From positions 2,480,991 to 2,544,990 of the forward strand of contig CBDBMD010000003.1 in NCBI GenBank assembly GCA_965207415.1: DNA of 64,000 nt, in the 5' to 3' direction. The position numbers and the translations under genes were made by a program. Under the pieces are notes generated by a model that did no database searches, had not been told where the DNA came from, and was given only the letters and a program-made list of their open reading frames with translations. This DNA comes from Dehalococcoidia bacterium. GTDB taxonomy: Bacteria; Chloroflexota; Dehalococcoidia; UBA2979. Shown here in pieces: positions 1 to 64,000 of the stretch; position 1 is the stretch's first letter, and every line of letters starts with the position of its first letter.

Positions 1-53
1 CCGCCGAAGGTGCTGCGCGGCATCGCTGGCCGCAGGGCCAGCCGAGGCGACGC

Positions 54-1601
54 CTAGCCGGCGGCGGCGAACACCCGCCCCCGCTCGTCCTCGATCAGCA
101 GTCGCCTGCCGAAGACCTGCTCGATGCGGGTGGCGATCCGCTCCGGGCGCCAGCTGGAGCGCCCCGGCAGCAGCACGCGCAGATCGCCGCCCGCATCCAG
201 CGTCAGCTGCGGCGGCGCGCCGGGCGGCAGGCGCAGCTCCATCCCGTCGGCGAGCACGAGGATCGCGGCAGCACGCTGCAGCGCCTCGTCATCCTCGGGC
301 CCGAGCAGCGGGCGCAGCACGCGCGCCAGTGTCTGCGGGCGGTGCGCGATGCGGATCAGGGCGGCGAGGCGCGCCACGTCGGCGTGCTGGAAGCCGCTGA
401 GGTCAGCGCTGAGCACGATGTCCGCGGCGGCGCGCTGGCGGCGGTAGGCGTCGACGGAGCCGCCGATGTCGTAGAGCGTCGAGGCGTAGCGCAGCGTCTC
501 GCGCTGGCCCTCGTCCGCCTCGGGGTCGAGCAGCGCGAGCAGCAGCTCGACGATGCCGGTGCGGCGGCGGGCGCGATCGTCGTCCCAGCTCGCGAAGCGC
601 CGCGCGAGTGCGCCGACCGAGGCGCGGCGCACGATCGGCGGGTCGGGCAACGGTCCGTCGCCGCGCGCGACGCCCTCGCGCAGTCCCTGCCCGGAGACGA
701 GCAGCGAGCGGCCTCGCACGTGCTCGGCGACGGCGAGCACGCCGCTCGCGCCGGCCACGATGATGTCGCTGCGGTCGCGGTTCAGGCCGGGCACGAGACG
801 GCGCTGGACCGGAGTGAGGCTCGCGAGGCGGTTGCGCACGCGCCGCAGGCGGCGCGAGGTCAGCGTGTAGCCATGGACGCGCACGATCGGATAGCGCCGC
901 CCGCGACGGCTCACCGCAGCGAGGTTGCGGACCGTGCCGCCGGTCCCCACCAGCAGCTCGTCTTTCGCGAGCCGCGGCACGCCCGCGCTGACGAGCTCGG
1001 CGCGGACATGCAGGCGCAGCGCCTCGATCTCCTCGTCCGCGGGCGGATCCGAGGGCAGGAAGCGATCGGTCAGCCTCAGCGTGCCGAGCGGGAAGCTCCA
1101 GGTCTCGCGGATCGCGCGGTCGCGGAAGCGCGCGATCTGCAGGCTCCCCCCGCCGAGGTCGACGACCAGCCCATGCTCGACCGGCAGGCCGTAGATCGCC
1201 CCGAGCGTGGCGCGGCGCCCCTCGGTCTCCCCGTCGAGCACCTCCAGCTCGATACCCCAGCGGTCACGGATCGCCGCCTCGAGGTCGAGCGCGTTGCCCG
1301 CGTCGCGCAGCGCCGCGGTGCCGACGGCGCAGACGCGGGCCACCCCCCGCCGCGCGGCGAGCGCCATGAAGTCGTCGAGCACGGTCAGCGTGCGATCGAT
1401 CGCCTCCGCCGAGAGGCCGCCCGTGGCATCGACGGCGCGGGCGAGGCGCACGGTGGCGCGCGGCTCGGCGATCACCTCGAGGTACCCGTCGTTGCGGGGC
1501 CGCGCGATCATCATGCGCAGGGAGTTCGAGCCGACATCGATGACGGCGATCGGCTCCGGCTCGCCGGGGCTGGCGTGCGGACCCGTCAAGCGTACGTTCA
1601 T
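54..1601 (-). CDS. ppx: Ppx/GppA family phosphatase (exopolyphosphatase / guanosine pentaphosphate phosphohydrolase)
   Basis: 515 aa ORF. N-terminal actin-like ATPase motif IAVIDVGSNSLRMMIARP and DLGGGS motif are typical of Ppx/GppA. The long C-terminal domain is consistent with HD-like Ppx. Confidence 0.8.
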   Translation of the reverse strand: MNVRLTGPHASPGEPEPIAVIDVGSNSLRMMIARPRNDGYLEVIAEPRATVRLARAVDATGGLSAEAIDRTLTVLDDFMALAARRGVARVCAVGTAALRDAGNALDLEAAIRDRWGIELEVLDGETEGRRATLGAIYGLPVEHGLVVDLGGGSLQIARFRDRAIRETWSFPLGTLRLTDRFLPSDPPADEEIEALRLHVRAELVSAGVPRLAKDELLVGTGGTVRNLAAVSRRGRRYPIVRVHGYTLTSRRLRRVRNRLASLTPVQRRLVPGLNRDRSDIIVAGASGVLAVAEHVRGRSLLVSGQGLREGVARGDGPLPDPPIVRRASVGALARRFASWDDDRARRRTGIVELLLALLDPEADEGQRETLRYASTLYDIGGSVDAYRRQRAAADIVLSADLSGFQHADVARLAALIRIAHRPQTLARVLRPLLGPEDDEALQRAAAILVLADGMELRLPPGAPPQLTLDAGGDLRVLLPGRSSWRPERIATRIEQVFGRRLLIEDERGRVFAAAG

Positions 1602-1790
1602 GCGCCGACCCGTGCGCGCGATTCGCGCCGTGGCGGGGAGCTATCGGGCAGCCATGATACCGGCAGCGCCGGTTGTGGTAAGCAGAGTGGTGGACGCCGC
1701 GCCGCCGAAACGGGACATTCGAGGCGTCCGGCTGGACTCGGAGCGGCAGCGGCGCACATCATGGAAGGGCAGAGCGAAAGGCGCCCCGCC

Positions 1791-1964
1791 ATGAAGATAT
1801 TCCGCAGGCTCTTTATCCTCGCCGCCATCGCAGGCATCGTGGCCGTCGCCGCCAGGAAGCTCGGACTCATCGGAGAGCGCGAGGACGACTCGTTCGACTT
1901 CGTGTTCGAGGACTCGCCGGGCGAAGACTCAGCGGACGACGGCGACGACGACGCTTCCGAGTAG
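1791..1964 (+). CDS. small hypothetical membrane protein (N-terminal TM helix, acidic C-terminal tail)
   Basis: 57 aa, MKIFRRLFILAAIAGIVAVAARKLG then a D/E-rich tail. Weak GAAAGG upstream. Coding status uncertain. Confidence 0.3.
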   Translation: MKIFRRLFILAAIAGIVAVAARKLGLIGEREDDSFDFVFEDSPGEDSADDGDDDASE

Positions 1965-2114
1965 CGCGATCAGCACGATCGCCATGGCGACTCGCAGCAG
2001 CACGCTGCCCCAGGCCCGGTGGGCCGGCGGGTCCCAGTACGCGTATCCCGCCTCCTCGGTGAGATCGGGGTCGAGGTCGCCCTCGCTGGACTCGATCCAG
2101 TCGCCGTCGCTCAC
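1929..2114 (-). CDS. small hypothetical membrane protein (acidic N-terminus, C-terminal TM helix)
   Basis: 61 aa with a GTG start preceded by GGAGGG. Its 3' end overlaps the convergent 1791-1964 ORF by 36 nt. TM helix VLLRVAMAIVLIALLGSVVVAVV. Confidence 0.3.
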   Translation of the reverse strand: MSDGDWIESSEGDLDPDLTEEAGYAYWDPPAHRAWGSVLLRVAMAIVLIALLGSVVVAVVR

Positions 2115-2205
2115 ACGCGCACCTCGCCCTCCCCGGAGCGCTGCCCGTGCAGGCTAGCGAACGCGGGCGCGCCGGCGCCAGTGCCCGCGGCGAACGGGCG
2201 GCCGC

Positions 2206-3138
2206 GTGACCGCCTCCGCGCCCGAGCCGCAGGCCGAGGATCGCGACCTCGCGGCGATCGAGGAGGCCGCGCTCGACCTCGGCCGGCTCGCGGGCGAGCG
2301 GATCACGGAAGCGCTCGCACGCGAGATCGTCGTCGAGTACAAGGACGAGACCACCACCGCGGGCGGCGCCCCGACCAACCCCGTCTCCGAGACCGATCGC
2401 GCCATCGAGGCGCTGCTGCGCGAGCAGATCGCCGAGCGCTTCCCCGAGCACGGCGTGATCGGCGAGGAGGTGGGCGACGACGACGAGGCCGGCCGCGAGT
2501 TCGTCTGGGTCCTCGATCCGGTCGACGGCACCGCGAACTTCGTCAACGGCTTCCCGCTGTTCGCCAGCTCGATCGGCGTGCTCCGGAGCGGGCGGCCCGT
2601 GGTGGGCGCGATCTGGTGCTCGACCTCGCACGCGCTGCGGCCCGGCGTCTACCACGCGCACGAGGGCGGCCCGCTCTGCTTCGAGGGCGAGCCGGCGCCG
2701 CTCGGCCGGCCCAGCGTCGGCGTCACGCGCCGCCTCGGCGCGGCGCCGGGCGGCGCGCCGGGCCGCCGGCGCAGCCTGGACACGCGAGTCACGGGATCGG
2801 CGGCGCTGGAGTGCGCCTTCGTCGCCGCCGGCATCTTCCAGTCGGCGATCTTCGGATCGCCGAGCATCTGGGACGTGGCCGCCGGCGTCTCCCTCGTGCG
2901 CTCCTCGGGCCGCGTCGCGCTCACGATGCAGGGGAAGGAGTGGAGCGACCTCGAACGCTTCGAGGCGCCCGCGTCCGTCCGCGGCGACCGCCCGCCGACG
3001 ATTCGCGACTGGCGGCAGCCGCTGATCCTCGGCACGGAGGAGGAAGCCGAGGCGCTGGTCCGCCGCTCGCGCAGCCTCGGAGTGCGCTGGATGCGGGCGC
3101 GCTGGCGGCTCAGGCAGCGGCTGCGGCGCTGGCTCTAG
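2206..3138 (+). CDS. inositol monophosphatase family protein (IMPase/SuhB-like)
   Basis: 310 aa. Metal-binding motif WVLDPVDGTANFVNGFPLFASSIGV and the downstream WDVAAG motif are characteristic of the IMPase/FBPase fold. Confidence 0.8.
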   Translation: MTASAPEPQAEDRDLAAIEEAALDLGRLAGERITEALAREIVVEYKDETTTAGGAPTNPVSETDRAIEALLREQIAERFPEHGVIGEEVGDDDEAGREFVWVLDPVDGTANFVNGFPLFASSIGVLRSGRPVVGAIWCSTSHALRPGVYHAHEGGPLCFEGEPAPLGRPSVGVTRRLGAAPGGAPGRRRSLDTRVTGSAALECAFVAAGIFQSAIFGSPSIWDVAAGVSLVRSSGRVALTMQGKEWSDLERFEAPASVRGDRPPTIRDWRQPLILGTEEEAEALVRRSRSLGVRWMRARWRLRQRLRRWL

Positions 3139-3151
3139 CCGTGACGGGCCA

Positions 3152-3913
3152 CTAGATCGGCGGCCAGGGGACGCAGCGCCAGGGATACATCTCCGGCAGC
3201 ACCGGGTTCGCCAGCAGCTCCGTGCTGCGCTCGATCAGCGCCTCGACCTCGCGCTCGTGCAGGCAGGCGCGCAGCGCGTCCGTCGAGGGGTCCGCGGCGC
3301 GCAGGCAGTCGCGCGCGCGGCGGATGTCGTGCTGCCACTGCTCCGGCAACCGCTCGCCCGCGAAGTCCCAGACCACCGTGCGCAGCTTCTCGTGGCTGTG
3401 GAAGCAGAGCGCGTTGTCGATGCACCAGAGCCGTCCGGCGGCGTCGAGCAGGACGTGCCCGCCCTTGCGGTCGGCGTTGTTCGCGAGCAGGTCGAAGGCG
3501 GCGATGCGGATCAGCGTCTCGCGCAACTCCTCGCGATCGCGCAGCTCGAAGAAGTGCTCGGCCGGGTTGTGCTCGATGAAGAGCTGGACCGAGCCCGCGC
3601 CCTCGGGCCCCTCGCGCTCGAGGGTGGGCGGGACGATCTCCCAGCCGAGCAGCCGCGCGTACTCGTACGCCGCGACTTCGCGGAGGTGGAGCGTGCCGTA
3701 GGGGAAGTCCTCCAGCGGTCGCTCGCCTCGTTGCGGCTTGTAGACGGCGAGCCCCTCGCCGTGCGCGGGGTGCACGAGGTCCACGAGGAAGACGTAGTTG
3801 GAGGAGTCGTAGAGCAGCCGCGAGCGCACGACCTCGGCGTCGCGCAGCGTCTCCTCGACGTGAGGATCGCCGGGTCGCAAGGCGTTGCGGAGGTCACGGA
3901 TGCTCTCGGGCAT
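3152..3913 (-). CDS. SCO1664-family protein (PI3/4-kinase-like conserved hypothetical)
   Basis: 253 aa. Kinase-like catalytic loop NNADRKGGHVLLD and overall length match my memory of the actinobacterial SCO1664 family (TIGR03843). Family assignment is from memory. Confidence 0.5.
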   Translation of the reverse strand: MPESIRDLRNALRPGDPHVEETLRDAEVVRSRLLYDSSNYVFLVDLVHPAHGEGLAVYKPQRGERPLEDFPYGTLHLREVAAYEYARLLGWEIVPPTLEREGPEGAGSVQLFIEHNPAEHFFELRDREELRETLIRIAAFDLLANNADRKGGHVLLDAAGRLWCIDNALCFHSHEKLRTVVWDFAGERLPEQWQHDIRRARDCLRAADPSTDALRACLHEREVEALIERSTELLANPVLPEMYPWRCVPWPPI

Positions 3914-3973
3914 GCGCCCTCGCTTCCGGCGGTTCGGTTGGCGATTGTAGCGCTCGCCCTGAACGCGGACAGG

Positions 3974-4801
3974 CTAGGGCTGTTCGACGACCTCGCGCGT
4001 GCGGATGCCGAGGCCGAGCCGCAGCGCCGTGCAGTGCATCATCATCGTCGCCAGCGCAGGCAGCGCGGCGTCGACGACCGCGCGCGCCTCGGCGATCGCC
4101 TCCGCGCTCACGCCGGCGGCGCGCAGGGCGTCCTCGTCGGCGCGCAGCGGTTGCGCGAGGAAGCGCGTCGAGGAGCGCGCGTAGAAGTAGAGTGCGCGCC
4201 CACGCTGGCGGAACAGCGGGTAGGCGGAGAGGTGCTGCAGCTCGTCCCACGCCGCCTCGAGGTAGCCGGGCCAGACCGCGATCGCGCGGTACAGCTCCGG
4301 CGGACGCACCAGCTGCAGCACCTCGGCCACCTCCGGCAGCGGACCGGCAGCCGCCGAGGCGAGCTCCACCTCGCGCGCCAGGTGCGCGCGCTCACGCTCG
4401 CCGTCCTCGCGCGGGGCGGGGCGGCCCTGCCCGCCGACCGAGGGCGCCTCGCGCGCCTCGGCGAGGGCGGCGCAGAGCAGCAGCAACTGCGGCTGCACCA
4501 GGTGGAAGGCGTCGAGCACGGCGAGCAGGCAGTCGAGGTCGTCCGCGGTGAGCGCACCGCCGAGCAGCGTCTCGCGGCTCAGCGTGGGCTGGTAGACCTC
4601 CTCGACGGCGTCGAGCGCCATGTCCGCCATGTAGAGCGCGCTGCCGAGGAAACCCGCGGTCTCCACGGACGGCTCGAGTTGCGGCCAGACGGCCTCGAGC
4701 ACTCCCTCGCAGGCCCCGAGGGCGGCGACCACCTCGGGCACGAAGGGCGAGCGCAGCGCGGCCGCGACGGCCTCTGCAGTGGGTGACGGCGCGGCGGTCA
4801 T
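3974..4801 (-). CDS. hypothetical protein (possibly halocarboxylic acid dehydrogenase DehI-family-like)
   Basis: 275 aa ORF, Ala-rich with plausible codon usage and no clear catalytic motif. The DehI-like assignment is a weak recollection only. Confidence 0.35.
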   Translation of the reverse strand: MTAAPSPTAEAVAAALRSPFVPEVVAALGACEGVLEAVWPQLEPSVETAGFLGSALYMADMALDAVEEVYQPTLSRETLLGGALTADDLDCLLAVLDAFHLVQPQLLLLCAALAEAREAPSVGGQGRPAPREDGERERAHLAREVELASAAAGPLPEVAEVLQLVRPPELYRAIAVWPGYLEAAWDELQHLSAYPLFRQRGRALYFYARSSTRFLAQPLRADEDALRAAGVSAEAIAEARAVVDAALPALATMMMHCTALRLGLGIRTREVVEQP

Positions 4802-4996
4802 CGGGCGGAGGATAGCGCCCGGTCAGCCCGTAGCGGCGAAACGCGGTAGGGTGGATAGGCGGCGAAGGAGCCGCAAGCTCAGTACCTCTGCTCTGTCGTT
4901 TCACCCGAGCGCCCGCGTCGAGCCTGAGAACAACCATGGATCCGTCCGTCTGGACGCATCCGCAGCGCCGGCGTGGCCGGCAAGGAGTGAAGACGT

Positions 4997-5362
4997 TTGG
5001 CTCAGAGAATCTACGTAGGCAATCTGCCCTACTCAGCGACCGAGGACGAAGTGGAGACGCTGTTCGCCACGTACGGCGAAGTGCTCTCGGTGGCGCTGCC
5101 GACCGACCGTGAGACCGGCAGGGCGCGAGGCTTCGGCTTCGTCGAGATGTCCACGAGCGAGGCCGCACAGGCCATCGAGGGCGTCAACGGCACGGAGTTC
5201 GGCGGTCGCACGCTGAACGTGAACGAGGCGCGGCCTCGTGAGAACCGTGGCGGCGGTGGCGGCGGCGGCTACGGCGGCGGCGGTGGTGGCGGCGGCTACG
5301 GCGGCGGCGGCGGTCGTGGTGGCGGCTACGGCGGCGGGCGCGGCGGGTACGACCGTCGCTAG
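4997..5362 (+). CDS. RRM-domain glycine-rich RNA-binding protein
   Basis: RNP-2 IYVGNL and RNP-1 RGFGFVEM motifs, with a C-terminal GGYGGGRGG glycine-rich tail. TTG start preceded by AAGGAG at 4979-4984. Confidence 0.85.
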   Translation: MAQRIYVGNLPYSATEDEVETLFATYGEVLSVALPTDRETGRARGFGFVEMSTSEAAQAIEGVNGTEFGGRTLNVNEARPRENRGGGGGGGYGGGGGGGGYGGGGGRGGGYGGGRGGYDRR

Positions 5363-5597
5363 CGTTCGCCCCTGGCATGTGGGCCTCTGGCCCTCGGGTG
5401 ACTGACCGTCAGGAGCAGGTGGGGAGAGTCCGGCCGGGCGCCGGGCTCTCCACTCACCACCTCGCGCGACTCGCATACGGGGCGCCCCGCCCGCTCGGGC
5501 GCCCGCGGACAGTAGTGGCACGTTGAAGCAATCCCGGCCTCGCTCAGCGCGGAGGCCACCACCACACCCTCCCTCACCACGAACGGAACCGCCCTCT

Positions 5598-7025
5598 ATG
5601 ACCCTCTCCCCTCCCGACGCGCCCGCGCCCACACGGACCGCGGTCCTCGCTGACGCCCCGGCACAGGCCGAGCACGGCGCGCACACGCTGCACCGCAACG
5701 GCGGTAGCCCCGCCCCGACCTTCGAGGCGCTGGGCGTCTCACCCGACCTCACCGAGACGCTGACCGAAGCCGGCATCGAGCGCCCCTTCCCGATCCAGAC
5801 GCTGGCCATCCCCGATGCGCTGGCCGGCGAAGACATCTGCGGGATGGCGCAAACCGGCTCCGGAAAGACGCTCGCCTTCGGCCTGCCGATGATCGAGCGC
5901 ACGACCACCGCGCGACCGCGCCGCCCGCACTCGCTGGTGCTGGCGCCCACGCGCGAGCTCGCGAACCAGATCGCCGAGGAGCTGACACCGCTCGCCGCCG
6001 CCCGCGGCCTCTGGCTGACCGCGATCTACGGCGGCGTCTCGATGCCGCGGCAGGTGCGCGCGCTGCAGCTGGGCGTGGACATCGTGATCGCCACGCCGGG
6101 GCGGCTCAACGACCTCCTCGAACAGGGCGAGCTGTCGCTCGCCGCGGTCTCGTTCGTCGTCGTCGACGAGGCCGACCAGATGGCCGACATGGGCTTCCTG
6201 CCGCAGGTGGAGCGCATCCTGAACCAGATCGAGGGGCAGCCCCAGACGCTGCTATTCTCGGCCACGCTCGACGGCGCGGTGGGCGCCCTCGTGCGCCGCT
6301 ACCAGCAGCACCCCGCCCGCCACGAGGTCGCCTCCGCCGCGCCCACCGTGGACGGGCTGGAGCAGCGCTTCATCGGCGTGCGCTCCGAGGACAAGATCGA
6401 CGTCACCTCCGAGATCTGCGCGGGAGCGCGGCGGGCGCTGGTCTTCGTGCGCACGACCCGCGCCGCGGACCGCGTGGCGAAGCGGCTGGGGCGGACCGGG
6501 CTGCGGGTCGGCGCCATTCACGGGCGGCTCTCGCAGAACCGCCGCGAGTCCACGCTCGAGGCGTTCCGGCGGGGTGACTCGCCCGTCCTCGTCGCCACGA
6601 ACGTCGCCGCGCGCGGCCTGCACGTGGACGGCGTCGACGTCGTCGTGCACTACGACCCGCCCGAGGACCACAAGACGTACGTGCACCGCTCCGGCCGCAC
6701 CGCGCGCGCCGGCGAGGGCGGCATGGTCGTCACGCTCGTGCTGCCGGAGCAGCGGCCCGATGTCGCCGTGCTGCAGCGCGACGGCGGCAGCAACTACTCC
6801 GTCGTCGAGATGCGCGCCGGCGACCGCAGGCTGCTCGACCTCGCCTCGTGGTCCGCGCCGCGCGAGAGCGCCAGCCCCGACCAGGGCCGAAACGCGAACG
6901 GCGGCAACGCACGGCGCGGTCCCAACGGACGACGGCCCTCGAAGCCCCGCAACGGGCGGGCCCGCGCCTCGGGCGGCGGCACCCGGCCGGCCGAGCGCCG
7001 TCCCGCACGGGGCCAGCGGCGCTAA
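5598..7025 (+). CDS. DEAD-box ATP-dependent RNA helicase with Arg/Gly-rich C-terminal tail
   Basis: Q-motif region, AQTGSGKT (motif I), VVDEADQM (DEAD), SAT and HRSGRTARAG motifs. The ORF track begins at 5523 (TTG); ATG at 5598 (MTLSPP) is preferred. The C-terminal 80 aa is R/G/N-rich. Confidence 0.85.
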   Translation: MTLSPPDAPAPTRTAVLADAPAQAEHGAHTLHRNGGSPAPTFEALGVSPDLTETLTEAGIERPFPIQTLAIPDALAGEDICGMAQTGSGKTLAFGLPMIERTTTARPRRPHSLVLAPTRELANQIAEELTPLAAARGLWLTAIYGGVSMPRQVRALQLGVDIVIATPGRLNDLLEQGELSLAAVSFVVVDEADQMADMGFLPQVERILNQIEGQPQTLLFSATLDGAVGALVRRYQQHPARHEVASAAPTVDGLEQRFIGVRSEDKIDVTSEICAGARRALVFVRTTRAADRVAKRLGRTGLRVGAIHGRLSQNRRESTLEAFRRGDSPVLVATNVAARGLHVDGVDVVVHYDPPEDHKTYVHRSGRTARAGEGGMVVTLVLPEQRPDVAVLQRDGGSNYSVVEMRAGDRRLLDLASWSAPRESASPDQGRNANGGNARRGPNGRRPSKPRNGRARASGGGTRPAERRPARGQRR

Positions 7026-7055
7026 CCCACTCGCCCCGGGAGCCGGGCTGCCGCG

Positions 7056-7643
7056 TCAGGCGTGCGGGCCCGCCTCCCAGCCGACGGCGGCGAGGTGTTC
7101 GCGAGCCCACCCCGCGGGCAGCGGGTGCGTCTCGGTGGCCACGATGTTGTTCCAGTGGTTGAGGAAGCCGCGCCAGCTGATCACGGCGACCAGCTCCACG
7201 ATCTCGCCCTCGTCGAACCACTCATGCAGGGCGTCGAAGTGCTCCCCGGTCACCCGGGTCGGGACGACCGAGCCGTCGCGCGCCAGCCGCAGGGCCGCCT
7301 TCTCGCGGGGCGAGAACAGGTCGCTCTCCTCGAAGTCGTACACCGCGCGCAGCTTCTCGACGGGCATTCCGTTCCACGCCGCCCGGAACGCCGCGTGTGA
7401 CTGGGTGTGCGAGCACTCCGCCGCGATGTCGACGGCCAGCGAGACGATGCTCTTCAGCTCGCGCTCGACGCTTCCGGAGCGGGTGGCGGCCAGCATGACG
7501 CTCACGGCCTTCACCAGCTCGGGCCTCCGCGCCATCGTGAGCTGCCCTCGAGGGATGTAGCCGCCCGTCTCCTCCATCGCCCGGAGCGAGTCCCGGATCT
7601 CCGGGTCCACATCCTCGATCGCCAGGGCTGCGATGTGCGCCAT
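7056..7643 (-). CDS. carboxymuconolactone decarboxylase / AhpD-like family protein
   Basis: 195 aa. AECSHTQSH (CxxH/CxxxH AhpD-type motif) and overall length fit the AhpD-like superfamily. Confidence 0.7.
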   Translation of the reverse strand: MAHIAALAIEDVDPEIRDSLRAMEETGGYIPRGQLTMARRPELVKAVSVMLAATRSGSVERELKSIVSLAVDIAAECSHTQSHAAFRAAWNGMPVEKLRAVYDFEESDLFSPREKAALRLARDGSVVPTRVTGEHFDALHEWFDEGEIVELVAVISWRGFLNHWNNIVATETHPLPAGWAREHLAAVGWEAGPHA

Positions 7644-7757
7644 GCGGATCCCCTTCCTGTTGCGGTGGTCACGATAGCGCTCGCGAGCGCCGCTATCGCG
7701 GTAGGTTCGTCATCGGCCAGAACCCCACGTTGCCGCTTGTGCGTTCAGCCCGTCGAG

Positions 7758-7775
7758 TGATGTAGGCTTACATCA
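7758..7775 (+). promoter_or_regulatory. palindromic operator TGATGTA-ggct-TACATCA overlapping the vapB start codon
   Basis: Perfect 7-bp inverted repeat with a 4-nt spacer. Its last base is the A of the vapB ATG. This is the typical geometry of type II antitoxin autorepression sites. Confidence 0.4.
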
Positions 7776-8026
7776 TGAGTCACCGCACGCAGATCACGCT
7801 GACCGATGAGCAGTATGCGCGGCTGCGCGAGGAGTCCCGGCGCTCCGGCCTCGGCCTCGCGGAGCTGGTCCGCCGGGCGCTCGATCACCGTTACGGAGCG
7901 GCTCCCGGCACGGAGCTCCGGAGCGCCCTCGACGCGAGCTTCGCCTCCTGGGCGGACCGTGACTTCGATGGCGCGAGCTACGTCGAGGGGCTGCGCCACG
8001 GCATGTCTCGCCGGCTGGCGGACTGA
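7775..8026 (+). CDS. vapB: ribbon-helix-helix antitoxin (VapB-like)
   Basis: 83 aa. The N-terminal ITLTDEQYARLREESRRSGLGLAELVRRAL is an RHH fold signature. Its stop overlaps the start of the downstream PIN gene (ATGA). Confidence 0.65.
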   Translation: MSHRTQITLTDEQYARLREESRRSGLGLAELVRRALDHRYGAAPGTELRSALDASFASWADRDFDGASYVEGLRHGMSRRLAD

Positions 8027-8406
8027 TGGCGATCGTCGTCGACACCTCGGTGCTGATCGACCACCTGCGAGGCGAGGAAGCGGCTCGCGAGGCGCTTCGC
8101 GGCGCGACGGCCGCCGGCGAGCGGCTCGTCGCGTCCGTACTCACCAGGGTCGAGGTGCTGGCCGGGATGCGGGCGCCGGAGGAGCGCGCCACGCGTCGCC
8201 TGCTCGACAGCCTCGACTGGATCGAGGTGGATGACGAGCTCGCCGAACGTGCCGGCATGCTGGCCAACCGCCTTCTGCCGTCGCACCCCGGTGTCGATCC
8301 GGTCGACTACGTGATTGCGGCGACGGCCGAACGCCTCGACGCGCGACTCTGGACTCGCAACGTCCGCCACTTCCCGATGTTCCCGGAGCTCGAGCCCCCG
8401 TATTGA
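8026..8406 (+). CDS. vapC: PIN-domain ribonuclease toxin (VapC)
   Basis: 126 aa. [12 protein letters not shown] (first acidic residue), the central LTRVEV and the C-terminal TRNVRHF are typical of VapC PIN domains. Translationally coupled to the RHH gene. Confidence 0.8.
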
Positions 8407-8483
8407 GACGCTGCGGTCCACTCGCTCGCGCTAAGAACGCACGTTCGCTATACTGTGCGCGGCGGGGTACGGCAGGAGGCGGC

Positions 8484-9551
8484 GTGGACGACGAGAAGCG
8501 CGGTCCGCTGGCCCGCACGCAAACCCCCGAAGACATCTCGATCGAGCCCACGCTGCGCCCCCGGCGCCTCGAGGAGTATTTCGGCCAGGACACGGTCAAG
8601 GAGTCGCTCCGGATCGCGATCGCCGCGGCGAAGGGGCGGGGCGAACCGCTCGACCACCTGCTGATTCACGGCCCGCCCGGCCTCGGCAAGACGACGCTCG
8701 CGATGATCCTCGCCTCCGAGATGGGCGTCTCGATCCGCGTCACCTCCGGGCCGGCAATCGAGCGCGCCGGCGATCTCGCCTCGGTGCTGACCAGCCTGCA
8801 GCCCGGCGACGTGCTGTTCATCGACGAGGTGCACCGGCTGCCGCGCGTCGTCGAGGAGATCCTCTACCCGGCGATGGAGGACTGGGCGCTCGACATCATC
8901 CTCGGCAGCGGACCGAAGGCGCGCGACGTGCGGCTCACGCTCAACCGCTTCACGCTGATCGCCGCGACGACGCGCTACGCGCTGGTCTCGCAGCCGCTGC
9001 GCGACCGCTTCGGGGCGAGCTACCGGCTGGACTTCTACGACGAGGCGGCGCTGAGCGAGATCGTGCGCCGATCGGCAGGCGTGCTCGGCTGCGCCATCGA
9101 CGCCGATGGAGTCACGGCGATCGCCAGCCGGGCGCGCGGCACCGCACGCGTCGCCAACCGGCTGCTGCGCCGCGTGCGCGACTACGCCGAGGTCGAGGCG
9201 GACGGGGTGATCACCGAGCCGGTCGCCGCGCTCGCCCTCGCGCAGCTCGGCATCGACGAGCTCGGCCTCGACGCGATGGACCGCGAGCTGCTGCGCGTGC
9301 TCGTCGAGCGCTTCGGCGGCGGCCCGGTCGGCCTCGAGACGCTGGCCGCCGCGGTCTCCGAGGAGGCCGACACGATCATGGACGTCTACGAGCCGTACCT
9401 GCTGAAGATTGGCTACCTGCAGCGCACCCCGCGCGGGCGGGTCGCCTCGCGGCTGGCGTACGACCGCCTGGGCCTGGAGCCGCCCCCCGCGCTGCTCGCC
9501 GCCGTCGCGCAGCAACCCGCGCTGTTCGGCGAGGACGGCGGCGGCGCCTGA
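8484..9551 (+). CDS. ruvB: Holliday junction branch migration DNA helicase RuvB
   Basis: [13 protein letters not shown], Walker [15 protein letters not shown] and DEVHRL are RuvB AAA+ motifs. GTG at 8484 preferred over the ORF-track start at 8403, preceded by AGGAGG. Confidence 0.9.
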
Positions 9552-9561
9552 GGGCTCCGCC

Positions 9562-9767
9562 TCAACGCACCCCGAGCACCATCGCGTCGACCGGGTTGCC
9601 GGCGTCGAAGACGGCGACGGCGAGGCGGCGGCCGGCCGTGAGCTGCGCGGCGGGGATGGCGCGTGAAACCGGGACGGACGTGACCACCGAGGAGAGCGAT
9701 CCGGCGAAGCGGACGGTCGCGGTCCAGGCGGCGCTGTCGAACGAGACCAGGGTGGCGCGCTCCAGCA
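9562..9767 (-). CDS. small hypothetical protein (68 aa), last gene of the phage-derived module
   Basis: ATG preceded by GGAGGTCTAGCG. It starts 3 nt after the stop of the 656-aa upstream gene. No recognisable motif. Confidence 0.35.
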
Positions 9768-9770
9768 TCG

Positions 9771-11740
9771 CTAGACCTCCCCGAGCGTCAGGGTCTGCTC
9801 GTAGCGTGGCCGCGCGCCGCGGGAGAAGCGCAGCCGCAGGCCCGCAACGCGAAACGGCGCGGCAGCGAGGCCGGCCGCCGCGTCGCTGACCTCGATGATG
9901 TCGCCGGGCTCCTGCGCGACGTTGGGCCGCACGAGCAGCTCGCCGCGCTCGACGGCGAGGCGAGACTGGCGCAGCAGCGTGCCGGCGCGCGCGTCGACGC
10001 GGTCCTGCGCGCCGAGATTCTCGTCGACCGCGATGACCGCACCCGCGCCCTCGGCGATCGCGGCTTCGTCGGTCGCCTCGGCGAAGACGCCGCTGCCGAA
10101 GACGCGCGCCCAGCCGGCGGCCGGGCGGCCCAGCTCGATCGCGTGCGCGAGGATGGCGTGGTCCGTGCCGTAGGCATAGTCGGCTGCATCGCCCGCGGAC
10201 GGCTCGGACAGCACCAACAGGCGGCCGTCGCTGCGCAGCCGGTCGGGCAATGCCCGCAGCAGCCGCCGCATGGCGGTCGCGCCCCGCTCGCCGGCGCGGA
10301 CGGTGAACGCCGGACGCAGTAAGCCCGACTCGGCGCTCGCCCCGCGCGCGGTCAGCCGCAGCCCGGCGCGCCGGGCGATCGCGGCGAGGATCTCGATCGC
10401 GCTCCGCTGTCCCGCCTCCCAGACGAGCTGCTCCGCGGCAACCCACGCCTCGAGCAGGCCGAGCCCGTCGACGGCGTCCACCTCGACCGTAGCGGCGCCG
10501 CCACTGCGACGCCGCCGCAGTGCAGCGATCCAGAAGCGCGGCCCCTCGGATGTCTCGGTGCCGGCCGCGCTGCGGTAGCCGGGCTGCACCCACAGCTCGC
10601 CGCCGGGCGCGAGGGCGATCGGGGCGCGGGCGCCGGCGTAGCGCCCGTCCTCGTTGCGCAGCGTCAGCCACAGCCGTCCCTGTTCGCGCTGATCGATCAC
10701 GGCCTCCAGCACGTCGTCCGTCAGCTCCTGCTCGACGTGCGCGATCGGCGCGCGCCAGACCGCGTCCGGCGCTGCGAGCCAGGCGGCGGCGGGCGACGCC
10801 GCTGCGCCGAGCCCGTACGGCGAGGCGTGGACGAAGGGACGCGGGTCGCGCCATTCGCCGTCGCCGTGGAGGCTACCGGCGAGGCCCGCCGCGATCTGCA
10901 CCCGGTCGTAGGCGCCCGTGCCGCGGTAGGACTCGACGAACACGGCCTGCGGCGCGCCGGCGCGCATCAGGCCGCTCGCGAGGTAGCTGATGCCCGATCC
11001 GGCGGCTGCCGAGGCGACCGCGACGAGCGGCAGCCAGTGGCCCGGCGGCCGCGCGCCACCCGAGCCGAGCACCGTCGACCAGACGCCTGCGACTCCGTCC
11101 GCGTCGGTCCCCGACACCAGCACGTTGCAGTCCACCTCGAAGTAGGCGGCGAGGCCGCTGACCGTCGCGAGCGAGCGAGACCAGGCGACGGGCGCGGCCC
11201 ACGCGCCGAGAGCCTGGCGGCGCACCGCGTAGACGGTCCCGTCGGAGGCGTAGAGCACGGTCGCGGACCCGTCACCCTCGAGCGCCGCCGCCACCGCCGT
11301 GACGGACGAACCGGCGGTCGCCACGGTGCGCGTCGCCCCGAAGCTGGCGCCCGAGTCCGCGCTCTCGCGCACCTCGACGCGGACGCCGTCGGGGCGGACG
11401 CTGGCGAGGATGGCGCCGCTGCCGGAGGCCGCCAGCCCGAGGCGTGGCGCGACGGCGACGGTCGCGACGGTGGTCCAGTCTCCGAAGCCCGCGCCCGACG
11501 CAGGGTCGGCCACCCGCTGGCGGCTGAGCGCGCCCGTCGCGGGGTCGATGCGTGCGCGCAGCAGGGCGCCGTCGCCCGCCACGGCGAGGGCGCACGGGCC
11601 GTCGGGCTCGGCGCCCTCGTGGCTGCGCTGCCAGCGCAGCCGGATCGAGCCGGCGTCCCGGTCGAGGAGCCGCACGCGGAGGTGGGGCTCGGCACTGGCC
11701 GACTGCTGGGCGGCGCGGAGGGTGGGGGTGAGCGCTCGCA
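9771..11740 (-). CDS. large Ala/Gly-rich protein of unknown function, phage structural-like (656 aa from MRALTP start)
   Basis: The ORF extends to 11921, but MRALTPTLRAAQ at 11740 starts just downstream of the connector-like gene and is the more plausible start. No catalytic motifs. Position after the connector suggests a head/tail accessory or other virion-associated protein. Confidence 0.45.
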
Positions 11741-11752
11741 TGCGGCTTCGGG

Positions 11753-12358
11753 TTACCCGTCGCTCGGCGAGGTGAGCACGCCCGAGCGGGCGCGGCGCGC
11801 GCGGCCGTGCCTGGCCAGCGCGCGGGCGAACTCGGCGAGCCGCTCCTGCGCCCAGACGTGGTAGTGCCGCCAGGTGTCCGCCCCGCCGACGTTCACGCGG
11901 TTGACCGCGAACGAGGCCCACTCCAGCGCCGCGTAGGCGCCCGCCCCCGTCGCCACGAGGTCATCGAGCGCGGGAGGCAGCGTGCTGCCGACCTCGTCGA
12001 GCGTGTGCAGCTTCGAGTAGTGGACCGTGACCGCCTCGTCCCCGTCCGGCGGCGCGCCGACCTGCAACGTCAGCGTGTCGCCCCAGAGCGAGAACGGCGG
12101 CCGCGAGGGCGGGTACAGCCCGACCGGGTACTCGACAGCGTCGACGCTGACGCGGTCGGTCAGGGCCGCGACGCTGAGGTCGCGGCTGCCGGCGACCGTC
12201 CGCAGCGCCGCGCTCGTCTCGAGCGGCGCGGCGAGCGAGAGCTCGCGGACGGCGCGCTCGATGTGCCGGTCGAGCGCCTCGTCGGGCCAGCGCTCGTTCG
12301 CCGGGTCGGTGTCGCGGAGGTCGCGGCGCAGCCGCGCGCGCATCGACGGCAGGTCCAT
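11753..12358 (-). CDS. phage gp6-like head-tail connector domain protein (about 201 aa)
   Basis: N-terminal MRARLRRDLRDTDPANERWPDEALDRHIERAVRELS resembles the gp6-like head-tail connector motif (by analogy, from memory, with K/RAHLRIDxDDDDALIxxLIxAAR). Start MDLPSM at 12358 is preceded by GAGGAAGAG. Confidence 0.4.
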   Translation of the reverse strand: MDLPSMRARLRRDLRDTDPANERWPDEALDRHIERAVRELSLAAPLETSAALRTVAGSRDLSVAALTDRVSVDAVEYPVGLYPPSRPPFSLWGDTLTLQVGAPPDGDEAVTVHYSKLHTLDEVGSTLPPALDDLVATGAGAYAALEWASFAVNRVNVGGADTWRHYHVWAQERLAEFARALARHGRARRARSGVLTSPSDG

Positions 12359-12469
12359 CTCTTCCTCGATTCGGGCTGGGGAGACCGGGGGTTGGCGGAG
12401 AGGGGTTGGGGAGGAGGGCGGCCGCCCGGCGCCGGCCGGACGGGCCGCCCTCGTGCTCACGGAGTCTGG

Positions 12470-13360
12470 CTAGGGGCGGACGCCGCTGAGCTTCGCGAGC
12501 TTGAGCTCGTTGAAGAGCGCCACGGAGACGTACCACTTGACCCGCACGCGAGTCGCGTCCTTCGTCTCCAGCGCACCGACGCGCTCGATCGTCAGCCCGC
12601 CGGGCGCGGTCAGCCCGGCCACGGCGCCCTCGCCGAACTGCAGGGCGTAGACCGTCGAGGTGTCCTCGGACGTGCCCGTGGTGTCGTCGTCGGCGATGTG
12701 GTCGTTCACGCCGATCGGGATGCCGTCGTAGAAGGCGACCATGCGGCCGAACTCGTCGCGGTCGTGCTCGACGACGCCGCCGCCCGCCGCACGCGCGAGC
12801 TTGTTGAGCGCCCGCCGCGAGCGGCGCGACATCAGCAACATTTCCGGCTTCCCGCCCCGCACCGTATCGATCAGCTCGTCGAGCTTGTCGAGGGTGAGCG
12901 TCGCGCCGTTCGCGCCCATCGAGACCGTCTGCGCCGCCGGGCACAGCTCGTCGAGGCCGTCGAACGACTTCGCATCGCTGCTCGTGTCGCCATTGATGAA
13001 CGTGTCGTCGAACTTCTGCTGGACGGACTTCGCCTTGAGCGCGACGACCGCCGCCTCGATGTCCTGCACGTTGTTGCGGGTGCGGGCGATGTAGTTGTCG
13101 ATGTCCGCGTCGCCGCCGAGGATCGTCAGCGCGGTCGTGATCTGCGTGAACGTCGGCGTGTCCTCGGACCAGGTGTCGCCCACCGAGTAGAAGCCGGCCG
13201 AGGCCGAGAGCTTCTCGCGGTTGTAGGTGAGGCCATTGCCGACGATCTCGATGAACGGCAGCCGCTGCAGGATCGGGCTGTCGTAGATCACCGTCTCGAT
13301 CACGCCCTCGAGCAGGACGTCGTTCGAGAGCTTCGCGCCTTCGGTCAGGGTCAGTGCCAT
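12470..13360 (-). CDS. phage major capsid protein (HK97-fold-like)
   Basis: 296 aa beginning MALTLTEGAKLSNDVLLEGVIETVIYDSPILQRLPFIEIVGNGLTYNRE. I recall this N-terminal pattern from proteins annotated as phage major capsid proteins in high-GC Gram-positive genomes. A scaffold-like gene lies immediately upstream. Confidence 0.55.
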   Translation of the reverse strand: MALTLTEGAKLSNDVLLEGVIETVIYDSPILQRLPFIEIVGNGLTYNREKLSASAGFYSVGDTWSEDTPTFTQITTALTILGGDADIDNYIARTRNNVQDIEAAVVALKAKSVQQKFDDTFINGDTSSDAKSFDGLDELCPAAQTVSMGANGATLTLDKLDELIDTVRGGKPEMLLMSRRSRRALNKLARAAGGGVVEHDRDEFGRMVAFYDGIPIGVNDHIADDDTTGTSEDTSTVYALQFGEGAVAGLTAPGGLTIERVGALETKDATRVRVKWYVSVALFNELKLAKLSGVRP

Positions 13361-13476
13361 CGTGTCGTGTTCCGTTCCTTCCGGCGCGCGCCGCGCGCCT
13401 TGCTCGCCATTGCCGCGGGCACGCTAGAGGCGTGCGCGCGCTGCTCCGAGGGCCATGTGGCAGCGCTCGCCGCCGG

Positions 13477-13965
13477 CTACGTCCGGCTCCGCTGCTCGAG
13501 GCCGTACGCGATCTTCTCGGCCGTGCTCATCGCCTCCGTGCGCGGTCCGCGCCGCTCCGGCGCACCGGCGGGGAAGCCGCGCGCCGCCTCGTCCTCCGAC
13601 TCGCGGGCGATCCGCTCCCGGATCTCCGCGACCGTGCGGCGCGCCGCCTCGACCGAGGCATCGACCGCCTCGGTGTCGTCGCCCTCGACCAGTTCGGGCG
13701 GTAGCGACGGCTCGGCCGTCAGCAGCGCACCGCGGTAGCGCGCGACGGCGGCCCGGCGCGCCGCGCGCTCGGCGTCGAGGGCGTCCCGGGCCTCCTGCAG
13801 CTCGCTGCGCAGCGTGGTCAGCTCGTCGTGTTCCGCCTCAGCGACGGCGGCGAGCTCTGCCGCCGCCTCGTCGGGCAGGTCGTCCCCGGACGGTTCGGGA
13901 TCCGCGATCGGCTCGCTCGAGGCCGCGTCCTCACCGTCCTGCTCAATCGCGTCGTGTTCGGTCAT
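13477..13965 (-). CDS. phage scaffolding-like protein (acidic, coiled-coil)
   Basis: 162 aa, very acidic (D/E-rich) N-terminus and heptad-like Ala/Glu/Arg-rich segments. It lies directly upstream of the capsid gene, the classical scaffold position. SD AAGGAGAG before the ATG. Confidence 0.4.
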   Translation of the reverse strand: MTEHDAIEQDGEDAASSEPIADPEPSGDDLPDEAAAELAAVAEAEHDELTTLRSELQEARDALDAERAARRAAVARYRGALLTAEPSLPPELVEGDDTEAVDASVEAARRTVAEIRERIARESEDEAARGFPAGAPERRGPRTEAMSTAEKIAYGLEQRSRT

Positions 13966-14080
13966 GCGTCTCTCCTTCGGTCAATCCGGTGTCCCGGATC
14001 AGCGTTGTCGAAGAGCACGCTGCGCGTTGCGCGCGGGAACTCCGAGCGCCGGGTGGCGCTCCGCGCTGTACGATCCGGCC

Positions 14081-14692
14081 ATGACGACTCCCGAGACCAC
14101 GGCTTCCGAGACGGCGGCTTCCGAGGCCACGCCGCCGCCTGACGGCGCGCGGATCACGATCCGCCCGCTTACGCCCTCCGACGTGCGCACGGTGCGGCGG
14201 CTGGAGCGCGCCGCCTACGGATCCGCCAACCCGCGCACCGCGTTCGAGCGCGAGCTGCGCAACGGCCTCGCGAACTACCTCGTCGCCGTCGACGCCGCGC
14301 CCGACGCCGCGCGGCCGCCGCGACGCGGGCTGCTCGGCTGGCTACGCCGGCGCCTCGGGGCTGCCGAGGGCCCGCCGATCCTCGGCTTCGCGGGCGCCTG
14401 GTACACGCATGAGCAACTGCACCTGGTCACGCTCGCCGTGGATCCGCGCAAGCAGCGGCAGGGCATCGGGCTCGCGCTGGTGCTCGCCGTCTGCGACCTG
14501 GCGATCGAGGCCGAACTCGACAGCGTCGCGCTGGAGGTGCGCGCCTCGAACGCGGGCGCGCTACGGCTCTACGAGCGCTGCGGCTTCCGTCGGGTCGGCC
14601 ACCTGCGCCGCTACTACAGCAACAACGGCGAGGACGCGATTGTGATGCTGCTGGACGGCCTCACCGCGCGCACGGTGGGCGAAGAAGACTGA
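14081..14692 (+). CDS. GNAT family N-acetyltransferase (RimI-like)
   Basis: Acetyl-CoA binding motif RKQRQGIGLALV (Q/RxxGxG/A), a C-terminal LYERCGFR motif and about 200 aa length. ATG at 14081 preferred over the longer ORF beginning at 13814. Confidence 0.75.
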   Translation: MTTPETTASETAASEATPPPDGARITIRPLTPSDVRTVRRLERAAYGSANPRTAFERELRNGLANYLVAVDAAPDAARPPRRGLLGWLRRRLGAAEGPPILGFAGAWYTHEQLHLVTLAVDPRKQRQGIGLALVLAVCDLAIEAELDSVALEVRASNAGALRLYERCGFRRVGHLRRYYSNNGEDAIVMLLDGLTARTVGEED

Positions 14693-14738
14693 GCGCAGGC
14701 CGCACGCGTGCCCTCAGAAGGACTGGCTCCGTCCGGCC

Positions 14739-14758
14739 CCCTCTCCCGGGGGAGAGGG
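14739..14758. terminator. GC-rich stem-loop between convergent genes (8-bp stem CCCTCTCC/GGAGAGGG, CGGG loop), no U-tract
   Basis: Seen directly in the sequence between the rimI-like stop (14692) and the stop of the 14857 minus-strand gene. Possible bidirectional, non-canonical terminator. Confidence 0.3.
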
Positions 14759-14856
14759 TGGGGGTGAGGGGGCTCGCCCGGCGCTGCTCCCGGCTCGATG
14801 GGTTGTTACGCCCTCGGAAGTGCGTGGCCGGCAGACGTGAGACGAGCGCGCTCGGG

Positions 14857-15204
14857 TTACGAGGCGGCAGCGGCCTCCTCGGCCTCTTCGAGTTCCGCCG
14901 CCGGGTCGTGGACGTAGCGCAGGTAGCGGTCGTCGCGCTCGCCGAGGAGGACCAGCATGCCCTCGGCCTCCTGCTCGCGTACCCAGCTGGAGAGCTTGGC
15001 GCTGTGGCCGAAGATCAGGAACGTCTCGCCGGTGAAGGAGAAGCGGCGGCCGTTGACGGTGACGTAGTAGGGCGGCGGACCGTCGTCCTCGTTGAAGTTC
15101 AGGACGAACACGTCGGCCTCTCCCTCGGAGAGCACCGTCAGGTCATCGAAACCGACTTCGACCTCGCTCACCGTCGCCTCCCTCGGCCGCCCGCACACGG
15201 GCAT
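14857..15204 (-). CDS. hypothetical protein (about 115 aa), immediately upstream of the VKOR gene
   Basis: An ORF with good codon usage running into the VKOR-DsbA genes. Start MPVCGRP chosen; the track ORF extends to 15273. No motif recognised. Confidence 0.35.
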   Translation of the reverse strand: MPVCGRPREATVSEVEVGFDDLTVLSEGEADVFVLNFNEDDGPPPYYVTVNGRRFSFTGETFLIFGHSAKLSSWVREQEAEGMLVLLGERDDRYLRYVHDPAAELEEAEEAAAAS

Positions 15205-15229
15205 CGCGCCAGATGATACGGGGGTCCCC

Positions 15230-15709
15230 CTACGAGGGGCCAGTGTCCGCCTCGATGTCACGAGGCGCCGCACGCAGGTCCGGCGCGGCGAGCAGCAGCA
15301 GCAGCGTCACGATCACCGCCGAACCCACGCACCAGACGCAGATCGCCTCGATCTCGAACAGCTCGAGCCAGGTCAGGTAGGCGGAGTAGAGCGTGCCGCC
15401 GAGGGCGAGCGCGAACGTCAGGCCTGCCAGCGCCTGCGGCGGCTCCTCGCCTCGCAGCGCCGCCCACCAGCGGCGCGCCGCGATCAGCGCGAGCAGCGCG
15501 AGGTACATGCCGAGGCCGAGCACGGCAATCGGCACGCCCGCGATCTCGGCGAACTCGGAACCCTGGACCGTCTGGCAGTCGCCGACGCCGGAGCACGCGG
15601 CCTCCTGACCCTCGTCGAGGGCGACCCAGCTGAGGTAGCCGGCGACCACGACGCCGGCGATCGCAAGCGCAAGCAGCAGGTCGTGGCGGCGGGCGAGCAG
15701 GAAGGCCAC
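15230..15709 (-). CDS. vitamin K epoxide reductase (VKOR) family membrane protein
   Basis: 159 aa with four to five TM helices. Loop cysteines CSGVGDC and active-site CVWC at the start of the last helix are the VKOR arrangement. Confidence 0.75.
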   Translation of the reverse strand: MAFLLARRHDLLLALAIAGVVVAGYLSWVALDEGQEAACSGVGDCQTVQGSEFAEIAGVPIAVLGLGMYLALLALIAARRWWAALRGEEPPQALAGLTFALALGGTLYSAYLTWLELFEIEAICVWCVGSAVIVTLLLLLAAPDLRAAPRDIEADTGPS

Positions 15710-15719
15710 GGTCCGGCGG

Positions 15720-16535
15720 CTAGCCGCCGTCGTCCGCCAGGAGGCCGTCGATCACCTCGCGGAAGGTTTCGATCGGCTGAGCCCCGGGAACCACTTGTCC
15801 GTTGATCAGGAAGTTCGGGGTCGACAACCTGCCGAGCAGACTCTGGAGCACCTGGGCGGACTGCCGGGCCTCCTCCTCGACGACCAGCTCCTTGATGCCG
15901 GACTCCACGCAGTCATCGAATCTGTCGAGGTCGAACGCGCCATCGGGCAGCTCGTCGGCGACCTCGCGCGCGAACCTCTTGAGGTTGCCCTCGGAGGCCC
16001 AGCCGGCGCGGCCCTGCCGCTGGAAGAGCACGTCGTGGTAGGGCCAGAACAGGTTCTGGTCGGCGGCGCACTCAGAGGCGGCGGCCGAGCTGACGGAGTC
16101 GGGCCCGAGCAGCGGGAGGTGGCGGAACTCGATCGAGACGAGGCCCTGGTTGATGTACTCCTCCTCGATCAGCGGCTTGGTGTCGCGGCTGAAGTCGCCG
16201 CAGTGCCCGCAGGTGTAGTCCTCGTAGGCGACGATGCGCACCGGCGCGTCGGGCGCGCCGAGGAGCTTGCCATCGACGGGCGCCGAGGATCCCTGGTACT
16301 CGAAGTCGCCCCCGCCGACGGCGTGGCTGCCGCCCGGCCGGTTGAACCAGATCAGCGCCGCGACGATCACGACGGTCGCGAGAACGACGCCGATGGTAAG
16401 GAAGCCGCCGAACGAATCGATAGTCGACTTCAGGCTGCGGCCCTCTTGCTGCGCCTGCTGCTCGGCCGGCTGCTCGGACTGCTGCCCGGCGCCCGGTCCG
16501 CCTCGGCGGCGGCGACGGCGACGACGACTACCCAC
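15720..16535 (-). CDS. DsbA-like thioredoxin-fold protein (membrane-anchored)
   Basis: N-terminal Arg-rich segment plus TM anchor, followed by the thioredoxin CGHC active site within DYTCGHCGDF. Adjacent to VKOR, the common actinobacterial/cyanobacterial DsbB-replacement pair. Confidence 0.75.
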   Translation of the reverse strand: MGSRRRRRRRRGGPGAGQQSEQPAEQQAQQEGRSLKSTIDSFGGFLTIGVVLATVVIVAALIWFNRPGGSHAVGGGDFEYQGSSAPVDGKLLGAPDAPVRIVAYEDYTCGHCGDFSRDTKPLIEEEYINQGLVSIEFRHLPLLGPDSVSSAAASECAADQNLFWPYHDVLFQRQGRAGWASEGNLKRFAREVADELPDGAFDLDRFDDCVESGIKELVVEEEARQSAQVLQSLLGRLSTPNFLINGQVVPGAQPIETFREVIDGLLADDGG

Positions 16536-16671
16536 GATGCCTCCGTCCGCTCACTGTCACGGGGCGCTGGCGGCCGCTTCGATTATCCGGCGGCGACGGG
16601 GGGCGGGCAACGGCGGGGCGGTGGTGCCGTGGGCAACGGCGGGGCGGGGGGACCACCCCCAACCAGCCGCC

Positions 16672-19113
<2,442 letters not shown>

Positions 19114-19155
19114 CGTATCACCCTTCGCACCACGTGACTTCCCGTCGTCTCGCAA

Positions 19156-19500
19156 TCAGCGCTGGCCGCGGCGCGGCGTGCGCTCCGGCAGCATCGAGCG
19201 CAGCCGATCGAGCTCGGCGCGCGTGTCGTCCAGTTCGGCCTGCAAGTCCTCGACGCGGCGGCTGAGCCGCAGCAGCACCTCGGCGCCCGCCAGGTTCACG
19301 CCGAGGTCCTCGACGTACTGGCGCAGCCGCCGCAGCACCTCGACGTCGCGCTGTGAGTAGAGGCGCTGGTTGCCGGCGCTGCGCGCGGGGGCGACGAAGC
19401 CCATCCGCTCGTAGGTGCGCAGCGTCTGCTGGTGGACGCCCACCATGCGCGCCACCACCGAGATCTGGAAGACCGGCTCGTCCTGCGGAATGTTGGTCAT
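19156..19500 (-). CDS. hspR: MerR-family heat-shock repressor HspR
   Basis: 114 aa. MerR HTH (FQISVVARMVGVHQQTLRTYERMGFVAP). Located downstream of a dnaJ-like gene and upstream of clpC, as in actinobacterial hspR units. C-terminal coiled-coil. Confidence 0.75.
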   Translation of the reverse strand: MTNIPQDEPVFQISVVARMVGVHQQTLRTYERMGFVAPARSAGNQRLYSQRDVEVLRRLRQYVEDLGVNLAGAEVLLRLSRRVEDLQAELDDTRAELDRLRSMLPERTPRRGQR

Positions 19501-19523
19501 GATCCGTCCGTCCAGTGTGCTCC

Positions 19524-20511
19524 TCAGGAGGAGCGACCCTCCTCGGCAGTCGCCGCCTCCACCGTCGCGGGCTCGTGTTCGCGCCCGTCCTCGCTGTCCC
19601 GCAGCTGCTCGAAGAGCGCGCGCTGGGCGTCGTCGAGCGGCTCGGGGAGGCGCAGCCGTACGCGCGCTAGCAGGTCGCCGTGGCCACCGCCGGACCGAGG
19701 CATCCCCTGGCCCGCGAGGCGGAAGACGCGCCCGCCCTGTGTCTCGGCGGGGATCCGCAGCGCCAGCGCGCGCCCCTTGAGCGTCGGCACCTCCGCCTCG
19801 CCACCCAGCGCGGCGTCGGCGACCGGCACGTCGATCTCGACGTGCAGATCGTCGCCGCGGCGATCGAACCGGGGGTGGCTGGAGACGGCGACGCGCAGGA
19901 AGAGGTCGCCCGGAGCGCCGCCGCCGCGCCCCGGACCACCCTTGCCGCGCACCCGCACGCGCCCGCCGTCCTGGATGCCGGCCGGAATGTCCACCTCGAT
20001 GCGGCGCGACTCGCCGGAGCCGCCGCGCAGCTCGATGGTGCGCGAGACGCCGTGGTAGGCCTCCTCGAGGCTGACACGCACGGGATGCTCGACATCCTCG
20101 CCGCGCGCGCGGGCAGGCCGGCCGCCGCCGCGCCCGAACAGCCCGCCGAAGAGGTCGCCGAGGCCGCCCCCGTCGCCACCGAGGTCGAACTCGACGTGCC
20201 GGAAGCCGCCGCCCGGACCACCGGGGCCGCCGCCGAAGCGGAAGCCGCCCGCGCCCTGGCGGCGCATCTGCTCCTCGATCTGCTCGGCGTTGCGCCAGTT
20301 GTCGCCGTACTTGTCGTAGGCGGCGCGAGTCTCGGAGTCGGACAGCACCTCGTGCGCGGCGCTGACTTGCTTGAAGCGCTCCTCCGCCTCGGCGTTGCCG
20401 GGGTTGACGTCCGGGTGGTACTGGCGGGCGAGCTTGCGGAAGGCATCGCGGATGTCTTTCTCGGATGCCGAGCGCGAGACGCCGAGGACGGAGTAGTAGT
20501 CCGTTGCCATG
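19524..20511 (-). CDS. DnaJ-like J-domain co-chaperone lacking the zinc finger (CbpA-type DnaJ)
   Basis: J domain [33 protein letters not shown] with the HPD motif, a G/F-rich region and C-terminal substrate-binding domains. No CxxCxGxG repeats. Start MATDYY at 20511. Confidence 0.75.
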
Positions 20512-20543
20512 CGGGCAGTATAACAGAATGACGTTGAGCGGTA

Positions 20544-20580
20544 CATACTATCTGAGCGCTTTACACTCATATCTATTGAC
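20544..20580. promoter_or_regulatory. two tandem HAIR-like (HspR-associated inverted repeat) degenerate sites TTGAGC-N7-ACTATC and CTGAGC-N7-ACTCAT
   Basis: The HAIR consensus CTTGAGT-N7-ACTCAAG is from memory. The second site matches spacing exactly with 3 mismatches. It lies 33-69 nt upstream of the dnaJ-like start and overlaps a TATACT -10 hexamer on the minus strand, 6 nt before that ATG. Confidence 0.3.
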
Positions 20581-20585
20581 ACCGC

Positions 20586-20615
20586 GCGGAGAGATACCAT
20601 AAGATACGGTTCGAC
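20586..20615 (+). promoter_or_regulatory. sigma-70-like promoter for hsp20 (TTGACA - 17/18 nt - ATAAGAT)
   Basis: A perfect -35 hexamer inside an AT-richer island, unusual for this genome. AAGGAGG SD at 20663-20669 before the ATG at 20679. Confidence 0.45.
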
Positions 20616-20678
20616 AGGGAGGGGACACGGCAAACCCCCTCGACGAGCGCGAACAGCGCGTAAGGAGGCATCAGACAG

Positions 20679-21140
20679 ATGGCACACAACACGAGCATCG
20701 TGCGGCGCGACCCGTTTACCGGCATGCGGCAGGTGATGGACCGGCTCTTCGACGACTCCTTCTTCCGCTCCGGCCCCGCCGGCTGGCCCGGCGCCGCCTG
20801 GAGCATCGAGGAAGGCACCCTGCCGGTCGACCTCTCGCAGGCCGACGGCGCGATCAAGGTCCGCGCCTCGCTGCCCGGCTTCAAGCCGGAGGACATCGAC
20901 GTGCAGGTCCACGAGGGCGTGCTCTCGATCAAGGCCGAGCACGACGAGGAGCACGAGTCCGGCGACGAGCGCTTCTACCGGCGTGAGCGCGTCAGCGGCT
21001 CCGTGAGCCGCCGCATCGCCCTCCCCGGCGTCGTGCGCGACGCCGAGGTGGACGCGCAGCTGGAGGACGGCGTGCTCACGCTGACGCTCCCGCTGCCCGA
21101 GCAGCCGCAGCCGAAGCAGATCGAGATCCAGACGAGCTAG
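20679..21140 (+). CDS. Hsp20/alpha-crystallin family small heat shock protein
   Basis: 153 aa. Alpha-crystallin domain with a conserved stretch ([18 protein letters not shown]) and IXI-like C-terminal motif IEIQ. Confidence 0.85.
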
Positions 21141-21184
21141 TTCCGCCCTCGCGGCTTCCCCGGCCGCAGCGGCGCACCGACGAC

Positions 21185-21222
21185 GGCCCCGGGGTTCGCC
21201 CCGGGGCCGTTGCTTGTCTCTG
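21185..21222 (+). terminator. Rho-independent terminator after hsp20: GGCCCCGGGG-ttcg-CCCCGGGGCC followed by GTTGCTTGTCTCT
   Basis: A perfect 10-bp GC stem with a tetraloop and a T-rich tail on the plus strand. It also sits after the convergent 21252 gene. Confidence 0.5.
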
Positions 21223-21251
21223 CGTCATGGCCATCGAACGGTTGGCTGCGG

Positions 21252-22084
21252 CTAACGCGCCTTCGCGCGGCTGCGCCGCCGGCGCGCCCGTGTCGAGCCC
21301 TCGATCACCTCGCGGTCGTCGCGGTGGGGCCGGCGGATCTCGCGCGGGACGCGCTCCGCCTCCAGGCGCGAGAGCAGCGCCAGCGCCTTGCGCGTGTCCG
21401 AGGCGACACGCGCCGGCTCCGCCAAGCGGAAGCGGAACTTCGAACACCAGTAGGTGAACGCCCGCAGTTGCGACTGCATCGCGCGCTGCGGCAGCACGTC
21501 GCCCGTCTCCGCGCGGTACTCCACCTGCAGCTCCGCCAGCGTGCGCCCGTAGACCCGCTCGTAGGCCGCGACATCGGGCGGGCTCCCGCGCGGACCCTCG
21601 AGGTTGCGCGCCTTCACCAGCTCAAGCTCCGCCTGCAGCAGCAGCACCTCCTCGACGGTCACGCCGTACTGGAAGTTGAGGTGCGCGCGGTGCTTCTCGT
21701 GGCCGATCGCGCGGGCGAACGCTTCCTCGCTGTCGTCGTACCCGCGCGGCGGCTTGCCATCGAACAGCAGCCGCTCCGCTTCGGCGGCCGGAATCGCCTT
21801 GCCTGCGGCGTCGATCAGCCGCTCGGCGAGACGCAGCCAGTCGAACGCCTCGCCGGCGATCAGGTAGCGGTAAACGACGCCGTCCGCCTCCTCCTCCGGC
21901 GTCACCCAGCGCGCGATCACGTCGAGCAGCGCCGGGTACCACGGCTCGCCGCGTTCGAGCGCGTCGAGGAATGTGCGCACGCCCTCCTCGGCCTCGAGCG
22001 GCGCAGGAGGCTCGGAGTCGGCGGGGCCGGAGCCGTTGGCCTCGGCGTGCGCACGCTCGCGCGTGGCGGTGCGGCGAGCGGGGC

Positions 22085-22090
<6 letters not shown>
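21252..22090 (-). CDS. hypothetical protein (about 279 aa) translationally coupled to secA, basic C-terminal tail
   Basis: Its GTG start overlaps the secA TGA stop (GTGA). Coherent acidic/aromatic composition ([22 protein letters not shown]). No family recognised. The upstream part of the track ORF is a secA antisense artefact. Confidence 0.4.
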
Positions 22091-24679
<2,589 letters not shown>

Positions 24680-24699
24680 GTTGCCTCCTCAGGGGCGGT

Positions 24700-25632
24700 T
24701 CAGCGGAACAGGTCGCTGATCGAGCCCCCGGTGTGGATGCGGTGGATCGCGTCGCCGAAGAGCGGCGCGATCGAGAGTACTTTCGTCGGCGCCTGCGTGA
24801 ACGCGTCGTCGGCGACCGGCAACGTGTCCGTGAAGATGATCTCGGAGATCTCCGCCGTGTCGAGCCGCTGGAAGGCCGGCCCCGCGAACAGCGGGTGCAC
24901 GCAGCCGACGTAGATCGAGCGCGCGCGGTGCCGCCGCAGCAGCTCGAGGGCGCTCGCCACCGTGCCGCCCGTCAGGATCTCGTCGTCGATGATGATCGCG
25001 TCGGCGTCCTCGGCCTCGCCGATCAGCGTCAGCGCCTCGGCCTGCTCGTCGTTGCCGGAGCGGCGCTTGTCGACGATCGCCAGGCCGGCGCCGAGCCGCC
25101 CGGCGACGTCGCGCGCGCCCTTGGCGCCGCCCACGTCGGTGGCGACGACCACCGGGTTCGCGAGGTTCAGCGAGCGGAAGTACTCGGCGAGCAGGGGCTG
25201 CGCGTGCAACTCGTCCACCGGGATGTTGAAGAACCCCTGGATCTGCCCCGCGTGCAGGTCCATGGTCAGCAGCCGGTCCGCCCCGGCCACCTCGATGAAG
25301 TTGGCGATCAGGCGCGCGCTGATCGGCACGTGCGGCTGGTCCTTCTTGTCGGAGCGGCCGTACGCGAAGTACGGCATGACCGCGGTGATGCGCCCGGCCG
25401 AGGCGCGCTTCGCGGCGTCGATCATGATCAGCAGCTCCATCAGCCGCGTGTTCACCGGCGAGCCGATCGGCTGGATCAGGAAGACATCGCGCTCGCGGAT
25501 GTTCTGCAGGAAGCGCACGAAGATGTTCTCGTTCGAGAACTCGAACACCTCGCACTCGCCGAGCGGCATCTCGAGGTGGCGACAGACGGCCTCGGCGAAC
25601 GAGCGATGCGCGTTGCCCGTGAAAACGGCCAT
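24700..25632 (-). CDS. prs: ribose-phosphate pyrophosphokinase (PRPP synthetase)
   Basis: MAVFTGNAHRSFAEAV N-terminus, a PRPP-binding loop (DLHAGQIQGFF) and the VVATDVGGAKGARD motif. Start MAVFTG preferred. Confidence 0.9.
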   Translation of the reverse strand: MAVFTGNAHRSFAEAVCRHLEMPLGECEVFEFSNENIFVRFLQNIRERDVFLIQPIGSPVNTRLMELLIMIDAAKRASAGRITAVMPYFAYGRSDKKDQPHVPISARLIANFIEVAGADRLLTMDLHAGQIQGFFNIPVDELHAQPLLAEYFRSLNLANPVVVATDVGGAKGARDVAGRLGAGLAIVDKRRSGNDEQAEALTLIGEAEDADAIIIDDEILTGGTVASALELLRRHRARSIYVGCVHPLFAGPAFQRLDTAEISEIIFTDTLPVADDAFTQAPTKVLSIAPLFGDAIHRIHTGGSISDLFR

Positions 25633-25807
25633 CTCACTAAACACGAACGCGCCACCTGCTCCGCGCACTCAGCTCGCTCCTGTCGCACGCTCCCGCAGAC
25701 GCGGGCAAGGGTCCCGGGCGCGCCAAACACCGTGTGACGGAGGCTGGGCCGGGGCTTCCTCGATGGTACCATGACGCATCCGCACGGCACGCGCCCAGGC
25801 CCCGGAG

Positions 25808-26992
25808 GTGCGCCCCGCCATGGACTTCGCCCTCACCCCCGAGGAAGCGCGTTTCGGCGAGGATCTGCGCGCCGTCCTCGCCGATCTGCTGCCCGCCGAC
25901 TGGGCGCAGCGCGGCCTGATCGAGCCCGCCGACTCAGCCGAGCGCGCCGCCCTCGCGGAGCGCGTCGCGCGCGCCCTCGGCGAGCGCCGCTGGCTGGCGA
26001 TGGCCTGGCCGCGCGAGTTCGGCGGCCTCGACGCCTCCTACATGCAGCAGTACGTGCTCAACGAGGAGCTCGCCTACCGGGACGCGCCCGGCGGAGGCGG
26101 CGTCGGCGTCTCCTCGGCCGGCCCGGCGATCATGCAGCACGGCAGCGAGGAGCAGCGGCGCCTCTACCTGCCGCGTATCGCCGCCGGCGAGGACCGCTGG
26201 TGCGCCCTCTACTCCGAGCCGGGCGCGGGCTCCGACCTCGCCTCGATCCAGACGCGCGCCGTGCGCGACGGCGACGAGTACGTGATCAACGGCCTCAAGA
26301 CCTGGGTCGCGGGCGCGGAGCACGCGACGATGGGCTGGCTCGCCGCCCGCACCGACCCGGGCGCCCCCAAGCATCGAGGCCTCTCCACGTTCGCCCTGCC
26401 GATGGACACGCCGGGCGTCGAAATCCGCCCGATCGAGAACCTCGCCGGCGAGCGCCAGCTCGCCGAGGTGCAGCTGCACGACGTGCGCATCCCGATCGAG
26501 CAGCGCGTCGGGCCCGAGCACCGCGGCTGGTACCACGTCGCCTCGACGCTCGACTTCGAGCGCTCCGGCGTGGCCGCCTTCGCCCGCGGCAAGCGACACA
26601 TCGAGGGCCTCGTGCGTTTCGCGCACGAGCACACGAACGAGGACGAGCGCCGCGAGCAGGTGCGCTACGAGCTGGCCGACCGCTGGATCGAGCTGGAGGT
26701 CGGTTTCAACGTCGCGCAGCGCATCCCCTGGATGCAGACGCAGGGCATCTCGCCGAACCACGAGGCGTCCGTCTCGAAGGTCTACGGCTCCGAGCTCACC
26801 CAGCGCATCGCCGGCACGGGCGTGCGCCTCTTCGGCCTCGCGGGCCTGATCGCCCCCGGCGGCGCCGACGCGCCCGCGGGCGGCGCCTTCGCCCGCCACT
26901 ACCTGACGTCAACAGGCGCCACGATCGAGGCGGGCACCTCCGAGATCCAGCGCAACATCATCGCCCAACGCGGGCTGGGGCTGCCGCGGTAG
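25808..26992 (+). CDS. acyl-CoA dehydrogenase family protein
   Basis: 394 aa. Length and composition fit the N-terminal alpha, middle beta and C-terminal alpha ACAD domain organisation; motifs WLAARTDPGAPKHRGLS and YGSELTQRIAG fit the ACAD fold. Also carries a catalytic-base-region motif EIQRNIIAQRGLGL. Confidence 0.85.
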   Translation: MRPAMDFALTPEEARFGEDLRAVLADLLPADWAQRGLIEPADSAERAALAERVARALGERRWLAMAWPREFGGLDASYMQQYVLNEELAYRDAPGGGGVGVSSAGPAIMQHGSEEQRRLYLPRIAAGEDRWCALYSEPGAGSDLASIQTRAVRDGDEYVINGLKTWVAGAEHATMGWLAARTDPGAPKHRGLSTFALPMDTPGVEIRPIENLAGERQLAEVQLHDVRIPIEQRVGPEHRGWYHVASTLDFERSGVAAFARGKRHIEGLVRFAHEHTNEDERREQVRYELADRWIELEVGFNVAQRIPWMQTQGISPNHEASVSKVYGSELTQRIAGTGVRLFGLAGLIAPGGADAPAGGAFARHYLTSTGATIEAGTSEIQRNIIAQRGLGLPR

Positions 26993-27052
26993 GGGAGTGT
27001 CCGCTACCGCAACCCTGCACGACCGCTACACGATCGAAAGTGAAGGTGCCGC

Positions 27053-27328
27053 ATGGCGCGGGTGCACATCACGATTCCCGACGAGGATCGTGACCGGTTC
27101 GTCTCCCAGGCGCGACGAGAGGGCATGACGCTCAGCGCATGGCTGCGCGCGGCTGCCCACGAGCGCCTCGAGCCCCGCACAGAGGTGAGACGCCTCAGGA
27201 CACCCGATGAGCTCGAAGCGTTCTTCCGCGAGTGCGATGCGAACGCCGGGCCGGGCCGCAAACCGGACTGGGAGGAGCACCTCGCGACTGTGCGCGAGTC
27301 GCGGCTCGGCGGGATCGTCGACGCGTGA
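27053..27328 (+). CDS. orphan ribbon-helix-helix (CopG-like) antitoxin-like protein
   Basis: 91 aa. MARVHITIPDEDRDRFVSQARREGMTLSAWLRAAAHERL is an RHH signature. No intact toxin follows; only a 27-codon GTG-initiated ORF before the dnaE leader. Confidence 0.45.
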   Translation: MARVHITIPDEDRDRFVSQARREGMTLSAWLRAAAHERLEPRTEVRRLRTPDELEAFFRECDANAGPGRKPDWEEHLATVRESRLGGIVDA

Positions 27329-27511
27329 TCCTCGTCGCTCGACGGACCCACACCTTCGACGCCGCCCTCGCCGAGGCGGTCGCCGCACCCGGGGGCAGCG
27401 GCTGACGCCTCCCGACCATTGACAGCCCTTCCCCGATCCGGCAATCTGCGGTTAGCTCCCGCACGCGCGTTCGCGTAACGACATAAGCAGATTGTCGGTA
27501 CCCACGAGCCG

Positions 27512-30500
27512 ATGTTTACGCACCTCCATACACACTCCGAGTACTCACTGCTGGACGGGCTCAGCACCATCCCGGACCTCGTCGCGCGCGCGAAGGCGCT
27601 CGGCCAGGACGCGCTGGCGATCACCGACCACGGCAACCTGCACGGGGCCCTCCAGTTCTACGAGGAGGCCCGCGCCAACGAGCTCAAGCCGATCATCGGC
27701 CTCGAGGGCTACGTCGCGCCCGGCAGCCGCTTCGACCGCAGCGCCGCCTCGCGCACCCCCTTCCACCTCACCCTGCTCGCGCAGAACGAGACCGGCTACC
27801 GCAACCTGCTCAAGCTCTCCACGGCCTCCCACCTCGAGGGCTTCTACTACCGCCCGCGCGTCGACCGCGAGCTGCTCGAACGGCACAACGAGGGCCTGAT
27901 CGCGCTCTCCGCCTGCCCCTCCGGCGAGGTGATGACGGCGCTCCAGGAGGAGCGCGAGCCCGACGCGCGCGAAGCCCTCGGCTGGTACGCCGACGTCTTC
28001 AAGGACCGCTACTACGTCGAGTTGCAGGAGCACGGCCAGGAGCAGTTCAGCCGCCTCAACCCGCGGCTCGTCTCGCTCGCCCGCGACCTCGACCTGCCGC
28101 TGGTGCTGACCAACGACTCGCACTACACCACGCCCGAGCAGGAGCACCCGCACGACGTGCTGCTCTGCATCGGCACCAACTCGACGATCCACGAGACCGA
28201 TCGCATGAAGCTCGAGAGCGGCACCTTCTACCTCCGCTCCGAGGAGGAGATGCGCGCGCTCCTGCCCGAGCTGCCCGACGCCTGCGACGCCACCGCGCGC
28301 ATCGCCGAGCAGGTCGACATCCAGCTCGACTTCGGGCGCACGCTGCTGCCCGATCCCGGCATCCCGGAGGGCATGACCGCCGACAGCTACCTGCGGCAGC
28401 TCTGCGAGGAAGGCCTCGAGCGACGCTACCGCGACCCCGGCGAGGACCAGCGGGAGCGGCTCCGCTACGAACTCGCGGTGATCGAAGAGACCGGGTTCGC
28501 GGAGTACATCCTGATCGTCCGCGACATCGCCCGCTTCGCCCGCGAGCAGCGCATCCCGATGGGCGTGCGCGGCTCGGCGGCCGCCTCGATCGTCCTCTAC
28601 TGCCTGGACGTCACCGACATCGAGCCGACGCAGTACCGCCTCGTCTTCGAGCGCTTCCTCAACCCCGAGCGGCGCGAGATGCCGGACGTGGACTTCGACT
28701 TCGCCGACGACCGCCGCGAGGAGGTGATCCGCTACGCCGCCGAGCGCTACGGTCGCGACCGCGTCGCGCAGATCGTCACCTTTGGGACGCTCGGCGCGAA
28801 GGCCGCGATCCGCGACACCGGGCGCGCCCTGGGCATGTCCTACGGCGAGGTCGACCGGGTCGCGCGGCTCGTGCCGAACTCGCTCGGCATCACCCTCGAC
28901 CAGGCGCTCAGCGAGGTCGAGGAGCTGCGCCGCGCGACCGAGGAGGACCAGGCCGTCGCCGAGCTGCTCGACACGGCACGCAGTCTCGAGGGCGTCGCGC
29001 GCCACGCCAGCACCCACGCCGCCGGCATCGTGATCTCGCGCGAGCCGCTGGTCGACGTCGCGCCGTTGCAGCGCGCCACCTCCAGCCGCGACGACGACGA
29101 GCAGCCGCTGCCGACGACGCAGTTCGACATGAACGATGTCGCGAAGATCGGGCTGCTCAAGCTCGACTTCCTCGGCCTGGCGAACCTCACGATCCTCGGC
29201 CGCGCCGCCGACCTGATCGGCGCGCACCTCGACGAGCCGCTCGACCTCGAGACGATCCCCGACGGGGACGAGGAGACGGCGCGGCTGCTGCGCGAGGGCC
29301 GCACGTTCGGCGTCTTCCAGCTGGAGGGCAGCGGGATGCGGCGCTGGGTGACGGAGCTGCAGCCGCGCGACATCCGCGAGCTCGCGGCGATGATCGCCCT
29401 CTACCGCCCCGGCCCGATGGAGCACATCCCGCGCTACATCGAGGTCAAGCACGGCCGCGCGGAGCCGCACTACCCGCACGAGGATCTCGCGGGCGTCCTC
29501 GACGAGACCTACGGGGTGATCACCTACCAGGACCAGGTGCTGGAGATCGCGCGCACCTTCGCCGGCTACTCGCTCGGCCACGCCGACGTGATGCGCAAGG
29601 CGATGGGCAAGAAGATCCCGGAGGTGATGCTCGCCGAGCGCGACAGCTTCATCGAGGGCGCGCTCGCCAACGGCTACGACCAGCGCCTCGCGGAGCAGCT
29701 GTTCGACATGATCGAGCCGTTCGCGGGCTACGCCTTCAACAAGGCGCACGCCTTCTCCTACGGGGTGATCGCCTACCGCACGGCCTGGCTGAAGGCGCAC
29801 TACCCGGTGCAGTTCATGACCGCCGTGCTGATGGCCGCGGGCGCGCACCCCACGGGCGCGCAGGACCGCATCGCCGCGGCGATCGCGGAGTGCCTGCGCC
29901 TCGGCATCTCCGTGCTGCCGCCCGACGTGAACCGCTCCGGCGTCAACTTCGCGATCGAGCGCCTCGGCGACCCCGCAACCGGCGAGGAGCCGGCGATCCG
30001 CTTCGGGATGGCGCAGATCAAGAACGTCGGCGCGGCCGCCGTCGAGGGCCTGGTCGCCGAGCGCGAGAAGGACGGCCCGTTCGCCTCGATCGAGGACTTC
30101 GCGCGGCGCGTCAACGCGCGCGACTGCAACCGCCGCGTGCTCGAATCGCTCGCCAAGGCCGGCGCGCTCGACTGCCTCGGCTCAGACGGGGTGGACCGCT
30201 CCGCGATCGTCTTCGGCGTGGACCGCATCCTCACGGTCGCGCAGGAGGCGCAGCGCCAGCGCGACACCGGCCAGACCTCGATGTTCGACCTGTTCGGCGA
30301 CGAGGTGGACACGCCGCTGCCGGCGCTGGAGCTCGAGCCCGTCACCACGCCACAGCGCGAACTGCTGGGCTGGGAACGCGAGCTGCTCGGCGCCTACGTC
30401 TCGGCGCACCCGTTTCGGGAGGCGGCGCAGCACCTCGTCGAGTACGTCACGCACCAGACGCCGGAGCTGACGGCGGAGCTCGCCGGCCTCGAGGCGGTCG

Positions 30501-31321
30501 TGGCCGGGATGGTGACGGGCGTGCGGCGGCTGACGACGCGCCAGGGCAAGGCCTTCGCCGCCGTCACCGTCGAGGATCTGAGCGGCACCGCGGAGCTCAC
30601 GGTCTGGCCCGACTCCTACGAGCAGCACCAGGGCCTGCTGGTGCACGGCAACGTGCTGCTGGCGAAGGTGGAGGTGCGCGAGCGGGGCGACCGCCTCACG
30701 CTCGCTGTCGCCGCCCTCGCCTCGTACGACCAGGACGCCGGCAGACCGCTGAACTTCGACCCGTCGCAGTTCGTGCCGTCGCGAGGCCGGCGGCGGCAGC
30801 GCGGCGCGGACCGGGCGGCTGCCAATGGCGCCAACGGGAACGGCGCGGCGCCCAAGCTCGAGGCCGTCCCGCCGGTGCCAGAGGCAACCGCGAACGGAAA
30901 CGGAAACGGGCACGGCGTCCCGGCCGCGGCTCCGCGGCCGGGCAACGGGATGCACGGCTCGGCAGCCGCGGCGAACGGCGGGCGGCGCAACGGCGCGACG
31001 GGCGGCCGGCGAGCGCGCCCCACTCCGCCACCGGACGGGCCGGAGCGGCTCTGGATCCTCATCGAGGAAACGACGGACAGCGGCGCGGACCGCCGCCGCC
31101 TCGGGAGGATCGTGCAGCTGCTCGAGGCCCACCCCGGCGCGCAGCCGGTGGAGATCGAGCTGCAGGCGCAGGACGGCCGCAGCGAGCGCTTGCGCCTGCC
31201 TCCCGTCGCCGACATCGGGGCGCTGCTCCCCGAGCTGAAGCCGCTGCTCGGCGTGCTCGGCAGCGCCGCATACGCCGGCGAAGCGCAGTCCGCCGCACTC
31301 TCGACCGCCGAGGCGATCTAG
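27512..31321 (+). CDS. dnaE: DNA polymerase III alpha subunit DnaE with extended low-complexity C-terminus
   Basis: PHP domain MFTHLHTHSEYSLLDG, a polymerase core and an OB-fold region. At 1269 aa it is about 100 aa longer than typical, owing to an NGNGNG/Ala/Pro-rich insertion and a distinct terminal domain. Confidence 0.95.
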   Translation: MFTHLHTHSEYSLLDGLSTIPDLVARAKALGQDALAITDHGNLHGALQFYEEARANELKPIIGLEGYVAPGSRFDRSAASRTPFHLTLLAQNETGYRNLLKLSTASHLEGFYYRPRVDRELLERHNEGLIALSACPSGEVMTALQEEREPDAREALGWYADVFKDRYYVELQEHGQEQFSRLNPRLVSLARDLDLPLVLTNDSHYTTPEQEHPHDVLLCIGTNSTIHETDRMKLESGTFYLRSEEEMRALLPELPDACDATARIAEQVDIQLDFGRTLLPDPGIPEGMTADSYLRQLCEEGLERRYRDPGEDQRERLRYELAVIEETGFAEYILIVRDIARFAREQRIPMGVRGSAAASIVLYCLDVTDIEPTQYRLVFERFLNPERREMPDVDFDFADDRREEVIRYAAERYGRDRVAQIVTFGTLGAKAAIRDTGRALGMSYGEVDRVARLVPNSLGITLDQALSEVEELRRATEEDQAVAELLDTARSLEGVARHASTHAAGIVISREPLVDVAPLQRATSSRDDDEQPLPTTQFDMNDVAKIGLLKLDFLGLANLTILGRAADLIGAHLDEPLDLETIPDGDEETARLLREGRTFGVFQLEGSGMRRWVTELQPRDIRELAAMIALYRPGPMEHIPRYIEVKHGRAEPHYPHEDLAGVLDETYGVITYQDQVLEIARTFAGYSLGHADVMRKAMGKKIPEVMLAERDSFIEGALANGYDQRLAEQLFDMIEPFAGYAFNKAHAFSYGVIAYRTAWLKAHYPVQFMTAVLMAAGAHPTGAQDRIAAAIAECLRLGISVLPPDVNRSGVNFAIERLGDPATGEEPAIRFGMAQIKNVGAAAVEGLVAEREKDGPFASIEDFARRVNARDCNRRVLESLAKAGALDCLGSDGVDRSAIVFGVDRILTVAQEAQRQRDTGQTSMFDLFGDEVDTPLPALELEPVTTPQRELLGWERELLGAYVSAHPFREAAQHLVEYVTHQTPELTAELAGLEAVVAGMVTGVRRLTTRQGKAFAAVTVEDLSGTAELTVWPDSYEQHQGLLVHGNVLLAKVEVRERGDRLTLAVAALASYDQDAGRPLNFDPSQFVPSRGRRRQRGADRAAANGANGNGAAPKLEAVPPVPEATANGNGNGHGVPAAAPRPGNGMHGSAAAANGGRRNGATGGRRARPTPPPDGPERLWILIEETTDSGADRRRLGRIVQLLEAHPGAQPVEIELQAQDGRSERLRLPPVADIGALLPELKPLLGVLGSAAYAGEAQSAALSTAEAI

Positions 31322-31381
31322 CGCCCCTCCAGCCGTAACGTCCGCGCAGCGCTTGAGAAGATCGGGCGCTACTATCGGCCC

Positions 31382-33418
31382 GTGCTACGAATCACCCCCG
31401 AGGCACGGCGAACTGCAAGGCGGCTTCGCGAGGTCCTGACCCGGCGCATCGAGCGCTCGCCCCGCGCGGGGCCGATGGTGCTCGCAGCCGTCGTCGGGCT
31501 CGGCGCCGGACTTGCGGCCGTCGGCTTCTCGATCCTCGTCGAGCTGAGCGACCGCTTCTTCTTCGACATCCTCAAGGACGAGTGGCTGGGCGGACTGCCC
31601 AACGCGCGGCTGATCCTGATCCCCGCCATCGGCGGGCTGCTCGTCGGGCCGATTACCTACCTCCTGGCGCCGGGCGCGCGCGGCCACTCGGTCCCCGAGG
31701 TCATGGCCGCCCTCGACTCGCGCGGCGGGCGGCTGCCCGCCACCGACGCCGTCGCGAAGATCGCAGCTGCGACGATCACGATCGGATCGGGCGGCGCCGT
31801 AGGGAGGCAGGGGCCGGTCGTCTTCATCGGCGCGGCGTTCGGCTCGCTCGCCGGGCGCGTCCTGCTGCTGAACGAGCAGACGATGCGGCTGCTGGCCGCA
31901 GCGGGCGCGGCGGGCGGGGTGGCGGGCGTCTTCAACGCGCCGATCGCCGGCGTCTTCTTCGCGCTCGAGGTGCTGCTGCGGCGCTTCACCACGCGCAACT
32001 TCAGCGTCGTCGTGCTCGCCTCGATCGTCGCCACGGTCACCGCGATCGGGTTGCGCGGCGACGAGCTTGCGATCCCCGTCCCGACCCACCAGCACCTGAC
32101 AAGCATCGGGGAGGCCCCGCTCTACGCCGTGCTCGGCGTGCTCTGCGGAGTCGTCGGCGTTGCCTTCATCCGCGTCTTCTACTGGACCGAGGACGGGTTC
32201 ACGCGCCTCTCCGGGCTGCCGGGCTGGCTCCTCCCGGCGGTCGGCGGCGCTATGGTCGGCGCGCTGGCGCTCATCGACGGCAGCATCCTCGGTATCCGCG
32301 AGATCGCACGCGACGAAGCGCTGGCCGGCCACACCCCCCTCGCCCCATTGCTCGTGTTGCTCGTGCTGAAGATGGCGGCGACCTCGCTCACCGCCGGCAG
32401 CGGAGGCAGTGGCGGCGTCTTCTTCCCGACGCTGTTCATCGGGGCAATGGTGGGCGGCGTGTTCGAGGAGGTCGCCGTCCACGTCTTCCCCGGCATCGTC
32501 GATCACTCCGGGACGTACGCGACCGTGGGGATGGCCGCCGCGTTCGCCGCCGCCTCGCGCGCCCCGATCACCTCGACGCTGATCCTCGTGGAGATGACCG
32601 ACGACTTCGACCTGATGGTGCCGCTGCTGATCTCCATCACCATGGCCACCGTCGTCTCGCAGCTGCTCAGCCGCGGCACGATCTACTCGATCAAGGCGGA
32701 GCGCCTCGGCGTCGCCATCGAGGAGGACGTGGAGCCCTCGGAGGTGATGGCGCAGCTGCGCGTCTCCGACGCGATGTCGCCGATGATGGAGGCCTTCGGC
32801 CCCGATGCCACCCTCGACGAGATCACGCTCGCCTTCGAGGGCGACCCGGATCCGATCGCCCTCGTCGTGCGGGAGAACGGCGAGATCTACGGCATCCTGA
32901 CCGGCGCCGACATCGGCGAGGCGCTCGCCCACGACGAGCAGAACGCCACGGCAGCCGATATCTGCTCGACGCACCTGCGCACGATCCATCCGGATCAGAC
33001 GCTGCACGAAGCGCTCAACCTTTTCGCCTCGCAGGACGTGCGCGCACTGCCGGTGGTGGAGCCCGACCGGCCGTGGCATCCCGCCGGGCTGCTGCGCCGC
33101 GCCGACATCATGCGCGCCTACGCCGAGGCCGTGGACCGCCGCGCCTCGCGCTCGCGGCGGCAGCGCCTGCGCCCCGTGCGGCGCAGCGACAACGTGCGCT
33201 ACCTGGAGCTGCGCGTCTCGCACGAGAGCGGCCTCGACGGCAAGGAGCTCTCCGCCATCGACCTCACCGAGGACGCGGTTATCGTCGCCGTCCGCCACGA
33301 GGGCGCCACGCTGATCCCTCGCGGCCATACGCGGCTCGCCGAGGGCGATCGCGTCACGATCATCGCCAGCGCCGAGGCGGTCGCCGAGGTGCGAGCCACC
33401 TTCGAGGGCCACTCCTGA
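31382..33418 (+). CDS. ClC family chloride channel / H+-Cl- exchanger with CBS pair and C-terminal TrkA-C (RCK_C) domain
   Basis: Selectivity-filter-like GSGGAVGRQGP and a second GSGGSGGVFFPTLFIG segment. CBS domains follow, and a C-terminal RCK_C-like VRHEGATLIPRGHTRLAEGDRVTIIA. Confidence 0.85.
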   Translation: MLRITPEARRTARRLREVLTRRIERSPRAGPMVLAAVVGLGAGLAAVGFSILVELSDRFFFDILKDEWLGGLPNARLILIPAIGGLLVGPITYLLAPGARGHSVPEVMAALDSRGGRLPATDAVAKIAAATITIGSGGAVGRQGPVVFIGAAFGSLAGRVLLLNEQTMRLLAAAGAAGGVAGVFNAPIAGVFFALEVLLRRFTTRNFSVVVLASIVATVTAIGLRGDELAIPVPTHQHLTSIGEAPLYAVLGVLCGVVGVAFIRVFYWTEDGFTRLSGLPGWLLPAVGGAMVGALALIDGSILGIREIARDEALAGHTPLAPLLVLLVLKMAATSLTAGSGGSGGVFFPTLFIGAMVGGVFEEVAVHVFPGIVDHSGTYATVGMAAAFAAASRAPITSTLILVEMTDDFDLMVPLLISITMATVVSQLLSRGTIYSIKAERLGVAIEEDVEPSEVMAQLRVSDAMSPMMEAFGPDATLDEITLAFEGDPDPIALVVRENGEIYGILTGADIGEALAHDEQNATAADICSTHLRTIHPDQTLHEALNLFASQDVRALPVVEPDRPWHPAGLLRRADIMRAYAEAVDRRASRSRRQRLRPVRRSDNVRYLELRVSHESGLDGKELSAIDLTEDAVIVAVRHEGATLIPRGHTRLAEGDRVTIIASAEAVAEVRATFEGHS

Positions 33419-33496
33419 TCCACCCTTCGCGCCCGGCGCGCTCAAGCAGGTAGACTGGACCCGTAGCCCCTTCCTGCCCGTCCGAAACGGAAGGCG

Positions 33497-34507
<1,011 letters not shown>

Positions 34508-34509
34508 CC

Positions 34510-35484
34510 ATGCGCGCACGCCTGCTCGGCCTGCTGCGCGGCGGGGCGAGGGGGCCCCGCGATCAGCCCGATCCGCGCGCCGAACCCCCCGCCGGCGACG
34601 GCGCGCCACCACTCCCGCCGCGACTGCTCGCCTCCGCGCGGCGCCTCGAGATCCGCGCCCGCCGCCTCGTCACGAGCGAGCTCGGCGGCGAGTACCGCAG
34701 CACCTTCCGCGGCGCCGGCATCGAGTTCGCCGAGGCTCGCGAGTACGTCCCCGGCGACGACGTGCGCCGCATCGACTGGAACGTCACCGCTCGCATGGGC
34801 GCGCCGTGGGTCAAGGAGTACGTCGAAGAGCGCGAGCTGCACCTCCTCTGCGCCGTCGACGTCTCCGCCTCGCAGCTGGCCGGGCGGCCCGTCCTCGGCC
34901 GCCGCGCGGCCGCGGCCGAGGTCTGCGCGCTGGTCACGCTGGCCGCCGCCTACAGCCACGACCGGACCGGCCTGCTCACCTTCAGCGACCGCATCGAGCG
35001 CTACGTGCCGCCCGCCAAGGGCGCGCGCCACGCGATGCGGCTCGTGCGCGAGGTGCTGCAACCGGACCAGCCACAACCGACCACCTCGATCGCCACGGCC
35101 TGCGATTACCTCGTGCGCGTGCTGCGCCGCCGCTCCACCGTCTTCCTCATCTCGGACTTCATCGACGACGGCTACGAGCGCCCGCTGCGCGACCTGGCCC
35201 GCCGCCACGAGCTGATTGCCGTCGTGGTCGTGGACCCGCTCGACGAGGCGCTGCCGGACGCCGGCATCGTCGAAGTCGAGGACGTCGAGCGCGGGGGCCG
35301 GCTGCTGATCGACAGCTCCGACGATGGTCTGCGCCGGCGCTACGCCGAGGCGGCCGCGGAGCGGCGGGAGCGGCGCGCCGCCACCCTGCGGCGCGCGGGC
35401 GTCGAGGAGCTGATCGTGCGCACCGATGGCGACGCCGCCGAGCCGGTGCTTGAGTACTTCCGCCGCCGGAGCCGCCGCACATGA
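34510..35484 (+). CDS. DUF58 domain protein (MoxR partner, VWA-like)
   Basis: Conserved FAEAREYVPGDDVRRIDWNVTAR and HLLCAVDVSASQ segments. Start overlaps the moxR stop. Confidence 0.8.
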   Translation: MRARLLGLLRGGARGPRDQPDPRAEPPAGDGAPPLPPRLLASARRLEIRARRLVTSELGGEYRSTFRGAGIEFAEAREYVPGDDVRRIDWNVTARMGAPWVKEYVEERELHLLCAVDVSASQLAGRPVLGRRAAAAEVCALVTLAAAYSHDRTGLLTFSDRIERYVPPAKGARHAMRLVREVLQPDQPQPTTSIATACDYLVRVLRRRSTVFLISDFIDDGYERPLRDLARRHELIAVVVVDPLDEALPDAGIVEVEDVERGGRLLIDSSDDGLRRRYAEAAAERRERRAATLRRAGVEELIVRTDGDAAEPVLEYFRRRSRRT

Positions 35485-36500
35485 CGCGCGCACAGCGGCG
35501 CGCAGGGCTGGCGGTCGCGGTGCTGGCGCTGGCCGCCCTCGCGGTCCTCGGCGCGCTCGCCAGCTCACCGGCAGCGGCGCAGCGGGCGACGCCGCTGGAG
35601 CTGCGCGTCGATGTCACGCCGCGCACGGTGACCCTCGGCGATCGGGTGCGGATCACGGTCATCGCGACGCACACGGAGCCGCTCCTGATCACGGCCGACC
35701 CGCCGTCGCGCGGAGACGTGCTGCAACTGATCGAGGCGCTCCCCGCGGAGACCGTCACGCTGCCCGACGGTTCGCTGCAGACCGAAATCGCGTTCACCGT
35801 CGCCGCCTTCGCGCTCGGCCCGCAGGACGCCGGTCCCCTGCGCATCTTCTGGCTGCGGCAGGACGGCAGCTCCGGCGAGGCGCAGGCGATCCCGCCCACC
35901 TTCGAGGTCGCAAGCGCACTCCTCGATGACTCCGGGGCGCTGCGGCCGCTGAAGCCGCAGGCGGCGTTCGGCGAGCCGCCTCCCGCCTGGGTGCGGCCCG
36001 CGATCGTCGCCGGCGCGCTGCTCGCGCTTGCGCTCCTCGCGGCGGTCGCCGTGGGCTGGCTGCGGCGCCGTGCCCCGGCGCCCGCGCCGCCTCCCGAGCA
36101 GCACGAGCTCGCACCCGAGACCGCCGCGCGGCGGCGGCTCGAGGAGCTGGCCGGAAGCGGCGCGCTCGCGCGCGGCGAGTACGAGCGCTTCTACGGCACG
36201 CTCTCCGTGGTGCTGCGCAACTACCTGGAGGCGCGCTTCGAGTTCAACGCCACGGCGCTCACCACGCCGGAGCTGGACCGCTCGATGGGCGGTTACGGGA
36301 TCGAGCGCTGGCAGGCGCGCCTCGCCGGCGGGCTGCTGGAACGCTGCGACGCCGCCGTCTACGCGGGCCGCCATCCCGATCTCGGCTCCGCCGACCACGA
36401 CCTGACCGTGGCTTTCGAGATCATCGACCTCTCGCGTACGGGACCACCCGCCGGCGTCGGCGCGTACGGCGGACCCGGTCCGGCAACGAGGCGGCCATGA
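35481..36500 (+). CDS. membrane protein of the Bat operon (signal peptide + extracytoplasmic domain + TM + DUF4381-like cytoplasmic tail)
   Basis: N-terminal signal/TM, a central TM helix PAIVAGALLALALLAAVAVGWL, then a helical tail (ARRRLEELAGSG...YERFYGTLSVVLRNYLE) resembling DUF4381. 4-nt overlaps with both neighbours. Confidence 0.45.
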   Translation: MTRAQRRAGLAVAVLALAALAVLGALASSPAAAQRATPLELRVDVTPRTVTLGDRVRITVIATHTEPLLITADPPSRGDVLQLIEALPAETVTLPDGSLQTEIAFTVAAFALGPQDAGPLRIFWLRQDGSSGEAQAIPPTFEVASALLDDSGALRPLKPQAAFGEPPPAWVRPAIVAGALLALALLAAVAVGWLRRRAPAPAPPPEQHELAPETAARRRLEELAGSGALARGEYERFYGTLSVVLRNYLEARFEFNATALTTPELDRSMGGYGIERWQARLAGGLLERCDAAVYAGRHPDLGSADHDLTVAFEIIDLSRTGPPAGVGAYGGPGPATRRP

Positions 36501-37447
36501 GCTTCGCGAGCCCCTGGCTGTTGCTCCTGCTCCCCCTTGCCGGGCTGCTGCTGCTCGCCCCCATACTGCTCCGGCCGCGCCGGCCCCGGCTCGCCGTCGC
36601 CGACCTCGCGCTGCTGAGCGCGGCCGCCGCCCCCAGCTGGCGGCTGCGGCTGCGCTGGCTGCCCTGGCTGCTGCGCGCCGCCGCCATCGCGTTGCTGATC
36701 TTCGCCGCCGCTCGCCCCCAGCGCGGCCTCGCCCTCACCACGCTGCCCGAGGACGGCATCGACATCGTCGTCGTCCTCGATGTCTCCGGCTCGATGAGCC
36801 AGCTCGCCGAGCCCGGCCGCAACGCGCCCAGCAAGCTCGAGGCCGCGCAGGAGGTCATCGGCGAGTTCATCGAGAGCCTCGAGGGCGACCGCATCGGCCT
36901 CGTCGCCTTCCAGTCGCGCGCGATCCTGCTCTCCCCGCTCACGCTCGACCACGACGCGCTCGGCCGGCAGGTCGACGCCGCCGAGTCCGGACTGATCCCG
37001 GACGGCACGGCGATCGGGCTCGGCATCGCGGAGGCGCTCAACCTGCTGCGGGAGTCGCCGGCGCGAAGCCGCATCGCGGTGCTGCTGACCGACGGCGAGA
37101 ACAACCAGGGCGAGGTGCCGCCGATGCAGGCAGCGAGGATCGCGGAGACGCTCGGCATCCGCATCTACACGATCGGCCTCCACGGCGCCGCGCGCGGCGG
37201 CAGCCAGGTCGACGTGCGGTTGCTGCAGCAGATCGCCGCCGTGACCGACGCCGGCTACTTCGACGCCGCCACCCAGGTCGAGCTCTCCGAGGCCTACCGC
37301 GAGGTCCGCCGGCTTGAACGCAGCCGCGTGGGCGAGCGGCGCTTCACCGAGTTCCACGAGTACGGACCGCTGCTCGCGGTCGCCGCGCTGCTGCTGCTGG
37401 CCGCGGAGGTAGGCCTGCGCGCGACCGTCTTCAGGAGATACCCGTGA
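36497..37447 (+). CDS. VWA-domain membrane protein BatA-like
   Basis: Two N-terminal TM helices, a VWA MIDAS motif DIVVVLDVSGSMS and a C-terminal TM helix. Confidence 0.8.
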   Translation: MSFASPWLLLLLPLAGLLLLAPILLRPRRPRLAVADLALLSAAAAPSWRLRLRWLPWLLRAAAIALLIFAAARPQRGLALTTLPEDGIDIVVVLDVSGSMSQLAEPGRNAPSKLEAAQEVIGEFIESLEGDRIGLVAFQSRAILLSPLTLDHDALGRQVDAAESGLIPDGTAIGLGIAEALNLLRESPARSRIAVLLTDGENNQGEVPPMQAARIAETLGIRIYTIGLHGAARGGSQVDVRLLQQIAAVTDAGYFDAATQVELSEAYREVRRLERSRVGERRFTEFHEYGPLLAVAALLLLAAEVGLRATVFRRYP

Positions 37448-39315
37448 TTGGCCTGGCCGACCCGCTGGCGCTGCTCTGGCTGGCAATCCTGCTGCCGGTG
37501 CTGTTCGCGACCTCCTACGCCACGCGGCGGCGGCGCGAGGCGGACGATGCGTTCGGCGGCGGCACGGCGCTGCGTCGTGGGCGCGTCGAGTGGCGACGCC
37601 CGCTGCAGCAGCTGCTGCTGCTCGCCGCGATCGTGCTGGTCGTGATCGCCGTCGCGCGTCCGCAGTGGGGCGAGGAGGAGCGGCCGCTGACCCGGCTCGG
37701 CATCGACGTCGCGGTCGCCCTCGATGTCTCGCGCTCGATGACCGCGAGCGACATCGCGCCCTCGCGCGCCGACGCGGCCGCGGCCGCGCTCGACCAGCTC
37801 TTCAACCACCTGCGCGGCGATCGCGTCGGCCTCGTGACGTTCGCCGGCGACGCGTTCGAGCGGTCCCCGCTCACCCTCGACCTCGATGCGGTGCGCCAGC
37901 TGGTCGCGCGCGCGCAGGAGGAGCAGGCCTTCGTGCGGCCCGGGACGGACCTCGGCGGCGCGCTCGAGGCGGCGCTGCGCCTGCTCGACATCGAGGATCC
38001 CGCCGAGACGCAGGTGATCGTACTGATCTCGGACGGCGAGGACCTCGCCGAGGATCTCGGAGACGCCCTCGAGGAAGCAGAGGACGCCGGCGTCCGCGTC
38101 TTCACCGTCGCCGCCGGGACACCCGACGGGGGGACGATGGCCGCACGCGAGAGCGGCGACGAGGGCGCGCCCACCGTGCGCCGCCCGGCGGGCGACGAAC
38201 TGAGCCGCGCGGACCGGCCCACGCTCCAGCGCATCGCCGACGCAACCGGCGGCGACCTGCGCGAGCTGGGCGAACTGCCCGGACTCGCCGTGGAGTTCCA
38301 GCGGCTCCGGCAATCCGCTTTCGACCAGGGCGCGAACCGCGCGCCCGTCGAGCGCTTCCAGTGGTTCCTCGGCGGCGCGCTGCTGCTGCTCGTCCTCCAG
38401 GCGCTCGCCGCCGACGGCAGCTGGCAGCGGCGCCTCGGCGTTGGCCGCCTCACCCTCGCCGCCTCCACGCTGCCGGCGATCGCGCTGATCGTCGCCTGCG
38501 CCAGCGCCGAGTACGCGGCCACCGAGGACGGCCACGACGCCTACGCCGCCGGCCGCTACGACGACGCCCTCGCCTCCTATCGCGACGCCGAGGCGGTCGC
38601 GCCGGAGGCCCCGGAGCCGCCCTACAACATCGGCAACACGCTGCACCAACTCGGCCGTTACGAGGAGGCGACGGTCGCCTCGTCGACGGCGATGAGCGCC
38701 GCCCTCGATCCGCTGCTGTTCACTCGCGCGGCCTACGCCCTCGGCAGCCACGCCTTCCGCCGCAACGACCTCGAGGCCGCCCGCGACGCCTGGATCAGCG
38801 TGCTGTTGCGCGACCCCTCGGACCTCGACGCAAAGCACAACCTCGAGCTGACGCTGAGCCTCCTCGCCGGCCCCGAGGAGACGCCCGCGCCCACGCCTCC
38901 CGCCGGCGGCGGCGACGGGGAGGGCCAGGGCGAGGGCGAGGGGGGTACGGGGGACGAGGAGCCGCCTCCCGACGACGCCAGCCCCGACCAGTCCGGTGAG
39001 GGCGGCGGCCAGCCGCAGCCCGGCCCGACACCCGACGCGACCCCGGAGCGCAACGGCGCCGGCGATTCGCCGCCGCCCTCGGACCCCGCGGACTCGGGCG
39101 GCTCACCGGCGGGCGGGCCGGGCGCGCAGGTGGAGCAAGAGCAACCCCCGACGCTCGACGATGCGCGCGCGCTGCTCGCCGAAGAGGCGCTGCGGATCGG
39201 CGACGAGGCGCTGACCATCGAGGACGCGATCGCCCTGCTGGAGCTGGTGCGCCGCACGAGTGAGCTCGAGGCGCTGGCGCCGCGCGGCGTGGCCGGCGGA
39301 CCCGGGGACCGCTAG
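37444..39315 (+). CDS. VWA domain + TPR repeat protein (BatB/BatC-like fusion) with Pro/Gly/Glu-rich low-complexity C-terminal region
   Basis: VWA MIDAS motif DVAVALDVSRSMT, a TM helix, TPR-like repeats (AYAAGRYDDALASYRDA, YNIGNTLHQLGRYEEA), then a PAPTPPAGGGDGEGQGEGEGG acidic linker. Confidence 0.7.
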   Translation: MIGLADPLALLWLAILLPVLFATSYATRRRREADDAFGGGTALRRGRVEWRRPLQQLLLLAAIVLVVIAVARPQWGEEERPLTRLGIDVAVALDVSRSMTASDIAPSRADAAAAALDQLFNHLRGDRVGLVTFAGDAFERSPLTLDLDAVRQLVARAQEEQAFVRPGTDLGGALEAALRLLDIEDPAETQVIVLISDGEDLAEDLGDALEEAEDAGVRVFTVAAGTPDGGTMAARESGDEGAPTVRRPAGDELSRADRPTLQRIADATGGDLRELGELPGLAVEFQRLRQSAFDQGANRAPVERFQWFLGGALLLLVLQALAADGSWQRRLGVGRLTLAASTLPAIALIVACASAEYAATEDGHDAYAAGRYDDALASYRDAEAVAPEAPEPPYNIGNTLHQLGRYEEATVASSTAMSAALDPLLFTRAAYALGSHAFRRNDLEAARDAWISVLLRDPSDLDAKHNLELTLSLLAGPEETPAPTPPAGGGDGEGQGEGEGGTGDEEPPPDDASPDQSGEGGGQPQPGPTPDATPERNGAGDSPPPSDPADSGGSPAGGPGAQVEQEQPPTLDDARALLAEEALRIGDEALTIEDAIALLELVRRTSELEALAPRGVAGGPGDR

Positions 39316-39319
39316 AGAC

Positions 39320-41728
39320 TCAGCGTGCGAGGCGGCGCAGCCACAGGCGGCGCAGCAGCAGCTCCCGGAAGAGCCGGTTGCGCAGGCGGCGGTAGAGCGC
39401 GTCGGCGCGGCGCACCGCCGGATCGTCCTCGTCACCCTCGTCCGTCGCCGGCGCCCGATCGGCGGCGGCGGCAGGCGCGCCGTAGCGCTCGCGCGTGAAG
39501 GCATCGGCGAGGATCTCGACGGGCTCCTCGCTCTCGAGGTCGCGCTTCAGTCCGGCGGCGGCCTCGAGCGGCGTGCGGTTGGTGGGGGCCGGGATGCCCG
39601 CCCAGCCGGAGATCCGCTGCACCCTGGCCCAGCGCGCCGTGGCCGGGCTCAGCCCTCGATCGGGGAAGGCCCACGCTCCGCGCACGATCAAGAAGAGCAT
39701 GGCGACAACAGCGAGCGCGGCTATCGCCCAGCCCGCGATCAGCCCGAGCGGCGCCCAGAGCGATCCGTCACCGCCGATGAGGTCTCCCCGAGGTCCGCCC
39801 ACGCCCAGCGGTTCCAGACTCTGCTCCAGCAGTTCCGCCAGCTCCAGCGCCGCGATCGCGTCCTCGGTGCTGCCCTCCGGAACTTCGAAGATGCCGGTTC
39901 CTCGCCCGGTCCGGCTAACCAGCTCGCGGACCGGCGCCGGGTTGAACTCCACCCAGCCGTAGCCGGGGAAGAAGACCTCCGGCCACGCCCACGAGTCCTT
40001 CTCGCTCAGCACGAACGCCTCCGACTCCCGGCTGAACGAGGTCGAGTCGAGCGCGAATCCGACGGCAATGCGCGCGGGGATGCCGAGCGTGCGCAGCAGC
40101 ACCACCATCGCCGAGGCGTGATGGTCGAAGTAGCCCTCGCGGCTCTCGAAGAGGAACCAGTCAATCGGATCGCGGCGCGGAGGCGGGTCCGAAACCTTCA
40201 GGCTGAACGGGTAGTTCTCGCGCAGGTAGCGCTCGACCCGGAAGGCGGCGAGGTATGGGGCATCCTGCTCCGTTGCGATGCTCGCGGCCAGTTCACCCAC
40301 CCGAGGCGGAAGATTGTCGGGTATCTGGAGATAGCGCTCCGTCACCCAGGCCGGGTAGTCGGCGCCCGCGGCCATGAGCGCGTCCACGCCCGCGACGGAG
40401 ATGGAGCCCACCGCCGTGTAGCTCTCCCCGTTGCCGACACGGCTGCTCGGCTGGAGTCCGACCACGTCGCTGGGCGAGGCTCCCGTCAGGAACTCGGCCT
40501 CGACATCGGTCGCGAGCGGCTCGCCGACCGTCAGCAGACGGCGATCGCTGAGCGGCGACTCAACGTGGACCTCGACGGCCACGAGGCTCCGCTGCTGCGC
40601 CCTCGTCGCGGGCGTGCCGAAGCGCGCCGCCTCGACCGTGATCGCCGGCGGGTCGACCAGCTCGGTGTCGGAGAGCCGCCAGCCACCGCGTTCGTAGCGA
40701 TCGAAGACGTAGGCACGCAGGTACGCGAGGCCCCCTGTCTCGGCGGAGACGACGTACATCGTCTCGTCGTCGAGGTTGACGCGGCCCTGCAGCGGCAGGG
40801 CGCCCTCGAACTGGTGGATCAGCTGTCCGTGCTTGCCGTCGATCCCGATGAAGACCTGCCCGAGCGGCTGGATGCGATCGGTGATCGGGCGGACCGCGTT
40901 GCCCCATGCCCCGGCTGCGGGTTCCCAGCCGTCGCCGACAGGCACGATCCAGGCGAAGAGGATCAGCCCCGCCGCCACCCACCCGCCGGCGTGCAGCACC
41001 TGCAGCGAGAGCCAGCGAGGCAGCGCGATCGCCTGGCCTCGCCAGCCGCGAACCGTGCGCAACAGGTGGATGCGCGTGAACAGCAGGATCGCCGCGAAGA
41101 GGAAGATCACGAATTCGAAGGCCGGCTTGCCCGGCAGGTAGGAGATGTTCGTCAGCAGCGCGAACCCGCCCGGCAGCAGCGCCAGCCAGGGGTTGCGCCA
41201 GCGGAACACCGCCCAGGACGCGAGGTACGGGACGAGCCAGACGGCGAAGACCAGCAGCAAGACGAACGGCAACGGGTCCGTGGAGACGCCGCCCGTGACG
41301 AGCGCGCCCAGCCAGTCGCCCATCCGGCCCCACAGATCGCCCCAGCGCGTCGCGATCCCGAGCCCCGGCGCAAACGGGTCGGAGAGCTCCATCGTGTGCA
41401 TCACCATCGCCGTCGACGTCACGACGCCGAGGGCGCCGCCAGCGAGGAACGCCGTCCATGGCCGCGTCCCCAGCAGCGCCAGCAGCGCGCCGGCTGCAAG
41501 CCCGATCGCGGCCGCCACCGGCAGCGCTGGCATCTCGTCGACCCAGTTCGCGCGAGCAATCGAGAAGGCCACGGAGAACTGGGCGATCGCGAGCAGCGCG
41601 AAACTGATCCAGTCTTCCCAGAAGCGCCAGGCCGTCACGCTGCGCGGATCGGCTTCGGCCAGCAGATCGCGCAAGGCGCGGGAACTGAACCCCGCCTGCG
41701 CCGGAGTGCTGTCGGAGAGGGCGCTCAT
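39320..41728 (-). CDS. transglutaminase-like (TgpA/DUF3488-type) polytopic membrane protein, apparently catalytically inactive
   Basis: 802 aa. N-terminal multi-TM DUF3488-like region, a transglutaminase-core-like segment REGYFDHHASAMVVLLRTLGIPARIAVGF, and DSWAWPEVFFPGYGWVEFNPAP. Relative to the canonical C/H/D triad motifs (from memory) all three positions read F/W/N. C-terminal TM helix plus basic tail. Confidence 0.7.
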   Translation of the reverse strand: MSALSDSTPAQAGFSSRALRDLLAEADPRSVTAWRFWEDWISFALLAIAQFSVAFSIARANWVDEMPALPVAAAIGLAAGALLALLGTRPWTAFLAGGALGVVTSTAMVMHTMELSDPFAPGLGIATRWGDLWGRMGDWLGALVTGGVSTDPLPFVLLLVFAVWLVPYLASWAVFRWRNPWLALLPGGFALLTNISYLPGKPAFEFVIFLFAAILLFTRIHLLRTVRGWRGQAIALPRWLSLQVLHAGGWVAAGLILFAWIVPVGDGWEPAAGAWGNAVRPITDRIQPLGQVFIGIDGKHGQLIHQFEGALPLQGRVNLDDETMYVVSAETGGLAYLRAYVFDRYERGGWRLSDTELVDPPAITVEAARFGTPATRAQQRSLVAVEVHVESPLSDRRLLTVGEPLATDVEAEFLTGASPSDVVGLQPSSRVGNGESYTAVGSISVAGVDALMAAGADYPAWVTERYLQIPDNLPPRVGELAASIATEQDAPYLAAFRVERYLRENYPFSLKVSDPPPRRDPIDWFLFESREGYFDHHASAMVVLLRTLGIPARIAVGFALDSTSFSRESEAFVLSEKDSWAWPEVFFPGYGWVEFNPAPVRELVSRTGRGTGIFEVPEGSTEDAIAALELAELLEQSLEPLGVGGPRGDLIGGDGSLWAPLGLIAGWAIAALAVVAMLFLIVRGAWAFPDRGLSPATARWARVQRISGWAGIPAPTNRTPLEAAAGLKRDLESEEPVEILADAFTRERYGAPAAAADRAPATDEGDEDDPAVRRADALYRRLRNRLFRELLLRRLWLRRLAR

Positions 41729-42981
41729 GTGTAGACGCCCCCTCGATCGCCGACGCCGACGGACGAGAGCACCTGCACGAGGTCGTCCTGGCGCTTCACG
41801 GTGTAGGTGTAGACGCCGCTCGAGGCGAGCGTGCCGTAGACATCGAGCGAGCTGGTCGTCGCGCCGAACGTCTCACCCTCGAGCAGCACCGCCGCGACTT
41901 TCACCCCGCGCGCGGAGAGCGACATCAGCGCCAGCGCCCAGTCGTCGCGCGGCGAGGGCGTCACGGCGATCACGGTGGTGTGCCGCCCGAACTTGCGGGA
42001 CTCCTCGAGCAGCAACTGTGCGAGCGAGACGTCGCCCACGGCACGGGCCAGCGCCAGCAGCTCCAGCAGGCGCGTGTAGTGGTTGCCGCCGCGGCTCGGA
42101 TCGTTGACGCGCAGGTCGTCGTCGTAGGCGATCATGCCGACGGAGCGGTTCTGGGTGATGAAGTAGCGCGCGATCGAGGCGGCGACCATCACGGCCGCCT
42201 CCTCGGTGCCGTCGTCGTCCTCGCCGGTGTGGACCGCCTCCTCGAGGTCGAGCAGGACCCAGATGTCGGAGGCGGGATCGAGCTCGAAGAGCTTCACCAT
42301 CAGGTTGCCGGTGCGGGCGGTGGCCGGCCAGTGCACGCGGCTGAGCGAGTCGCCCGCCTCGTAGGCGCGCAGGCCGGCGACGTTGGGCGTGACGTTGTGC
42401 GTGCGCCTGCGGAAGCGCCCGTCTCCCGGCAGGTTCGCCGGCGGCACGTGCAGCCTCGGCAGCTCGGGTGCGCTCGGGTAGACGAGCACCTCCGAGCGCT
42501 CGCCGAAGGTGCGCGACATACGGAAGAACCCGAACGGGTCCGTCGCCGTCACCGTCACCGGGCCCAGCTCGTAGAGCCCGCGCCGCCGCGCCGCCGTCTC
42601 GTAGCGCCAGACGTCGACCCCGCGCCGGCCGAGCGTGAGCACCCGGTTCGTCACATGGTCCGGCAACGTCGAGTGGTCATGGACCTCGAGCCAGACCTTG
42701 GGCAGCCAGGAGCGGGAGCGCACAATCACGCGCCCGTGAAAGGCCCGCCCGCGCGAGACGCGCTGGTCGCGGCGCCGCACCTCCACCTCGATGCCGCGGA
42801 TCATCGAGCGGTTCCAGAAGTAGAGCAGCGGGATCGCGAGCGCGATCAGGTAGGCGAAGCGGAACAGCAGCCAGAACCCGGTGGCGCTGGCGACGGCGAG
42901 GGTGAAGAGCGCGACGGCAATCGCCGCCGCCACGTTGGGCCGGCGCGCGGCGAGGCTTGCGGCCCGCCACAGCGCGCTCAT
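41725..42981 (-). CDS. DUF58 domain protein (second copy, MoxR partner)
   Basis: Two N-terminal TM helices and a conserved LRAYEAGDSLSRVHWPATARTG segment (equivalent to DDxRxIDW). Stop overlaps the downstream transglutaminase-like start (ATGA). Confidence 0.75.
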   Translation of the reverse strand: MSALWRAASLAARRPNVAAAIAVALFTLAVASATGFWLLFRFAYLIALAIPLLYFWNRSMIRGIEVEVRRRDQRVSRGRAFHGRVIVRSRSWLPKVWLEVHDHSTLPDHVTNRVLTLGRRGVDVWRYETAARRRGLYELGPVTVTATDPFGFFRMSRTFGERSEVLVYPSAPELPRLHVPPANLPGDGRFRRRTHNVTPNVAGLRAYEAGDSLSRVHWPATARTGNLMVKLFELDPASDIWVLLDLEEAVHTGEDDDGTEEAAVMVAASIARYFITQNRSVGMIAYDDDLRVNDPSRGGNHYTRLLELLALARAVGDVSLAQLLLEESRKFGRHTTVIAVTPSPRDDWALALMSLSARGVKVAAVLLEGETFGATTSSLDVYGTLASSGVYTYTVKRQDDLVQVLSSVGVGDRGGVYT

Positions 42982-42984
42982 GGC

Positions 42985-43980
42985 TCAGGCGCCGCCGCGC
43001 GCCCGCGCACCCGGCACCGGCGTGCGCTCGATGCACTCGTCGACAATCTGCGCGCTCTCGATGTTCCGCACGCGCGCGGCCGGGCTCACGATCACGCGGT
43101 GCCCCAGCGTCGGGTAGGCCAGCCGCTTGATGTCGTCGGGCTGCACGAAGTCGCGCCCGTCGAGCATGGCGTAGGCCTGCGCGGCCCGCATCAGCGCCAG
43201 CGACCCGCGCGGCGAGGCGCCCAGGTAGACGCTCTCGTGCTCCCGCGTCGCGTTCACCATCGTCACGATGTACTGCTTGATCAGCGGGTCGATGTAGACC
43301 CCGCGCGTGGCCTGCTGCAACTCGATCACCTCCTCGGCGGAAGTGACCTGGTCGAGCGATTCGATCGGGTGCTGCTCTTGCTGCGCGTCCATCACCAGCA
43401 CCTCGTCGGTGGGGTTCGGATAGCCGAGGCGGACACGCATCAGGAAGCGGTCGAGTTGCGCCTCGGGCAGCGGGAACGTGCCCTCGTACTCGATCGGGTT
43501 CTGCGTGGCGAGGACCATGAACGGCTCGGGCAGCTTGCGCGTCACGCCGTCGACGGTGGCCTGGCGCTCCTCCATCGCCTCCAGCAGTGCGGACTGGGTC
43601 TTCGGCGTGGCGCGGTTGATCTCGTCCGTGAGCACGATCTGCGACATCACCGGGCCGGGCCGGAATTCGAACTCGCTACTCGCCTGGTTGTATACCGCAA
43701 CGCCCGTCACGTCCGAGGGCAGCAGGTCCGGCGTGAACTGGATGCGCTGGAAGCTGCACCCCGTCGAGCGCGCGAGCGCCCTCGCCAGCATCGTCTTGCC
43801 AACACCGGGGACGTCCTCGAGCAGCAGGTGCCCCCGGCAGAGCAGTGTGACGAGCGCGAGGCGCCCCTCCTCTGCTTTGCCGATGATCACGCGTTCGATG
43901 TTTTCGAGGATGCGCTCGGAGACTTGGCGTGGATCTTCCACGTCGGCCCTCCCAACCCTTCGCGGCCGGGCTCGCCCCAT
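42985..43980 (-). CDS. MoxR-family AAA+ ATPase (second copy)
   Basis: Walker [27 protein letters not shown] and [28 protein letters not shown]. Start MGRARPRR at 43980 preferred over the track start at 44175. Confidence 0.85.
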
Positions 43981-44130
43981 CTCGCCGTCAGGCGTGGTGG
44001 CACAGGGGAGGCCGACGCAGCGCGCGCCAGTATAGCAGCGCGCTCCGCGGCGCTCTCCCCGCGCGCCGTGGCGTGCAACCCATAATCGCGTCCTGCGGAT
44101 AGGATGTAGGGACTCCCGGCGAGGAGGCGC

Positions 44131-45495
44131 GTGGCCGAAGACCAGACCCCTCCGCCTCGGCGCTCCGCGCGCCATGTCAGCGCCGCGAGCCTCCTGACCG
44201 CGGTGGTCGTGATGCTGCTCGTCGCCGCGGCCACCGCCGCACTGGTCCGTACCCTCAACGAGGAGCCTGCGGAACCGCCGGCGGTCCGGATCACTCCGCT
44301 CACCCGCACGGCCACCCCCGCCCCGACTCCGTCGCCATCGCCAACCCCGACGGCGACGCCGACCCCGGCCTCGACGCCTTCGCCCACACCGACACCCTCG
44401 CCATCGCCGACGGCTCCGCCGACGCCCTCACCAACACCGACAGCGACGCCGTCACCGACGCCAACGGCCACGCCCACACCGACCCCAACGCCTTCCCCCA
44501 CCCCTACTCCCACTCCCACTCCCACCCCTACTCCCACTCCCACTCCCACTCCCACCCCTACTCCCACTCCCACTCCCACTCCTACGCCGACACCCACGCC
44601 GACCCCAACACCCACGCCGACTCCAACCCCGACCCCGACACCAACCCCCGTCCCCGGCGAAGTTGCAGCGAACCCGGAGCGCGTCCAAACGGGCCACACC
44701 CTCGTCGTGCAGGCCTCCGCCGCCGGTTCCGTCCTGGCGCGGATCGAGTTCCGAGGCACCTCGTACTCCCTGGTGCCGGTCGCTGATGGGTTCTGGGGCG
44801 TCTTCGCGATCCCGGTGGACGCCGAACCGGGCGAGGAGTCCGTGCGCGTCACGTTCCACGACGCCAACCGCGCACAGATCAGCGAGGCGGACGCGACCTA
44901 CGTCGTGGTCGAGATACCACGGGACGTCGAGCACATCACGTTGTCGGAGGAGGCAGCGGCGCTCCTGAACGAGGAGGATGCTCAACGCGAGGCGGATCTG
45001 CGCGCCGAGCAGTTCGCGCAATCCGACCCCGATCCGGCGTGGACGGAGCCGTTCCTGCAACCCGTGCCCGACGCGCAGGTCACCGCACCGTTCGGCAGCG
45101 GCCGCTCCTACAACGGCGGCCCAGTGACCAGCTTCCACAGCGGCCTCGACTACGGCGGGAACGAGGGCGACCCGGTGCTGGCCGCCGCGCCAGGCCGCGT
45201 CAGCTGGACCGGCGCGATGCCGCTCCGCGGCAACAGCGTGATCATCGACCACGGCGCCGGCGTGAAGAGCGGCTACCACCACCTCTCACGCATCGACGTC
45301 GCCGTCGATGGCGCCGTGGCGGCGGGCGACCAGATCGGGGCGGTCGGCTCGACCGGCGTCTCAACCGGTCCACACCTGCACTGGGAGGTCAGCATTCACG
45401 GCGTGAACGTCGATCCGCTCGCCTGGCTCTTCAACTCGTTCCTGGCGAGCGGGGGCTTCAGCCCTCCAACGCAGCCAGAGTCAGAGCAAGAGTGA
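44131..45495 (+). CDS. M23 family metallopeptidase with N-terminal TM anchor and long Thr/Pro/Ser repeat linker
   Basis: M23 motifs HSGLDYGG and [15 protein letters not shown] helix [19 protein letters not shown], then about 110 aa of (PT)n/(TPS)n. Confidence 0.8.
44290..44650 (+). repeat. coding tandem repeat: (ACNCCN)n, including nested (ACTCCC)n / 24-30 nt units, encoding Pro-Thr repeats
   Basis: Direct inspection: cccacccctactcccactcccact repeated three times with internal ACTCCC hexamers (about 44505-44590), flanked by degenerate ACGCCGAC-type units. Confidence 0.8.
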
Positions 45496-46189
45496 CGATC
45501 GCCGCCGTCTCCACGCGCAGCCTGCGAGGTCCAAGACTCACCGGCAGCGCACCCTCCCCGATCAGCCGCTCGCGCTCCTCGGGCGTCCAGCCGCCCTCCG
45601 GCCCGATGTAGATCGCCACGGCGAGCGGCACGGGCGAGAAGCCGGCGAGCGCCTCGGCGACGGTCCGGGCCGCGCCGGGGTCGGCGATCAGCCGCGGCGC
45701 TCCGGCGGGAGGCTCCTCGCCGAACGAGGGCAGCGAGGCGCGTCCGCACTGCTCGGCCGCCTCGCTGGCGATCCGCCGCCAGCGCTCGACGCGCCCCTCG
45801 CCCGGCTGCATCACCGCGCGGTCGCTCGCCAGCGGCGTGATCGCCGCCACGCCGAGCTCCGTCGCCTTTTCCACGATCCAGTCGCCGCGCTGCCCTCGAG
45901 GGAACGCGCAGAGCAGCGTGACGGCGACCGGCGGCTCAGGCAGCGCCTCGAGCGGCTCACCGATCGCCAACCTGACCCCCTCCGCCGCGGCGGCGGCAAC
46001 GGTTGCGCTCCACTCTCCGCCGCTGCCATCGAAGACGGCGAGGCCGTCGCCCGGCCGCAGCCGCAGCACGCTGCGCAGCCGGTGCGACTGCGCGTCATCG
46101 AGGCGCACCTCGACGCCAGGCTCGAGCCGCGCGCCCGGCACGCAGAGCCGCCTCACGGGCTCGCCTTCCCCGCGCCCACCGCGCACCAC
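45458..46189 (-). CDS. rsmE: 16S rRNA (uracil1498-N3)-methyltransferase RsmE
   Basis: An N-terminal PUA-like region followed by a SPOUT-type domain; about 240 aa. Position after prmA as in dnaJ-prmA-rsmE operons. The exact start is uncertain. Confidence 0.7.
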
Positions 46190-47097
46190 TCCTCGTCCTG
46201 CTCAACCGCCACATCCTCGAGGCCCGCGCCGCGCGCGGCCGCCAGCACCTCGGAGACCCGATCGGCCATGAAGCCGCTGAGGACCAGCCGCCCGCCCGGA
46301 CGCAGCGCGCGCGCCATCGCCGGCAGCAGCTCGCACACCACGCCCGAGGAGATGTTCGCCGCCACGAAGTCGTACTCGTCCACCGCGCCGCGCTCCGGGT
46401 CGAGCGAGCCTCGCAGTGCCTGCACGCTGCCCTCAAGGCCGTTGCGCCGCACGTTTTCGCGTGCTGCTTCCACCGCGTCCGGATCGCTGTCGAGCGCGTC
46501 GACGCGGGAGGCGCCCAGCCGCGCCGCCGCAAGCGCGAGCACGCCGGACCCCGTCCCGAGGTCGAGCACCACGTCGCCGGGCGCGCACTCGCGCTCGATC
46601 GCCGCGAGGCAGAGCCGGGTCGTCGGGTGCTGGCCGGTGCCGAACGCCTGCCCCGGATCGAGGCTGATCGCCAGCGCCTCGCCCTCCCCGGCGGGCTCCC
46701 AGGACGGGTGCACCACCAGCCGCCCGATGTGCAGCGTCGTGAAGTGCTCGCGCCAGAGCGCGGACCAGTCGAGGTCCTCGACGGGGCGATAGCGCAGCCG
46801 GGGCAGCGGGCCGCGCAACGGCAGCGCGGCCAGCCGCCGCCGCACCACGCGGCGCTCGCGGGGCGCCAGCGGGGCGGGCAGGAACGCGCGCACGGTGGCG
46901 TCGGCCGGCTCGACCGTGTAAGCGAACTCGCGCTCGTCCGAGGTCTGGATGCGCGGCTCGAGGGCGACCGCACCCGCGGTCATCGCGCCGAGCGCGTCCG
47001 CGACCAGCTCGGCGTCGGAGAGCGGCAGCCGAACCGTCAGCTCGACCCAGGCAGCGGAGCCGCCGGGAGCGGCGCGTGCGTTCGCGCCCACCGTCAT
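46153..47097 (-). CDS. prmA: ribosomal protein L11 methyltransferase PrmA
   Basis: SAM-binding motif VVLDLGTGSGVLALAAARLGA, the typical PrmA N-terminal domain WVELTV and about 314 aa length. Confidence 0.85.
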   Translation of the reverse strand: MTVGANARAAPGGSAAWVELTVRLPLSDAELVADALGAMTAGAVALEPRIQTSDEREFAYTVEPADATVRAFLPAPLAPRERRVVRRRLAALPLRGPLPRLRYRPVEDLDWSALWREHFTTLHIGRLVVHPSWEPAGEGEALAISLDPGQAFGTGQHPTTRLCLAAIERECAPGDVVLDLGTGSGVLALAAARLGASRVDALDSDPDAVEAARENVRRNGLEGSVQALRGSLDPERGAVDEYDFVAANISSGVVCELLPAMARALRPGGRLVLSGFMADRVSEVLAAARGAGLEDVAVEQDEEWCAVGAGKASP

Positions 47098-47100
47098 GGG

Positions 47101-48222
47101 CTAGGAGAAAGCCTCCCGGATCCGGCCGAACAGTCCGCGATCGTCGGCCGGCAACGAGGGGGTCCCGAGCGAGTCGGCGAGCTGCTCCAGCAGCTCGCGC
47201 TGCTCCTCGGTGAGCTTCGTGGGAGTCACCACGTGCGTTCGCACCAGCAGGTCGCCGCGTCCGGCGGCCTGGAGGTGGGGAACGCCGCGCCCGCGGACGC
47301 TGAAGATGTGGCCGGGCTGAGTGCCGCCGGGCACGTCGATCGTGACCGGATCGCCCTCGAGCGTCGGCACCTCGATCTCCGCGCCGAGCGCGGCCTGCGC
47401 GGGGTTCAGCGGCAGCTCGTAGACAAGGTGGTCGCCGCGGCGCTCGAAGTGCTGGTGATCCTCGATATCGAGGTCGAGGTAGAGGTGGCCCGGCGGGCCA
47501 CCGCGAAGGCCGGCGTCACCCTCGCCGCTGAGGCGGATCTGGTGCTCCTCGTCGACGCCGGCAGGGATGTTCACGGAGCGCGTCACGGTGTCGGCGCGGA
47601 GACCACGGCCTCCGCAGCCCATGCAGGGGTCGGTCACCACCTCGCCGTCGCCGCCGCAGCGGTTGCACAGCGCCGAGTTGACGAAGCGCCCGAACAGCGA
47701 CTCCTGGACGCGCCGGATCTCGCCCTGCCCGTTGCACTCCGGGCAACTCGAAGGCCGGCTGCCGTTCGCCGAGCCGCGGCCGTCGCAATCCTCGCAGCGG
47801 CCGACGCGCTGGAACTGGATCTCGCGCTCCGCGCCGAAGACCGCCTCCTCGAAGGCGACGGCGATCGAGGCGCGCCGGTCGGCGCCGCGCTGCGGGCCGG
47901 GCCGGCGCGATCCGGTGCCGCGGAAGAAGGCATCGAAGATGTCGCCGAAGCCGCCGAAGCCCTCGAAGCCGGAGAAGCCGTGCTGTCCGCCACCGTTGAG
48001 CCCGGCCATGCCGAAGCGGTCGTAGGTACGGCGCTTCTCCGGATCGGAGAGCACCTCGTAGGCGGCGTTGACCTGCTTGAAGCGATCCTCGGCGCCCTCG
48101 CTCTTGTTGCGATCGGGGTGGGAGTCCATCGCAGCCTTGCGGAAGGCGCGCTTGATCTCCTCCTGCGAGGCGTCGCGCTGGACCCCGAGGGTCGCGTAGA
48201 GGTCGACTTCCGTGGCCATCAA
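47101..48222 (-). CDS. dnaJ: molecular chaperone DnaJ (type I, with zinc-finger domain)
   Basis: J domain with HPDRN, a G/F-rich region and four CxxCxGxG repeats ([32 protein letters not shown]). Confidence 0.9.
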
Positions 48223-48282
48223 CCGCTCAGTCTACCGAAGAGTCGGGTAGAGCGCGTGAGCGGCGACGGTCGAGCGCCGTGA

Positions 48283-49320
48283 TCACAGCGCACCGCGCAC
48301 ATAGCGAGTCGCGAGGTACTCCTCGACCCAGTTGGTGGTGCTGCGCCACTGGCCGTCGGCGCCACGCGTTGCCTGCAGTCGCCCACGGATCGCGGCCGTC
48401 CGCAGCGCCGAGTGCGAGATCCGCGCACCTGCCAGCGCAGCGAGCGGCACAAGCCGGCCGGGCCCCGCCACCGCCGGAATGACGAACTTGTAGAGGTTGT
48501 CGAGGATCGCCCGCGCAAGCAGTTCGCCGAGCGGACCAATGTCTCCTCGGTCGGCCTTTCGCAGCGCGGCCAGATATGTGCTGCGCTGGTTCTTGTAGAT
48601 GATCGCCGGCGGATAGCCGAGCCGGACGAGCAGCAGGTTGAGGACCAGGCGGCCCGCCCTTCCGTTGCCATCAAGGAAGGGGTGAATCTGCTCGAACCGG
48701 CAGTGCAGCGCAGCGACAGTCTCCGGGAAGTGCGCGGCGCCAGGCTCCAGGCGGTTCACGTCGGCGATCCAGTCAGCCATCAACGCCGGTACATCGGTCC
48801 ATGCGGGGGGCGTCATGCCCTCCGGGAACGGCTGGACCTCGTGTCGCCGGTACGCCCCCGGCCGCTCTGCCGAATCGGCGACCGGATGGGGCGCGACATC
48901 CCAGACGGGTTCCATCGCAACCTCATGAATGCGCCTGACCTCGGTCAGCGAGATCCACTCGCCGCCGGACCACTCGCCCGGCTCGATCGCCTGGCCGTAG
49001 ACCCAGTCGGCGGCGTTCGCGTAGCCGCGGACTTCCATGTACTCCGCAAGCTGCTTGTCGCCGACAGCGCGGCCTTCCGCAAGCAGGGCCTCGACCTGCT
49101 TCAGGACGAGCGTATTGCCCTCGATCGCGGTGGAGTGGTGAGCCTCCTCGAACCAGATGCCGCGCCAGATGTCGGACGCTTCCAGGCGGTTGGGGAGTCC
49201 CCCCATGCGCGTCCACAGTTCGCTGATCTGCGTCTCGAGCCGGGCGTAGATGGCAGCGCGAGGCGGGCGTCCGCGCCGCACCGCCCGGCCCTCCCGAAGT
49301 TGATCAGGTTCACGCCTCAT
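48283..49320 (-). CDS. Fic-domain protein (class II: N-terminal inhibitory helix + Fic core), inserted between dnaK and dnaJ
   Basis: Fic active-site motif HPFLDGNGRAGRLVLN (HxFx[D/E]GNGRxxR). An upstream inhibitory-helix motif STAIEGN fits (S/T)xxxE(G/N). 345 aa. Confidence 0.85.
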   Translation of the reverse strand: MRREPDQLREGRAVRRGRPPRAAIYARLETQISELWTRMGGLPNRLEASDIWRGIWFEEAHHSTAIEGNTLVLKQVEALLAEGRAVGDKQLAEYMEVRGYANAADWVYGQAIEPGEWSGGEWISLTEVRRIHEVAMEPVWDVAPHPVADSAERPGAYRRHEVQPFPEGMTPPAWTDVPALMADWIADVNRLEPGAAHFPETVAALHCRFEQIHPFLDGNGRAGRLVLNLLLVRLGYPPAIIYKNQRSTYLAALRKADRGDIGPLGELLARAILDNLYKFVIPAVAGPGRLVPLAALAGARISHSALRTAAIRGRLQATRGADGQWRSTTNWVEEYLATRYVRGAL

Positions 49321-49329
49321 AAATTGAAC

Positions 49330-49356
49330 CGTACACTTTCACCACGGAAGTGTACG
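49330..49356 (-). promoter_or_regulatory. hairpin CGTACACTT-N9-AAGTGTACG immediately upstream of the fic start codon
   Basis: A 9-bp perfect inverted repeat ending 10 nt before the fic ATG, followed on the minus strand by GTTCAATTT. It shares the CACTTTCAC/GTGAAAGTG core and a CGTGG loop with the dnaK terminator hairpin. Confidence 0.35.
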
Positions 49357-49365
49357 TCAGAGCCC

Positions 49366-49412
49366 CTGAAAAAGAAACCGCGCACTTTCACCGTGGCGAG
49401 TGAAAGTGCGCG
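49366..49412 (-). terminator. Rho-independent terminator after dnaK: CGCGCACTTTCAC-N8-GTGAAAGTGCGCG followed by GTTTCTTTTTCAG on the minus strand
   Basis: A 13-bp perfect stem with a U-rich tract on the transcribed (minus) strand, 44 nt after the dnaK stop. Confidence 0.6.
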
Positions 49413-49455
49413 TTACGCCCGGTCCGAATTGTGCCGCACACTTTCGCGCGCGACC

Positions 49456-51360
<1,905 letters not shown>

Positions 51361-51430
51361 CTCGTACCCCTTGTCGCGTTCCCTGTCGGTCGTGGTTCAT
51401 GCCGGGAGCACGGCTCCCGGTTCGTCGCTC

Positions 51431-52054
51431 CTACTCCGCGGCCTGGCCGCCATCGGCTGACCCGGCCGCGCCGCTGCCGACCACCACCTGGGCCGGCCGC
51501 AGCACGTAGTTCTCGATGCGGTAGCCCTCGCGCACGAGGGCGACGATCTGTCCCTCCGGACCCGGCGCGGACGAGACCGCCTCGTGCACCAGCGGATCGA
51601 ACGCCTCGCCTTCGCCGCCGATCTCCTCGACGCCGGCGCCGGCCAACATCTCCTTGAACTTGCGCTCCACCAGCCGGATGCCCTCGATCCACTGGTCCTC
51701 GGCGAGCGCGCCATCAACCGAGGTCAGGGCGCGGCTCAGGTCGTCGAGCGGCGGCAGACAGCGCGCGATCGTCTCGGCGAGCTGCGCTCGCGCGCGTTCC
51801 TTCCAGCGCTCCTCGGTGCGGCGCCGGAAGTTCTGCAGATCGGCAGCCGCGCGGGCGTGGCGATCCGTCAGTTCCGCGACTTCCGCCTCGAGGGCGGCGA
51901 TGCGCTCGGCGTCGCTCGACGCCTCGTCGGCAGCAGCATCCTCGGCCGGCGCTGCTGTTTCCCCGGCGCTGTCTCCTTCAAGAGGCACGTTGTCTTGCTC
52001 CTGGTTGTTCGTCGTTGAGTCCTGCGGGCGTCCGGTGGCCCGGGCGTCAGCCAT
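51431..52054 (-). CDS. grpE: nucleotide exchange factor GrpE
   Basis: An acidic N-terminus, a coiled-coil (ALEAEVAELTDRHARAAADLQNFRRR) and a C-terminal beta-domain. Overlaps the hrcA stop. Confidence 0.85.
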   Translation of the reverse strand: MADARATGRPQDSTTNNQEQDNVPLEGDSAGETAAPAEDAAADEASSDAERIAALEAEVAELTDRHARAAADLQNFRRRTEERWKERARAQLAETIARCLPPLDDLSRALTSVDGALAEDQWIEGIRLVERKFKEMLAGAGVEEIGGEGEAFDPLVHEAVSSAPGPEGQIVALVREGYRIENYVLRPAQVVVGSGAAGSADGGQAAE

Positions 52055-53060
52055 CCAGCTCGTGCAGCAGTTCGGTCATCAGCCGGGCGAAGTAGCGAAC
52101 GCGCGGGATCGTATGCCCGTAGTGCATCCGCGTCGGGCCCAGCACCGCGACGGAGCCGAGCGCCCCGCCGGGCTCCCCAAAGGCCGAGATGACCATCGTC
52201 CAGTCGTGGAGCCAGCTCCGCTCGTTCTCATCGCCAATCAACACGCGCGCGCCGGGGTCCGGGTTTTGCGGCGGCCGCAGCGCACCGCGCAGCTCGTACG
52301 CCTCGAGGTGCTCCACCGCGTCGAGCATGCGATCGGTGGTGGAGAACTCCGGCTGCGCCAGCGCCGCCCGGATGCCTTCGATGAAGAGCTGCGCCGCGCT
52401 CGCGCCTTCCGCCACGAGGTCGGCGATCTCAAGCGTGAGCCGGCGATCGTCGTCATCATCGAACTGCGGGGCGATCGTGCGGATCCGCTCGGAATTCGAG
52501 AGCGAGAGGCGGTCGTTGAGGCGCGAGGCGCGGGTGAGCAGCTCCGGCTGACCCTCATCCTCCGGCACGGGGACGATCCGTTCCTGGATGCTCCCGTCGT
52601 CCAGCACCCCCACCAGCAACGCGGCCCCGGGCCGCAGGTGCACCAGCTGCGCCTGCCGCAGGTGCGTGACCGGGCGCTGCGGCCGCGCCACGACGGCGAC
52701 GTTGCCGACCGCTCCCGCGAGGACCGAAGCCGCCAGCTGCAGCCACTCATCGAGGTCCGGGGGCGCCTGGTAGAACTGGTGCTCGATCGTCCGGCGCTCG
52801 TCGGCGCCGATCGGCTCCTCGGCCATCAGTTCCTCGACGTAGAAGCGGTAGCCGGTGTTGGAGGGGATGCGGCCGGCCGAGGTGTAGGGGTGCGTGATGT
52901 ACCCCTCCTGCTCGAGCGCGGCCAGCTCGTTGCGCACGGTGGCAGTGGAGACATCGAGGTTGTGGCGGTCGACCAGCGCGCGCGAACTCACCGGCGCAGC
53001 CGTGCCGATATACTCGTCTACGACGAGATTGAGGATGTCCGCCCGGCGCTGAGTGAGCAC
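52047..53060 (-). CDS. hrcA: heat-inducible transcription repressor HrcA
   Basis: N-terminal winged helix LTQRRADILNLVVDEYIGTAAPVSSRAL, about 337 aa, with a CIRCE element upstream. GTG start with GGAGGG SD. Confidence 0.9.
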   Translation of the reverse strand: MLTQRRADILNLVVDEYIGTAAPVSSRALVDRHNLDVSTATVRNELAALEQEGYITHPYTSAGRIPSNTGYRFYVEELMAEEPIGADERRTIEHQFYQAPPDLDEWLQLAASVLAGAVGNVAVVARPQRPVTHLRQAQLVHLRPGAALLVGVLDDGSIQERIVPVPEDEGQPELLTRASRLNDRLSLSNSERIRTIAPQFDDDDDRRLTLEIADLVAEGASAAQLFIEGIRAALAQPEFSTTDRMLDAVEHLEAYELRGALRPPQNPDPGARVLIGDENERSWLHDWTMVISAFGEPGGALGSVAVLGPTRMHYGHTIPRVRYFARLMTELLHELDG

Positions 53061-53087
53061 GGGCCCTCCATCCCGACTACCCGCAGA

Positions 53088-53114
53088 TTAGCACTCTCAT
53101 GGGGAGAGTGCTAA
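53088..53114. promoter_or_regulatory. CIRCE operator TTAGCACTC-N9-GAGTGCTAA (perfect match to consensus)
   Basis: Read directly at 53088-53114: ttagcactc tcatgggga gagtgctaa. On the minus strand, -10 TAAAAT (53123-53128) and -35 TTGACC (53147-53152) with an 18-nt spacer lie just upstream. Confidence 0.85.
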
Positions 53115-53122
53115 CACACTGG

Positions 53123-53152
53123 ATTTTAGCGGCCAGACGCCCGACTGGTCAA
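53123..53152 (-). promoter_or_regulatory. hrcA promoter (-35 TTGACC, 18 nt spacer, -10 TAAAAT) immediately upstream of CIRCE
   Basis: Hexamers read on the minus strand. The geometry places the transcription start at or next to CIRCE. Confidence 0.55.
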
Positions 53153-53176
53153 CGCTCGCACGGGCCCGGAGAGCGC

Positions 53177-53749
53177 ATGGACCGAGATTCGGACTCCCAG
53201 ACCGCCGCCGCGCCCGACGCCGCCGATCCCGCCCGCGCGGACGAGGCCCGCGACGCCTTCTCCGAGCTCTATGAGGCACACGCGACCCGCGTCTACCGCT
53301 ACCTGCTCTCCCGCACCAGCAGCGTCAGCGACGCCGAGGAGCTGACCTCGCGCACGTTCACCAACGCCTTCGCCAGCCTCGGCAGCTACCGCGGGCGCGG
53401 CAAGTTCGAGTCCTGGCTGATGACCATCGCGCACAACCTGCTGGCCAACTGGTACCGCGACCGTGGCCGCAGGCCGCAGGCCGCGCCGCTCGACGAGGCG
53501 CTCGCCGTGCCCTCGGACGCGCCGGGGCCGGAGTCGGCGCTCGAAACCATCGAGGAGACGCAGCGGGTGCGGGAGGCGGCGGCGGCGCTCGCGCCCGACC
53601 GCCAGCGCCTGATCACGCTCAAGTACGTCGACGGCCTCACGAACGCCGAGATCGGGCGCATCCTCGGCCGCAGCGAGGGCGCCGTGAAGGCCCTCCACCA
53701 CCGCACGCTGCGCCAGCTCGCCCAGGCGCTCGCCGCCGACTCGGGGTAG
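53177..53749 (+). CDS. ECF (sigma-70 family) RNA polymerase sigma factor
   Basis: Region 2 FSELYEAHATRVYRYL....AEELTSRTF and region 4 ITLKYVDGLTNAEIGRILGRSEGAVKALHHRTLRQL. The start at 53177 is only 25 nt from the hrcA -35 element. Confidence 0.7.
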   Translation: MDRDSDSQTAAAPDAADPARADEARDAFSELYEAHATRVYRYLLSRTSSVSDAEELTSRTFTNAFASLGSYRGRGKFESWLMTIAHNLLANWYRDRGRRPQAAPLDEALAVPSDAPGPESALETIEETQRVREAAAALAPDRQRLITLKYVDGLTNAEIGRILGRSEGAVKALHHRTLRQLAQALAADSG

Positions 53750-53834
53750 GCCCGCACCCGGCGTCCTGGCGGCCGGGTGTGGCGGCAGCCGCGCCCGCTC
53801 GCTACGATCGCAGCACCCCGGAAGGGCGCCGACC

Positions 53835-54482
53835 ATGGACGTCAACTGGCTCGGACACGCCTGCGTGCGATTGCGCACGCGCCAGGCCGCCGTGGTCATG
53901 GACCCGGCGAGCCGGGACGCCGGCTTCGACATGGGCCGGCCCGGCGCCGACATCGTCACGATCAGCCGCCACCATCCCTTCCACTCGCACGCCGCCGGCG
54001 TGCGCGGCCAGCCGATCATCATCGACGGCCCCGGCGAGTACGAGATCGAGGGCGTGCAACTCTTCGGCCTGCCAAGCCCGCTTCCGCGCGCCGGCGAGGA
54101 CGCGCCGAGCGAGCGCAACACCGCCTACGTCGTCGAGGCGGAGGGCCTGCACGTCGCGCACCTCGGTAGCGGCTGCGCGCCGCCGCGCGAGGACGAGGCG
54201 GGGCTGTTCAGCAACATCGACATCCTGATCGTGCCGATCGGCGGCGACGAGTCGGTCGCGCCGGAGCGGGCCGCCCGCACGGTGCGCGACCTGGAGCCGA
54301 CGATCGTGATCCCGGTGGGCTATGACGGACCCGCGGCCGAGGGCGAACAGCCCGCCGCGCTGCGCGCCTTCCTCGACGCCACCGGCCTCAGCGGCGGCGA
54401 GCCGCTGGCGCGGCTGAGCATCCGCCCGCGCGGACTCGGCGAGGAGCAGCGCGTCGTCCTGCTGGAGGCCTCGCGCCGCTAG
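53835..54482 (+). CDS. MBL-fold metallo-hydrolase (UPF0173-like)
   Basis: N-terminal MDVNWLGHACV and the HxHxDH-equivalent region ISRHHPFHSHAAG. 215 aa. Confidence 0.65.
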   Translation: MDVNWLGHACVRLRTRQAAVVMDPASRDAGFDMGRPGADIVTISRHHPFHSHAAGVRGQPIIIDGPGEYEIEGVQLFGLPSPLPRAGEDAPSERNTAYVVEAEGLHVAHLGSGCAPPREDEAGLFSNIDILIVPIGGDESVAPERAARTVRDLEPTIVIPVGYDGPAAEGEQPAALRAFLDATGLSGGEPLARLSIRPRGLGEEQRVVLLEASRR

Positions 54483-54504
54483 CGATCCTCCCGAGGCGGC
54501 GCCG

Positions 54505-55770
54505 TCAGGGCAGGTAGATCCTTGGGTTGCGGCGCACGCCGTTCAGCTCGACCTCGAAGTGCAGGTGCGGGCCCGTGGTGCGCCCGGTGAGGCCTGCGTA
54601 GCCGATGACCTGCCCCGCTTCCACCACTTCGCCGTGCTCGACGGCGAAGTTGCGCAGGTGTGCGTAGAGCGTCGCGAATCCGCCGCCGTGCGCGACCTTC
54701 ACATAGAGGCCGTAGGAGCAGCAGCGGTGACCGCCGACGAAGATCACCCTGCCGGCCGCCGCCGTCTTGATCGGGGTACCGACGGGGGCCTTGATGTCGA
54801 TCCCGAGCGGGTGGCTCGGACCGAAGTACGAGGTGATGATGTCCCGGGTGGGCCAGCCGAAGTCAGGCGAGACGATGCGCCCGCCGGGGACCAGAATCGT
54901 CGCCCCGGCCCGTACGGAACCGTCGCGCGGCAGGTCATTCGCCTCGATGATCTCCGCCACGTTGCCTTCGTAGCGCCTGGCGATCTCATCGAGGGTCTCG
55001 CCGCTGCGGATTTCGTGGATGATCCCGTCCACGCTCGGCACCCGCAGCACCTCGCCCACGCGGAGCAGGTCGGGCTCGTAGATGACGTCCATGTTGTTCC
55101 AGATGATGGATTTGGAGCGGATGCCGAAGCGCTGGGCGATGCCGCTGACCGTGTCGCCCTCGCGCACCTCGTAGCTGAGGAACAGCGAGCGCGGCTGCGC
55201 GTCCCACGCCAGAGCCACCAGCCCGGCCGACGCAGGAACAACCAGCCGGTTGGCCAGGTCCCCGGCATCGACATCCGGGAGGGAATCGCTCCGGGACCGG
55301 GTCACCGCCTCGTCCGGCGCGGGCTCCAGCTCGCTCGCGACCGGGGCGCCGGGCGATAGGGAACTCACGAGCGCCGGCCCGATGGGCGCGGGAGCGGACG
55401 GAGCCGGCGCGGCAAGCTGCTCCCAGGCCGGCGAGGCCGGCTGCCCCCAGGCCGCCGCGCCCGCCATGCCGGGCACCGCGATCTTCGCCGCCCTCAGGAC
55501 CGGCGTCTGAGCTGTGGATGTCACGGTGTCGGGGGGCCGGCCGACAGCGAGCACGACGAGCAAGATGAGCGTGACAACCGCCGCGAACAGCGCGGGCTGC
55601 GCCAGCGGGAGCCCTGGCGCGTCGCCGCCGGCAAGGCGCCGACGCTGGGCATACCCGAGTTCGCGCCCGCTCGTGGAAGGCGGACGCGGAAATCCGAGGC
55701 CGATGCTGCCGATGCCTCTTCCTCCTCCGGTCGGGGTGCGGCCACCCCCGCGCGCTGTGCCGCCAGCCAT
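54505..55770 (-). CDS. LysM-LysM-M23 peptidoglycan endopeptidase (paralog A), membrane anchored
   Basis: Two LysM repeats (YEVREGDTVSGIAQRFG; HEIRSGETLDEIARRY) and an M23 domain (GIDIKAPVGTPIKTAAAGRV, LYAHL, GPHLHFEV). N-terminal TM helix. Confidence 0.8.
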   Translation of the reverse strand: MAGGTARGGGRTPTGGGRGIGSIGLGFPRPPSTSGRELGYAQRRRLAGGDAPGLPLAQPALFAAVVTLILLVVLAVGRPPDTVTSTAQTPVLRAAKIAVPGMAGAAAWGQPASPAWEQLAAPAPSAPAPIGPALVSSLSPGAPVASELEPAPDEAVTRSRSDSLPDVDAGDLANRLVVPASAGLVALAWDAQPRSLFLSYEVREGDTVSGIAQRFGIRSKSIIWNNMDVIYEPDLLRVGEVLRVPSVDGIIHEIRSGETLDEIARRYEGNVAEIIEANDLPRDGSVRAGATILVPGGRIVSPDFGWPTRDIITSYFGPSHPLGIDIKAPVGTPIKTAAAGRVIFVGGHRCCSYGLYVKVAHGGGFATLYAHLRNFAVEHGEVVEAGQVIGYAGLTGRTTGPHLHFEVELNGVRRNPRIYLP

Positions 55771-55935
55771 CCGGGAATGGCGTTTTGCCCTAGAGGCACG
55801 CGGAATCCTAGCACGGCCTGCGCGCCGCTCGTCCCCGGCCGACTGTCACGCCGAGGGACCGTCAGGTCGATCGAGGAGCAGCGCGTCGTGCTGCCGGCGG
55901 CATCGCGCCGCGGGCGATCCTCCGAGGCGGTGTCG

Positions 55936-57237
55936 TCAGGGCAGGTAGATCATCGGGTTGCGGCGCACGCCGTTCAACTCGATCTCGAAGTGCAGGTGCG
56001 GGCCGGTGGTGCGTCCGGTGAGCCCGGCGAAGCCCAGGACGGTGCCCGCCGTGATCTCGTCGCCGCTCGCCACCGCAAAGCTTGCGAGGTGGGCGTACAG
56101 CGTCGTGAACCCGCCGTCGTGCTGCACCTCGACGTAGAGGCCGTAGGAGCAGCAGCGCGTGCCTCCCACGAAGATCACCGTGCCGTCCGCCGCCGCCTTG
56201 ATCGGCGTGCCCACCGGCGCCCGAATATCGATCCCCAGCGGGTGGCTGGGTCCGAAGTACGAGGTGATGATGTCCCGGGTGGGCCACACGAAGTTGAACG
56301 CCGAACTCGTCTGCGGCGCCGCGGCGACCGCGCTCGACGGCGCCGGTGTCGCTGCGGGAGCGGGACGGACCACGGCGGCTGGCCTCGCGACGATGCGCCC
56401 GCCGGGCACGAGAATCGTCGTGTCCGCGTAGATGCTGCCCTCCCGGTCCAGCCTGTTCACCTCGATGATGTCGACGATGCTGGCGTCGTAGCGCTCGGCG
56501 ATCTCGAGCAGCGTCTCGCCGTAGCGGACGCCGTGGAGGATGCCGCCCACGCTCGGCACCTGGATCTCATCTCCCACGTTGAGGAAATCCGCGTCGGGGA
56601 TGATGTCGATGTTGTTCCAGAGGATGTAGTTGGTGGCGATGCCGAAGCGTTCGGCGATCCCGAACACGGTATCGCCCTCCTGCACCTCGTAGCGGAAGAA
56701 CAGCGGGCGAGGCTGTGTCTCGCGTTCCTGGAGTTCGTCCTCGGCCGGCGCGGCCACGGCTACCCGCAACGCCGCTCTCGCGAGGTCGATCTCGGAAGCG
56801 GACTGATCTCCTGACGCGGCCGCCCGGGAAGAAGGCGTGTCGGCTCCCGGATACGTGAGCAGTGCGTTGACGAGCGGCGGCTCAATTCGCTCCGGGGCGG
56901 ACAGCGCCGGCGCCGCCGGCTGCTCCCAACTGGTTGCCCCGGCCATGCCGGGCAGCGAGATCTGAGCGGTCCTCAGTGCGGGATTCGGCTGCGTGGAAGT
57001 GACGGTCACCGGGAAGAACCCGGCGATCAAGACGAGGACGAGGACCAGGCCGACGAACGACGCGTACACCGCGGGCGGCGCCAGCGGCAGCCACGACAGG
57101 CCGGCGGCAGCGATCTGCCGCCGCTGCGACAACGGAAGCTCGCGCCCGGTTGGCGGGCGCGGTCGGGGGAGTACGGGGCCGATACTGTTGATGCGCGCCT
57201 CCTCCGGCCGGAGGCGACCACCCCCGGGGCCGCGCAA
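55936..57237 (-). CDS. LysM-LysM-M23 peptidoglycan endopeptidase (paralog B), membrane anchored
   Basis: Same architecture as paralog A. The 3' approximately 400 nt are nearly identical at DNA level to paralog A, with a Pro/Ala/Ser-rich linker inserted before M23. Confidence 0.8.
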   Translation of the reverse strand: MRGPGGGRLRPEEARINSIGPVLPRPRPPTGRELPLSQRRQIAAAGLSWLPLAPPAVYASFVGLVLVLVLIAGFFPVTVTSTQPNPALRTAQISLPGMAGATSWEQPAAPALSAPERIEPPLVNALLTYPGADTPSSRAAASGDQSASEIDLARAALRVAVAAPAEDELQERETQPRPLFFRYEVQEGDTVFGIAERFGIATNYILWNNIDIIPDADFLNVGDEIQVPSVGGILHGVRYGETLLEIAERYDASIVDIIEVNRLDREGSIYADTTILVPGGRIVARPAAVVRPAPAATPAPSSAVAAAPQTSSAFNFVWPTRDIITSYFGPSHPLGIDIRAPVGTPIKAAADGTVIFVGGTRCCSYGLYVEVQHDGGFTTLYAHLASFAVASGDEITAGTVLGFAGLTGRTTGPHLHFEIELNGVRRNPMIYLP

Positions 57238-57357
57238 ATCAACCGTTCAGGTAGCGATCTACCCGACGGGAAAACAGGATCTTAGCACGGACCAGATGAT
57301 GAGCCGCGACGCGGCGGGTGCGCGGGAAGTCGCGGGCGGTCCGCCCGGCCTTCCCGG

Positions 57358-58875
57358 CTAGAGGATCCCGGACTTCAGATTGCCGAGGAACTCCTCGTTG
57401 GTTTCGGTCTTCGTGACACGCTCGAGCACGTCCTGGGTGGCGTCCGTGCCGTTGTCGCTGATCATCGCGGCCATGCGGCGCAGCAGCCAGACCTGCCGCA
57501 GCTCCTCCTCGGAGAAGAGCAGATCCTCGCGTCGCGTGGAGGAGGCCAGGATGTCGATCGCCGGGTAGACACGCTTCTCGGCGAGCCGCCGGTCGAGCCG
57601 GATCTCCATGTTCCCGGTGCCCTTGAACTCCTCGAAGATCACGTCGTCCATGCGCGAGCCCGTCTCGACGAGACAGGTCGCGATGATCGTCAGCGAGCCG
57701 CCTTCCTCGATGTTGCGCGCGGAGCCGAAGAACCGCTTCGGCGGGTAGAGCGCGATCGGGTCGATACCGCCCGAGAGCGTGCGCCCGCTGGTCGGGACCG
57801 CCAGGTTGTAGGCGCGCGCCAGGCGGGTGATCGAGTCCATCAGGATCACCACGTCCGTGCCGCCTTCGACGAGTCTGCGCGCACGCTCGATCGCCACCTC
57901 GGCGACGCGCGTGTGGTCCTCGACCGGCTCGTCGAAGGTGGAGGCGATGACCTCGCCGCGCACGGAGCGGCGCATATCCGTGACTTCCTCCGGGCGCTCG
58001 CCGACGAGCAACACCATGAGGTGGACTTCCGGGTTGTTGATCGCGATGCCGTGCGCGATCGACTTGAGCAGCATCGTCTTGCCCGCCTTCGGCGGAGAGA
58101 CGATCAGGCCGCGCTGCCCACGCCCCACGGGCGCGAACAGATCGACGATGCGCTGGCTCAGCTCGCTGCTGTCGGTCTCCAGCGTCAGCATGTCGTCCGG
58201 GAAGATCGGCGTGAGTTCCTCGAAGTTGGGCCGCCGCCGCGCGACTTCCGGATCGACGCCGTTGACGGCCTCGACGCGGAGCAGGCCGTAGTACTTCTCC
58301 GAGTCCTTGGGCTGGCGCACCTGGCCGGTGACGTAGTCGCCGCCGCGCAAGGCGAAGCGGCGGATCTGGGACTGGGAGACGTAGACGTCGTTCGGCCCCG
58401 GCACCAGCCGCTCGCCGCGCAGGAAGCCGAACCCGTCATCGACGATGGCGAGCACGCCGCCCGCGTAGATCGTCCCCTGGCGCTCCGCCTGGCTGCGCAG
58501 GATGCGGAACAGCAGGTCTTGCTTGTTGTAGGTGTTCGGGTTCTCGACGCCTTGCTCGGTCGCGAGTTCGACTAACTGCTCCTGCGTGCGCCCTTCGAGT
58601 TCGGCGATGTCCAGGCTCGGCGGTGGCGGCCCGTCGGGGCGAGGAGCACGCTCGCGTCGCCGCCAGCGGCCGCCGTTACGGCCCTCGCGACCCTCGCGGC
58701 CATCCCGGCCCTCGCGATTCTCACGGCCGTCACGGTTCTCGCGCGCGCCGCGGCCCTCGCGGTTCTCGCGAGGTTCGCGCGCCTCACGGCCTTCGGCGTC
58801 GCGGGTCGCGTCGCCAGGCTCTTCGGCAGTGCGGGTGGACGCTTCTCGGCGCCCGCGTGGAGAAGAAGGTGTCAT
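57358..58875 (-). CDS. rho: transcription termination factor Rho with Arg/Glu/Asn/Gly-rich N-terminal extension
   Basis: N-terminal domain/OB-fold region and a RecA-like ATPase with Walker A PPKAGKT; [13 protein letters not shown] and [14 protein letters not shown] are Rho-family signatures. The first approximately 95 aa are [15 protein letters not shown]-type repeats. Confidence 0.9.
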
Positions 58876-59125
58876 GCGCGTTGTGCGCCGTCCTGTTCGA
58901 CGGCATCCAAAACCGGGGACAAGTGGACGGTGTGTAGTCTACCGCACTCTGCAGCGGATTGCACAGAGGGGCTCGCCGCGTTCCAGCAGACGGGGCGCTG
59001 ACCCAGCTTCGTCGTGAGCCGCCTGGCGGTCACCCTCCTCGGCCGAACCCCTCGCAGCCGATGATGCGCGGCGAGCGTCGCAGGCCGTAGCCTGAGAGGG
59101 CAGCGGTGGCGGCAGGAGCCTCGCG

Positions 59126-60883
59126 ATGCACGAACACGTACTCGTCGGCGAACTCGCGGTGATCGGCGTGCTTGCCGTGGCGACGGCGCTCGGGCTGCAC
59201 CGCCTCGGGTTGCCCGCGACCATCGGTTTCCTGATCACCGGCAGCATCGCGGGCCCGCACGGCCTCCACCTCGTCAGCAACACCGACCGCATCATGCAGA
59301 TCGCCGAGCTCGGCGTGATCCTGTTGCTCTTCGCGATCGGGCTCGAGTTCTCGCTCTCGCGGCTGCGCTTCATCTGGCGCGCCGTGGCGATCGGTGGCTC
59401 GCTGCAGGTCGGCGCCACGGCGGCGGCGGCGCTCGCGATCCTCGCGATTGCCGGCGACAGCGTAGAACGCGGTCTCGTCTTCGGGTTCATCGTGGCGCTC
59501 TCGAGCACGGTGGTCGTACTGCGCGTGCTCTCGGTGCGAGGCGAGTTGGCCGCCCCGCACGGCCGCTTCACCGTCGGCGCGCTGATCTACCAGGATCTGC
59601 TGATCATCCCGCTGACGCTCCTCGTGCCGGTCCTCGCCAGCGGGGACGGCAGCCGCTTCCTGTTCGATGCCGGCTGGGCGCTGCTACGCGCCACGCTGGC
59701 GATGGCGGTCCTGCTCGGTGTCGCCCGCGTCCTGATCCCCCGGCTGTTCGCGGCGGTGGACGCGACGCGCACCCGCGAGGTGTTCCTCCTGACCGTGATC
59801 TCGGTTGCCCTCGGCTCCGCCTGGCTGATGAACCAGCTCGGGCTCTCCGTCGCGCTGGGCGCCTTCCTCGCCGGCCTGCTGCTCGCCGATACCGACTACC
59901 GGCATCGCGCCACCAGCGACATCATCCCGCTGCGCGACGTCTTCACGAGCTTCTTCTTCATCTCGCTCGGCATGCTGGTCGACTGGCGGGTGTTCGTGGA
60001 GCAGCCGCTCCTCGCGCTCCTGATCGTGCTCGGCCTGGTTCCCGGCAAGGCGCTGATCGCCTCGCTCGCGGCGGTCGCGATGCGCTACCCCGCCCAGGCG
60101 GCGTGGCGCGCCGGCTTCTACCTCGCCCAGTTCGGCGAGTTCGGCTATGTGGTCCTGATCCTCGGGGCGAACGAGGGGCTGATCACGTCCGACGAGGTAC
60201 GGCTGATCGTCACCACGGGCGTCGTCAGCATCATGCTGTCGCGGCTGCTCATGCGCTGGACCGGCGAGATGCACGCCGGCGAGGTGCTGCTCCGGCCGCT
60301 CGAGCGGCTCCTGCGCGTGCGCGGCATCGACGAGCCGACACCTGATGACGCCGCGCTCGCCGGGCATGTCGTCGTCGCCGGATTCGGCGTCGCCGGCCAG
60401 CTGGTCTCCCGCACGCTGGTGCAGGTAGGCCTCCCTTACCTCGTCCTGGAACTCAACGCCGAGACCGTGCGCGACGCCCGCCTGGAGCACGAGCACGTCT
60501 ACTACGGCGACGTCACCAGCCGCGAAGTGCTGGAGCACGCGCGGCTCGCCCACGCCCGCGCCCTGGTGCTGCTGATCAACGACCCGCCCGCCGCACGCAG
60601 CGCGATCGGCGCCGCACGCGAGGAAAACCCGGAGATCCTGATCCTCGTGCGCACGCGCTTCGTCGCCGAGCGGGAGGGCCTGCTCGCGCTCGGCGCCGAT
60701 CTCGTGGTCTGCGAGGAGATCGAGAGTGGCGTCGAGATGTCCGCCCACGTCCTGCGCGAGCTGGGCCTCGACGCTCCGACAATCCGCCGTCGCGTCGGCG
60801 AGCTGCTGACCGACACGGAGGGTACCGATCTGACCGGAGGCAGCGGGGAGTGGATCCAGGCGCTGGGCGACCGCTCGCGCTAG
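59126..60883 (+). CDS. CPA2 family monovalent cation:proton antiporter with C-terminal RCK/TrkA-N domain (KefB/KefC-like)
   Basis: A 12-13 TM Na+/H+ exchanger core (start MHEHVLVGELAVIGVLAVATALGL) followed by a Rossmann GxGxxG VVVAGFGVAGQLV and RCK domain. Confidence 0.8.
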   Translation: MHEHVLVGELAVIGVLAVATALGLHRLGLPATIGFLITGSIAGPHGLHLVSNTDRIMQIAELGVILLLFAIGLEFSLSRLRFIWRAVAIGGSLQVGATAAAALAILAIAGDSVERGLVFGFIVALSSTVVVLRVLSVRGELAAPHGRFTVGALIYQDLLIIPLTLLVPVLASGDGSRFLFDAGWALLRATLAMAVLLGVARVLIPRLFAAVDATRTREVFLLTVISVALGSAWLMNQLGLSVALGAFLAGLLLADTDYRHRATSDIIPLRDVFTSFFFISLGMLVDWRVFVEQPLLALLIVLGLVPGKALIASLAAVAMRYPAQAAWRAGFYLAQFGEFGYVVLILGANEGLITSDEVRLIVTTGVVSIMLSRLLMRWTGEMHAGEVLLRPLERLLRVRGIDEPTPDDAALAGHVVVAGFGVAGQLVSRTLVQVGLPYLVLELNAETVRDARLEHEHVYYGDVTSREVLEHARLAHARALVLLINDPPAARSAIGAAREENPEILILVRTRFVAEREGLLALGADLVVCEEIESGVEMSAHVLRELGLDAPTIRRRVGELLTDTEGTDLTGGSGEWIQALGDRSR

Positions 60884-60904
60884 CGGTCCCGGCCCGCCCG
60901 TTAC

Positions 60905-61372
60905 TCAGAACGGCTTGTAGATCGCCAGCCAGGTCATCACCGGCACCGTGACGACCATCAGCGTGCCGAAGACCACCGGCACGCGGTCGTTGATCGCGTC
61001 CTCGAGTTCCTTGGTGGTCTCGCCTCGCTTCTTCGCCTGCAGCGCCAACAGCCGCACCCGCCGCAGCCCGACGCCGAGCAGCGGCAGGAAGATGAAGACA
61101 TCGACGGCGTAGATCAGCTCGAGCGCCAGCAGCCAGCCGGTGGTGACGAGGTTGGTGTTCTCCGAGGCCGCCCAGGCGAAGCCGGTCAGCCCCGTGGCCA
61201 GCATCCCGGAGAGCAGCCAGCGCGTCTCGTTCTGCTGCGCCTCGGTCAGCAGCGTCGCGCGCAGGTTGATGTCGGAGGTGGCCCAGGCGCGCCAGACGGC
61301 AACCATCACGGAGCCGAGTCCGGCCATCATCCAGAACAGCGCCAGCACGTGCAGCAAGCGGAAGAAGGTCAT
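60905..61372 (-). CDS. hypothetical integral membrane protein (4 TM; DUF2269-like)
   Basis: 155 aa with four predicted helices. The family assignment is tentative. Confidence 0.4.
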   Translation of the reverse strand: MTFFRLLHVLALFWMMAGLGSVMVAVWRAWATSDINLRATLLTEAQQNETRWLLSGMLATGLTGFAWAASENTNLVTTGWLLALELIYAVDVFIFLPLLGVGLRRVRLLALQAKKRGETTKELEDAINDRVPVVFGTLMVVTVPVMTWLAIYKPF

Positions 61373-61420
61373 CGCGGCTCCGCGATTCGGGCGCGCTCGC
61401 CCGGGCTCAGCGCCTCACGC

Positions 61421-63061
61421 TCACGACGACGCAGCCTGCGAGGCCGCCTCCCGCGCCGCGGCGGTGCGGTACTCCAGCGCCGCCCCCACGAAGTCGCGGA
61501 ACAGCGGCTGCGGGCGCAGCGGCCGCGAGGTGAACTCCGGATGGAACTGCGTCCCCAGCATCCAGGGATGGTCGCGCAGCTCCATGATCTCGACCAGCTC
61601 GCCGTTCGGCGAGCAGCCCGAGGCGATCAGGCCGTGCTGCTCCAGCACCGGCAGCAGCTTGTTGTTGACCTCGTAGCGGTGGCGGTGCCGTTCGCGCGCC
61701 TGCTCCCGTCCGTAGGCCGCGGCGGCGTGCGTACCCTCGACCAGCCGGCAGTCGAAGCCGCCGAGGCGCATCGTCCCGCCGTAGTCCTCGATGCCGCGCT
61801 GCTCGGAGAGCAGTGAGATCACCGGGAACGGGGTCCGCGGATCGGCTTCCGTGGTGTTGGCCTCGGGCATCCCCGCGACGTTGCGGGCGAACTCGCAGAC
61901 CATCATCTGCAGCCCGAGGCAGACACCGAAGTAGGGGATGCGCCGTTCGCGCGCATACGTCGCGGCGGAGATCTTGCCCTCCAGCCCGCGGTCGCCGAAG
62001 CCCGGACAGACGAGGATGCCGTCGACCTCGCCGATCGCCTCCTCCGGCGACCGCGTGTCGAGCTCCTCCGAATGCACCCAGTGGAAGTTGATCCGCACGC
62101 GATGGAAGACGGCGGCGTGGATCAGTGCCTCACGGATCGAGAGATAGGCATCGTGCAACTCCACGTACTTGCCGACCACGGCGATCCGCACCTCGGAGTC
62201 GGGATTGCGCAGCCGCTCGACGAAGTCGCGCCAGTCGTCCAGGTCGGACACGGGGGTCTCGATGCCTATGCGCTGCAGCACCAGGTCGGCGAGCCCGCAC
62301 GCCTCGAGGACCAACGGGATTTCGTAGATCGAGTCGGCCGTCTGGAGGGGAATGACCGCCTCGCGCTCCACGTTGCAGAAGAGGCCGATCTTCTCGCGCA
62401 GCGCCTCCGGCGCGGGCTGGTCGGCGCGCGCGATGATCACGTCCGGCTGGATGCCGAAGGAGCGCAGCTCCCGCACCGAGTGTTGCGTCGGCTTGGTCTT
62501 CAGCTCGCGCGTGGAACCGATGTAGGGCAGCAACGTCACGTGGATCGAGGCCGTCGCGTCCACGCCCAGCGTGTGCCGCATCTGCCCGATCGCCTCGATG
62601 AACGGCTGGCTCTCGATGTCGCCGATGGTGCCGCCGACCTCGACGATCACGATCTCGGCGTCCAGCGCGCTGCCGGCCTCGCGGATGCGCTTGCGGATCT
62701 CGTTGGTGACGTGCGGGATCTGCTGGATCGTGCCGCCGAGGAAGTCGCCCTTCCGCTCCTTGCGGATCACCTCCTCGTAGATCTGGCCCGAGGAGGTGGA
62801 GTTGGCCTGCGAGAAATTCTCGTCGAGGAAGCGCTCGTAGTGTCCGAGGTCCAGGTCGGTCTCGGCGCCGTCATCGGTGACGAAGACCTCGCCGTGCTGG
62901 TAGGGGGACATCGTGCCGGGGTCGACATTGATGTAGGGGTCGAGTTTGAGGACGGAGACACGGAGTCCGCGGGCGCGCAGGATGCGGCCGAGCGAGGCGG
63001 TGACGATCCCCTTCCCGACGGAGCTCACGACGCCGCCCGTGACGAAGATGTACTTCGGCAT
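61421..63061 (-). CDS. pyrG: CTP synthase PyrG
   Basis: MPKYIFVTGGVVSSVGKG N-terminus, a glutamine amidotransferase class I domain with a GFGDRG-like motif (CPGFGDRGLEGK), and a conserved LGLQMMVCEF segment. Start at MPKYIF preferred. Confidence 0.95.
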   Translation of the reverse strand: MPKYIFVTGGVVSSVGKGIVTASLGRILRARGLRVSVLKLDPYINVDPGTMSPYQHGEVFVTDDGAETDLDLGHYERFLDENFSQANSTSSGQIYEEVIRKERKGDFLGGTIQQIPHVTNEIRKRIREAGSALDAEIVIVEVGGTIGDIESQPFIEAIGQMRHTLGVDATASIHVTLLPYIGSTRELKTKPTQHSVRELRSFGIQPDVIIARADQPAPEALREKIGLFCNVEREAVIPLQTADSIYEIPLVLEACGLADLVLQRIGIETPVSDLDDWRDFVERLRNPDSEVRIAVVGKYVELHDAYLSIREALIHAAVFHRVRINFHWVHSEELDTRSPEEAIGEVDGILVCPGFGDRGLEGKISAATYARERRIPYFGVCLGLQMMVCEFARNVAGMPEANTTEADPRTPFPVISLLSEQRGIEDYGGTMRLGGFDCRLVEGTHAAAAYGREQARERHRHRYEVNNKLLPVLEQHGLIASGCSPNGELVEIMELRDHPWMLGTQFHPEFTSRPLRPQPLFRDFVGAALEYRTAAAREAASQAASS

Positions 63062-63157
63062 CAGCCCTCGGATGGTTGGGGAGGACACGGACCATATTCC
63101 GCGCGCGTCGCGGAGGTGTCAACGATCAGGGGGCGCGCGGCGCTCATGAGCAGGCCG

Positions 63158-63547
63158 CTACGGATCGCCTGTGTAGTCCTCTAGCTCGTCCAACGCCGGG
63201 GCGCGTCCGATACCCCAGAGGGTCACATCCCGACTTCGCTCGAAATCAGCATGGAACTCGAACCAGACCATGCACTCCGGCACATCCGGGAATCCGGGCT
63301 CCGTGAGGAGCAGCCCGTCACGGATCGGTTCGTCGCCCGCAACGACCCTGATTCGGGGATGCTCCCGGCTCTCCCGGTACGCCTCGATCTCGCGATCGAG
63401 GACATGCTTGATGCCGCGCTCGAGCAGGTACAGCCACGCGACGGCTCCCGGCACCAGCGAGCGGAGTTGCCCCGAGAACTCGGATGTTACCTCGAAGTGG
63501 TGTGTCCAGCGGCCGGGCGGCTGCTCACGAGGAAGATCTCGTGGCAC
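63158..63547 (-). CDS. hypothetical 129-aa protein overlapping the 3' end of a Panacea-domain gene (candidate toxin partner)
   Basis: Its ORF start overlaps the upstream gene by 23 nt on the same strand. No recognisable domain. It could also be a chance ORF in GC-rich DNA. Confidence 0.3.
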   Translation of the reverse strand: MPRDLPREQPPGRWTHHFEVTSEFSGQLRSLVPGAVAWLYLLERGIKHVLDREIEAYRESREHPRIRVVAGDEPIRDGLLLTEPGFPDVPECMVWFEFHADFERSRDVTLWGIGRAPALDELEDYTGDP

Positions 63548-64000
63548 GTCGTTCCGTTCGCGCCCGCTCCCACGCAGCGACCTCGGTCGGCGTGGGCTGG
63601 CGATCCGAGATGTAGACGGTCTCGTACGGGATCTCCTCGCGATCTCGCGCGAGCCTCCAGCCCGCCTCGAGGTGCGATAGCGCGCTCACCTGCGATGCGT
63701 TGAGGTCCCCAAGCTCGGTCAGGACCGCATCAACAATGGCGATCTCCGCAGAATCGAGGAGCTCCTTTGCGTCAGACTTCCGCAGTGGCCGAACCACCTT
63801 CTGGGGACGATTGAAGTAACGCCGCTCCACTCGCTCGATTTCTCCCTCTGCTTCCATCAAGCGGAGGGCGGGGAGCAGTTCCCTGGGAGCGGGCCCCCTG
63901 TCCAGACGCTGGTACGTGGCGCCCGTGATCGACTCGCCGAGCATGCCAAACGCCTTGAAGTCGCTGAAGTACAGAATCTTGTTGAGCTTCGTGGCTCCGA
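63525..64000 (-). CDS. Panacea-domain (DUF4065, SocA-like antitoxin-type) protein, 5' end beyond window
   Basis: Translating upstream of the track ORF gives ...ATKLNKILYFSDFKAFGMLGESITGATYQRLDRGP. This matches my memory of the DUF4065 KLxKLLYFAD....G.P.TG..Y....GPV signature. The gene continues past position 64000. Confidence 0.5.
   Translation of the reverse strand, partial: GATKLNKILYFSDFKAFGMLGESITGATYQRLDRGPAPRELLPALRLMEAEGEIERVERRYFNRPQKVVRPLRKSDAKELLDSAEIAIVDAVLTELGDLNASQVSALSHLEAGWRLARDREEIPYETVYISDRQPTPTEVAAWERARTERRATRSSS

Follow-up and report, generated by a model that had tools for sequence, protein, structure and literature searches.

A conserved phage-derived capsid, adaptor and tail-hub gene module near ruvB in Chloroflexota, a candidate GTA-like particle system

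The window considered here, by which we mean the whole 64-kb stretch of DNA that was analysed, contains five co-directional minus-strand ORFs, termed A to E, at positions 9562-13965 (Table 1). A preliminary description had placed such a run between ruvB and a GNAT gene, and both the arrangement and its coordinates are real. A GGAGA ribosome-binding site lies ahead of the ATG of gene A, the start of gene C was set to the ATG that its relatives use, which gives 201 aa, and the ATG of gene E lies 2 nt past the stop codon of gene D. All the other window genes scanned are housekeeping genes. No integrase, lysis, replication or repressor/lysogeny-control gene was found among the genes of the window, nor was a prohead protease, and the window contains no tRNA. 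Terminase and portal genes are absent within 9.5 kb on one side of the module and 50 kb on the other, and a tblastn search of the window with TerL, portal and TerS from the relatives' own set returned no match (best E 0.17). No direct repeats bracketing the module, or other att-like sequences, were found. The earlier statement that the window is free of terminase, portal, protease, integrase and repressor genes thus holds; with no contiguous integrase, att sites, or lysis and regulatory modules, the locus is not an ordinary prophage. A search of the module for promoters and terminators, which its 75% GC makes uninformative, found none.

Table 1. Coordinates of the module genes, of the two parts of gene D and of the flanking genes
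Feature	Positions	Strand	Length
Gene A, scaffold-like	13477-13965	-	162 aa
Gene B, HK97-type major capsid protein (by profile matches)	12470-13360	-	296 aa
Gene C, head-tail adaptor (by profile match)	11753-12358	-	201 aa
Gene D, whole	9771-11741	-	656 aa
Gene D N-terminal part, residues 1-335, predicted six-bladed beta-propeller	10737-11741	-	
Gene D C-terminal part, residues 336-656, predicted tail/baseplate hub	9771-10736	-	
Gene E, probably plug/anchor	9562-9768	-	68 aa
ruvB, module flank	8403-9551	+	
GNAT gene, other flank	ends 14692	+	

Profile searches with the product of gene B recovered the Pfam Phage_capsid model with 38.2 bits over residues 17-284 (gathering cut-off 24.2), the SU10_MCP model with 27.1 bits (cut-off 24.1) and PHROG 212, 'major head protein', with an E-value of 2e-71. 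The protein is 43% identical to the capsid proteins of PaMx11-like Pseudomonas siphoviruses and, a few loci excepted, 67-98% identical across 80 Chloroflexota loci; no close solved capsid was found for it by sequence. Judged by these matches B is an HK97-type major capsid protein, as had been proposed. The head-tail connector call for gene C also stands: its product matches the Pfam SU10_adaptor model over residues 1-190 (E 4e-10, 40.9 bits, against a gathering cut-off of 27), which marks it as a head-tail adaptor, and in 70 loci, 66 of them with an intact copy, the gene is kept behind that of the capsid. Gene A codes for an acidic, coiled-coil protein with weak matches to head-scaffolding PHROGs (E 3e-3 and 0.017), and in 51 relatives the gene immediately precedes that of the capsid. 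Its position and composition suggest a role as the scaffold.

At the sequence level neither D nor E has a match in Pfam, PHROGs, PDB or GenBank phages; homologues of D form 527 clusters at 50% identity, with E-values up to 1e-30. The N-terminal part of D is predicted to form its propeller with an Asp-box-like SxDxGxxF motif, and the C-terminal part a complete hub of the gp27/Mu gp44/P2 gpD fold, while sequence identity to known hub proteins is only 11-17%. This combination rules out a portal, a fold that the earlier description had listed for checking in the 656-aa protein. The N-terminal propeller also sets D apart from Mu gp44, P2 gpD, T4 gp27 and the VgrG base of eCIS/T6SS, and the window locus lacks the sheath, tube, wedge and tape-measure genes of those hub systems; a tail tube gene was found in none of the 80 genome loci. 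Gene E is kept in 53 loci. In the phage-like contig L095 its domain forms the N-terminus of a 424-aa protein, the rest of which looks like a tail fibre, and this fusion together with the gene order suggests that E is probably a plug or anchor seated in the hub. The label of head-morphogenesis module hence fits the scaffold, capsid and adaptor genes, whereas D, and probably E, are tail-tip parts.

About 60-70 of 80 Chloroflexota species genomes share the order A-B-C-D-E; the carriers are mostly Dehalococcoidia, and intact copies prevail for the capsid (73 of 79), adaptor (66 of 70), D (53 of 67) and E (47 of 53). The neighbourhood is also shared among relatives, with ruvB adjoining the module in about 25 loci and GNAT, VKOR, DsbA and Clp genes in several. 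Because the two are neighbours, joint transfer of the module and ruvB is conceivable in principle. None of the five genes is disrupted in the window, and the same is true of most of its close relatives (L001-L010), with partial matches for D and capsid in L004 and L010. In L002 a 5-kb insertion separates E from ruvB; it holds IS elements and no packaging genes. E is absent from one sub-clade (L046, L047, L049, L056, L057, L060, L061 and L074), and the fragmented capsid, D and TerL genes of L075 indicate that the system can be lost.

Several lines of evidence point to vertical inheritance. Across 19 genomes the pairwise identities of the module proteins correlate with those of RuvB with Pearson coefficients of 0.91-0.96 (0.95 for the capsid), and mean identity is 82.9% for the capsid against 83.1% for RuvB, which falls to 70% across the carriers. 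The dS of the module equals that of the neighbouring housekeeping genes. The dN/dS of the capsid gene (0.06-0.18) is like that of ruvB (0.08-0.15) and of clp, and the values for A, C, D and E (0.12-0.44; 0.22-0.35 for A in the close clade) are similar to those of the adjoining VKOR, DsbA and CMD genes; the extreme GC3 of the window clade compresses dS, which raises dN/dS for every one of its genes, and portal-bearing clades give similar values. Each of A-E carries the host coding signature (GC3 0.90-0.95), in agreement with the composition noted at the outset, and across relatives the GC3 of the module follows that of the host from 0.65 to 0.98. GC1 and GC2 are raised in D and the adaptor gene, a feature also reported for RcGTA genes (PMC7360931). 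Two properties expected of a GTA or viriform are accordingly found, namely vertical inheritance with purifying selection over a long host divergence, and chromosomal phage-like structural genes without integrase, replication or lysogeny-control genes or att sites; related loci likewise lack all of these.

In at least 19 relatives genes for a TerS-like small protein, TerL, an HTH protein and a portal lie upstream of the module, and host genes are often inserted between parts of the cluster. Their TerL proteins match Terminase_6C (E 9e-4) and the PHROG TerL (E 2e-4), and the portals match SPP1_portal (E 6e-14) and PHROG 64 (E 7e-28), with faint matches to SU10_portal. The full set in these relatives comprises nine genes: TerS-like, TerL, Cys-rich HTH, portal, scaffold, HK97 capsid, adaptor, propeller-hub and small plug. 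None of the chromosomal clusters has a linked lysis gene. Two complete chromosomes (OZ220734.1 and OY764147.1) have the packaging half about 8 kb past D and convergent with the module, and in a high-GC contig (L110) it is directly upstream of a DsbA-VKOR pair resembling that of the window. The description of the module as an orphan is consequently correct for this stretch of the window lineage and not for its relatives, where packaging genes occur upstream or a few kb away. The hits of a portal search fell into more than 4,000 clusters at 90% identity; among the best 120 of about 4,000 none was a portal or TerL of the window clade, while the L047 and L049 genomes yielded theirs. A GC-rich codon pattern for the portal motif recovered the portals of L110, L123, L161 and L127, none of them tied to the window clade.

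The closest counterparts with a viral lifestyle are small, uncultured temperate phages in IMG/VR (L092, L095, L105 and their relatives), which share TerL, portal, scaffold, capsid, adaptor, D and the E domain with the window or its chromosomal relatives at identities of 36-50% for the capsid, 31-36% for D and 47-50% for the portal. They differ in having these genes side by side, together with a tyrosine integrase, an Amidase_2 endolysin and a DnaD-like HTH protein, all three of which are present in L092; L095-type contigs have the structural genes contiguous with an endolysin and, in L095, the long fibre-like extension of the E domain. The structural genes shared with L092 and L095-type contigs suggest that the set is of viral origin. 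The adaptor and capsid also pass the SU10 (Kuravirus) models, with modest scores; however, the relatives' portals fit SPP1_portal better, the closest capsid sequences are those of siphoviruses, and no homologue of the SU10 nozzle or needle was found. The RcGTA head-tail cluster of Rhodobacter capsulatus belongs to another phylum (Alphaproteobacteria) and shares only folds, with no sequence relationship beyond, as well as the raised GC1/GC2 of D and the adaptor. In contrast to it, the Chloroflexota set, a candidate GTA, has about nine genes, with a scaffold in place of the prohead protease, and is without tail tube, tape measure and megatron.

Taken together, these observations favour the view that the window holds one half, namely shell, neck and tail tip, of an old set of particle genes that came from a phage, is passed on vertically and most likely makes a host-serving GTA-like particle (viriform). 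We assign this reading a probability of roughly 0.55. Service to the host is suggested by the missing integration, replication, lysogeny-control and lysis genes, the interruptions by host genes and the co-divergence with the host; the conserved synteny, co-divergence with RuvB and purifying selection bear out the domesticated, GTA-like option among those initially offered. The window lineage would then have a terminase and portal at another place in its genome, and the particles would assemble, contain DNA and transfer it. In such a particle the scaffold would direct assembly of the capsid protein onto the portal, the head would be filled with DNA by the terminase, and the portal would be closed by the adaptor ring. 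A trimer of D, docked on the adaptor and plugged by E, may form a very short tail, with the propeller binding a surface glycan on the target cell. No solved virion was matched here to a tube-less hub docked on an adaptor.

A different, unlikely account is that the packaging half has truly been lost in the window lineage, the five genes now making a particle that is empty or carries no DNA, for instance a protein shell or a decoy to ward off related phages, or being in early decay. It would explain why no TerL or portal lies within the 64 kb and why, upstream of the DsbA-VKOR pair, the window has Clp in the place taken by TerS-TerL-HTH-portal in L110; loss of the system does happen, as in L075. 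It is also in line with the dN/dS of the adaptor and D genes, 0.18-0.34 here against 0.11-0.23 in portal-bearing clades, that is about 1.5-2 times higher, but the compression of dS by extreme GC3 affects this comparison as well. Moreover, the intact genes of the window and most of its close relatives, with housekeeping-like dN/dS well below 1, speak against this account, the adaptor is kept although we know of no role for one without a portal, and relatives show that the packaging half can be detached by several kb.

Two further accounts appear highly improbable. The first, in which an ordinary prophage has left a decaying and now functionless remnant, would fit the partial virion gene set and the absence of regulatory and lysis genes, but not a gene order shared, mostly intact, by dozens of species, a capsid gene as constrained as ruvB, identities that track RuvB and a GC3 ameliorated to each host; remnants would not stay intact over such divergence. 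The second is a still-mobile small temperate phage or capsid-forming satellite that repeatedly integrates near ruvB. Related temperate phages with an integrase do exist (L092), and close capsid homologues occur on eight short IMG/VR contigs, yet the latter are 4-13 kb fragments with the same genes. The locus lacks integrase, att repeats and tRNA, host genes lie inside the cluster in relatives, module and flanks have the same dS and GC3 follows the host. For a satellite remnant, an option raised before, or a cf-PICI-like capsid-forming satellite, integrase, replication/primase and regulatory genes are missing from the window and related loci alike, and the chromosomal position is fixed across species.

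A phage-derived, encapsulin-like nanocompartment with the 656-aa protein as its cargo, also among the initial suggestions, has a minimal chance of being correct: an HK97-fold shell gene does sit amid housekeeping genes of a bacterial chromosome with no nearby terminase, and B has a faint SrpI-like match (E 0.011), but at 15.2 bits this is below the cut-off of 22.8, no encapsulin model is passed, the shell gene is linked to adaptor and hub genes, the supposed cargo is a propeller and tail hub in place of an adjacent enzyme, and relatives have portal and terminase.

To our knowledge only a handful of independently domesticated GTAs are known, none of them in Chloroflexota, and a search of the full-text literature, with most subscription journals outside its coverage, found no description of the set seen here. 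We tentatively propose that the Chloroflexota may possess an independently domesticated GTA of their own with nine genes and a very short tail of adaptor, propeller-hub and plug, inherited vertically across much of the phylum while its genes drift apart, one half of which is seen in the window. If this is true, the hub placed straight on the adaptor, with no tube, would offer a natural example of the minimal gene number for a tailed particle. Chloroflexota, most of them uncultured, are plentiful in oceans, sediments, soils and sponges, and a conserved particle system in them would be a candidate vehicle by which such communities exchange genes. Such loci are probably being taken for prophage debris in annotation or tallied among viral contigs, as the short IMG/VR fragments illustrate, and virome statistics would be biased as a result. 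One of the related loci (L018) carries the label of a MAG from Thermoflexus hugenholtzii JAD2, which we take to be a cultured species, so that the idea may be directly testable.

As the preliminary description held, five consecutive minus-strand genes, A to E, lie between ruvB and a GNAT acetyltransferase gene. The best reading of this module is that it belongs to a host-serving particle resembling a gene transfer agent (GTA), to which we assign a probability of roughly 0.55, because genes for replication, integration, lysogeny control and lysis are missing from the set, which is interspersed with host genes and co-diverges with the host. Directly shown are the identities or folds of B, C and D, the conservation, selection and synteny of the module, and the presence of large terminase (TerL) and portal genes in relatives. 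Neither tRNA genes nor direct repeats bracketing the module were found in the 64-kb window.

Module genes, packaging genes of relatives and other features (positions in the window; intact copies counted among related loci)
Feature	Position	Strand	Length (aa)	Intact copies	Matches and remarks
Gene A, scaffold-like	13477-13965	-	162		acidic; PHROG head-scaffolding matches weak, E 3e-3
Gene B, HK97-type capsid	12470-13360	-	296	73/79	Pfam Phage_capsid 38.2 bits (cut-off 24.2); SU10_MCP; PHROG 212, E 2e-71
Gene C, head-tail adaptor	11753-12358	-	201	66/70	Pfam SU10_adaptor 40.9 bits (cut-off 27)
Gene D	9771-11741	-	656	53/67	no match in Pfam and PHROG searches
Gene E	9562-9768	-	68	47/53	no match in Pfam and PHROG searches; ATG 2 nt past D stop
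ruvB	8403-9551	+			flanks module on gene E side
GNAT acetyltransferase gene	end at 14692	+			flanks module on gene A side
RHH (CopG-type) antitoxin, PIN-domain toxin	7775-8406				directly upstream of ruvB
138-aa gene	14857-15273		138		between VKOR and GNAT genes; no match in Pfam search
MoxR cluster	33467-42984
LysM-M23 paralogues	54505-57246				tandem
TerS-like protein	upstream, relatives		110-130		small-terminase match faint
TerL	upstream, relatives		460		Terminase_6C E 9e-4; PHROG TerL E 2e-4
Cys-rich HTH protein	upstream, relatives				HTH_23 E 2e-9
Portal	upstream, relatives				SPP1_portal E 6e-14; PHROG 64 E 7e-28

A species-level scan, with a single genome for each species, recovered 84 capsid relatives, nearly all from MAGs of Dehalococcoidia or other Chloroflexota, and 80 loci were retained. 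All but a few of these capsids are 67-98% identical to that of the window, and the order A-B-C-D-E is seen by tblastn in approximately 60-70 of the 80 loci. The ruvB gene adjoins the module in about 25 of them, distant ones included, and GNAT, VKOR, DsbA and Clp genes recur upstream in several lineages. At one locus, L075, fragmentation affects capsid, D and TerL genes alike (9.9-13.5 kb and 20.2-20.7 kb) and leaves the adjoining genes intact; either this lineage is losing the system or the assembly is faulty there. In thirteen loci (L019-L021, L023, L026, L029, L034, L035, L037, L044, L048, L067 and L068) capsid and adaptor are separated by a further conserved gene of about 126 aa; it matches no family, does not occur in the window and may encode a decoration protein. 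At locus L002 an insertion between gene E and ruvB (13.8-18.6 kb) contains, by eye, two transposase-like genes (IS110- and IS630-family types), a duplicated 3' ruvB fragment and a carbonic-anhydrase-like gene.

When every ORF of these loci was clustered, four further genes emerged, which at 19 loci or more lie upstream of the module on its strand. These constitute a packaging half encoding a TerS-like protein, TerL, an HTH protein and a portal; at 90% identity the TerL family comprises 3,811 clusters and the portal family more than 4,000. Between portal and scaffold lie ordinary-looking host genes (one of them PlsY-like by eye) or a sigma/anti-sigma pair. Capsid, adaptor, D and E alone are kept together at L031, L039 and L040, and terminase through capsid is kept without adaptor, D and E at L027 and L063. 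On two complete chromosomes, OZ220734.1 and OY764147.1, the 10 kb upstream of the module are free of packaging genes; their packaging half lies about 8 kb past D in convergent orientation, the spacer encoding an anti-sigma factor, an ECF sigma factor, an NYN protein, three short-chain dehydrogenases, an MFS transporter and a Yip1 protein. High-GC relatives were recovered with a GC-rich back-translation of an invariant portal motif. Locus L110 has the order TerS-TerL-HTH-portal-DsbA-VKOR, its DsbA-VKOR pair resembling the one beside the window module, and at L127 about 5.5 kb separate the packaging half from ruvB. In the window, clp lies upstream of DsbA, in the slot of the L110 packaging half, and no TerL or portal gene occurs anywhere in the 64 kb, so that the earlier label of an orphan holds for this stretch. 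Loss of the packaging half by this lineage, which would be using, or losing, the remaining genes, is conceivable, if unlikely; on both complete chromosomes that half stands apart from the module.

In comparisons with the close clade, dN/dS of the capsid gene is 0.06-0.18, compared with 0.08-0.15 for RuvB and 0.10-0.17 for Clp; A, C, D and E (0.12-0.44) resemble the adjoining VKOR, DsbA and CMD genes, and module dS equals flank dS. Among the 19 genomes with both, pairwise identities of module proteins and RuvB are correlated (Pearson 0.91-0.96), the mean being 82.9% for capsid and 83.1% for RuvB. Module GC3 also tracks host GC3, from 0.65 to 0.98. Synteny, intactness, dN/dS, co-divergence with RuvB and GC3 tracking thus mark the module as a resident, selected chromosomal gene set rather than a recent or decaying prophage, and an inert prophage remnant is very improbable. 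Module GC3 exceeds flank GC3 by a mean of +0.04 (42 of 49 loci), and window G+C reaches 0.76-0.78 over D and adaptor (9.5-12.5 kb) via GC1/GC2, which are 0.80/0.62 and 0.76/0.58, respectively, against roughly 0.73/0.45 in neighbours. Here D and adaptor resemble the genes of RcGTA, the GTA of Rhodobacter capsulatus, in which raised GC1/GC2 has been ascribed to cheaper amino acids (PMC7360931). The excess could stem from such amino-acid economy, from expression level or from an artefact of flank-ORF selection.

The same virion genes occur in a single block, including a full-length propeller-hub protein and E domain, on IMG/VR contigs of 13-15 kb. One of these, L092 (14,972 bp), additionally encodes a tyrosine integrase (E 1e-21), an Amidase_2 endolysin (E 2e-15), an HTH_36/DnaD-like protein and a DnaJ-domain protein, and another, L095 (13,186 bp), has an endolysin gene after the fibre gene. 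These contigs thus show the set to be a genuine virion plan, that of small temperate phages, from which the Chloroflexota clusters probably derive by domestication. Unlike these phages, the chromosomal sets have neither integrase nor endolysin, and despite the shared virion genes there is little likelihood that the module is a mobile phage or satellite. The closest cultured-phage capsids, from PaMx11-like siphoviruses, are only 43% identical to B, and in those phages ordinary long-tail gene sets follow the capsid gene.

Gene D has 85 detectable homologues, all Chloroflexi or Dehalococcoidia proteins without assigned name, and when grouped at 50% identity its family (E up to 1e-30) comprises 527 clusters; GenBank phages yielded no match. 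An AlphaFold2 model built from 39 homologues was confident (pLDDT 92.5, pTM 0.87), and the 320 C-terminal residues that follow the propeller, modelled separately (pLDDT 92.8), adopt a complete tail/baseplate hub. The best matches of this hub among predicted viral structures are 'Phage protein D', 'Mu gpP' and '43 kDa tail protein' (E 1e-16 to 1e-11). This makes D a tail-tip protein, the hub fold ruling out a portal and contradicting the earlier proposal of compartment cargo; an encapsulin-like compartment holding D, HK97-type capsid notwithstanding, is scarcely credible. Several D matches scored as incomplete belong to longer variants that differ in their distal part. Variants of 790-990 aa (loci L045, L050, L059, L069 and L078; proteins P0021, P0338, P0349 and P0358) keep the hub constant and have the N-terminal part swapped or enlarged, as expected of a receptor-binding region. 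E, without detectable relatives outside the module system, would be a piece seated in the hub. In L095 its domain forms the N-terminus of a 424-aa protein with a 340-aa fibre-like extension, where a stretch ending DDHPQY resembles conserved tail-fibre motifs. E is undetectable after D in a sub-clade (L046, L047, L049, L056, L057, L060, L061 and L074), and gene calls around D at L090 and L091 confirm that nothing E-like follows it.

In such a GTA-like particle, the scaffold would guide capsid assembly on the portal, terminase would package DNA and the adaptor would close the portal. A D trimer docked straight on the adaptor would then act as a stub tail, with E as plug, the D propeller binding a surface glycan of the recipient cell. 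Against this reading count the missing E of one sub-clade, the L075 decay, the lack of a linked lysis gene for the chromosomal sets, and our having identified no solved virion in which a hub sits on the adaptor without a tube. Full-text literature searches of incomplete coverage turned up no account of such a system in Chloroflexota, a phylum that a 2024 GTA review does not mention. If true, the GTA-like reading implies a domestication independent of the known GTAs, with a different, unusually small architecture.

G+C of the window is about 72%, with GC3 of 0.86-0.96 marking real genes. Outside the module the window is core chromosome, with ppx, inositol monophosphatase, DEAD helicase, VKOR, DsbA-like, clp, hsp20, secA, prs, dnaE, rsmE, prmA, dnaJ-dnaK-grpE-hrcA, rho and pyrG genes. 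Its RHH-PIN toxin-antitoxin pair is absent from the close relatives L003 and L005 and is therefore a variable insertion. The 138-aa gene also adjoins the module in the distant relatives L018, L020 and L038. Elsewhere, genes for a MoxR AAA+ ATPase, DUF58, a VWA/TPR BatA-like protein and a transglutaminase-like protein are clustered, and two tandem paralogues each combine LysM repeats with a Peptidase_M23 domain.

Follow-up and report, generated by a model that had tools for sequence, protein, structure and literature searches.

An island of five phage-derived genes in a Dehalococcoidia chromosome, possibly for the head and stub tail of a GTA-like particle

Genes for a 656-aa protein and a 68-aa protein stand last in a phage-derived island of five genes in the chromosome of a Dehalococcoidia bacterium. 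With a probability of roughly 60%, this island holds the head and stub-tail genes of a vertically inherited, GTA-like particle of the podovirus type. Structure prediction gives the larger protein an N-terminal beta-propeller and a C-terminal hub fold of the gp27/Mu gp44/P2 gpD/VgrG type, and the smaller one a five-stranded OB fold. GTA particles package random host DNA, less than the whole element needs, and deliver it to recipient cells. The class Dehalococcoidia is large and mostly uncultured, and it plays an important part in subsurface, marine and sponge-associated communities.

The window – the whole 64-kb stretch of DNA that was analysed – is core chromosome of a high-GC Dehalococcoidia, with genes for RuvB, ClpB, SecA, DnaE and Rho and the DnaK operon. 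The island, with GC3 values like those of the host, lies between a GNAT gene and ruvB, and its genes follow the order scaffold-like protein, major capsid protein (MCP), adaptor, hub (the 656-aa protein) and OB protein (the 68-aa protein). The two genes of interest do stand at the distal end of a capsid module, as the initial annotation had it, but the normal phage used there as the frame of reference gives way to a bacterial chromosome with a five-gene island only. No integrase, replication, portal, terminase or lysis genes were found within the 64-kb window.

Three genes lie upstream of the pair, all on the minus strand. The first (13477-13965) encodes a 162-aa acidic coiled coil with a weak match to PHROG 1793, "head scaffolding" (3e-3); a gene like it stands upstream of the MCP gene in most loci and in the mobile relatives described below, and was undetected in one clade (L022/L023/L025/L039). 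By its sequence it is a probable scaffold protein. The second (12470-13360) encodes a 296-aa, HK97-fold MCP of the epsilon15/SU10 type, with matches to PHROG 212 (2e-71), NCBIfam MCP_gp7_epsi_15 (3.6e-58) and the Pfam families Phage_capsid, GP7 and SU10_MCP, and with 43% identity to phage MCPs. The third (11753-12460) encodes a head-to-tail adaptor of the SU10/T7 type, matching Pfam SU10_adaptor over residues 35-224 (7e-10, above the cutoff). Read from the GTG at 12460 this protein has 235 aa, and its orthologs have 207-211 aa; the ATG at 12358, which gives 201 aa, is the more likely start.

The pair itself consists of real genes. GC content in the region is 72-77% and long ORFs are present in all frames; GC content by codon position selects precisely the two minus-strand frames (GC3 of 0.90-0.96, GC1 greater than GC2). 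The hub gene occupies 9771-11741 on the minus strand (ATG at 11741-11739, TAG at 9773-9771), one base beyond the end coordinate of 11740 given earlier. The OB gene occupies 9562-9768 on the same strand (ATG at 9768, TGA at 9564-9562), with a Shine-Dalgarno motif, GGGGAGG, read from the minus strand at 9776-9782, inside the 3' end of the hub gene and 7 nt upstream of the ATG. The gap between stop and start is 2 nt, and the close coupling and good ribosome-binding site originally described for this pair were both recovered. About 85 homologs of the 656-aa protein are full-length and of constant length (about 656-660 aa). The 68-aa protein has 57 homologs, of 66-78 aa and full-length except for the three lowest matches, which are partial; 18 positions are invariant. 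Promoter and terminator scans of 9300-14400 returned no sites.

The 656-aa protein is rich in alanine and glycine, as was first noticed: these two residues make up 31.7% of it, against a mean of 22.4% (sd 3.9) for the proteins of the window, and the GC content of its gene is 77.2%. Its whole-protein entropy of 3.69 bits is inside the range of the window's proteins. The AF2 model covers all 656 residues with a mean pLDDT of 93.0 and a pTM of 0.89, and the description of the protein as low-complexity or disordered was dropped because no residue in this model falls below a pLDDT of 70.

Structure searches point to different relatives for the two halves of the model. The C-terminal half (residues about 341-656; 9774-10721, minus strand) is an alpha/beta region resembling gp27, and the model shows the multi-domain fold typical of such hubs, in which two domains are tube-like beta-barrels. 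The top 36 Foldseek matches in the PDB are all baseplate or tail hubs, with probability 1.0, E-values of 2e-15 to 1e-8 and TMt of 0.6-0.71. They include 7aef_q (2e-15), 7b5h (4e-15), Mu gp44 (1wru, 3e-13, TMt 0.69), 3d37 (TMt 0.70), T4 gp27 (1k28_D, 4e-9), 3cdd, VgrG1 and the hubs of eCIS. Matches in BFVD carry the names "Phage protein D", "43 kDa tail protein" and "Mu gpP". The assignment as a hub has predicted structure as its basis, and the sequence families are silent: the protein and five homologs, distant ones among them, matched no family in Pfam, PHROGs or NCBIfam at E <= 1, and the curated hub families (Phage_GPD, T6SS_Vgr, Phage-tail_3, PHROG tail) were unmatched by sequence. Profile searches of the 656-aa and 68-aa families against PDB sequences gave noise only, a tblastn search of 50,697 phage records with the hub and the adaptor gave nothing, and a look-up of the exact 656-aa sequence gave no record.

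The N-terminal half (residues about 18-340; 10722-11690, minus strand) is a predicted beta-propeller, with about six four-stranded sheets in its DSSP pattern. Its Foldseek matches, to propeller lectins and a sialidase, are weak and generic, with an rmsd of 14-16 A. Sialidases and other BNR propeller glycosidases have a FRIP motif, an arginine triad, several Asp-boxes and catalytic Tyr, Glu and Asp residues. In the 656-aa protein a regular-expression search located one Asp-box, SADSGASF at residue 127, and there is also a "RARIDP" stretch; the sole Pfam match in the family, in one distant homolog, is a weak one to BNR_2 (E 0.025). A sialidase-like catalytic propeller was rejected, the Asp residues of both motifs being missing from homologs of 25-29% identity (loci L047 and L048), and from these sequences the propeller is treated as non-catalytic.

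These models bear on the roles first proposed for the 656-aa protein. The present analysis agrees that the protein lacks an enzymatic motif and that one of its size is atypical directly after a connector. A fibre or host-recognition role, or a beta-propeller fold, had also been suggested; the N-terminal half is the predicted propeller, and host recognition is plausible with no other fibre gene present, but the C-terminal half is predicted to be a hub of the gp27/gpD type. The protein is not portal-like, because related loci carry a separate portal gene of the SPP1_portal family; fold and family searches with the 656-aa protein returned no portal. Nothing was found in favour of a packaged cargo.

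The AF2 model of the 68-aa protein (pLDDT 92.8) has five strands and a short helix, and the protein is a candidate channel plug or spike base. Its top Foldseek matches are IF1, Mu gp45, P2 gpV, VgrG1, the R2 pyocin spike and T4 gp5, with weak E-values of 5e-3 to 7e-2, at which the OB domains of IF1 and of proteasomal ATPases score equal to those of spikes. Spike-base chains of the Mu gp45/P2 gpV/T4 gp5 type rank 2, 3, 6, 25 and 42 (E 6e-3 to 6e-2). Scans of the 68-aa protein against Pfam, PHROGs and NCBIfam brought up no useful family, with Pfam Phage_base_V unmatched even at E <= 1, and at 68 aa the protein is too short to hold a beta-helix. The OB gene accompanies the hub gene at every locus long enough to show both.

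It is possible, though rather unlikely, that the OB protein is instead a head-closure protein or stopper (Hc1-like), located between adaptor and hub, and not a plug at the distal base of a spike. In three mobile relatives (L046, L047 and L048) the OB gene comes directly after the adaptor gene, 1.2-2.5 kb ahead of the hub gene, so its position there also fits a stopper, and in siphophage Ab18 the gene for the head-closure protein Hc1 comes after that for the adaptor Ad1. Against this, the structural matches are to the spike OB domains listed above, no stopper protein is among the best 50 Foldseek matches, and in the Dehalococcoidia loci recovered the OB gene is directly downstream of the hub gene, by 2 nt in the window and by about 2-80 nt elsewhere.

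With the 68-aa protein as a distal plug, the particle would consist of a portal dodecamer, an adaptor dodecamer, the hub and the OB plug, in that order, forming a podovirus-like stub tail. By analogy with proteins of the gp27 type, the hub is most likely trimeric, with pseudo-sixfold symmetry. Because the island encodes neither a tube nor a sheath, a tape measure or any other baseplate protein, the hub would sit straight on the adaptor, where it would seal the DNA channel. We know of no documented architecture in which a hub is placed on an adaptor with no tube between them. The three propellers of the trimer would face outward, and since there is no fibre gene they would be the only module for binding the cell surface. 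An OB trimer may plug the channel as the OB domain of gp5 or gpV does under gp27 or gpD, though with no beta-helical needle; receptor binding would then release the plug and let the DNA exit.

A different arrangement, in which the 656-aa protein is a hexameric nozzle of the T7 gp12/SU10 gp17 type with its propeller lining the DNA channel beneath the adaptor, seems unlikely. Its gene does stand directly after that of an SU10/T7-type adaptor, its size is comparable and its N-terminal half is a predicted propeller; the SU10 and T7 adaptors bind a nozzle hexamer, and nozzle proteins are without sequence similarity to one another (PMC9509320). The strongest and most consistent matches, however, are those of the C-terminal half to gp27/gpD/VgrG hubs, and neither a T7 nor an SU10 nozzle chain is present among the best 50 Foldseek matches in the PDB, where the propeller matches are of the generic kind described above.

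Conservation of the island is strong. The synteny of GNAT gene, island and ruvB was present in all 32 of the 32 species-level genomes recovered, with the gene set and gene lengths alike and with hub identities down to 38%. The initial annotation had proposed checking whether homologs of the 656-aa protein occur together with the capsid gene in other genomes, and the answer is strongly positive. Identity in the island co-varies with that of RuvB (Spearman 0.81-0.89), and the mean identity of the MCP (0.814) is close to that of RuvB (0.807). Values of dN/dS, which are only approximate because dS is constrained by the extreme GC3, were 0.06-0.18 for the MCP, 0.18-0.33 for the 656-aa gene and 0.12-0.44 for the 68-aa gene, compared with 0.07-0.15 for RuvB; all five island genes are well below 1 (0.06-0.44). 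The island is under purifying selection and co-diverges with RuvB, and its genes are chromosomally fixed and vertically inherited, as those of a GTA are.

On this evidence it is very unlikely that the island is a prophage in decay that no longer has a function. There are only five phage-like genes in the 64 kb, with portal, terminase, integrase and lysis genes absent, and the hub alignments are split in a few relatives (L024, L028 and L031). All three of these are long-read MAGs, in which indel errors are common. Against a remnant stand the constant gene set and gene lengths in the 32 species-level genomes, the low dN/dS of all five genes, with the MCP on a par with RuvB, and the co-divergence with RuvB.

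In many relatives a module of terminase and portal genes, absent from the window, lies 4-9 kb beyond ruvB. It contains TerS-like, TerL, HTH and portal (SPP1_portal-family) genes, and between it and the island are genes for ABC transporters, a thioesterase and RuvB, in a layout that is alike in L040 and L049/L050. No integrase or replication genes were found between the island and this module in L039, L040, L049 or L050. In the clade of the window, in which ruvB is convergent, no terminase or portal gene was found within 10 kb on either flank, and the particle of the window genome may be incomplete unless these genes lie elsewhere. A gene set of this kind would fit a domesticated, GTA-like particle rather than a prophage, because structural and packaging genes are present, integrase and replication genes are absent, the two modules are split by housekeeping genes and descent is vertical.

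There are compact mobile relatives. L044, L046, L047 and L048 encode an integrase, RepO, TerL, portal, scaffold, MCP, adaptor, OB protein and, last, the hub; the ORFs between the adaptor and hub genes are all tiny. In none of these relatives was a gene for a tail tube, tape measure, sheath or distal-tail protein found, and the island likewise has no tube or distal-tail gene. The hub homolog of L048 has a CBM5/12-like insertion and that of L047 a fibre-like repeat extension, sequence features that support surface exposure of the hub. A scan of IMG/VR with the hub alignment was empty, a false negative that reflects the limits of the search pattern; a scan with the MCP recovered contigs that encode distant hub homologs. 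It is highly improbable that the island is itself an integrated element still able to move (a mini-prophage or a capsid-forming satellite), with the ruvB region as its repeated target. Truly mobile relatives such as L044 do exist (integrase, RepO, TerS/TerL, portal and MCP, with a GC content of 47%), and in L005 portal and TerL genes lie within the module, with an integrase at a distance of 8 kb, but the island of the window has no integrase or replication gene and a host-like GC3, its divergence tracks that of RuvB, the flanking genes for ClpB, DsbA, VKOR, GNAT and RuvB are common to distant relatives, and the housekeeping genes between the modules keep their order across different species.

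A broader and tentative proposal, more likely to be wrong than right, is that Dehalococcoidia carry a class-wide, vertically inherited GTA-like element, with about seven to ten genes for a minimal particle of the podovirus type. The adaptor, a propeller-fused hub of the gp27 type and the 68-aa OB plug would make up the entire tail, with the hub on the adaptor acting as both receptor binder and DNA gate; both the GTA lineage and the tail architecture would be new. If true, a vehicle of gene exchange is added for Dehalococcoidia, a gp27-type hub can be the complete tail of a capsid, and the hub of long-tailed phages, T6SS and contractile injection systems is linked to the nozzle position of short tails. 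A large orphan family – 1762 cluster representatives at E <= 1e-3, currently unannotated – would gain a name and a testable structural role, and split capsid and packaging modules around ruvB would be a ready marker for metagenomes.

Among known systems, the predicted fold of the C-terminal ~320 residues is shared with the gp27-type hubs: T4 gp27, Mu gp44, P2 gpD, the N-terminal part of T6SS VgrG, eCIS Afp8/Pvc8 and the N-terminal domain of siphophage Tal. An OB-fold gene comes next, as gp5 does after gp27 and gpV after gpD. Unlike these hubs, the 656-aa protein adds a predicted N-terminal propeller of ~320 residues and has no sequence match to any hub family. The 68-aa protein resembles the N-terminal OB domains of Mu gp45, P2 gpV and T4 gp5 in its five predicted strands, its size and the location of its gene beside that of a gp27-like hub, but it has no beta-helix needle or apex domain, and the similarity scores are no better than those of generic OB folds.

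The nozzles of SU10 and T7 are hexamers of proteins whose core, a seven-bladed beta-propeller, lines the channel and keeps a trimeric plug in place; the family is defined by a platform beta-sandwich, the seven-bladed propeller and nozzle domains, in a hexamer on the adaptor (PMC9509320). The order of adaptor, large propeller protein and small candidate plug is the same in the island, the adaptor belongs to the SU10_adaptor family, and the predicted set of portal, adaptor, one large tail protein and plug is that of a short-tailed phage (PMC9509320). In contrast to those nozzles, platform or Ig-like nozzle domains were undetected in the 656-aa protein, its gp27-like half is not described there, the putative plug is a 68-aa OB protein and not a long trimeric needle, and there are no fibre genes.

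To our knowledge, GTAs are few, mostly in Alphaproteobacteria with a handful in other lineages, and all have long-tailed ancestors. No report of a GTA or domesticated capsid in Chloroflexota or Dehalococcoidia was found in full-text searches of the literature. The IME1 elements of Dehalococcoides are of a filamentous type and unrelated to the island (bioRxiv 10.64898/2026.09.15.751708). The tails of known GTAs resemble those of siphoviruses and include a tube and a tape measure; the Dehalococcoidia element has neither, and the window itself has no packaging module. What the element shares with RcGTA, BaGTA, VSH-1, Dd1 and VTA is a chromosomal location, vertical inheritance, head and packaging genes derived from phage, split loci and purifying selection. 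Replication and integration genes are absent from it as from those GTAs, L005 with its nearby integrase being the exception. Kogay and colleagues are said to have described, in 2020, a trend to elevated GC and cheap residues in GTAs, and the hub gene, with its elevated GC and many cheap residues (Ala and Gly), is similar in this respect.

The GC content of the window is 70–77%, and around the two genes every one of the six frames has ORFs of more than 100 aa. Codon-position GC singles out one frame and so settles which is the true one: at 9.8–11.8 kb, GC3 is 0.90–0.96 in a phase that fits only the minus-strand ORF ending at 9771, and GC1 (~0.8) and GC2 (~0.6) follow the pattern expected of a minus-strand gene. 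As read from the sequence, the gene for the 656-aa protein runs on the minus strand from an ATG at 11741 to a TAG at 9773–9771, and that for the 68-aa protein from an ATG at 9768 to a TGA at 9564–9562, with a GGGGAGG 7 nt upstream of its start. The genes are 2 nt apart, and 10 nt lie between the end of the second and the stop codon of ruvB, which is convergent to it (8403–9551, plus strand). Both have many full-length homologs of near constant length (656–660 aa and 66–78 aa). The large protein is almost lysine-free as a family – the window protein has no Lys in 656 residues vs. ~8.7 expected from the window background of 1.3%, and its homologs have 0–6 (family alignment A1). Several other window proteins are likewise nearly Lys-free, and a general shift from Lys to Arg in this high-GC genome may be behind it.

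The initial annotation had described these ORFs as a low-complexity, Ala/Gly-rich protein and its small partner in a phage context. The ORFs and the Ala/Gly richness are genuine (31.7% Ala and Gly, 2.4 standard deviations above the mean of 37 window proteins; gene GC 77.2%), but the other two labels fail. The AlphaFold2 model, built from a 49-sequence alignment, has a mean pLDDT of 93.0 with no residue below 70, and a pTM of 0.89. In it, residues 18–340 form about six four-stranded beta-sheets, a beta-propeller with a single canonical Asp-box (SADSGASF, residue 127), and residues 341–656 form an alpha/beta region. The first 36 Foldseek matches in the PDB are all baseplate or tail hub proteins, led by eCIS hubs (7aef_q and 7b5h, E about 2–4e-15) and including Mu gp44 (1wru, 3e-13, TM 0.69 on the target), the Mu-like 43-kDa tail proteins of Neisseria and Shewanella (3d37 and 3cdd, TM 0.64–0.71), hubs of P1, phage 80alpha, R-pyocin and diffocin, VgrG1, and T4 gp27. 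Propeller lectins and one sialidase rank after these, with poor rmsd. A catalytic sialidase-like propeller was rejected, as the Asp of the Asp-box and of 'RARIDP' is lost in homologs of 25–29% identity. Among predicted viral structures, the C-terminal half matches 'Phage protein D', '43 kDa tail protein' and 'Mu gpP'. This half is thus modeled as a baseplate or tail hub, an assignment made from structure only because neither the protein nor its distant homologs match any Pfam, PHROGs or NCBIfam family or a PDB sequence profile. The family without annotation is large: a library clustered at 50% identity contains 1762 of its representatives with the cutoff at E ≤ 1e-3, or 522 with the cutoff at E ≤ 1e-30, most of them about 650–680 aa.

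The model of the 68-aa protein (pLDDT 92.8) has three beta-strands, a short helix and two further strands, an OB fold. Its PDB matches are weak even at the top (E 5e-3 to 7e-2), where generic OB proteins (IF1, proteasomal ATPases) stand beside the OB domains of the spike proteins Mu gp45, P2 gpV, VgrG1, R2-pyocin spike and T4 gp5. We consider the hub and the OB protein to be tail-tip components, with a probability of about 0.8.

Upstream on the same strand lie an SU10/T7-type head-to-tail adaptor (11753–12460, Pfam SU10_adaptor 7e-10, start probably at ATG 12358), an HK97-fold major capsid protein (MCP; 12470–13360, PHROG 212 2e-71, NCBIfam MCP_gp7_epsi_15 3.6e-58) that is 43% identical to phage MCPs, and an acidic coiled-coil protein of 162 aa with a weak scaffold match (13477–13965). 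All other genes in the 64 kb are core chromosome: Ppx/GppA, inositol monophosphatase, a DEAD-box helicase, a ribbon-helix-helix (RHH) pair, RuvB, GNAT, VKOR, DsbA, ClpB, Hsp20, SecA, PRPP synthetase, DnaE, MoxR/VWA genes, the hrcA-grpE-dnaK-dnaJ operon and Rho. A search of the window for portal, terminase, integrase and replication genes found none, even with the tblastn cutoff relaxed to E < 5. With these missing from a core-chromosome setting, a comparison to the gene order of a normal phage does not apply to this five-gene island.

Several neighboring genes have features of their own. The pair formed by a ribbon-helix-helix (CopG) gene (7775–8026) and an overlapping 126-aa ORF (8026–8406) directly upstream of ruvB resembles a toxin-antitoxin pair; ruvB itself has neither ruvA nor ruvC as a neighbor in the window. 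The longest GNAT ORF (13814–14692) and the scaffold-like gene overlap on opposite strands. The true GNAT start is probably near 14080–14150, because the Pfam match begins at ca. residue 113 and orthologs are about 210–220 aa; the short divergent region between the two genes may then be the site of an island promoter.

A scan of one genome per GTDB species, with loci mapped by tblastn, found 32 related loci, all of them in MAGs of Chloroflexota/Dehalococcoidia, with hub identities to the window of 92% down to 38%. Most have a common order – divergent GNAT, scaffold-like, MCP, an optional 129-aa gene, adaptor, hub, OB, ruvB – and a few have no GNAT or scaffold-like match. The OB-to-ruvB distance is 0.1–5 kb, and the orientation of ruvB varies by clade. 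One locus (L049) has the ClpB-DsbA-VKOR-GNAT flank in common with the window. Pairwise identity of the island proteins tracks that of RuvB (Spearman 0.81 for MCP, 0.89 for adaptor, 0.88 for hub, 0.83 for OB), and mean identity is the same for MCP as for RuvB (0.814 vs. 0.807). In comparisons of the window with nine close relatives, Nei-Gojobori dN/dS, approximate because GC3 is near saturation, was 0.06–0.18 for MCP, 0.07–0.15 for RuvB, 0.18–0.33 for hub, 0.12–0.44 for OB, 0.23–0.36 for adaptor and 0.22–0.35 for the scaffold-like gene. Synteny, co-divergence and dN/dS together indicate that the island has descended vertically under purifying selection, and speak against both a decaying remnant and repeated integration.

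Individual loci show further peculiarities. At L008 (11974–18073), a ca. 4-kb insertion separates the OB gene from ruvB, flanked by a duplicated junction fragment (16016–16336; the last ~90 aa of RuvB and ~28 aa of OB) that looks like target duplication at the gene-end junction. In the clade of L022, L023, L025 and L039, an ECF-type sigma-70 gene and a 382-aa gene (L039:6389–8268) lie directly upstream of MCP, in the place of the scaffold-like gene of other genomes, and may be a host regulator of the island. An AIPR (abortive-infection-type) gene is inserted on the opposite strand between the scaffold-like gene and MCP at L003:5683–7449. The 129–132-aa gene between MCP and adaptor (L003:8533–8922, L001:4205–4603, L017, L021, L026, L027, L033) is absent from the window clade and has no family match; its product may be a decoration protein. 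In L001 the adaptor is preceded by two more unknown genes (155 and 126 aa), and OB is followed by a 109-aa membrane protein (PHROG 20258). L009 and L028 carry one isolate identifier (ad336184-...) and differing islands (hub identity 80% vs. 59%), with frameshift-like breaks in L028; the cause may be a mixed MAG, or else a second copy that has degraded.

Packaging genes are found in some relatives. L005 has an SPP1-family portal and a large terminase (TerL; PHROG terminase families, E 2e-9) between adaptor and hub. In L017, L022, L023, L025, L027, L039, L040, L049 and L050 a separate module of four small ORFs (one TerS-like), TerL, a small HTH protein and portal lies 4–9 kb beyond ruvB on the opposite strand. 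Between the modules are two ABC transporters and a thioesterase (L040, L049/L050; PspC added in L040), or ValRS and PspC (L039). In the convergent-ruvB clade that includes the window, no such module was found within the sequence available.

Searching IMG/VR with MCP identified mobile relatives, short contigs of 47–56% GC; a scan with the hub alignment missed them because it depends on two peptide patterns. These contigs are compact, with all genes co-directional: ArdC-like, tyrosine integrase, RepO-like, PolB-like, TerS-like, TerL and portal, then scaffold, MCP, adaptor, a 69-aa OB homolog, four tiny ORFs and a hub homolog of 754 or 892 aa that aligns across all 656 residues at 25–29% identity. 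As no tube, tape-measure, sheath or fibre genes were found between adaptor and hub, gene content shows adaptor, OB and hub as the putative whole tail of this lineage. A CBM5/12-like module in one hub homolog (L048) and a long ATLSGxGSL repeat extension in another (L047) show that the hub tolerates surface-type insertions, and fit an exposed, cell-binding role. In these low-GC relatives (47–55% for this feature), ArdC-N-like, tyrosine integrase, RepO-like initiator and Pol-beta-type nucleotidyltransferase genes lie beside the terminase (L044:2800–6671, L048:8733–9479), which suggests a very small (roughly 12–15 kb) temperate short-tailed phage or satellite lineage.

In SU10 and T7, dodecamers of portal and adaptor bind to each other, the adaptor in turn binds one large tail protein, and a small trimer plugs the channel of the latter (PMC9509320). 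The proposed particle would be similar, with the nozzle position taken by the 656-aa protein and its gp27-type hub fold. A trimer would be the likeliest form, with pseudo-sixfold symmetry that matches the adaptor and exposed propellers as the only receptor-binding modules. The OB protein would serve as the plug, a needle-free counterpart of the gp5/gpV OB base. Alternatively, the OB protein may act as a stopper, placed between adaptor and hub, which the position of its gene in the mobile relatives would suggest; or the 656-aa protein may form a hexamer, a nozzle whose channel is lined by the propellers. Of the roles initially proposed for the 656-aa protein, host recognition through a propeller is plausible, given the propeller in the model; that of a portal is rejected, a separate SPP1-family portal being present in related loci, and so is that of a packaged cargo, which has nothing in its favour.

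Whether the island belongs to a domesticated, functional particle system we regard as an even question; that it is a bona fide gene transfer agent (GTA) is a more tentative proposition. Full-text literature searches turned up neither a GTA nor a domesticated capsid described from Chloroflexota, and the IME1 elements, recently reported from Dehalococcoides, bear no relation to the island. The likeness to GTAs, whose behavioural hallmarks are random packaging of host DNA and its transfer, lies in genomic criteria: genes for structure and packaging are present and those for integration or replication are missing, two modules stand in a conserved arrangement with housekeeping genes between, the island co-diverges with the host under purifying selection, and the hub gene is enriched in GC and in Ala/Gly. 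The element is a candidate GTA-like element in a new phylum. Its proposed particle resembles those of short-tailed phages in having a portal, an adaptor, one large tail protein and a small plug. The proposed tube-less, adaptor-proximal placement of a gp27-type hub would be a variation on what is known, not a new category.

Follow-up and report, generated by a model that had tools for sequence, protein, structure and literature searches.

The operon formed by moxR, DUF58 and tgpA/yebA occurs very frequently in both bacteria and archaea, and TgpA was reported to be critical for the viability of Pseudomonas aeruginosa. To our knowledge, no ligand has been described even for the catalytic TgpA. 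In the published MoxR-DUF58/vWA-YebA operons, the genes are arranged in the order moxR-DUF58-TGL, the last one encoding the transglutaminase-like (TGL) protein (Milani 2012, PMC3507681; Zhang and Aravind 2012, PMC3495828). TgpA (PA2873) is composed of a polytopic N-terminus, a transglutaminase (TG)-like domain located between the last two transmembrane (TM) helices and a C-terminal tail, and its TG domain was found to be periplasmic and active in vitro (PMC3507681). Several eukaryotic proteins, namely EPB42 (erythrocyte protein 4.2), Cyk3, Rad4/XPC and CC2D2A, kept the TG/papain-like fold and retained a function after the loss of catalytic residues, in that they bind peptides or provide scaffolds at membranes (PMC3495828, PMC3386208, PMC10318531).

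Within the window analyzed here, which is a stretch of 64,000 nucleotides from a Dehalococcoidia bacterium, an operon of the same gene order was identified on the minus strand, as the sequence-only reading had described it. The three genes are:

42985..43980, minus strand: moxR, MoxR-family AAA+ ATPase, 331 aa (Pfam: AAA_3 4e-65, AAA_lid_2 1e-25)
41725..42981, minus strand: DUF58 protein, 418 aa (Pfam: DUF58 4.7e-17)
39320..41728, minus strand: TgpA/YebA-like pseudo-transglutaminase, 802 aa, no cysteine (Pfam, alignment to 6g49, AF2, Foldseek)

The ATGA overlaps proposed by that reading were found at the DUF58/tgpA junction (41725-41728), whereas moxR and the DUF58 gene are separated by a 3-nt spacer (TGA-gcc-ATG). 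The ATG at 43980 was taken as the start of moxR, because an ORF extended to 44175 would run into the divergent M23 peptidase gene. The moxR product features an intact Walker A (GVGKT), Walker B (DEINR) and sensor (ATQNP), as read from the sequence, and combines the AAA_3 core of MoxR AAA+ proteins with the lid domain. From hydropathy, its DUF58 partner is predicted to begin with a hairpin of two membrane helices and to continue as a DUF58/VWA-like domain in the cytoplasm; in this domain, D-L-E-E-A replaces the DxSxS of a VWA domain with a functional MIDAS. The notion that MIDAS loss is a trait of the clade studied here was rejected, as the aligned DUF58 proteins from the operons of Cys-His-Glu and Ser-His-Glu relatives all lack DxSxS as well; the partner belongs to the same MIDAS-less subtype as those of the canonical operons. 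No family was assigned to either the TG-like or the DUF58 protein by an NCBIfam search.

The core of the TgpA-like protein matched the Transglut_core model PF01841 over nearly its whole length (residues 480-597, model positions 3-108 of 108) with 78.6 bits (cut-off 23; E 5e-22), which is above the gathering score and assigns it to the transglutaminase-like superfamily. The register of the catalytic triad was deduced from a HMMER pairwise alignment to the solved TgpA of P. aeruginosa (6g49; E 3e-14). The sequence-only reading had claimed that Cys, His and Asp were all substituted, and the alignment to TgpA bears this out: none of the three is in register, and Phe534, Trp580 and Asn596 are found in their places. 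GYF(534)DHH aligned with GFCAHY of TgpA, DSW(580)AW with DAHAW, the Ser previously quoted for the His position being the preceding residue, and EFN(596)P with SVDP. The relevant codons are:

40127..40129, minus strand: Phe534, Cys position, first residue of helix 534-547 (6g49 alignment, AF2, codon read)
40118..40120, minus strand: His537, three residues past the Cys position (class-wise conservation)
39989..39991, minus strand: Trp580, His position, in strand 579-587 (6g49 alignment, AF2, codon read)
39941..39943, minus strand: Asn596, Asp/Glu position (6g49 alignment, codon read)

Furthermore, not a single cysteine was found in the entire protein, and 112 of 120 homologues are likewise Cys-free, so that the loss of the nucleophile holds independently of any alignment. 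Compared to TgpA, with Cys-His-Asp and in-vitro transglutaminase activity, the protein features Phe-Trp-Asn and zero cysteines; the Cys-His-Asp/Glu triad of an active transglutaminase or TGL cysteine peptidase is absent. Judged from its sequence, it cannot perform Cys-dependent transamidation, deamidation or proteolysis.

The architecture surrounding this core follows that of the TgpA/YebA type, with about seven TM helices, an ectodomain and a further TM helix (AF2, hydropathy):

40943..41617, minus strand: polytopic N-terminal membrane domain, approximately residues 38-262, about 7 TM helices (AF2 helices, hydropathy)
40337..40831, minus strand: beta-rich domain preceding the TG core, predicted to be extracytoplasmic, approximately residues 300-464 (AF2 strands, pLDDT about 90)
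39899..40336, minus strand: transglutaminase-like core, residues 465-610 (PF01841, 6g49 alignment, dN/dS)
39659..39754, minus strand: last TM helix, residues 659-690, predicted to return the chain to the cytoplasm (AF2 helix, hydropathy 2.72)
39323..39658, minus strand: helical tail rich in Arg and predicted to be cytoplasmic, residues 691-802, DUF4129-like (weak Pfam DUF4129, charge)

The AF2 model reached a pLDDT of 81 overall and of >90 in the TG domain. In this model, F534 is located at the N-terminus of a helix, and W580 and N596 on or just past adjacent strands (579-587 and 591-594), representing the papain-like arrangement of a nucleophile helix packed on the sheet of the His and acid residues. 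TgpA was the best match both in sequence and in structure: the best Foldseek matches were 6g4h and 6g49 (E 3.5e-13, TM 0.73), and the alignment to the TgpA periplasmic domain spans 293 columns, the protein studied here being about 120 residues longer than TgpA. EPB42 was also among the Foldseek matches, with a weak score. The eukaryotic inactive TGL proteins represent independent losses in unrelated architectures, and none of them is an integral membrane protein accompanied by a MoxR AAA+/DUF58 pair. Moreover, a coordinated and conserved four-residue swap to aromatics and Asn, instead of a loss of Cys alone, distinguishes the Dehalococcoidia protein.

Several residues of the membrane domain and its end (W62, R135, D151, F155, W172, R176, W181, N194 and P263) are common to the pseudo-transglutaminase, Cys-His-Glu and Ser-His-Glu classes. 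PF11992 is recorded for many homologues in precomputed Pfam annotation, and no match to it at E<=0.01 was obtained for the window protein. The DUF4129 match in the tail is weak (20.3 bits, below the cut-off of 24.8); many homologues carry PF13559, close homologues all share W700, T719, R748 and Y749, and residues 683-802 contain 23 Lys and Arg residues. By the positive-inside rule, the distribution of charges predicts an external TG domain and an internal tail, which makes the tail a candidate contact for DUF58 and MoxR. This topology, predicted from hydropathy, a charge heuristic and homology to TgpA, thus puts the TG domain on the extracytoplasmic side. A published analysis, contrary to the charge pattern seen here, predicted a cytoplasmic TG loop for the TgpA/YebA-type family (PMC3495828).

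The occurrence of the substitutions was evaluated among homologues and genome loci. The non-catalytic set Phe-Trp-Asn was detected at the triad positions in 117 of 120 homologues with identities down to 42%. Of 79 Chloroflexota/Dehalococcoidia genome loci, 78 have a complete core, and every one of these carries non-catalytic residues there; this recurrence excludes chance. The Cys position is occupied by Phe in 88% of the pseudo-transglutaminase clade (Cys in 100% of canonical relatives), the His position by Trp, Tyr or Phe (35/35/29) in 99% (His in 100% of canonical relatives), and the acid position by Asn (88%) or Ser (12%), compared to Glu in 98% of canonical relatives. Position 537 co-varies with the triad, being His in 77% of the clade representatives and Tyr or Phe in canonical ones. 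The only core positions that switched in the lineage of the query are 534, 537, 580 and 596; position 563 also differs between the classes (Gly in 72% of canonical sequences, variable in the others). G532, R546, P551, R553, G557, W582, E584, G591, W592, F595 and P597 are as conserved as in Cys-His-Glu relatives. Of the 150 nearest representatives of clusters at 50% identity, approximately 55 carry aromatic-type sites; a Ser-His-Glu class forms a sister within the same family. In a neighbor-joining tree of the core, computed with masked triad columns and without support values, 44 of 50 aromatic-type cores formed one pure clade.

The TG core is under purifying selection, with dN/dS values of 0.11-0.22 compared to 0.17-0.26 for the whole gene, the core value being equal or lower in five of six comparisons. 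The triad loss is clade-wide and is no decay. Hence, next to no weight is given to the view that nothing functional is encoded here, the gene being in decay, misaligned or an artefact of sequencing. Nothing speaks for this view except the absent catalytic residues themselves, and it is already refuted by the intact ORF of 802 codons, the dN/dS values, the recurrence of identical residues in about 200 independent assemblies, the full-length Pfam match with its confident structure prediction, and the absence of Cys, which needs no alignment. Homology to an enzyme family, lost catalytic residues and purifying selection are the features of a pseudoenzyme. The pseudo-enzyme with a polytopic membrane scaffold, as proposed by the sequence-only reading, is well in line with the missing nucleophile, the kept fold, the selection, the clade-wide substitutions and the retained partner genes.

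Concerning these partners, moxR and the DUF58 gene were located upstream of the pseudo-transglutaminase gene in 70 of 71 loci. The same three-gene operon surrounds canonical Cys-His-Glu and Ser-His-Glu relatives, including one next to dnaE in a Chloroflexi MAG, and Cys-His-Glu relatives do occur in Chloroflexota. Since the gene studied here occupies the place of the canonical Chloroflexi gene in the operon (and once also the dnaE-linked place), it is probably the Dehalococcoidia orthologue of the TgpA/YebA-type TGL proteins and not an added copy.

Pseudoenzymes often act as regulators of an active paralogue. Such a role, in which the pseudo-transglutaminase would control an intact copy elsewhere in the genome, agrees with this general pattern and with the existence of Cys-His-Glu relatives in Chloroflexota. 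However, no second TG core was detected in the 64-kb window or in the 79 genome loci with their 10-kb flanks. With the nearest Cys-His-Glu protein (P0158) as query, only 36 matches were obtained, none of them on a shared contig, which is uninformative on this point. As the operon and the dnaE-linked position also point to an orthologue over an extra copy, this role is considered very unlikely. Likewise quite unlikely is a lasting enzymatic role based on a new, non-thiol site built from D535, H536/H537, E584 or H305, which might catalyze hydrolysis or modify glycans or lipids at the external side of the membrane. The substituted residues are conserved and not random, the His at +3 from the Cys position co-varies with the triad switch, H305 is His in 85% of the clade representatives and not in Cys-His-Glu relatives, and the Ser-His-Glu sister class indicates that the family explores other site chemistries. 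Nevertheless, neither a nucleophile nor a general base is provided by Phe, Trp and Asn, and H305 sits in a low-confidence AF2 loop where the alignment is uncertain. The case for a catalytic His537 was weakened, since no more than 47 of the 78 genome loci have His at this position, the remainder having Phe or Tyr. The free exchange among Trp, Tyr and Phe at the His position fits a role in packing or stacking better than one in catalysis.

A further explanation involves a second MoxR system of the Bat (Bacteroides aerotolerance) type, which lies convergent to the operon:

33497..39315, plus strand: second MoxR system, Bat/aerotolerance-like (Pfam)
33497-34507, plus strand: Bat-like moxR (Pfam)
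34510-35484, plus strand: Bat-like DUF58 protein with intact DVSAS (Pfam)
35481-36500, plus strand: Bat-like bitopic membrane protein (Pfam)
36497-37447, plus strand: BatA-VWA (Pfam)
37444-39315, plus strand: BatB-VWA-TPR (Pfam)

With moxR, DUF58, BatA- and BatB-type VWA and TPR, this neighbor shares the components of Bat operons; we know of no TG-like protein among the members of those described. It constitutes an operon in its own right, which is encoded on the opposite strand and has a MoxR and a DUF58 of its own, and its presence distinguishes the Dehalococcoidia locus from that of TgpA. BatB was adjacent to the pseudo-transglutaminase operon in 64 of 68 Dehalococcoidia loci, and the full Bat-like operon in 56 of 60. 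It was also found beside one distant Phe-Tyr-Asn-type member and was missing beside three canonical relatives. According to the charge pattern, the VWA domains of BatA and BatB are predicted to share the external side with the TG domain, and the DxSxS MIDAS motif is intact in each of them. These observations are consistent with a dead TG protein that mainly docks VWA/MoxR proteins, or, in an extended version, whose ectodomain joins BatA/BatB and so links both MoxR systems. However, MoxR and both DUF58 proteins are predicted to be cytoplasmic, opposite to the TG domain, so that docking of these proteins would need the cytoplasmic tail or loops. The docking platform proposed by the sequence-only reading is conceivable in so far as the tail and loops could hold MoxR/DUF58; that it follows from the loss of the triad is poorly supported, because canonical relatives have the tail and loops too. 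A strict correlation between Bat adjacency and the loss of the triad was rejected, given a Phe-Tyr-Asn-type locus (P0142) without the Bat neighbor and the synteny also of the housekeeping genes prmA, rsmE, dnaE and CLC, which allows vertical inheritance alone as the cause. A DUF4129-like module common to the TG tail and the membrane protein of the Bat-like operon was also rejected, no profile similarity being detected by hhalign (probability 0.5%). All in all, docking as the main function is judged unlikely; a putative functional link between the Bat-like operon and the pseudo-transglutaminase is suggested by synteny only.

We regard it as rather probable that the protein is a selected pseudo-transglutaminase with a replaced thiol site, probably an orthologue of TgpA, that binds an envelope ligand instead of modifying it. 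Cys, His and Glu have been exchanged for Phe, Trp and Asn, often together with Tyr for His three residues past the Cys position, and selection keeps this set. The presumably remodelled cleft of aromatics and Asn may then bind a peptide or a side chain of the envelope at the external side of the membrane without turnover, in agreement with the documented roles of inactive TGL domains as peptide binders or scaffolds (PMC3495828, PMC10318531). The membrane-anchored cytoplasmic DUF58 protein and the MoxR ATPase would act on cytoplasmic or membrane parts of the TG protein, presumably as in the catalytic relatives.

A bacterial class that keeps the module and yet replaces every catalytic residue suggests that the module is independent of transglutaminase or protease chemistry there; this widespread three-gene module probably does without transglutaminase chemistry in Dehalococcoidia. 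Whether a catalytically dead TgpA still supports function becomes a directly testable question, for which the clade supplies defined residues for 'resurrection' and 'killing' mutants. In addition, more than 200 genome annotations as 'transglutaminase-like putative cysteine protease' are wrong on activity. More speculatively, and on the whole improbably, the Phe/Trp/Asn cleft could represent the extracytoplasmic ligand pocket of a receptor or anchor that is read or reset from the cytoplasm by DUF58/MoxR and, in Dehalococcoidia, works jointly with BatA/BatB. If such an envelope-maintenance machine existed, the ancestral job of the MoxR-DUF58-TgpA module would be non-catalytic.

Upstream of the operon, one divergent neighbor was recorded:

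44131..45495, plus strand: M23 peptidase with a long Pro-Thr repeat linker (Peptidase_M23 1.3e-27)

The idea that catalysis was lost through the loss of peptidoglycan, as in Dehalococcoides, was unsupported, as the window encodes three M23 peptidases, of which two have LysM domains. The upstream M23 peptidase gene was present in 51 of 63 loci.

The three tightly packed open reading frames (ORFs) of the operon were found exactly at the coordinates and on the strand noted in the sequence-only reading:

42985-43980, minus strand: moxR (ORF; Pfam AAA_3 and AAA_lid_2)
41725-42981, minus strand: DUF58 gene (ORF; Pfam DUF58)
39320-41728, minus strand: TgpA-like gene of 802 codons (ORF; Pfam Transglut_core, PF01841)

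The Transglut_core match of the TgpA-like product, hereafter the TG protein, covered the full model (78.6 bits, residues 480-597), and a DUF4129 match was sub-threshold. Of the two ATGA overlaps proposed before, only that at the DUF58/TG junction was present, whereas the moxR/DUF58 junction reads TGA-gcc-ATG. moxR probably starts at the ATG at 43980, as a longer ORF would enter the divergent M23 peptidase gene. MoxR features intact Walker A and Walker B motifs, and for the DUF58 protein hydropathy and charge indicated an N-terminal membrane hairpin with a cytoplasmic body. The G+C content of the window is 70-75%.

To locate the catalytic positions, the TG protein was aligned with HMMER (E 3e-14) to the periplasmic domain of P. 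aeruginosa TgpA (6g49), the sole solved relative. GYF534DHH was paired with GFCAHY, DSW580AW with DAHAW, and EFN596P with SVDP of 6g49, placing Phe534, Trp580, and Asn596 at the Cys, His, and Asp positions, respectively; all three codons were read directly from the DNA. The suspected loss of the whole triad was thus borne out, with one correction: in the quoted SWAW the His is indeed lost, but its replacement is Trp, the Ser being located one residue earlier. Independently of any alignment, the TG protein contains no cysteine at all, as do 112 of the 120 homologues retrieved, and, judged from its sequence, it cannot perform thiol chemistry. An AlphaFold2 model built on a 72-sequence alignment (mean pLDDT 81; TG domain >90) placed F534 at the N-terminus of helix 534-547, W580 on strand 579-587, and N596 after strand 591-594, which in the model is the canonical papain-like layout. 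Its best Foldseek matches were 6g4h and 6g49 (E 3.5e-13, TM 0.73, 293 columns).

The 120 homologues (97-42% identity) all originated from Chloroflexota/Dehalococcoidia metagenome bins, and 117 of them carry Phe-Trp-Asn within the highly conserved motifs GYFDHHAS, WAWPEV, and GWVEFNPTP. A genome scan with one genome per species yielded 215 relatives, the best 79 loci of which, all from Chloroflexota metagenome-assembled genomes (MAGs), were examined; each of the 78 complete cores featured Phe/Ser at the Cys, Trp/Phe/Tyr at the His, and Asn/Ser at the acid position. Compared to six close orthologues, dN/dS values (Nei-Gojobori) ranged between 0.11 and 0.22 for the TG core and between 0.17 and 0.26 for the whole gene. 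Gene decay is ruled out by the conserved replacements across homologues and loci and by these low values: the triad-less condition is maintained and does not represent erosion. Some MAG records carrying the gene (L025, L038, L067, L072, and L079) bear the title 'Thermoflexus hugenholtzii JAD2' or 'Dehalococcoides mccartyi'; these titles are probably wrong, since the loci resemble ordinary members of the Dehalococcoidia gene family. MAG CAMDAY01 harbors two loci (L067 and L072), pointing to either a duplication or a bin of mixed origin.

Cluster representatives at 50% identity were searched exhaustively, yielding 29,872 relatives, the nearest 150 of which were classified as Cys-His-Glu (64), Cys-His-Asp (3), Ser-His-Glu/Asp (30), or aromatic-type (approximately 55, including 16 Phe-Trp-Asn, 16 Phe-Tyr-Asn, and 7 Phe-Phe-Asn). 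In a neighbour-joining tree calculated after masking the four variable site columns, 44 of the 50 aromatic-type cores grouped in a single pure clade, in which the Phe-Trp-Asn cores form a subclade; since the tree carries no support values, it makes a single origin likely without proving it. Column by column, these cores differ from Cys-His-Glu cores by switches at five positions only, namely 534 (Cys to Phe), 537 (Tyr/Phe to His), 580 (His to Trp/Tyr/Phe), 596 (Glu to Asn/Ser), and 563 (Gly in 72% of canonical relatives, variable in the pseudo clade), the remaining scaffold being equally conserved in both. The sizeable Ser-His-Glu/Asp class (P0151, P0155, P0161, P0166, and others), some members of which reside in MoxR-DUF58 operons (L084), could represent serine-nucleophile variants or another inactive class. 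Six giant proteins of 2,000-3,100 aa (P0172, P0176, P0202, P0203, P0249, and P0266) contain 3-5 tandem TG cores, with degenerate N-terminal copies (Ser-His-Asp, Gly-His-Asp, Ser-Ser-Asp) and intact C-terminal copies (Cys-His-Glu/Asp).

MoxR and DUF58 genes were located upstream in 70 of 71 related loci. The identical three-gene operon was found for the nearest canonical and Ser-type relatives, P0177 (Cys-His-Glu), P0158 (Cys-His-Glu, from a Chloroflexi MAG), and P0151 (Ser-His-Glu). Since the operon adjoins dnaE in the P0158 genome and, the intervening CLC and Bat genes set aside, likewise in the window, the gene studied here appears to be the orthologous counterpart of the catalytic gene rather than an additional copy. 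DUF58 proteins of TG operons, catalytic and pseudo alike, are devoid of the DxSxS MIDAS motif; instead, the window protein (41725-42981, minus strand) and those of L080, L081, and L084 share the stretch LD(L/A/G)x5(G/A)Gx4(S/G)TEE. With this motif missing and another stretch in its place, ligand binding via a metal site is improbable for this DUF58 subtype.

Regarding topology, hydropathy and charge counts indicated approximately seven N-terminal transmembrane helices with a short Arg-rich loop (224-239), followed by a net-acidic 400-residue domain, a last helix at approximately 659-690, and an Arg/Lys-rich tail with 23 K+R. The positive-inside rule predicts an extracytoplasmic TG domain and a cytoplasmic tail. 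The literature is split on this point: the TG domain of P. aeruginosa TgpA was reported to be periplasmic (PMC3507681), matching our charge-based topology, whereas it was predicted as a cytoplasmic loop elsewhere (PMC3495828), in conflict with it; the charge distribution favours the outside. W62, R135, D151, F155, W172, R176, W181, N194, and P263 of the membrane domain are conserved in all three site classes, which suggests a family-wide function for this domain. One further residue was noted by its conservation:

40814-40816, codon of the TG gene: His305

It is invariant in close homologues and His in 85% of pseudo-clade representatives, with Ser/Asp/Ala in Cys-His-Glu relatives, but lies in a low-confidence loop directly past the last N-terminal helix, where the alignment is uncertain.

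Two gene groups flank the operon:

33497-39315, plus strand: complete second MoxR system, a Bat-like (Bat/aerotolerance) operon by Pfam, convergent and downstream of the TG operon
44131-45495, plus strand: M23 peptidase, transcribed divergently from moxR, whose linker is a very long Pro-Thr repeat (PTPTPT...)

The Bat-like operon encodes, in order, MoxR, DUF58 with an intact MIDAS (DVSAS), a bitopic membrane protein, BatA-VWA, and BatB-VWA-TPR. Its adjacency is kept for BatB in 64 of 68 Dehalococcoidia loci and for the full operon in 56 of 60. It also adjoins one distant Phe-Tyr-Asn-type gene, and was absent beside another and beside the canonical relatives examined (P0177, P0158, and P0151). 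The M23 gene occupied the moxR-divergent position in 51 of 63 related loci.

With conservation extending to the substituted residues themselves and the scaffold around the cleft left intact, the protein is read most economically as a pseudo-transglutaminase. An envelope ligand would be bound, but not modified, by its cleft at the outer face of the membrane; MoxR and DUF58 would act from the cytoplasm, as presumably happens in catalytic relatives. This proposal is modelled on inactive TGL domains such as those of EPB42, Cyk3, Rad4/XPC, and CC2D2A, documented as peptide binders or scaffolds (PMC3495828, PMC3386208, PMC10318531). The docking platform for MoxR/VWA proteins suggested earlier is only partly supported, as the membrane is predicted to separate the TG domain from MoxR and DUF58, and the cytoplasmic portions to which these could dock are also present in catalytic relatives. 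On the evidence of synteny, the TG ectodomain may be linked to the VWA domains of BatA and BatB, which are likewise predicted outside the cytoplasm. Alternative, non-thiol chemistry is weakened by the variability of His537 among the genome loci, and regulation of an active paralogue is unsupported, a catalytically intact copy being found neither within the 64-kb window nor at the 79 flanked loci.

The operon type and the existence of inactive TGL domains are already known. None of the papers searched describes a coordinated active-site replacement across a whole clade of the MoxR-linked bacterial TgpA/YebA family, and none combines transglutaminases with Dehalococcoidia. The chief value of the finding is that it provides a natural test for the necessity of catalysis in the MoxR-DUF58-TgpA module.

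The window represents core chromosome (SecA, ClpB, RuvB, DnaE, the hrcA-grpE-dnaK-dnaJ-prmA-rsmE cluster, Rho, and CTP synthase) and contains further features:

54505-57246, minus strand: tandem pair of paralogous LysM-M23 peptidases (446 and 436 aa), located downstream of the hrcA-dnaK cluster
12470-13423, minus strand: HK97-type capsid-fold protein of 317 aa (Pfam Phage_capsid, 1.8e-9)

Three M23 peptidases, two with LysM domains, are encoded in total, and a peptidoglycan-containing envelope in this Dehalococcoidia lineage is therefore very likely. The capsid-fold gene sits amid housekeeping genes, and no further phage genes were recognised in its vicinity; its neighbours are located at 11753-12469 and 9771-11960, and the adjoining 729-aa ORF had no Pfam match. 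The capsid-fold protein could be an encapsulin shell accompanied by cargo genes.

Follow-up and report, generated by a model that had tools for sequence, protein, structure and literature searches.

In the Firmicute-type dnaK operon, which we take to be a heptacistronic unit of the form hrcA-grpE-dnaK-dnaJ-prmA-rsmE... in Bacillus subtilis, expression is presumably controlled by HrcA through the CIRCE operator. The dnaK operon of Thermus thermophilus presumably holds a small, non-canonical gene, dafA, whose product assembles DnaK with DnaJ (compare PDB entry 9dvi). A separate route to the Hsp70 system is provided by the metazoan class II Fic enzyme FICD (HYPE), which both AMPylates and de-AMPylates BiP. 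FICD requires TPR motifs that bind the NBD and linker of Hsp70, and so give specificity, in order to AMPylate BiP (PMC8065156); AMPylation of BiP by FICD has been described as a metazoan-specific adaptation (PMC10939069). Several bacterial Fic enzymes bind DNA: CccR from Yersinia binds and represses its own promoter, SoFic from Shewanella binds the DNA of its own promoter, and the activity of CbFic2 from Coxiella is switched by DNA binding. For class II Fic-HTH enzymes of bacteria that have been characterized, the targets are EF-Tu, FtsZ or histone H3, and not Hsp70, and most chromosomal bacterial Fic enzymes lack a known physiological target.

Here, we describe a fic gene that lies between dnaK and dnaJ in a 64,000-nt stretch of DNA from a Dehalococcoidia bacterium; the whole of this stretch is referred to as the window. 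The initial annotation had suggested that the gene encodes a dedicated AMPylator/de-AMPylator of DnaK (or DnaJ/GrpE) that is co-expressed under heat shock, and knew of no description of the arrangement in bacteria. In agreement with the last statement, our literature search found no paper that describes a dnaK-fic-dnaJ arrangement. As to function, we lean with some reserve towards a different interpretation, in which the gene encodes a self-contained, autoregulated FICD-like AMPylase/deAMPylase that was inserted once beside dnaK, its adjacency to the chaperone genes being most likely incidental.

A fic gene between dnaK and dnaJ

The genes of the locus are all encoded on the minus strand in the order hrcA-grpE-dnaK-fic-dnaJ-prmA-rsmE, as originally annotated, and the genes that flank fic each pass curated Pfam/NCBIfam thresholds. 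The features of the operon are:

53152-53123, minus strand: sigma-70-like promoter of the hrcA-grpE-dnaK unit (TTGACC-18-TAAAAT, 10/12 matches)
53088-53114, minus strand: CIRCE operator (HrcA site) preceding hrcA, matching TTAGCACTC-N9-GAGTGCTAA perfectly
52047-53060, minus strand: hrcA (Pfam and NCBIfam matches above cut-offs)
51431-52054, minus strand: grpE (Pfam and NCBIfam matches above cut-offs)
49456-51360, minus strand: dnaK (Pfam and NCBIfam matches above cut-offs)
48283-49320, minus strand: fic ORF, encoding a FICD-like class II Fic (345 aa from ATG; Pfam PF02661)
48223-48282, minus strand: fic-dnaJ spacer; TAGACT at 48234-48229 precedes the dnaJ ATG by 9 nt
47101-48219/48222, minus strand: dnaJ (Pfam and NCBIfam matches)
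46153-47097, minus strand: prmA (Pfam and NCBIfam matches)
45458-46189, minus strand: rsmE (Pfam and NCBIfam matches)

The perfect CIRCE, which bears out the HrcA/CIRCE control originally ascribed to the operon, is the single match in 64 kb (0.01 expected). It is kept in all ten loci of the fic-bearing clade, in each solely upstream of hrcA, and a search of the clade loci that allowed as many as 4 mismatches found no second CIRCE near fic or dnaJ. At the other end of the gene, no terminator was found in the fic-dnaJ spacer, and co-transcription of fic with dnaJ is therefore likely. Co-transcription with a J-protein speaks for a Fic dedicated to regulating the DnaK system, as does the presence of a fic-type palindromic unit (described below) upstream of dnaJ as well in three loci (L008, L084 and L085). 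In 10/10 fic-bearing clade loci, and in two of three fic-less sister loci (L088 and L090), a TAnACT element precedes the dnaJ ATG by 8-10 nt; this element is a candidate promoter of dnaJ's own.

The window encodes a FICD-like class II Fic protein

The features of the fic gene and its product are as follows (residue numbers count from the ATG):

49289-49295, minus strand: GGGAGGG, resembling a Shine-Dalgarno sequence and located 7 nt ahead of the GTG at 49281 (read from sequence)
49258-49278, minus strand: RRGRPPR, N-terminal AT-hook-like basic motif
49114-49134, minus strand: inhibitory motif STAIEGN, of the form (S/T)xxxE(G/N), aa 63-69, with its Glu codon at 49122-49120
48649-48684, minus strand: Fic active-site motif HPFLDGNGRAGR, aa 213-224, read from sequence
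48283-48480, minus strand: C-terminal ~60-aa domain, a putative MerR/excisionase-type HTH (strand-helix-helix-strand-strand-helix)

The protein matches the Pfam Fic profile PF02661 over the full domain (positions 1-93/93; E=4.3e-18) with 66.4 bits, well over the cut-off of 24, and by its sequence is a class II Fic with complete catalytic and inhibitory residues. The 345-aa product first reported is recovered when translation is read from the ATG, with its canonical motif HxFx(D/E)GNGRxxR intact; across 52 homologues the H, F, D, G, second G and both R residues of this motif are invariant, and in alignment A2 its P, L and N are nearly invariant and variation is seen at both positions that separate the Arg residues. 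The class II inhibitory motif that had been recognized in STAIEGN was also borne out, as it is invariant across the 52 homologues and, in a profile alignment with FICD, its Glu coincides with the inhibitory Glu of TVAIEGNTL. No conserved small ORF of the class I FicT/FicA antitoxin type adjoins the gene, and the inhibitory motif is carried in the same chain. By analogy with FICD, Glu67 (Glu54 in a 332-aa form) is probably the switch of an enzyme that both adds and removes AMP. The true start of fic is probably the GTG at 49281, which gives this 332-aa form, because GGGAGGG lies 7 nt upstream and protein conservation extends from RRGRPP onward; 332-aa gene models of homologues begin at the matching GTG. 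An AlphaFold2 model of the protein is good overall (pLDDT 82.7), with the motif-bearing residues 53-56 (332-aa form) below 50. Within the dnaK-linked clade fic is under purifying selection (dN/dS 0.11-0.18), and the Fic family evolves as slowly as DnaJ.

Among solved structures, human FICD ranks first both by profile (E=3.6e-32 over ~258 positions) and by fold (Foldseek E=1e-11, TM 0.60, 28% identity), and of the bacterial Fics encountered in this analysis, those of the window family are the most FICD-like. The two proteins share the inhibitory context AIEGNTL and an identical Fic motif, and K256 and L258 of the FICD dimer relay align with the conserved residues K89 and L91 of the window Fic. 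That the best PDB match is the FICD-like core, with the inhibitory Glu and both relay residues conserved, speaks for an action on DnaK, as does the very high conservation of the Fic family, which would suit a very conserved target. However, unlike FICD, the window Fic has neither TPR motifs nor a membrane anchor, and instead its N-terminus is AT-hook-like and its C-terminus, of ~60 aa, HTH-like. Profile searches returned no TPR match, and in the AlphaFold2 model only ~45 residues, forming one helix, precede the inhibitory helix. The analogy to FICD drawn in the initial annotation therefore stands as far as class II membership and closeness by profile and fold are concerned, but does not extend to the motifs that are essential for FICD to act on BiP, and their absence argues against a DnaK-directed enzyme. 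T488 of DnaK, within DKATG, aligns with the Thr of the BiP segment DKGTG; we take BiP Thr518 to be the equivalent of DnaK T488, the Thr that FICD-type enzymes AMPylate and de-AMPylate being located in loop L7,8 of the substrate-binding domain of Hsp70. This alignment agrees with DnaK being a substrate, but a Thr at this position is common in DnaKs and not diagnostic.

N- and C-terminal regions of the protein

The segment RRGRPPR is AT-hook-like by resemblance over this seven-residue motif only; its G, R, P and R are invariant (columns G17, R18, P19 and R21 of alignment A1, and G4, R5, P6 and R8 of alignment A2). The C-terminal domain has pLDDT values of 76-92 in the full-length model and would belong to the MerR/excisionase type. 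Weak matches to HTH_17 were obtained for the C-terminus of 3/20 members (best E=0.0075), and Foldseek returned BldC, TnrA, MerR and Xis as top matches for the domain, all with E>1, with a domain-only model that was poor (pLDDT 63). Nothing significant was found for the domain in Pfam, NCBIfam or a PDB profile search. We also considered whether its putative recognition helix, ALRxAAxRG, co-varies with the arm sequence of the palindromes; the correlation is perfect but wholly confounded with phylogeny, and this argument was discarded.

Palindromic units accompany fic

Between dnaK and fic lie 135 nt that contain a canonical intrinsic terminator, which the initial annotation did not mention, as well as several palindromic elements:

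49399-49448, minus strand: palindromic unit 1, GAAAGTGTGCGG-CACAATT-N13-CGCGCACTTTC, 10 nt past the dnaK stop (covariance model R1, E=3e-9)
49369-49412, minus strand: intrinsic-terminator-like hairpin followed by GTTTCTTTTT (14-bp stem with 8 GC pairs, 6-nt loop, T-run)
49293-49355, minus strand: proximal palindrome CGTACACTTCC-GTG-GTGAAAGTGTACG and unit 3, GAAAGTGTACGG-TTCAATT..., directly upstream of fic

The proximal palindrome is an exact motif match at 49322-49340 and its hairpin is seen in the predicted fold, and unit 3 is matched by covariance model R1 at 49293-49343 (E=0.04). The units conform to a consensus of ~42 nt, AAAGTGTWCGG - TNCAWTT + 13 nt - CCGWACACTTT, that is present in 1-4 copies before fic. 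Such units are found upstream of fic in 78/87 fic loci, which represent several phyla and dozens of contexts, and are absent from 3/3 loci without fic. Across 1.06 Mb their matches cluster at the starts and ends of fic genes, the exceptions being three matches located 0.5-2.7 kb upstream (L022, L091 and L092). An unbiased metagenome scan with a strict pattern, which was too narrow, returned two matches, both adjoining a fic homologue. The association is exclusive, as the unit occurs only adjacent to fic. Judged by their consensus sequences, LexA, HAIR and RecA-NDp boxes do not fit the palindromes in spacing or sequence, and integron attC and Xer/dif-type sites do not fit in core sequence or spacer length.

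Two half-sites make up the terminator hairpin, one being unit 1's reverse arm and the other unit 2's forward arm, and the hairpin is present in the minimum-free-energy fold. Its T-run is kept in the two loci L004 and L076 and missing in more distant clade members; in L085 and similar members, the dnaK-fic spacer contains one hairpin and no T-run. The heat-shock co-expression proposed at the outset finds no support, given this T-run terminator between dnaK and fic, the confinement of CIRCE to the region upstream of hrcA and fic's own cis-element. The same observations weigh against a dedicated DnaK regulator: a canonical terminator lies between dnaK and fic, no CIRCE lies near fic, and in nearly all lineages (the 78/87 loci above) the gene carries a cis-element of its own.

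We considered whether the palindromes function as RNA rather than as bound DNA, so that alternative hairpins in a dnaK read-through transcript bring about attenuation and the C-terminus does not bind DNA. Pairing within a unit would then compete with the terminator formed between units, and fic would be expressed by conditional read-through of the heat-shock transcript. Two partners are open to the reverse arm of unit 1, namely its own forward arm or that of unit 2, with which it forms the terminator, in a topology like that of an attenuator. The arms co-vary, with GC (22 units) or CG (9 units) at pair 10-41 and AU (14), UA (9) or GC (3) at pair 12-39, and these compensatory changes preserve arm complementarity. 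The units also have a preferred orientation relative to fic, and they occur past the fic stop between convergent genes, where a terminator role would suit. Finally, the window sequence upstream of fic showed no consensus promoter. Against these points, the proximal unit in Actinomycetota contains TACAAT, TACAGT or TACACT 6-10 nt before the start codon, a leaderless-promoter signature (TAnnnT) that would leave the 5' arm of the unit untranscribed. The arms are near-perfect palindromes in which G-U mismatches are not in excess of A-C mismatches, the mismatches being too few to decide, and Rfam has no matching family for the spacer or palindromes (local E-value search and whole-window gathering search). 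Moreover, HTH-bearing Fic enzymes are known to bind their own promoters. We consider the RNA-level explanation improbable.

Distribution and insertion history of the fic family

At least 10 related Dehalococcoidia genomes share the order dnaK-fic-dnaJ, with Fic identities of 74-98% and DnaJ identities down to ~71-74%. The arrangement is thus not strain-specific, and its retention across substantial divergence is a further point in favor of a dedicated DnaK regulator. In contrast, 0/77 other loci of the orthologous family (65-76% identity) have dnaK, dnaJ, grpE or hrcA within ~6 kb; these loci were drawn from 74/80 scanned loci, from L086/L087 and from L091/L092. The 80 scanned fic loci fall into 48 different flanking contexts, and clustering of their flanking ORFs revealed no conserved partner gene beyond synteny at the level of orders. 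One instance is Solirubrobacterales, in which fic is accompanied by genes for acyl-CoA carboxylase and sulfate assimilation; in other Dehalococcoidia, fic sits between a ThuA-like gene and ilvD. Membership of fic in the dnaK operon is therefore confined to one Dehalococcoidia lineage and not conserved across taxa. The neighborhood evidence thus supports the original claim within this lineage only, and the "dedicated" chaperone role that had been built on it finds no counterpart in the 77 other loci.

Sister genomes with identical flanking synteny have dnaJ directly after dnaK, and the spacer contains a GC hairpin. These fic-less loci indicate that fic arrived a single time, where two transcription units meet, and a site that lacks fic in sister genomes is also less readily reconciled with a dedicated DnaK regulator. 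The divergences of fic, dnaK and dnaJ parallel one another. The family is widespread in Actinomycetota and Chloroflexota and abundant in soil members of both; its cluster members are all MAG-derived proteins named 'Fic family protein', with no cultured host among them. An origin from plasmids was rejected, as plasmid homologues all have identities below 40%.

Discussion

The explanation towards which we lean assumes that the window fic belongs to a very conserved, uncharacterized Fic family whose gene would travel as a module, with 1-4 copies of the ~42-nt palindromic unit followed by fic. In an ancestor of the Dehalococcoidia lineage, this module would have been inserted once between hrcA-grpE-dnaK and dnaJ-prmA-rsmE and then inherited vertically, with dnaJ-prmA-rsmE running from its own promoter-like element. 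The palindromes would be operators that are bound by Fic itself, probably as a dimer, via the HTH-like C-terminus and the AT-hook-like RRGRPPR. If Fic binds its own operators, its expression would be autoregulated, as has been shown for CccR and indicated for SoFic, and by this analogy the FICD-like Fic is probably autoregulated. In the window, the palindromes would in addition give rise to a terminator by which fic is insulated from transcription coming out of dnaK. As no consensus promoter precedes it, the window fic may depend on read-through from dnaK. The target of the enzyme would likely be a highly conserved cellular protein, with the adjacency of dnaK most likely incidental. We note that the landing of such a module in a chaperone operon is improbable per event and that the enzyme is of the most FICD-like bacterial type; the coincidence of a FICD-like enzyme with a chaperone operon is not explained away.

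A dedicated role, in which Fic is expressed together with DnaK, DnaJ or GrpE and AMPylates them reversibly (DnaK e.g. at T488), is a weak possibility and in our judgment unlikely. The case was picked for its neighbor, and because the observation was chosen on this account, synteny carries little independent weight; beyond that, 77/77 other family loci have none of the four chaperone genes as neighbors, and the known targets of bacterial class II Fic-HTH enzymes lie outside the Hsp70 family. A related proposal, which we regard as slightly less probable than that, combines both ideas: the family would be a prokaryotic counterpart of FICD that reversibly AMPylates DnaK T488 without TPR motifs, was captured into the chaperone operon, and has its activity switched between a DNA-bound and a free state. 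A growth-arrest or anti-phage module (SoFic-type defense or a one-polypeptide toxin-antitoxin) that landed by chance in the dnaK operon is very unlikely: PADLOC does match PDC-S04 (E=3.3e-26) and SoFic (E=4e-25), the family occurs in many different genomic contexts, and Veyron et al. proposed that a glutamate-bearing Fic may be toxin and antitoxin in one protein, but the PADLOC matches span the generic Fic core only and the SoFic equivalog reaches 30 bits against 550, close plasmid homologues are absent, and the family shows 65-98% identity across phyla, a dN/dS of ~0.15, single-copy placement in housekeeping neighborhoods and order-level synteny, a slow evolution and stable synteny that are unlike those of fast-turnover defense genes.

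Were Fic to act on DnaK, regulation of Hsp70 by AMPylation would predate metazoa and the view of its evolution would change. The present locus also cautions that function should not be inferred from gene neighborhood in a single lineage. What the analysis defines is a new, very conserved Fic family whose members have a FICD-like core, an N-terminus that is AT-hook-like and a small domain of HTH-like type, and alongside it a probable operator, the ~42-nt palindromic cis-element that is found adjacent to fic only. The family should be a clean system in which to study how DNA binding is coupled to AMPylation.

Comparison with known systems

After FICD, the next-best structural match among bacterial proteins is BT_2513 from Bacteroides thetaiotaomicron (PDB 3CUC; profile E=2.9e-23, Foldseek E=1.6e-9), which is likewise a class II Fic, but its identity to the window Fic is only 24-25% and it has no known dnaK linkage. 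CccR, SoFic and CbFic2 resemble the window protein in general architecture, with an N-terminal helix, a Fic domain whose inhibitory Glu is N-terminal and, at the C-terminus, a domain of DNA-binding type, which in the window Fic is putative; a further point of resemblance is the conserved palindromic array at the window gene's own 5' end. The C-terminal domain of the window Fic is smaller, at ~60 aa as compared to ~150 aa in the wHTH Fics, and appears MerR/excisionase-like rather than of the SoFic_C type. Similarity to SoFic in the PDB profile search is confined to ~33 residues around the Fic motif, and the NCBIfam equivalog NF046030 is matched with 30.2 bits over 31 residues as compared to a cut-off of 550, which does not support orthology. 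With respect to gene organization, the window agrees with the Firmicute-type dnaK operon in gene order and in the placement of CIRCE upstream of hrcA, whereas it differs in having an extra gene, interposed between dnaK and dnaJ, with its own cis-element and a terminator. The dafA gene is a precedent for an additional gene within the dnaK operon whose product is able to act on the chaperone system. However, dafA and the window fic are unrelated in sequence, fold and chemistry, and linkage to dnaK is presumably the rule for DafA, whereas the family of the window Fic is normally unlinked to dnaK.

Position of fic in the dnaK operon

Seven consecutive genes on the minus strand of the ~70% G+C window have the order hrcA-grpE-dnaK-fic-dnaJ-prmA-rsmE, as the initial annotation had read them, and each was identified by Pfam or NCBIfam above curated thresholds. 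The operon has a perfect CIRCE element at 53088-53114, the sole match in the window versus 0.01 expected by chance, and a sigma-70-like promoter is located upstream of hrcA.

Genes of the dnaK operon in the window
52047-53060, minus strand: hrcA (Pfam/NCBIfam)
51431-52054, minus strand: grpE (Pfam/NCBIfam)
49456-51360, minus strand: dnaK (Pfam/NCBIfam)
48283-49320, minus strand: fic, 345-aa open reading frame (Pfam Fic, E = 4.3e-18)
47101-48219/48222, minus strand: dnaJ (Pfam/NCBIfam)
46153-47097, minus strand: prmA (Pfam/NCBIfam)
45458-46189, minus strand: rsmE (Pfam/NCBIfam)

An ECF-type sigma-70 gene (53099-53749, plus strand) diverges from hrcA, and its start region overlaps the CIRCE/promoter region, an arrangement kept in related loci. 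On the other side, a MoxR-type AAA ATPase gene (42985-44175, minus strand) and a DUF58 gene (41725-42981, minus strand) adjoin the operon; every related Dehalococcoidia locus keeps this pair in synteny, whether it carries fic or not, and in L081, L082 and L084 a transglutaminase-core gene follows DUF58. An M23 peptidase-like protein (44131-45495, plus strand; LysM and Peptidase_M23 in homologous loci) contains a long Thr-Pro/Ser-Pro low-complexity linker, whose imperfect 6- to 48-nt tandem repeats (44323-44649) cause a strong local GC skew.

The neighbourhood of fic was scanned in one genome per species (80 loci). In six of these fic is flanked by dnaK upstream and dnaJ downstream; all six are from Dehalococcoidia MAGs, with 78-99% DnaK identity to the window, and three further metagenomic relatives (Fic 74-78% identical) share this order. 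The other 74 loci, which include Dehalococcoidia with fic between a ThuA-like gene and ilvD, lack dnaK, dnaJ, grpE and hrcA within about 6 kb of fic, and the same genes are likewise absent near fic in an Egibacteraceae relative and in two metagenome loci found by pattern scan, bringing the unlinked loci to 77. Across the 80 scanned loci the surroundings of fic are of 48 different kinds, with no shared partner gene. The next-closest DnaJ relatives (65-67% identity) have the extended synteny Lactamase_B_3, ECF sigma factor, hrcA, grpE, dnaK, dnaJ, prmA, rsmE, M23 peptidase, MoxR, DUF58, in which dnaJ comes directly after dnaK across a 93-173 nt spacer with a GC-rich hairpin. Because these genomes share the synteny and have dnaK directly followed by dnaJ, the comparison indicates a single entry of fic into the dnaK-dnaJ spacer, in the ancestor of one lineage, with vertical inheritance ever after. 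The insertion is no peculiarity of a single strain, yet neither is it a property of the whole Fic family; outside this lineage co-conservation is absent (0/77). Within the dnaK-linked clade purifying selection acts on fic (dN/dS 0.11-0.18), and its rate of evolution is about as low as that of dnaJ.

Transcription of dnaJ appears to have a start of its own. The dnaJ ATG is preceded, at a distance of 8-10 nt, by a TAnACT box in ten of ten fic-bearing clade loci and in two of three fic-less sister loci; the box occupies 48229-48234 (minus strand) in the window and is also found upstream of dnaJ in L008, L081, L084, L085, L088 and L090, the last two being the fic-less cases. Its conservation with or without fic suggests a separate promoter for dnaJ-prmA-rsmE, with a very short leader, and since dnaJ keeps the box, the insertion site would be a boundary between two transcription units, permissive for insertion.

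The Fic protein

The family to which this protein belongs is large (over 5,600 database clusters at E<1e-5) and conserved to an unusual degree: its best 120 matches are 69-98% identical although they are spread over Chloroflexota and several actinomycetotal orders. Sources name it only 'Fic family protein' or 'fido'. In the 345-aa form the Fic motif HPFLDGNGRAGR spans residues 213-224 and STAIEGN residues 63-69. Translation probably begins at the GTG at 49281 (332 aa), as judged from a GGGAGGG 7 nt upstream and from protein-level conservation that begins at RRGRPP. Public gene calls for near-identical copies use four starts, giving 298, 307, 332 or 345 aa, and the two shortest lose the conserved RRGRPP N-terminus.

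The assignment to class II with a FICD-like inhibitory glutamate was confirmed. Human FICD is the top solved relative by family profile (E=3.6e-32) and outranks all bacterial Fic structures; in this alignment its inhibitory TVAIEGNTL pairs with STAIEGNTL, the Fic motifs coincide, and its PGKSLEE (dimer-relay K256 and L258) pairs with a conserved GDKxLxE. When an AlphaFold2 model (pLDDT 82.7, pTM 0.79) was searched with Foldseek, FICD again ranked first (E=1e-11, TM 0.60, 28% identity), followed by BT_2513 and C. elegans Fic-1.

Both ends of the protein may include DNA-binding segments. The N-terminal RRGRPPR (49258-49278, minus strand), invariant in all homologues, has an AT-hook-like GRP core by motif resemblance. 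The last ~60 residues form a strand-helix-helix-strand-strand-helix domain that matches one family alone, HTH_17, weakly and in 3 of 20 members, and whose best fold matches, all non-significant, are MerR/BldC/TnrA/excisionase-type DNA-binding domains. A further non-significant Foldseek match of this domain, DafA of the Thermus Hsp70-Hsp40-DafA complex (9dvi_S, E=5.4, probability 0.08), is almost certainly due to chance and deserves mention solely as another extra dnaK-operon gene.

A palindromic element accompanies fic

When the sequence upstream of fic was read in every locus, a conserved ~42-nt unit emerged, composed of an 11-nt arm (AAAGTGTWCGG), a 20-nt spacer starting with TNCAWTT (followed by 13 nt) and the arm in inverse orientation (CCGWACACTTT). 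Between one and four tandem copies precede fic, sometimes with one after it, in Actinomycetota and Chloroflexota and only beside fic genes of this family (L001-L087; 49293-49448, minus strand, in the window). The arms vary by lineage and keep their complementarity.

Arms of the palindromic unit (forward / reverse)
Window's group: GTGTACGG / CCGTACAC
L008 group: GTCTACGC / GCGTAGAC
Tepidiformaceae: GTGTATGG / CCATACAC
Actinomycetota: GTGTTCGG / CCGAACAC

Among 31 aligned units, pair 10-41 is GC in 22 and CG in 9, and pair 12-39 is AU in 14, UA in 9 and GC in 3; the arm covariation score exceeds every shuffle, with few independent events behind it. A covariance model of the unit gave 166 matches in 1.06 Mb (the window and 89 loci), which cluster within ~270 nt upstream of fic starts or 170 nt past fic stops, except for three located 0.5-2.7 kb upstream (L022, L091, L092). 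At least one match occurs in 78 of 87 fic loci, and none in three fic-less dnaK-dnaJ loci. Throughout the 64-kb window the only matches are 49399-49448 (E=3e-9) and 49293-49343 (E=0.04). A fic-blind pattern scan of the whole metagenome collection returned two matches, both adjoining a fic homologue, and Rfam contains no match for the unit.

In Actinomycetota the start-proximal unit always carries TACAAT, TACAGT or TACACT 6-10 nt ahead of the start codon (ATG or GTG), and the last half-site falls inside the first codons in different reading frames. Because of these features, we read the proximal unit as bearing the signature of an embedded promoter for a leaderless mRNA, under constraint that acts on nucleotides and not on protein. 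The unit probably serves fic as operator and promoter. In more divergent clade members it also occurs between fic and dnaJ (L008 6998-7047, L084 7069-7118, L085 7059-7166), so a unit-binding factor could affect dnaJ expression there too.

In the window, an intrinsic terminator of textbook form (49412-49369; 14-bp stem with 8 GC pairs, tail GTTTCTTTTT) lies in the 135-nt spacer from dnaK to fic; it pairs the reverse arm of unit 1 with the forward arm of unit 2. Its T-run recurs in the two closest relatives and is missing from more distant clade members.

Does Fic act on the DnaK system?

The initial annotation proposed a Fic enzyme dedicated to DnaK, DnaJ or GrpE and co-expressed with them under heat shock. 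The FICD-like core and the retained gene order in the clade are consistent with this idea, as is T488 of the window's DnaK, which aligns with the threonine of the DKGTG segment of BiP. Co-transcription of fic with dnaJ is likely because no terminator separates them, and the units upstream of dnaJ in L008, L084 and L085 point the same way. However, the locus was chosen for its neighbour, fic is linked to dnaK in no other lineage, a terminator stands between dnaK and fic, and there is no CIRCE near fic. The protein also lacks TPR motifs, having one helix only ahead of the inhibitory helix, and FICD needs these motifs to AMPylate BiP (PMC8065156). Bacterial Fic-HTH enzymes have other proteins as their known targets, our literature search found no paper linking a bacterial Fic to DnaK, and a meeting report calls BiP AMPylation metazoan-specific (PMC10939069). 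The arrangement is real and its structural description right; support for the functional proposal is weak, and we consider action on the DnaK system unlikely, although the idea could be tested cheaply and, if true, would be important. Generic PADLOC matches suggest a defence or toxin protein, but family conservation and housekeeping contexts fit this poorly, and close plasmid homologues are absent.

A self-contained module

The palindromes and fic form a self-contained module, and its fic-specific cis-element, previously undescribed, is a solid further result of this work. By analogy with published Fic cases, a Fic dimer would bind its own palindromes, with the HTH-like domains on the arms, about three helical turns apart, and the AT-hook-like motif on the AT-rich TNCAWTT, a sequence that RRGRPPR may read in these 70% G+C genomes. 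The outcome would be autoregulation of Fic, with DNA binding perhaps also gating enzyme activity, and in the window the element would additionally insulate fic from dnaK transcription.

The gene is best described as a variant of the type that joins Fic to a DNA-binding domain, in which the core is FICD-like, the N-terminus AT-hook-like and the small C-terminus MerR/Xis-like, and which a multi-copy palindromic putative operator accompanies. Three related cases are published. CccR of Yersinia represses its own promoter, the SoFic dimer, which targets EF-Tu, binds the 100 bp that precede its own start codon (bioRxiv 10.64898/2026.07.09.737422), and in CbFic2 DNA binding toggles AMPylation versus de-AMPylation (PMC10628234). 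Like these proteins, the enzyme studied here may couple a Fic core to DNA binding, in this case at a putative multi-copy palindromic operator.
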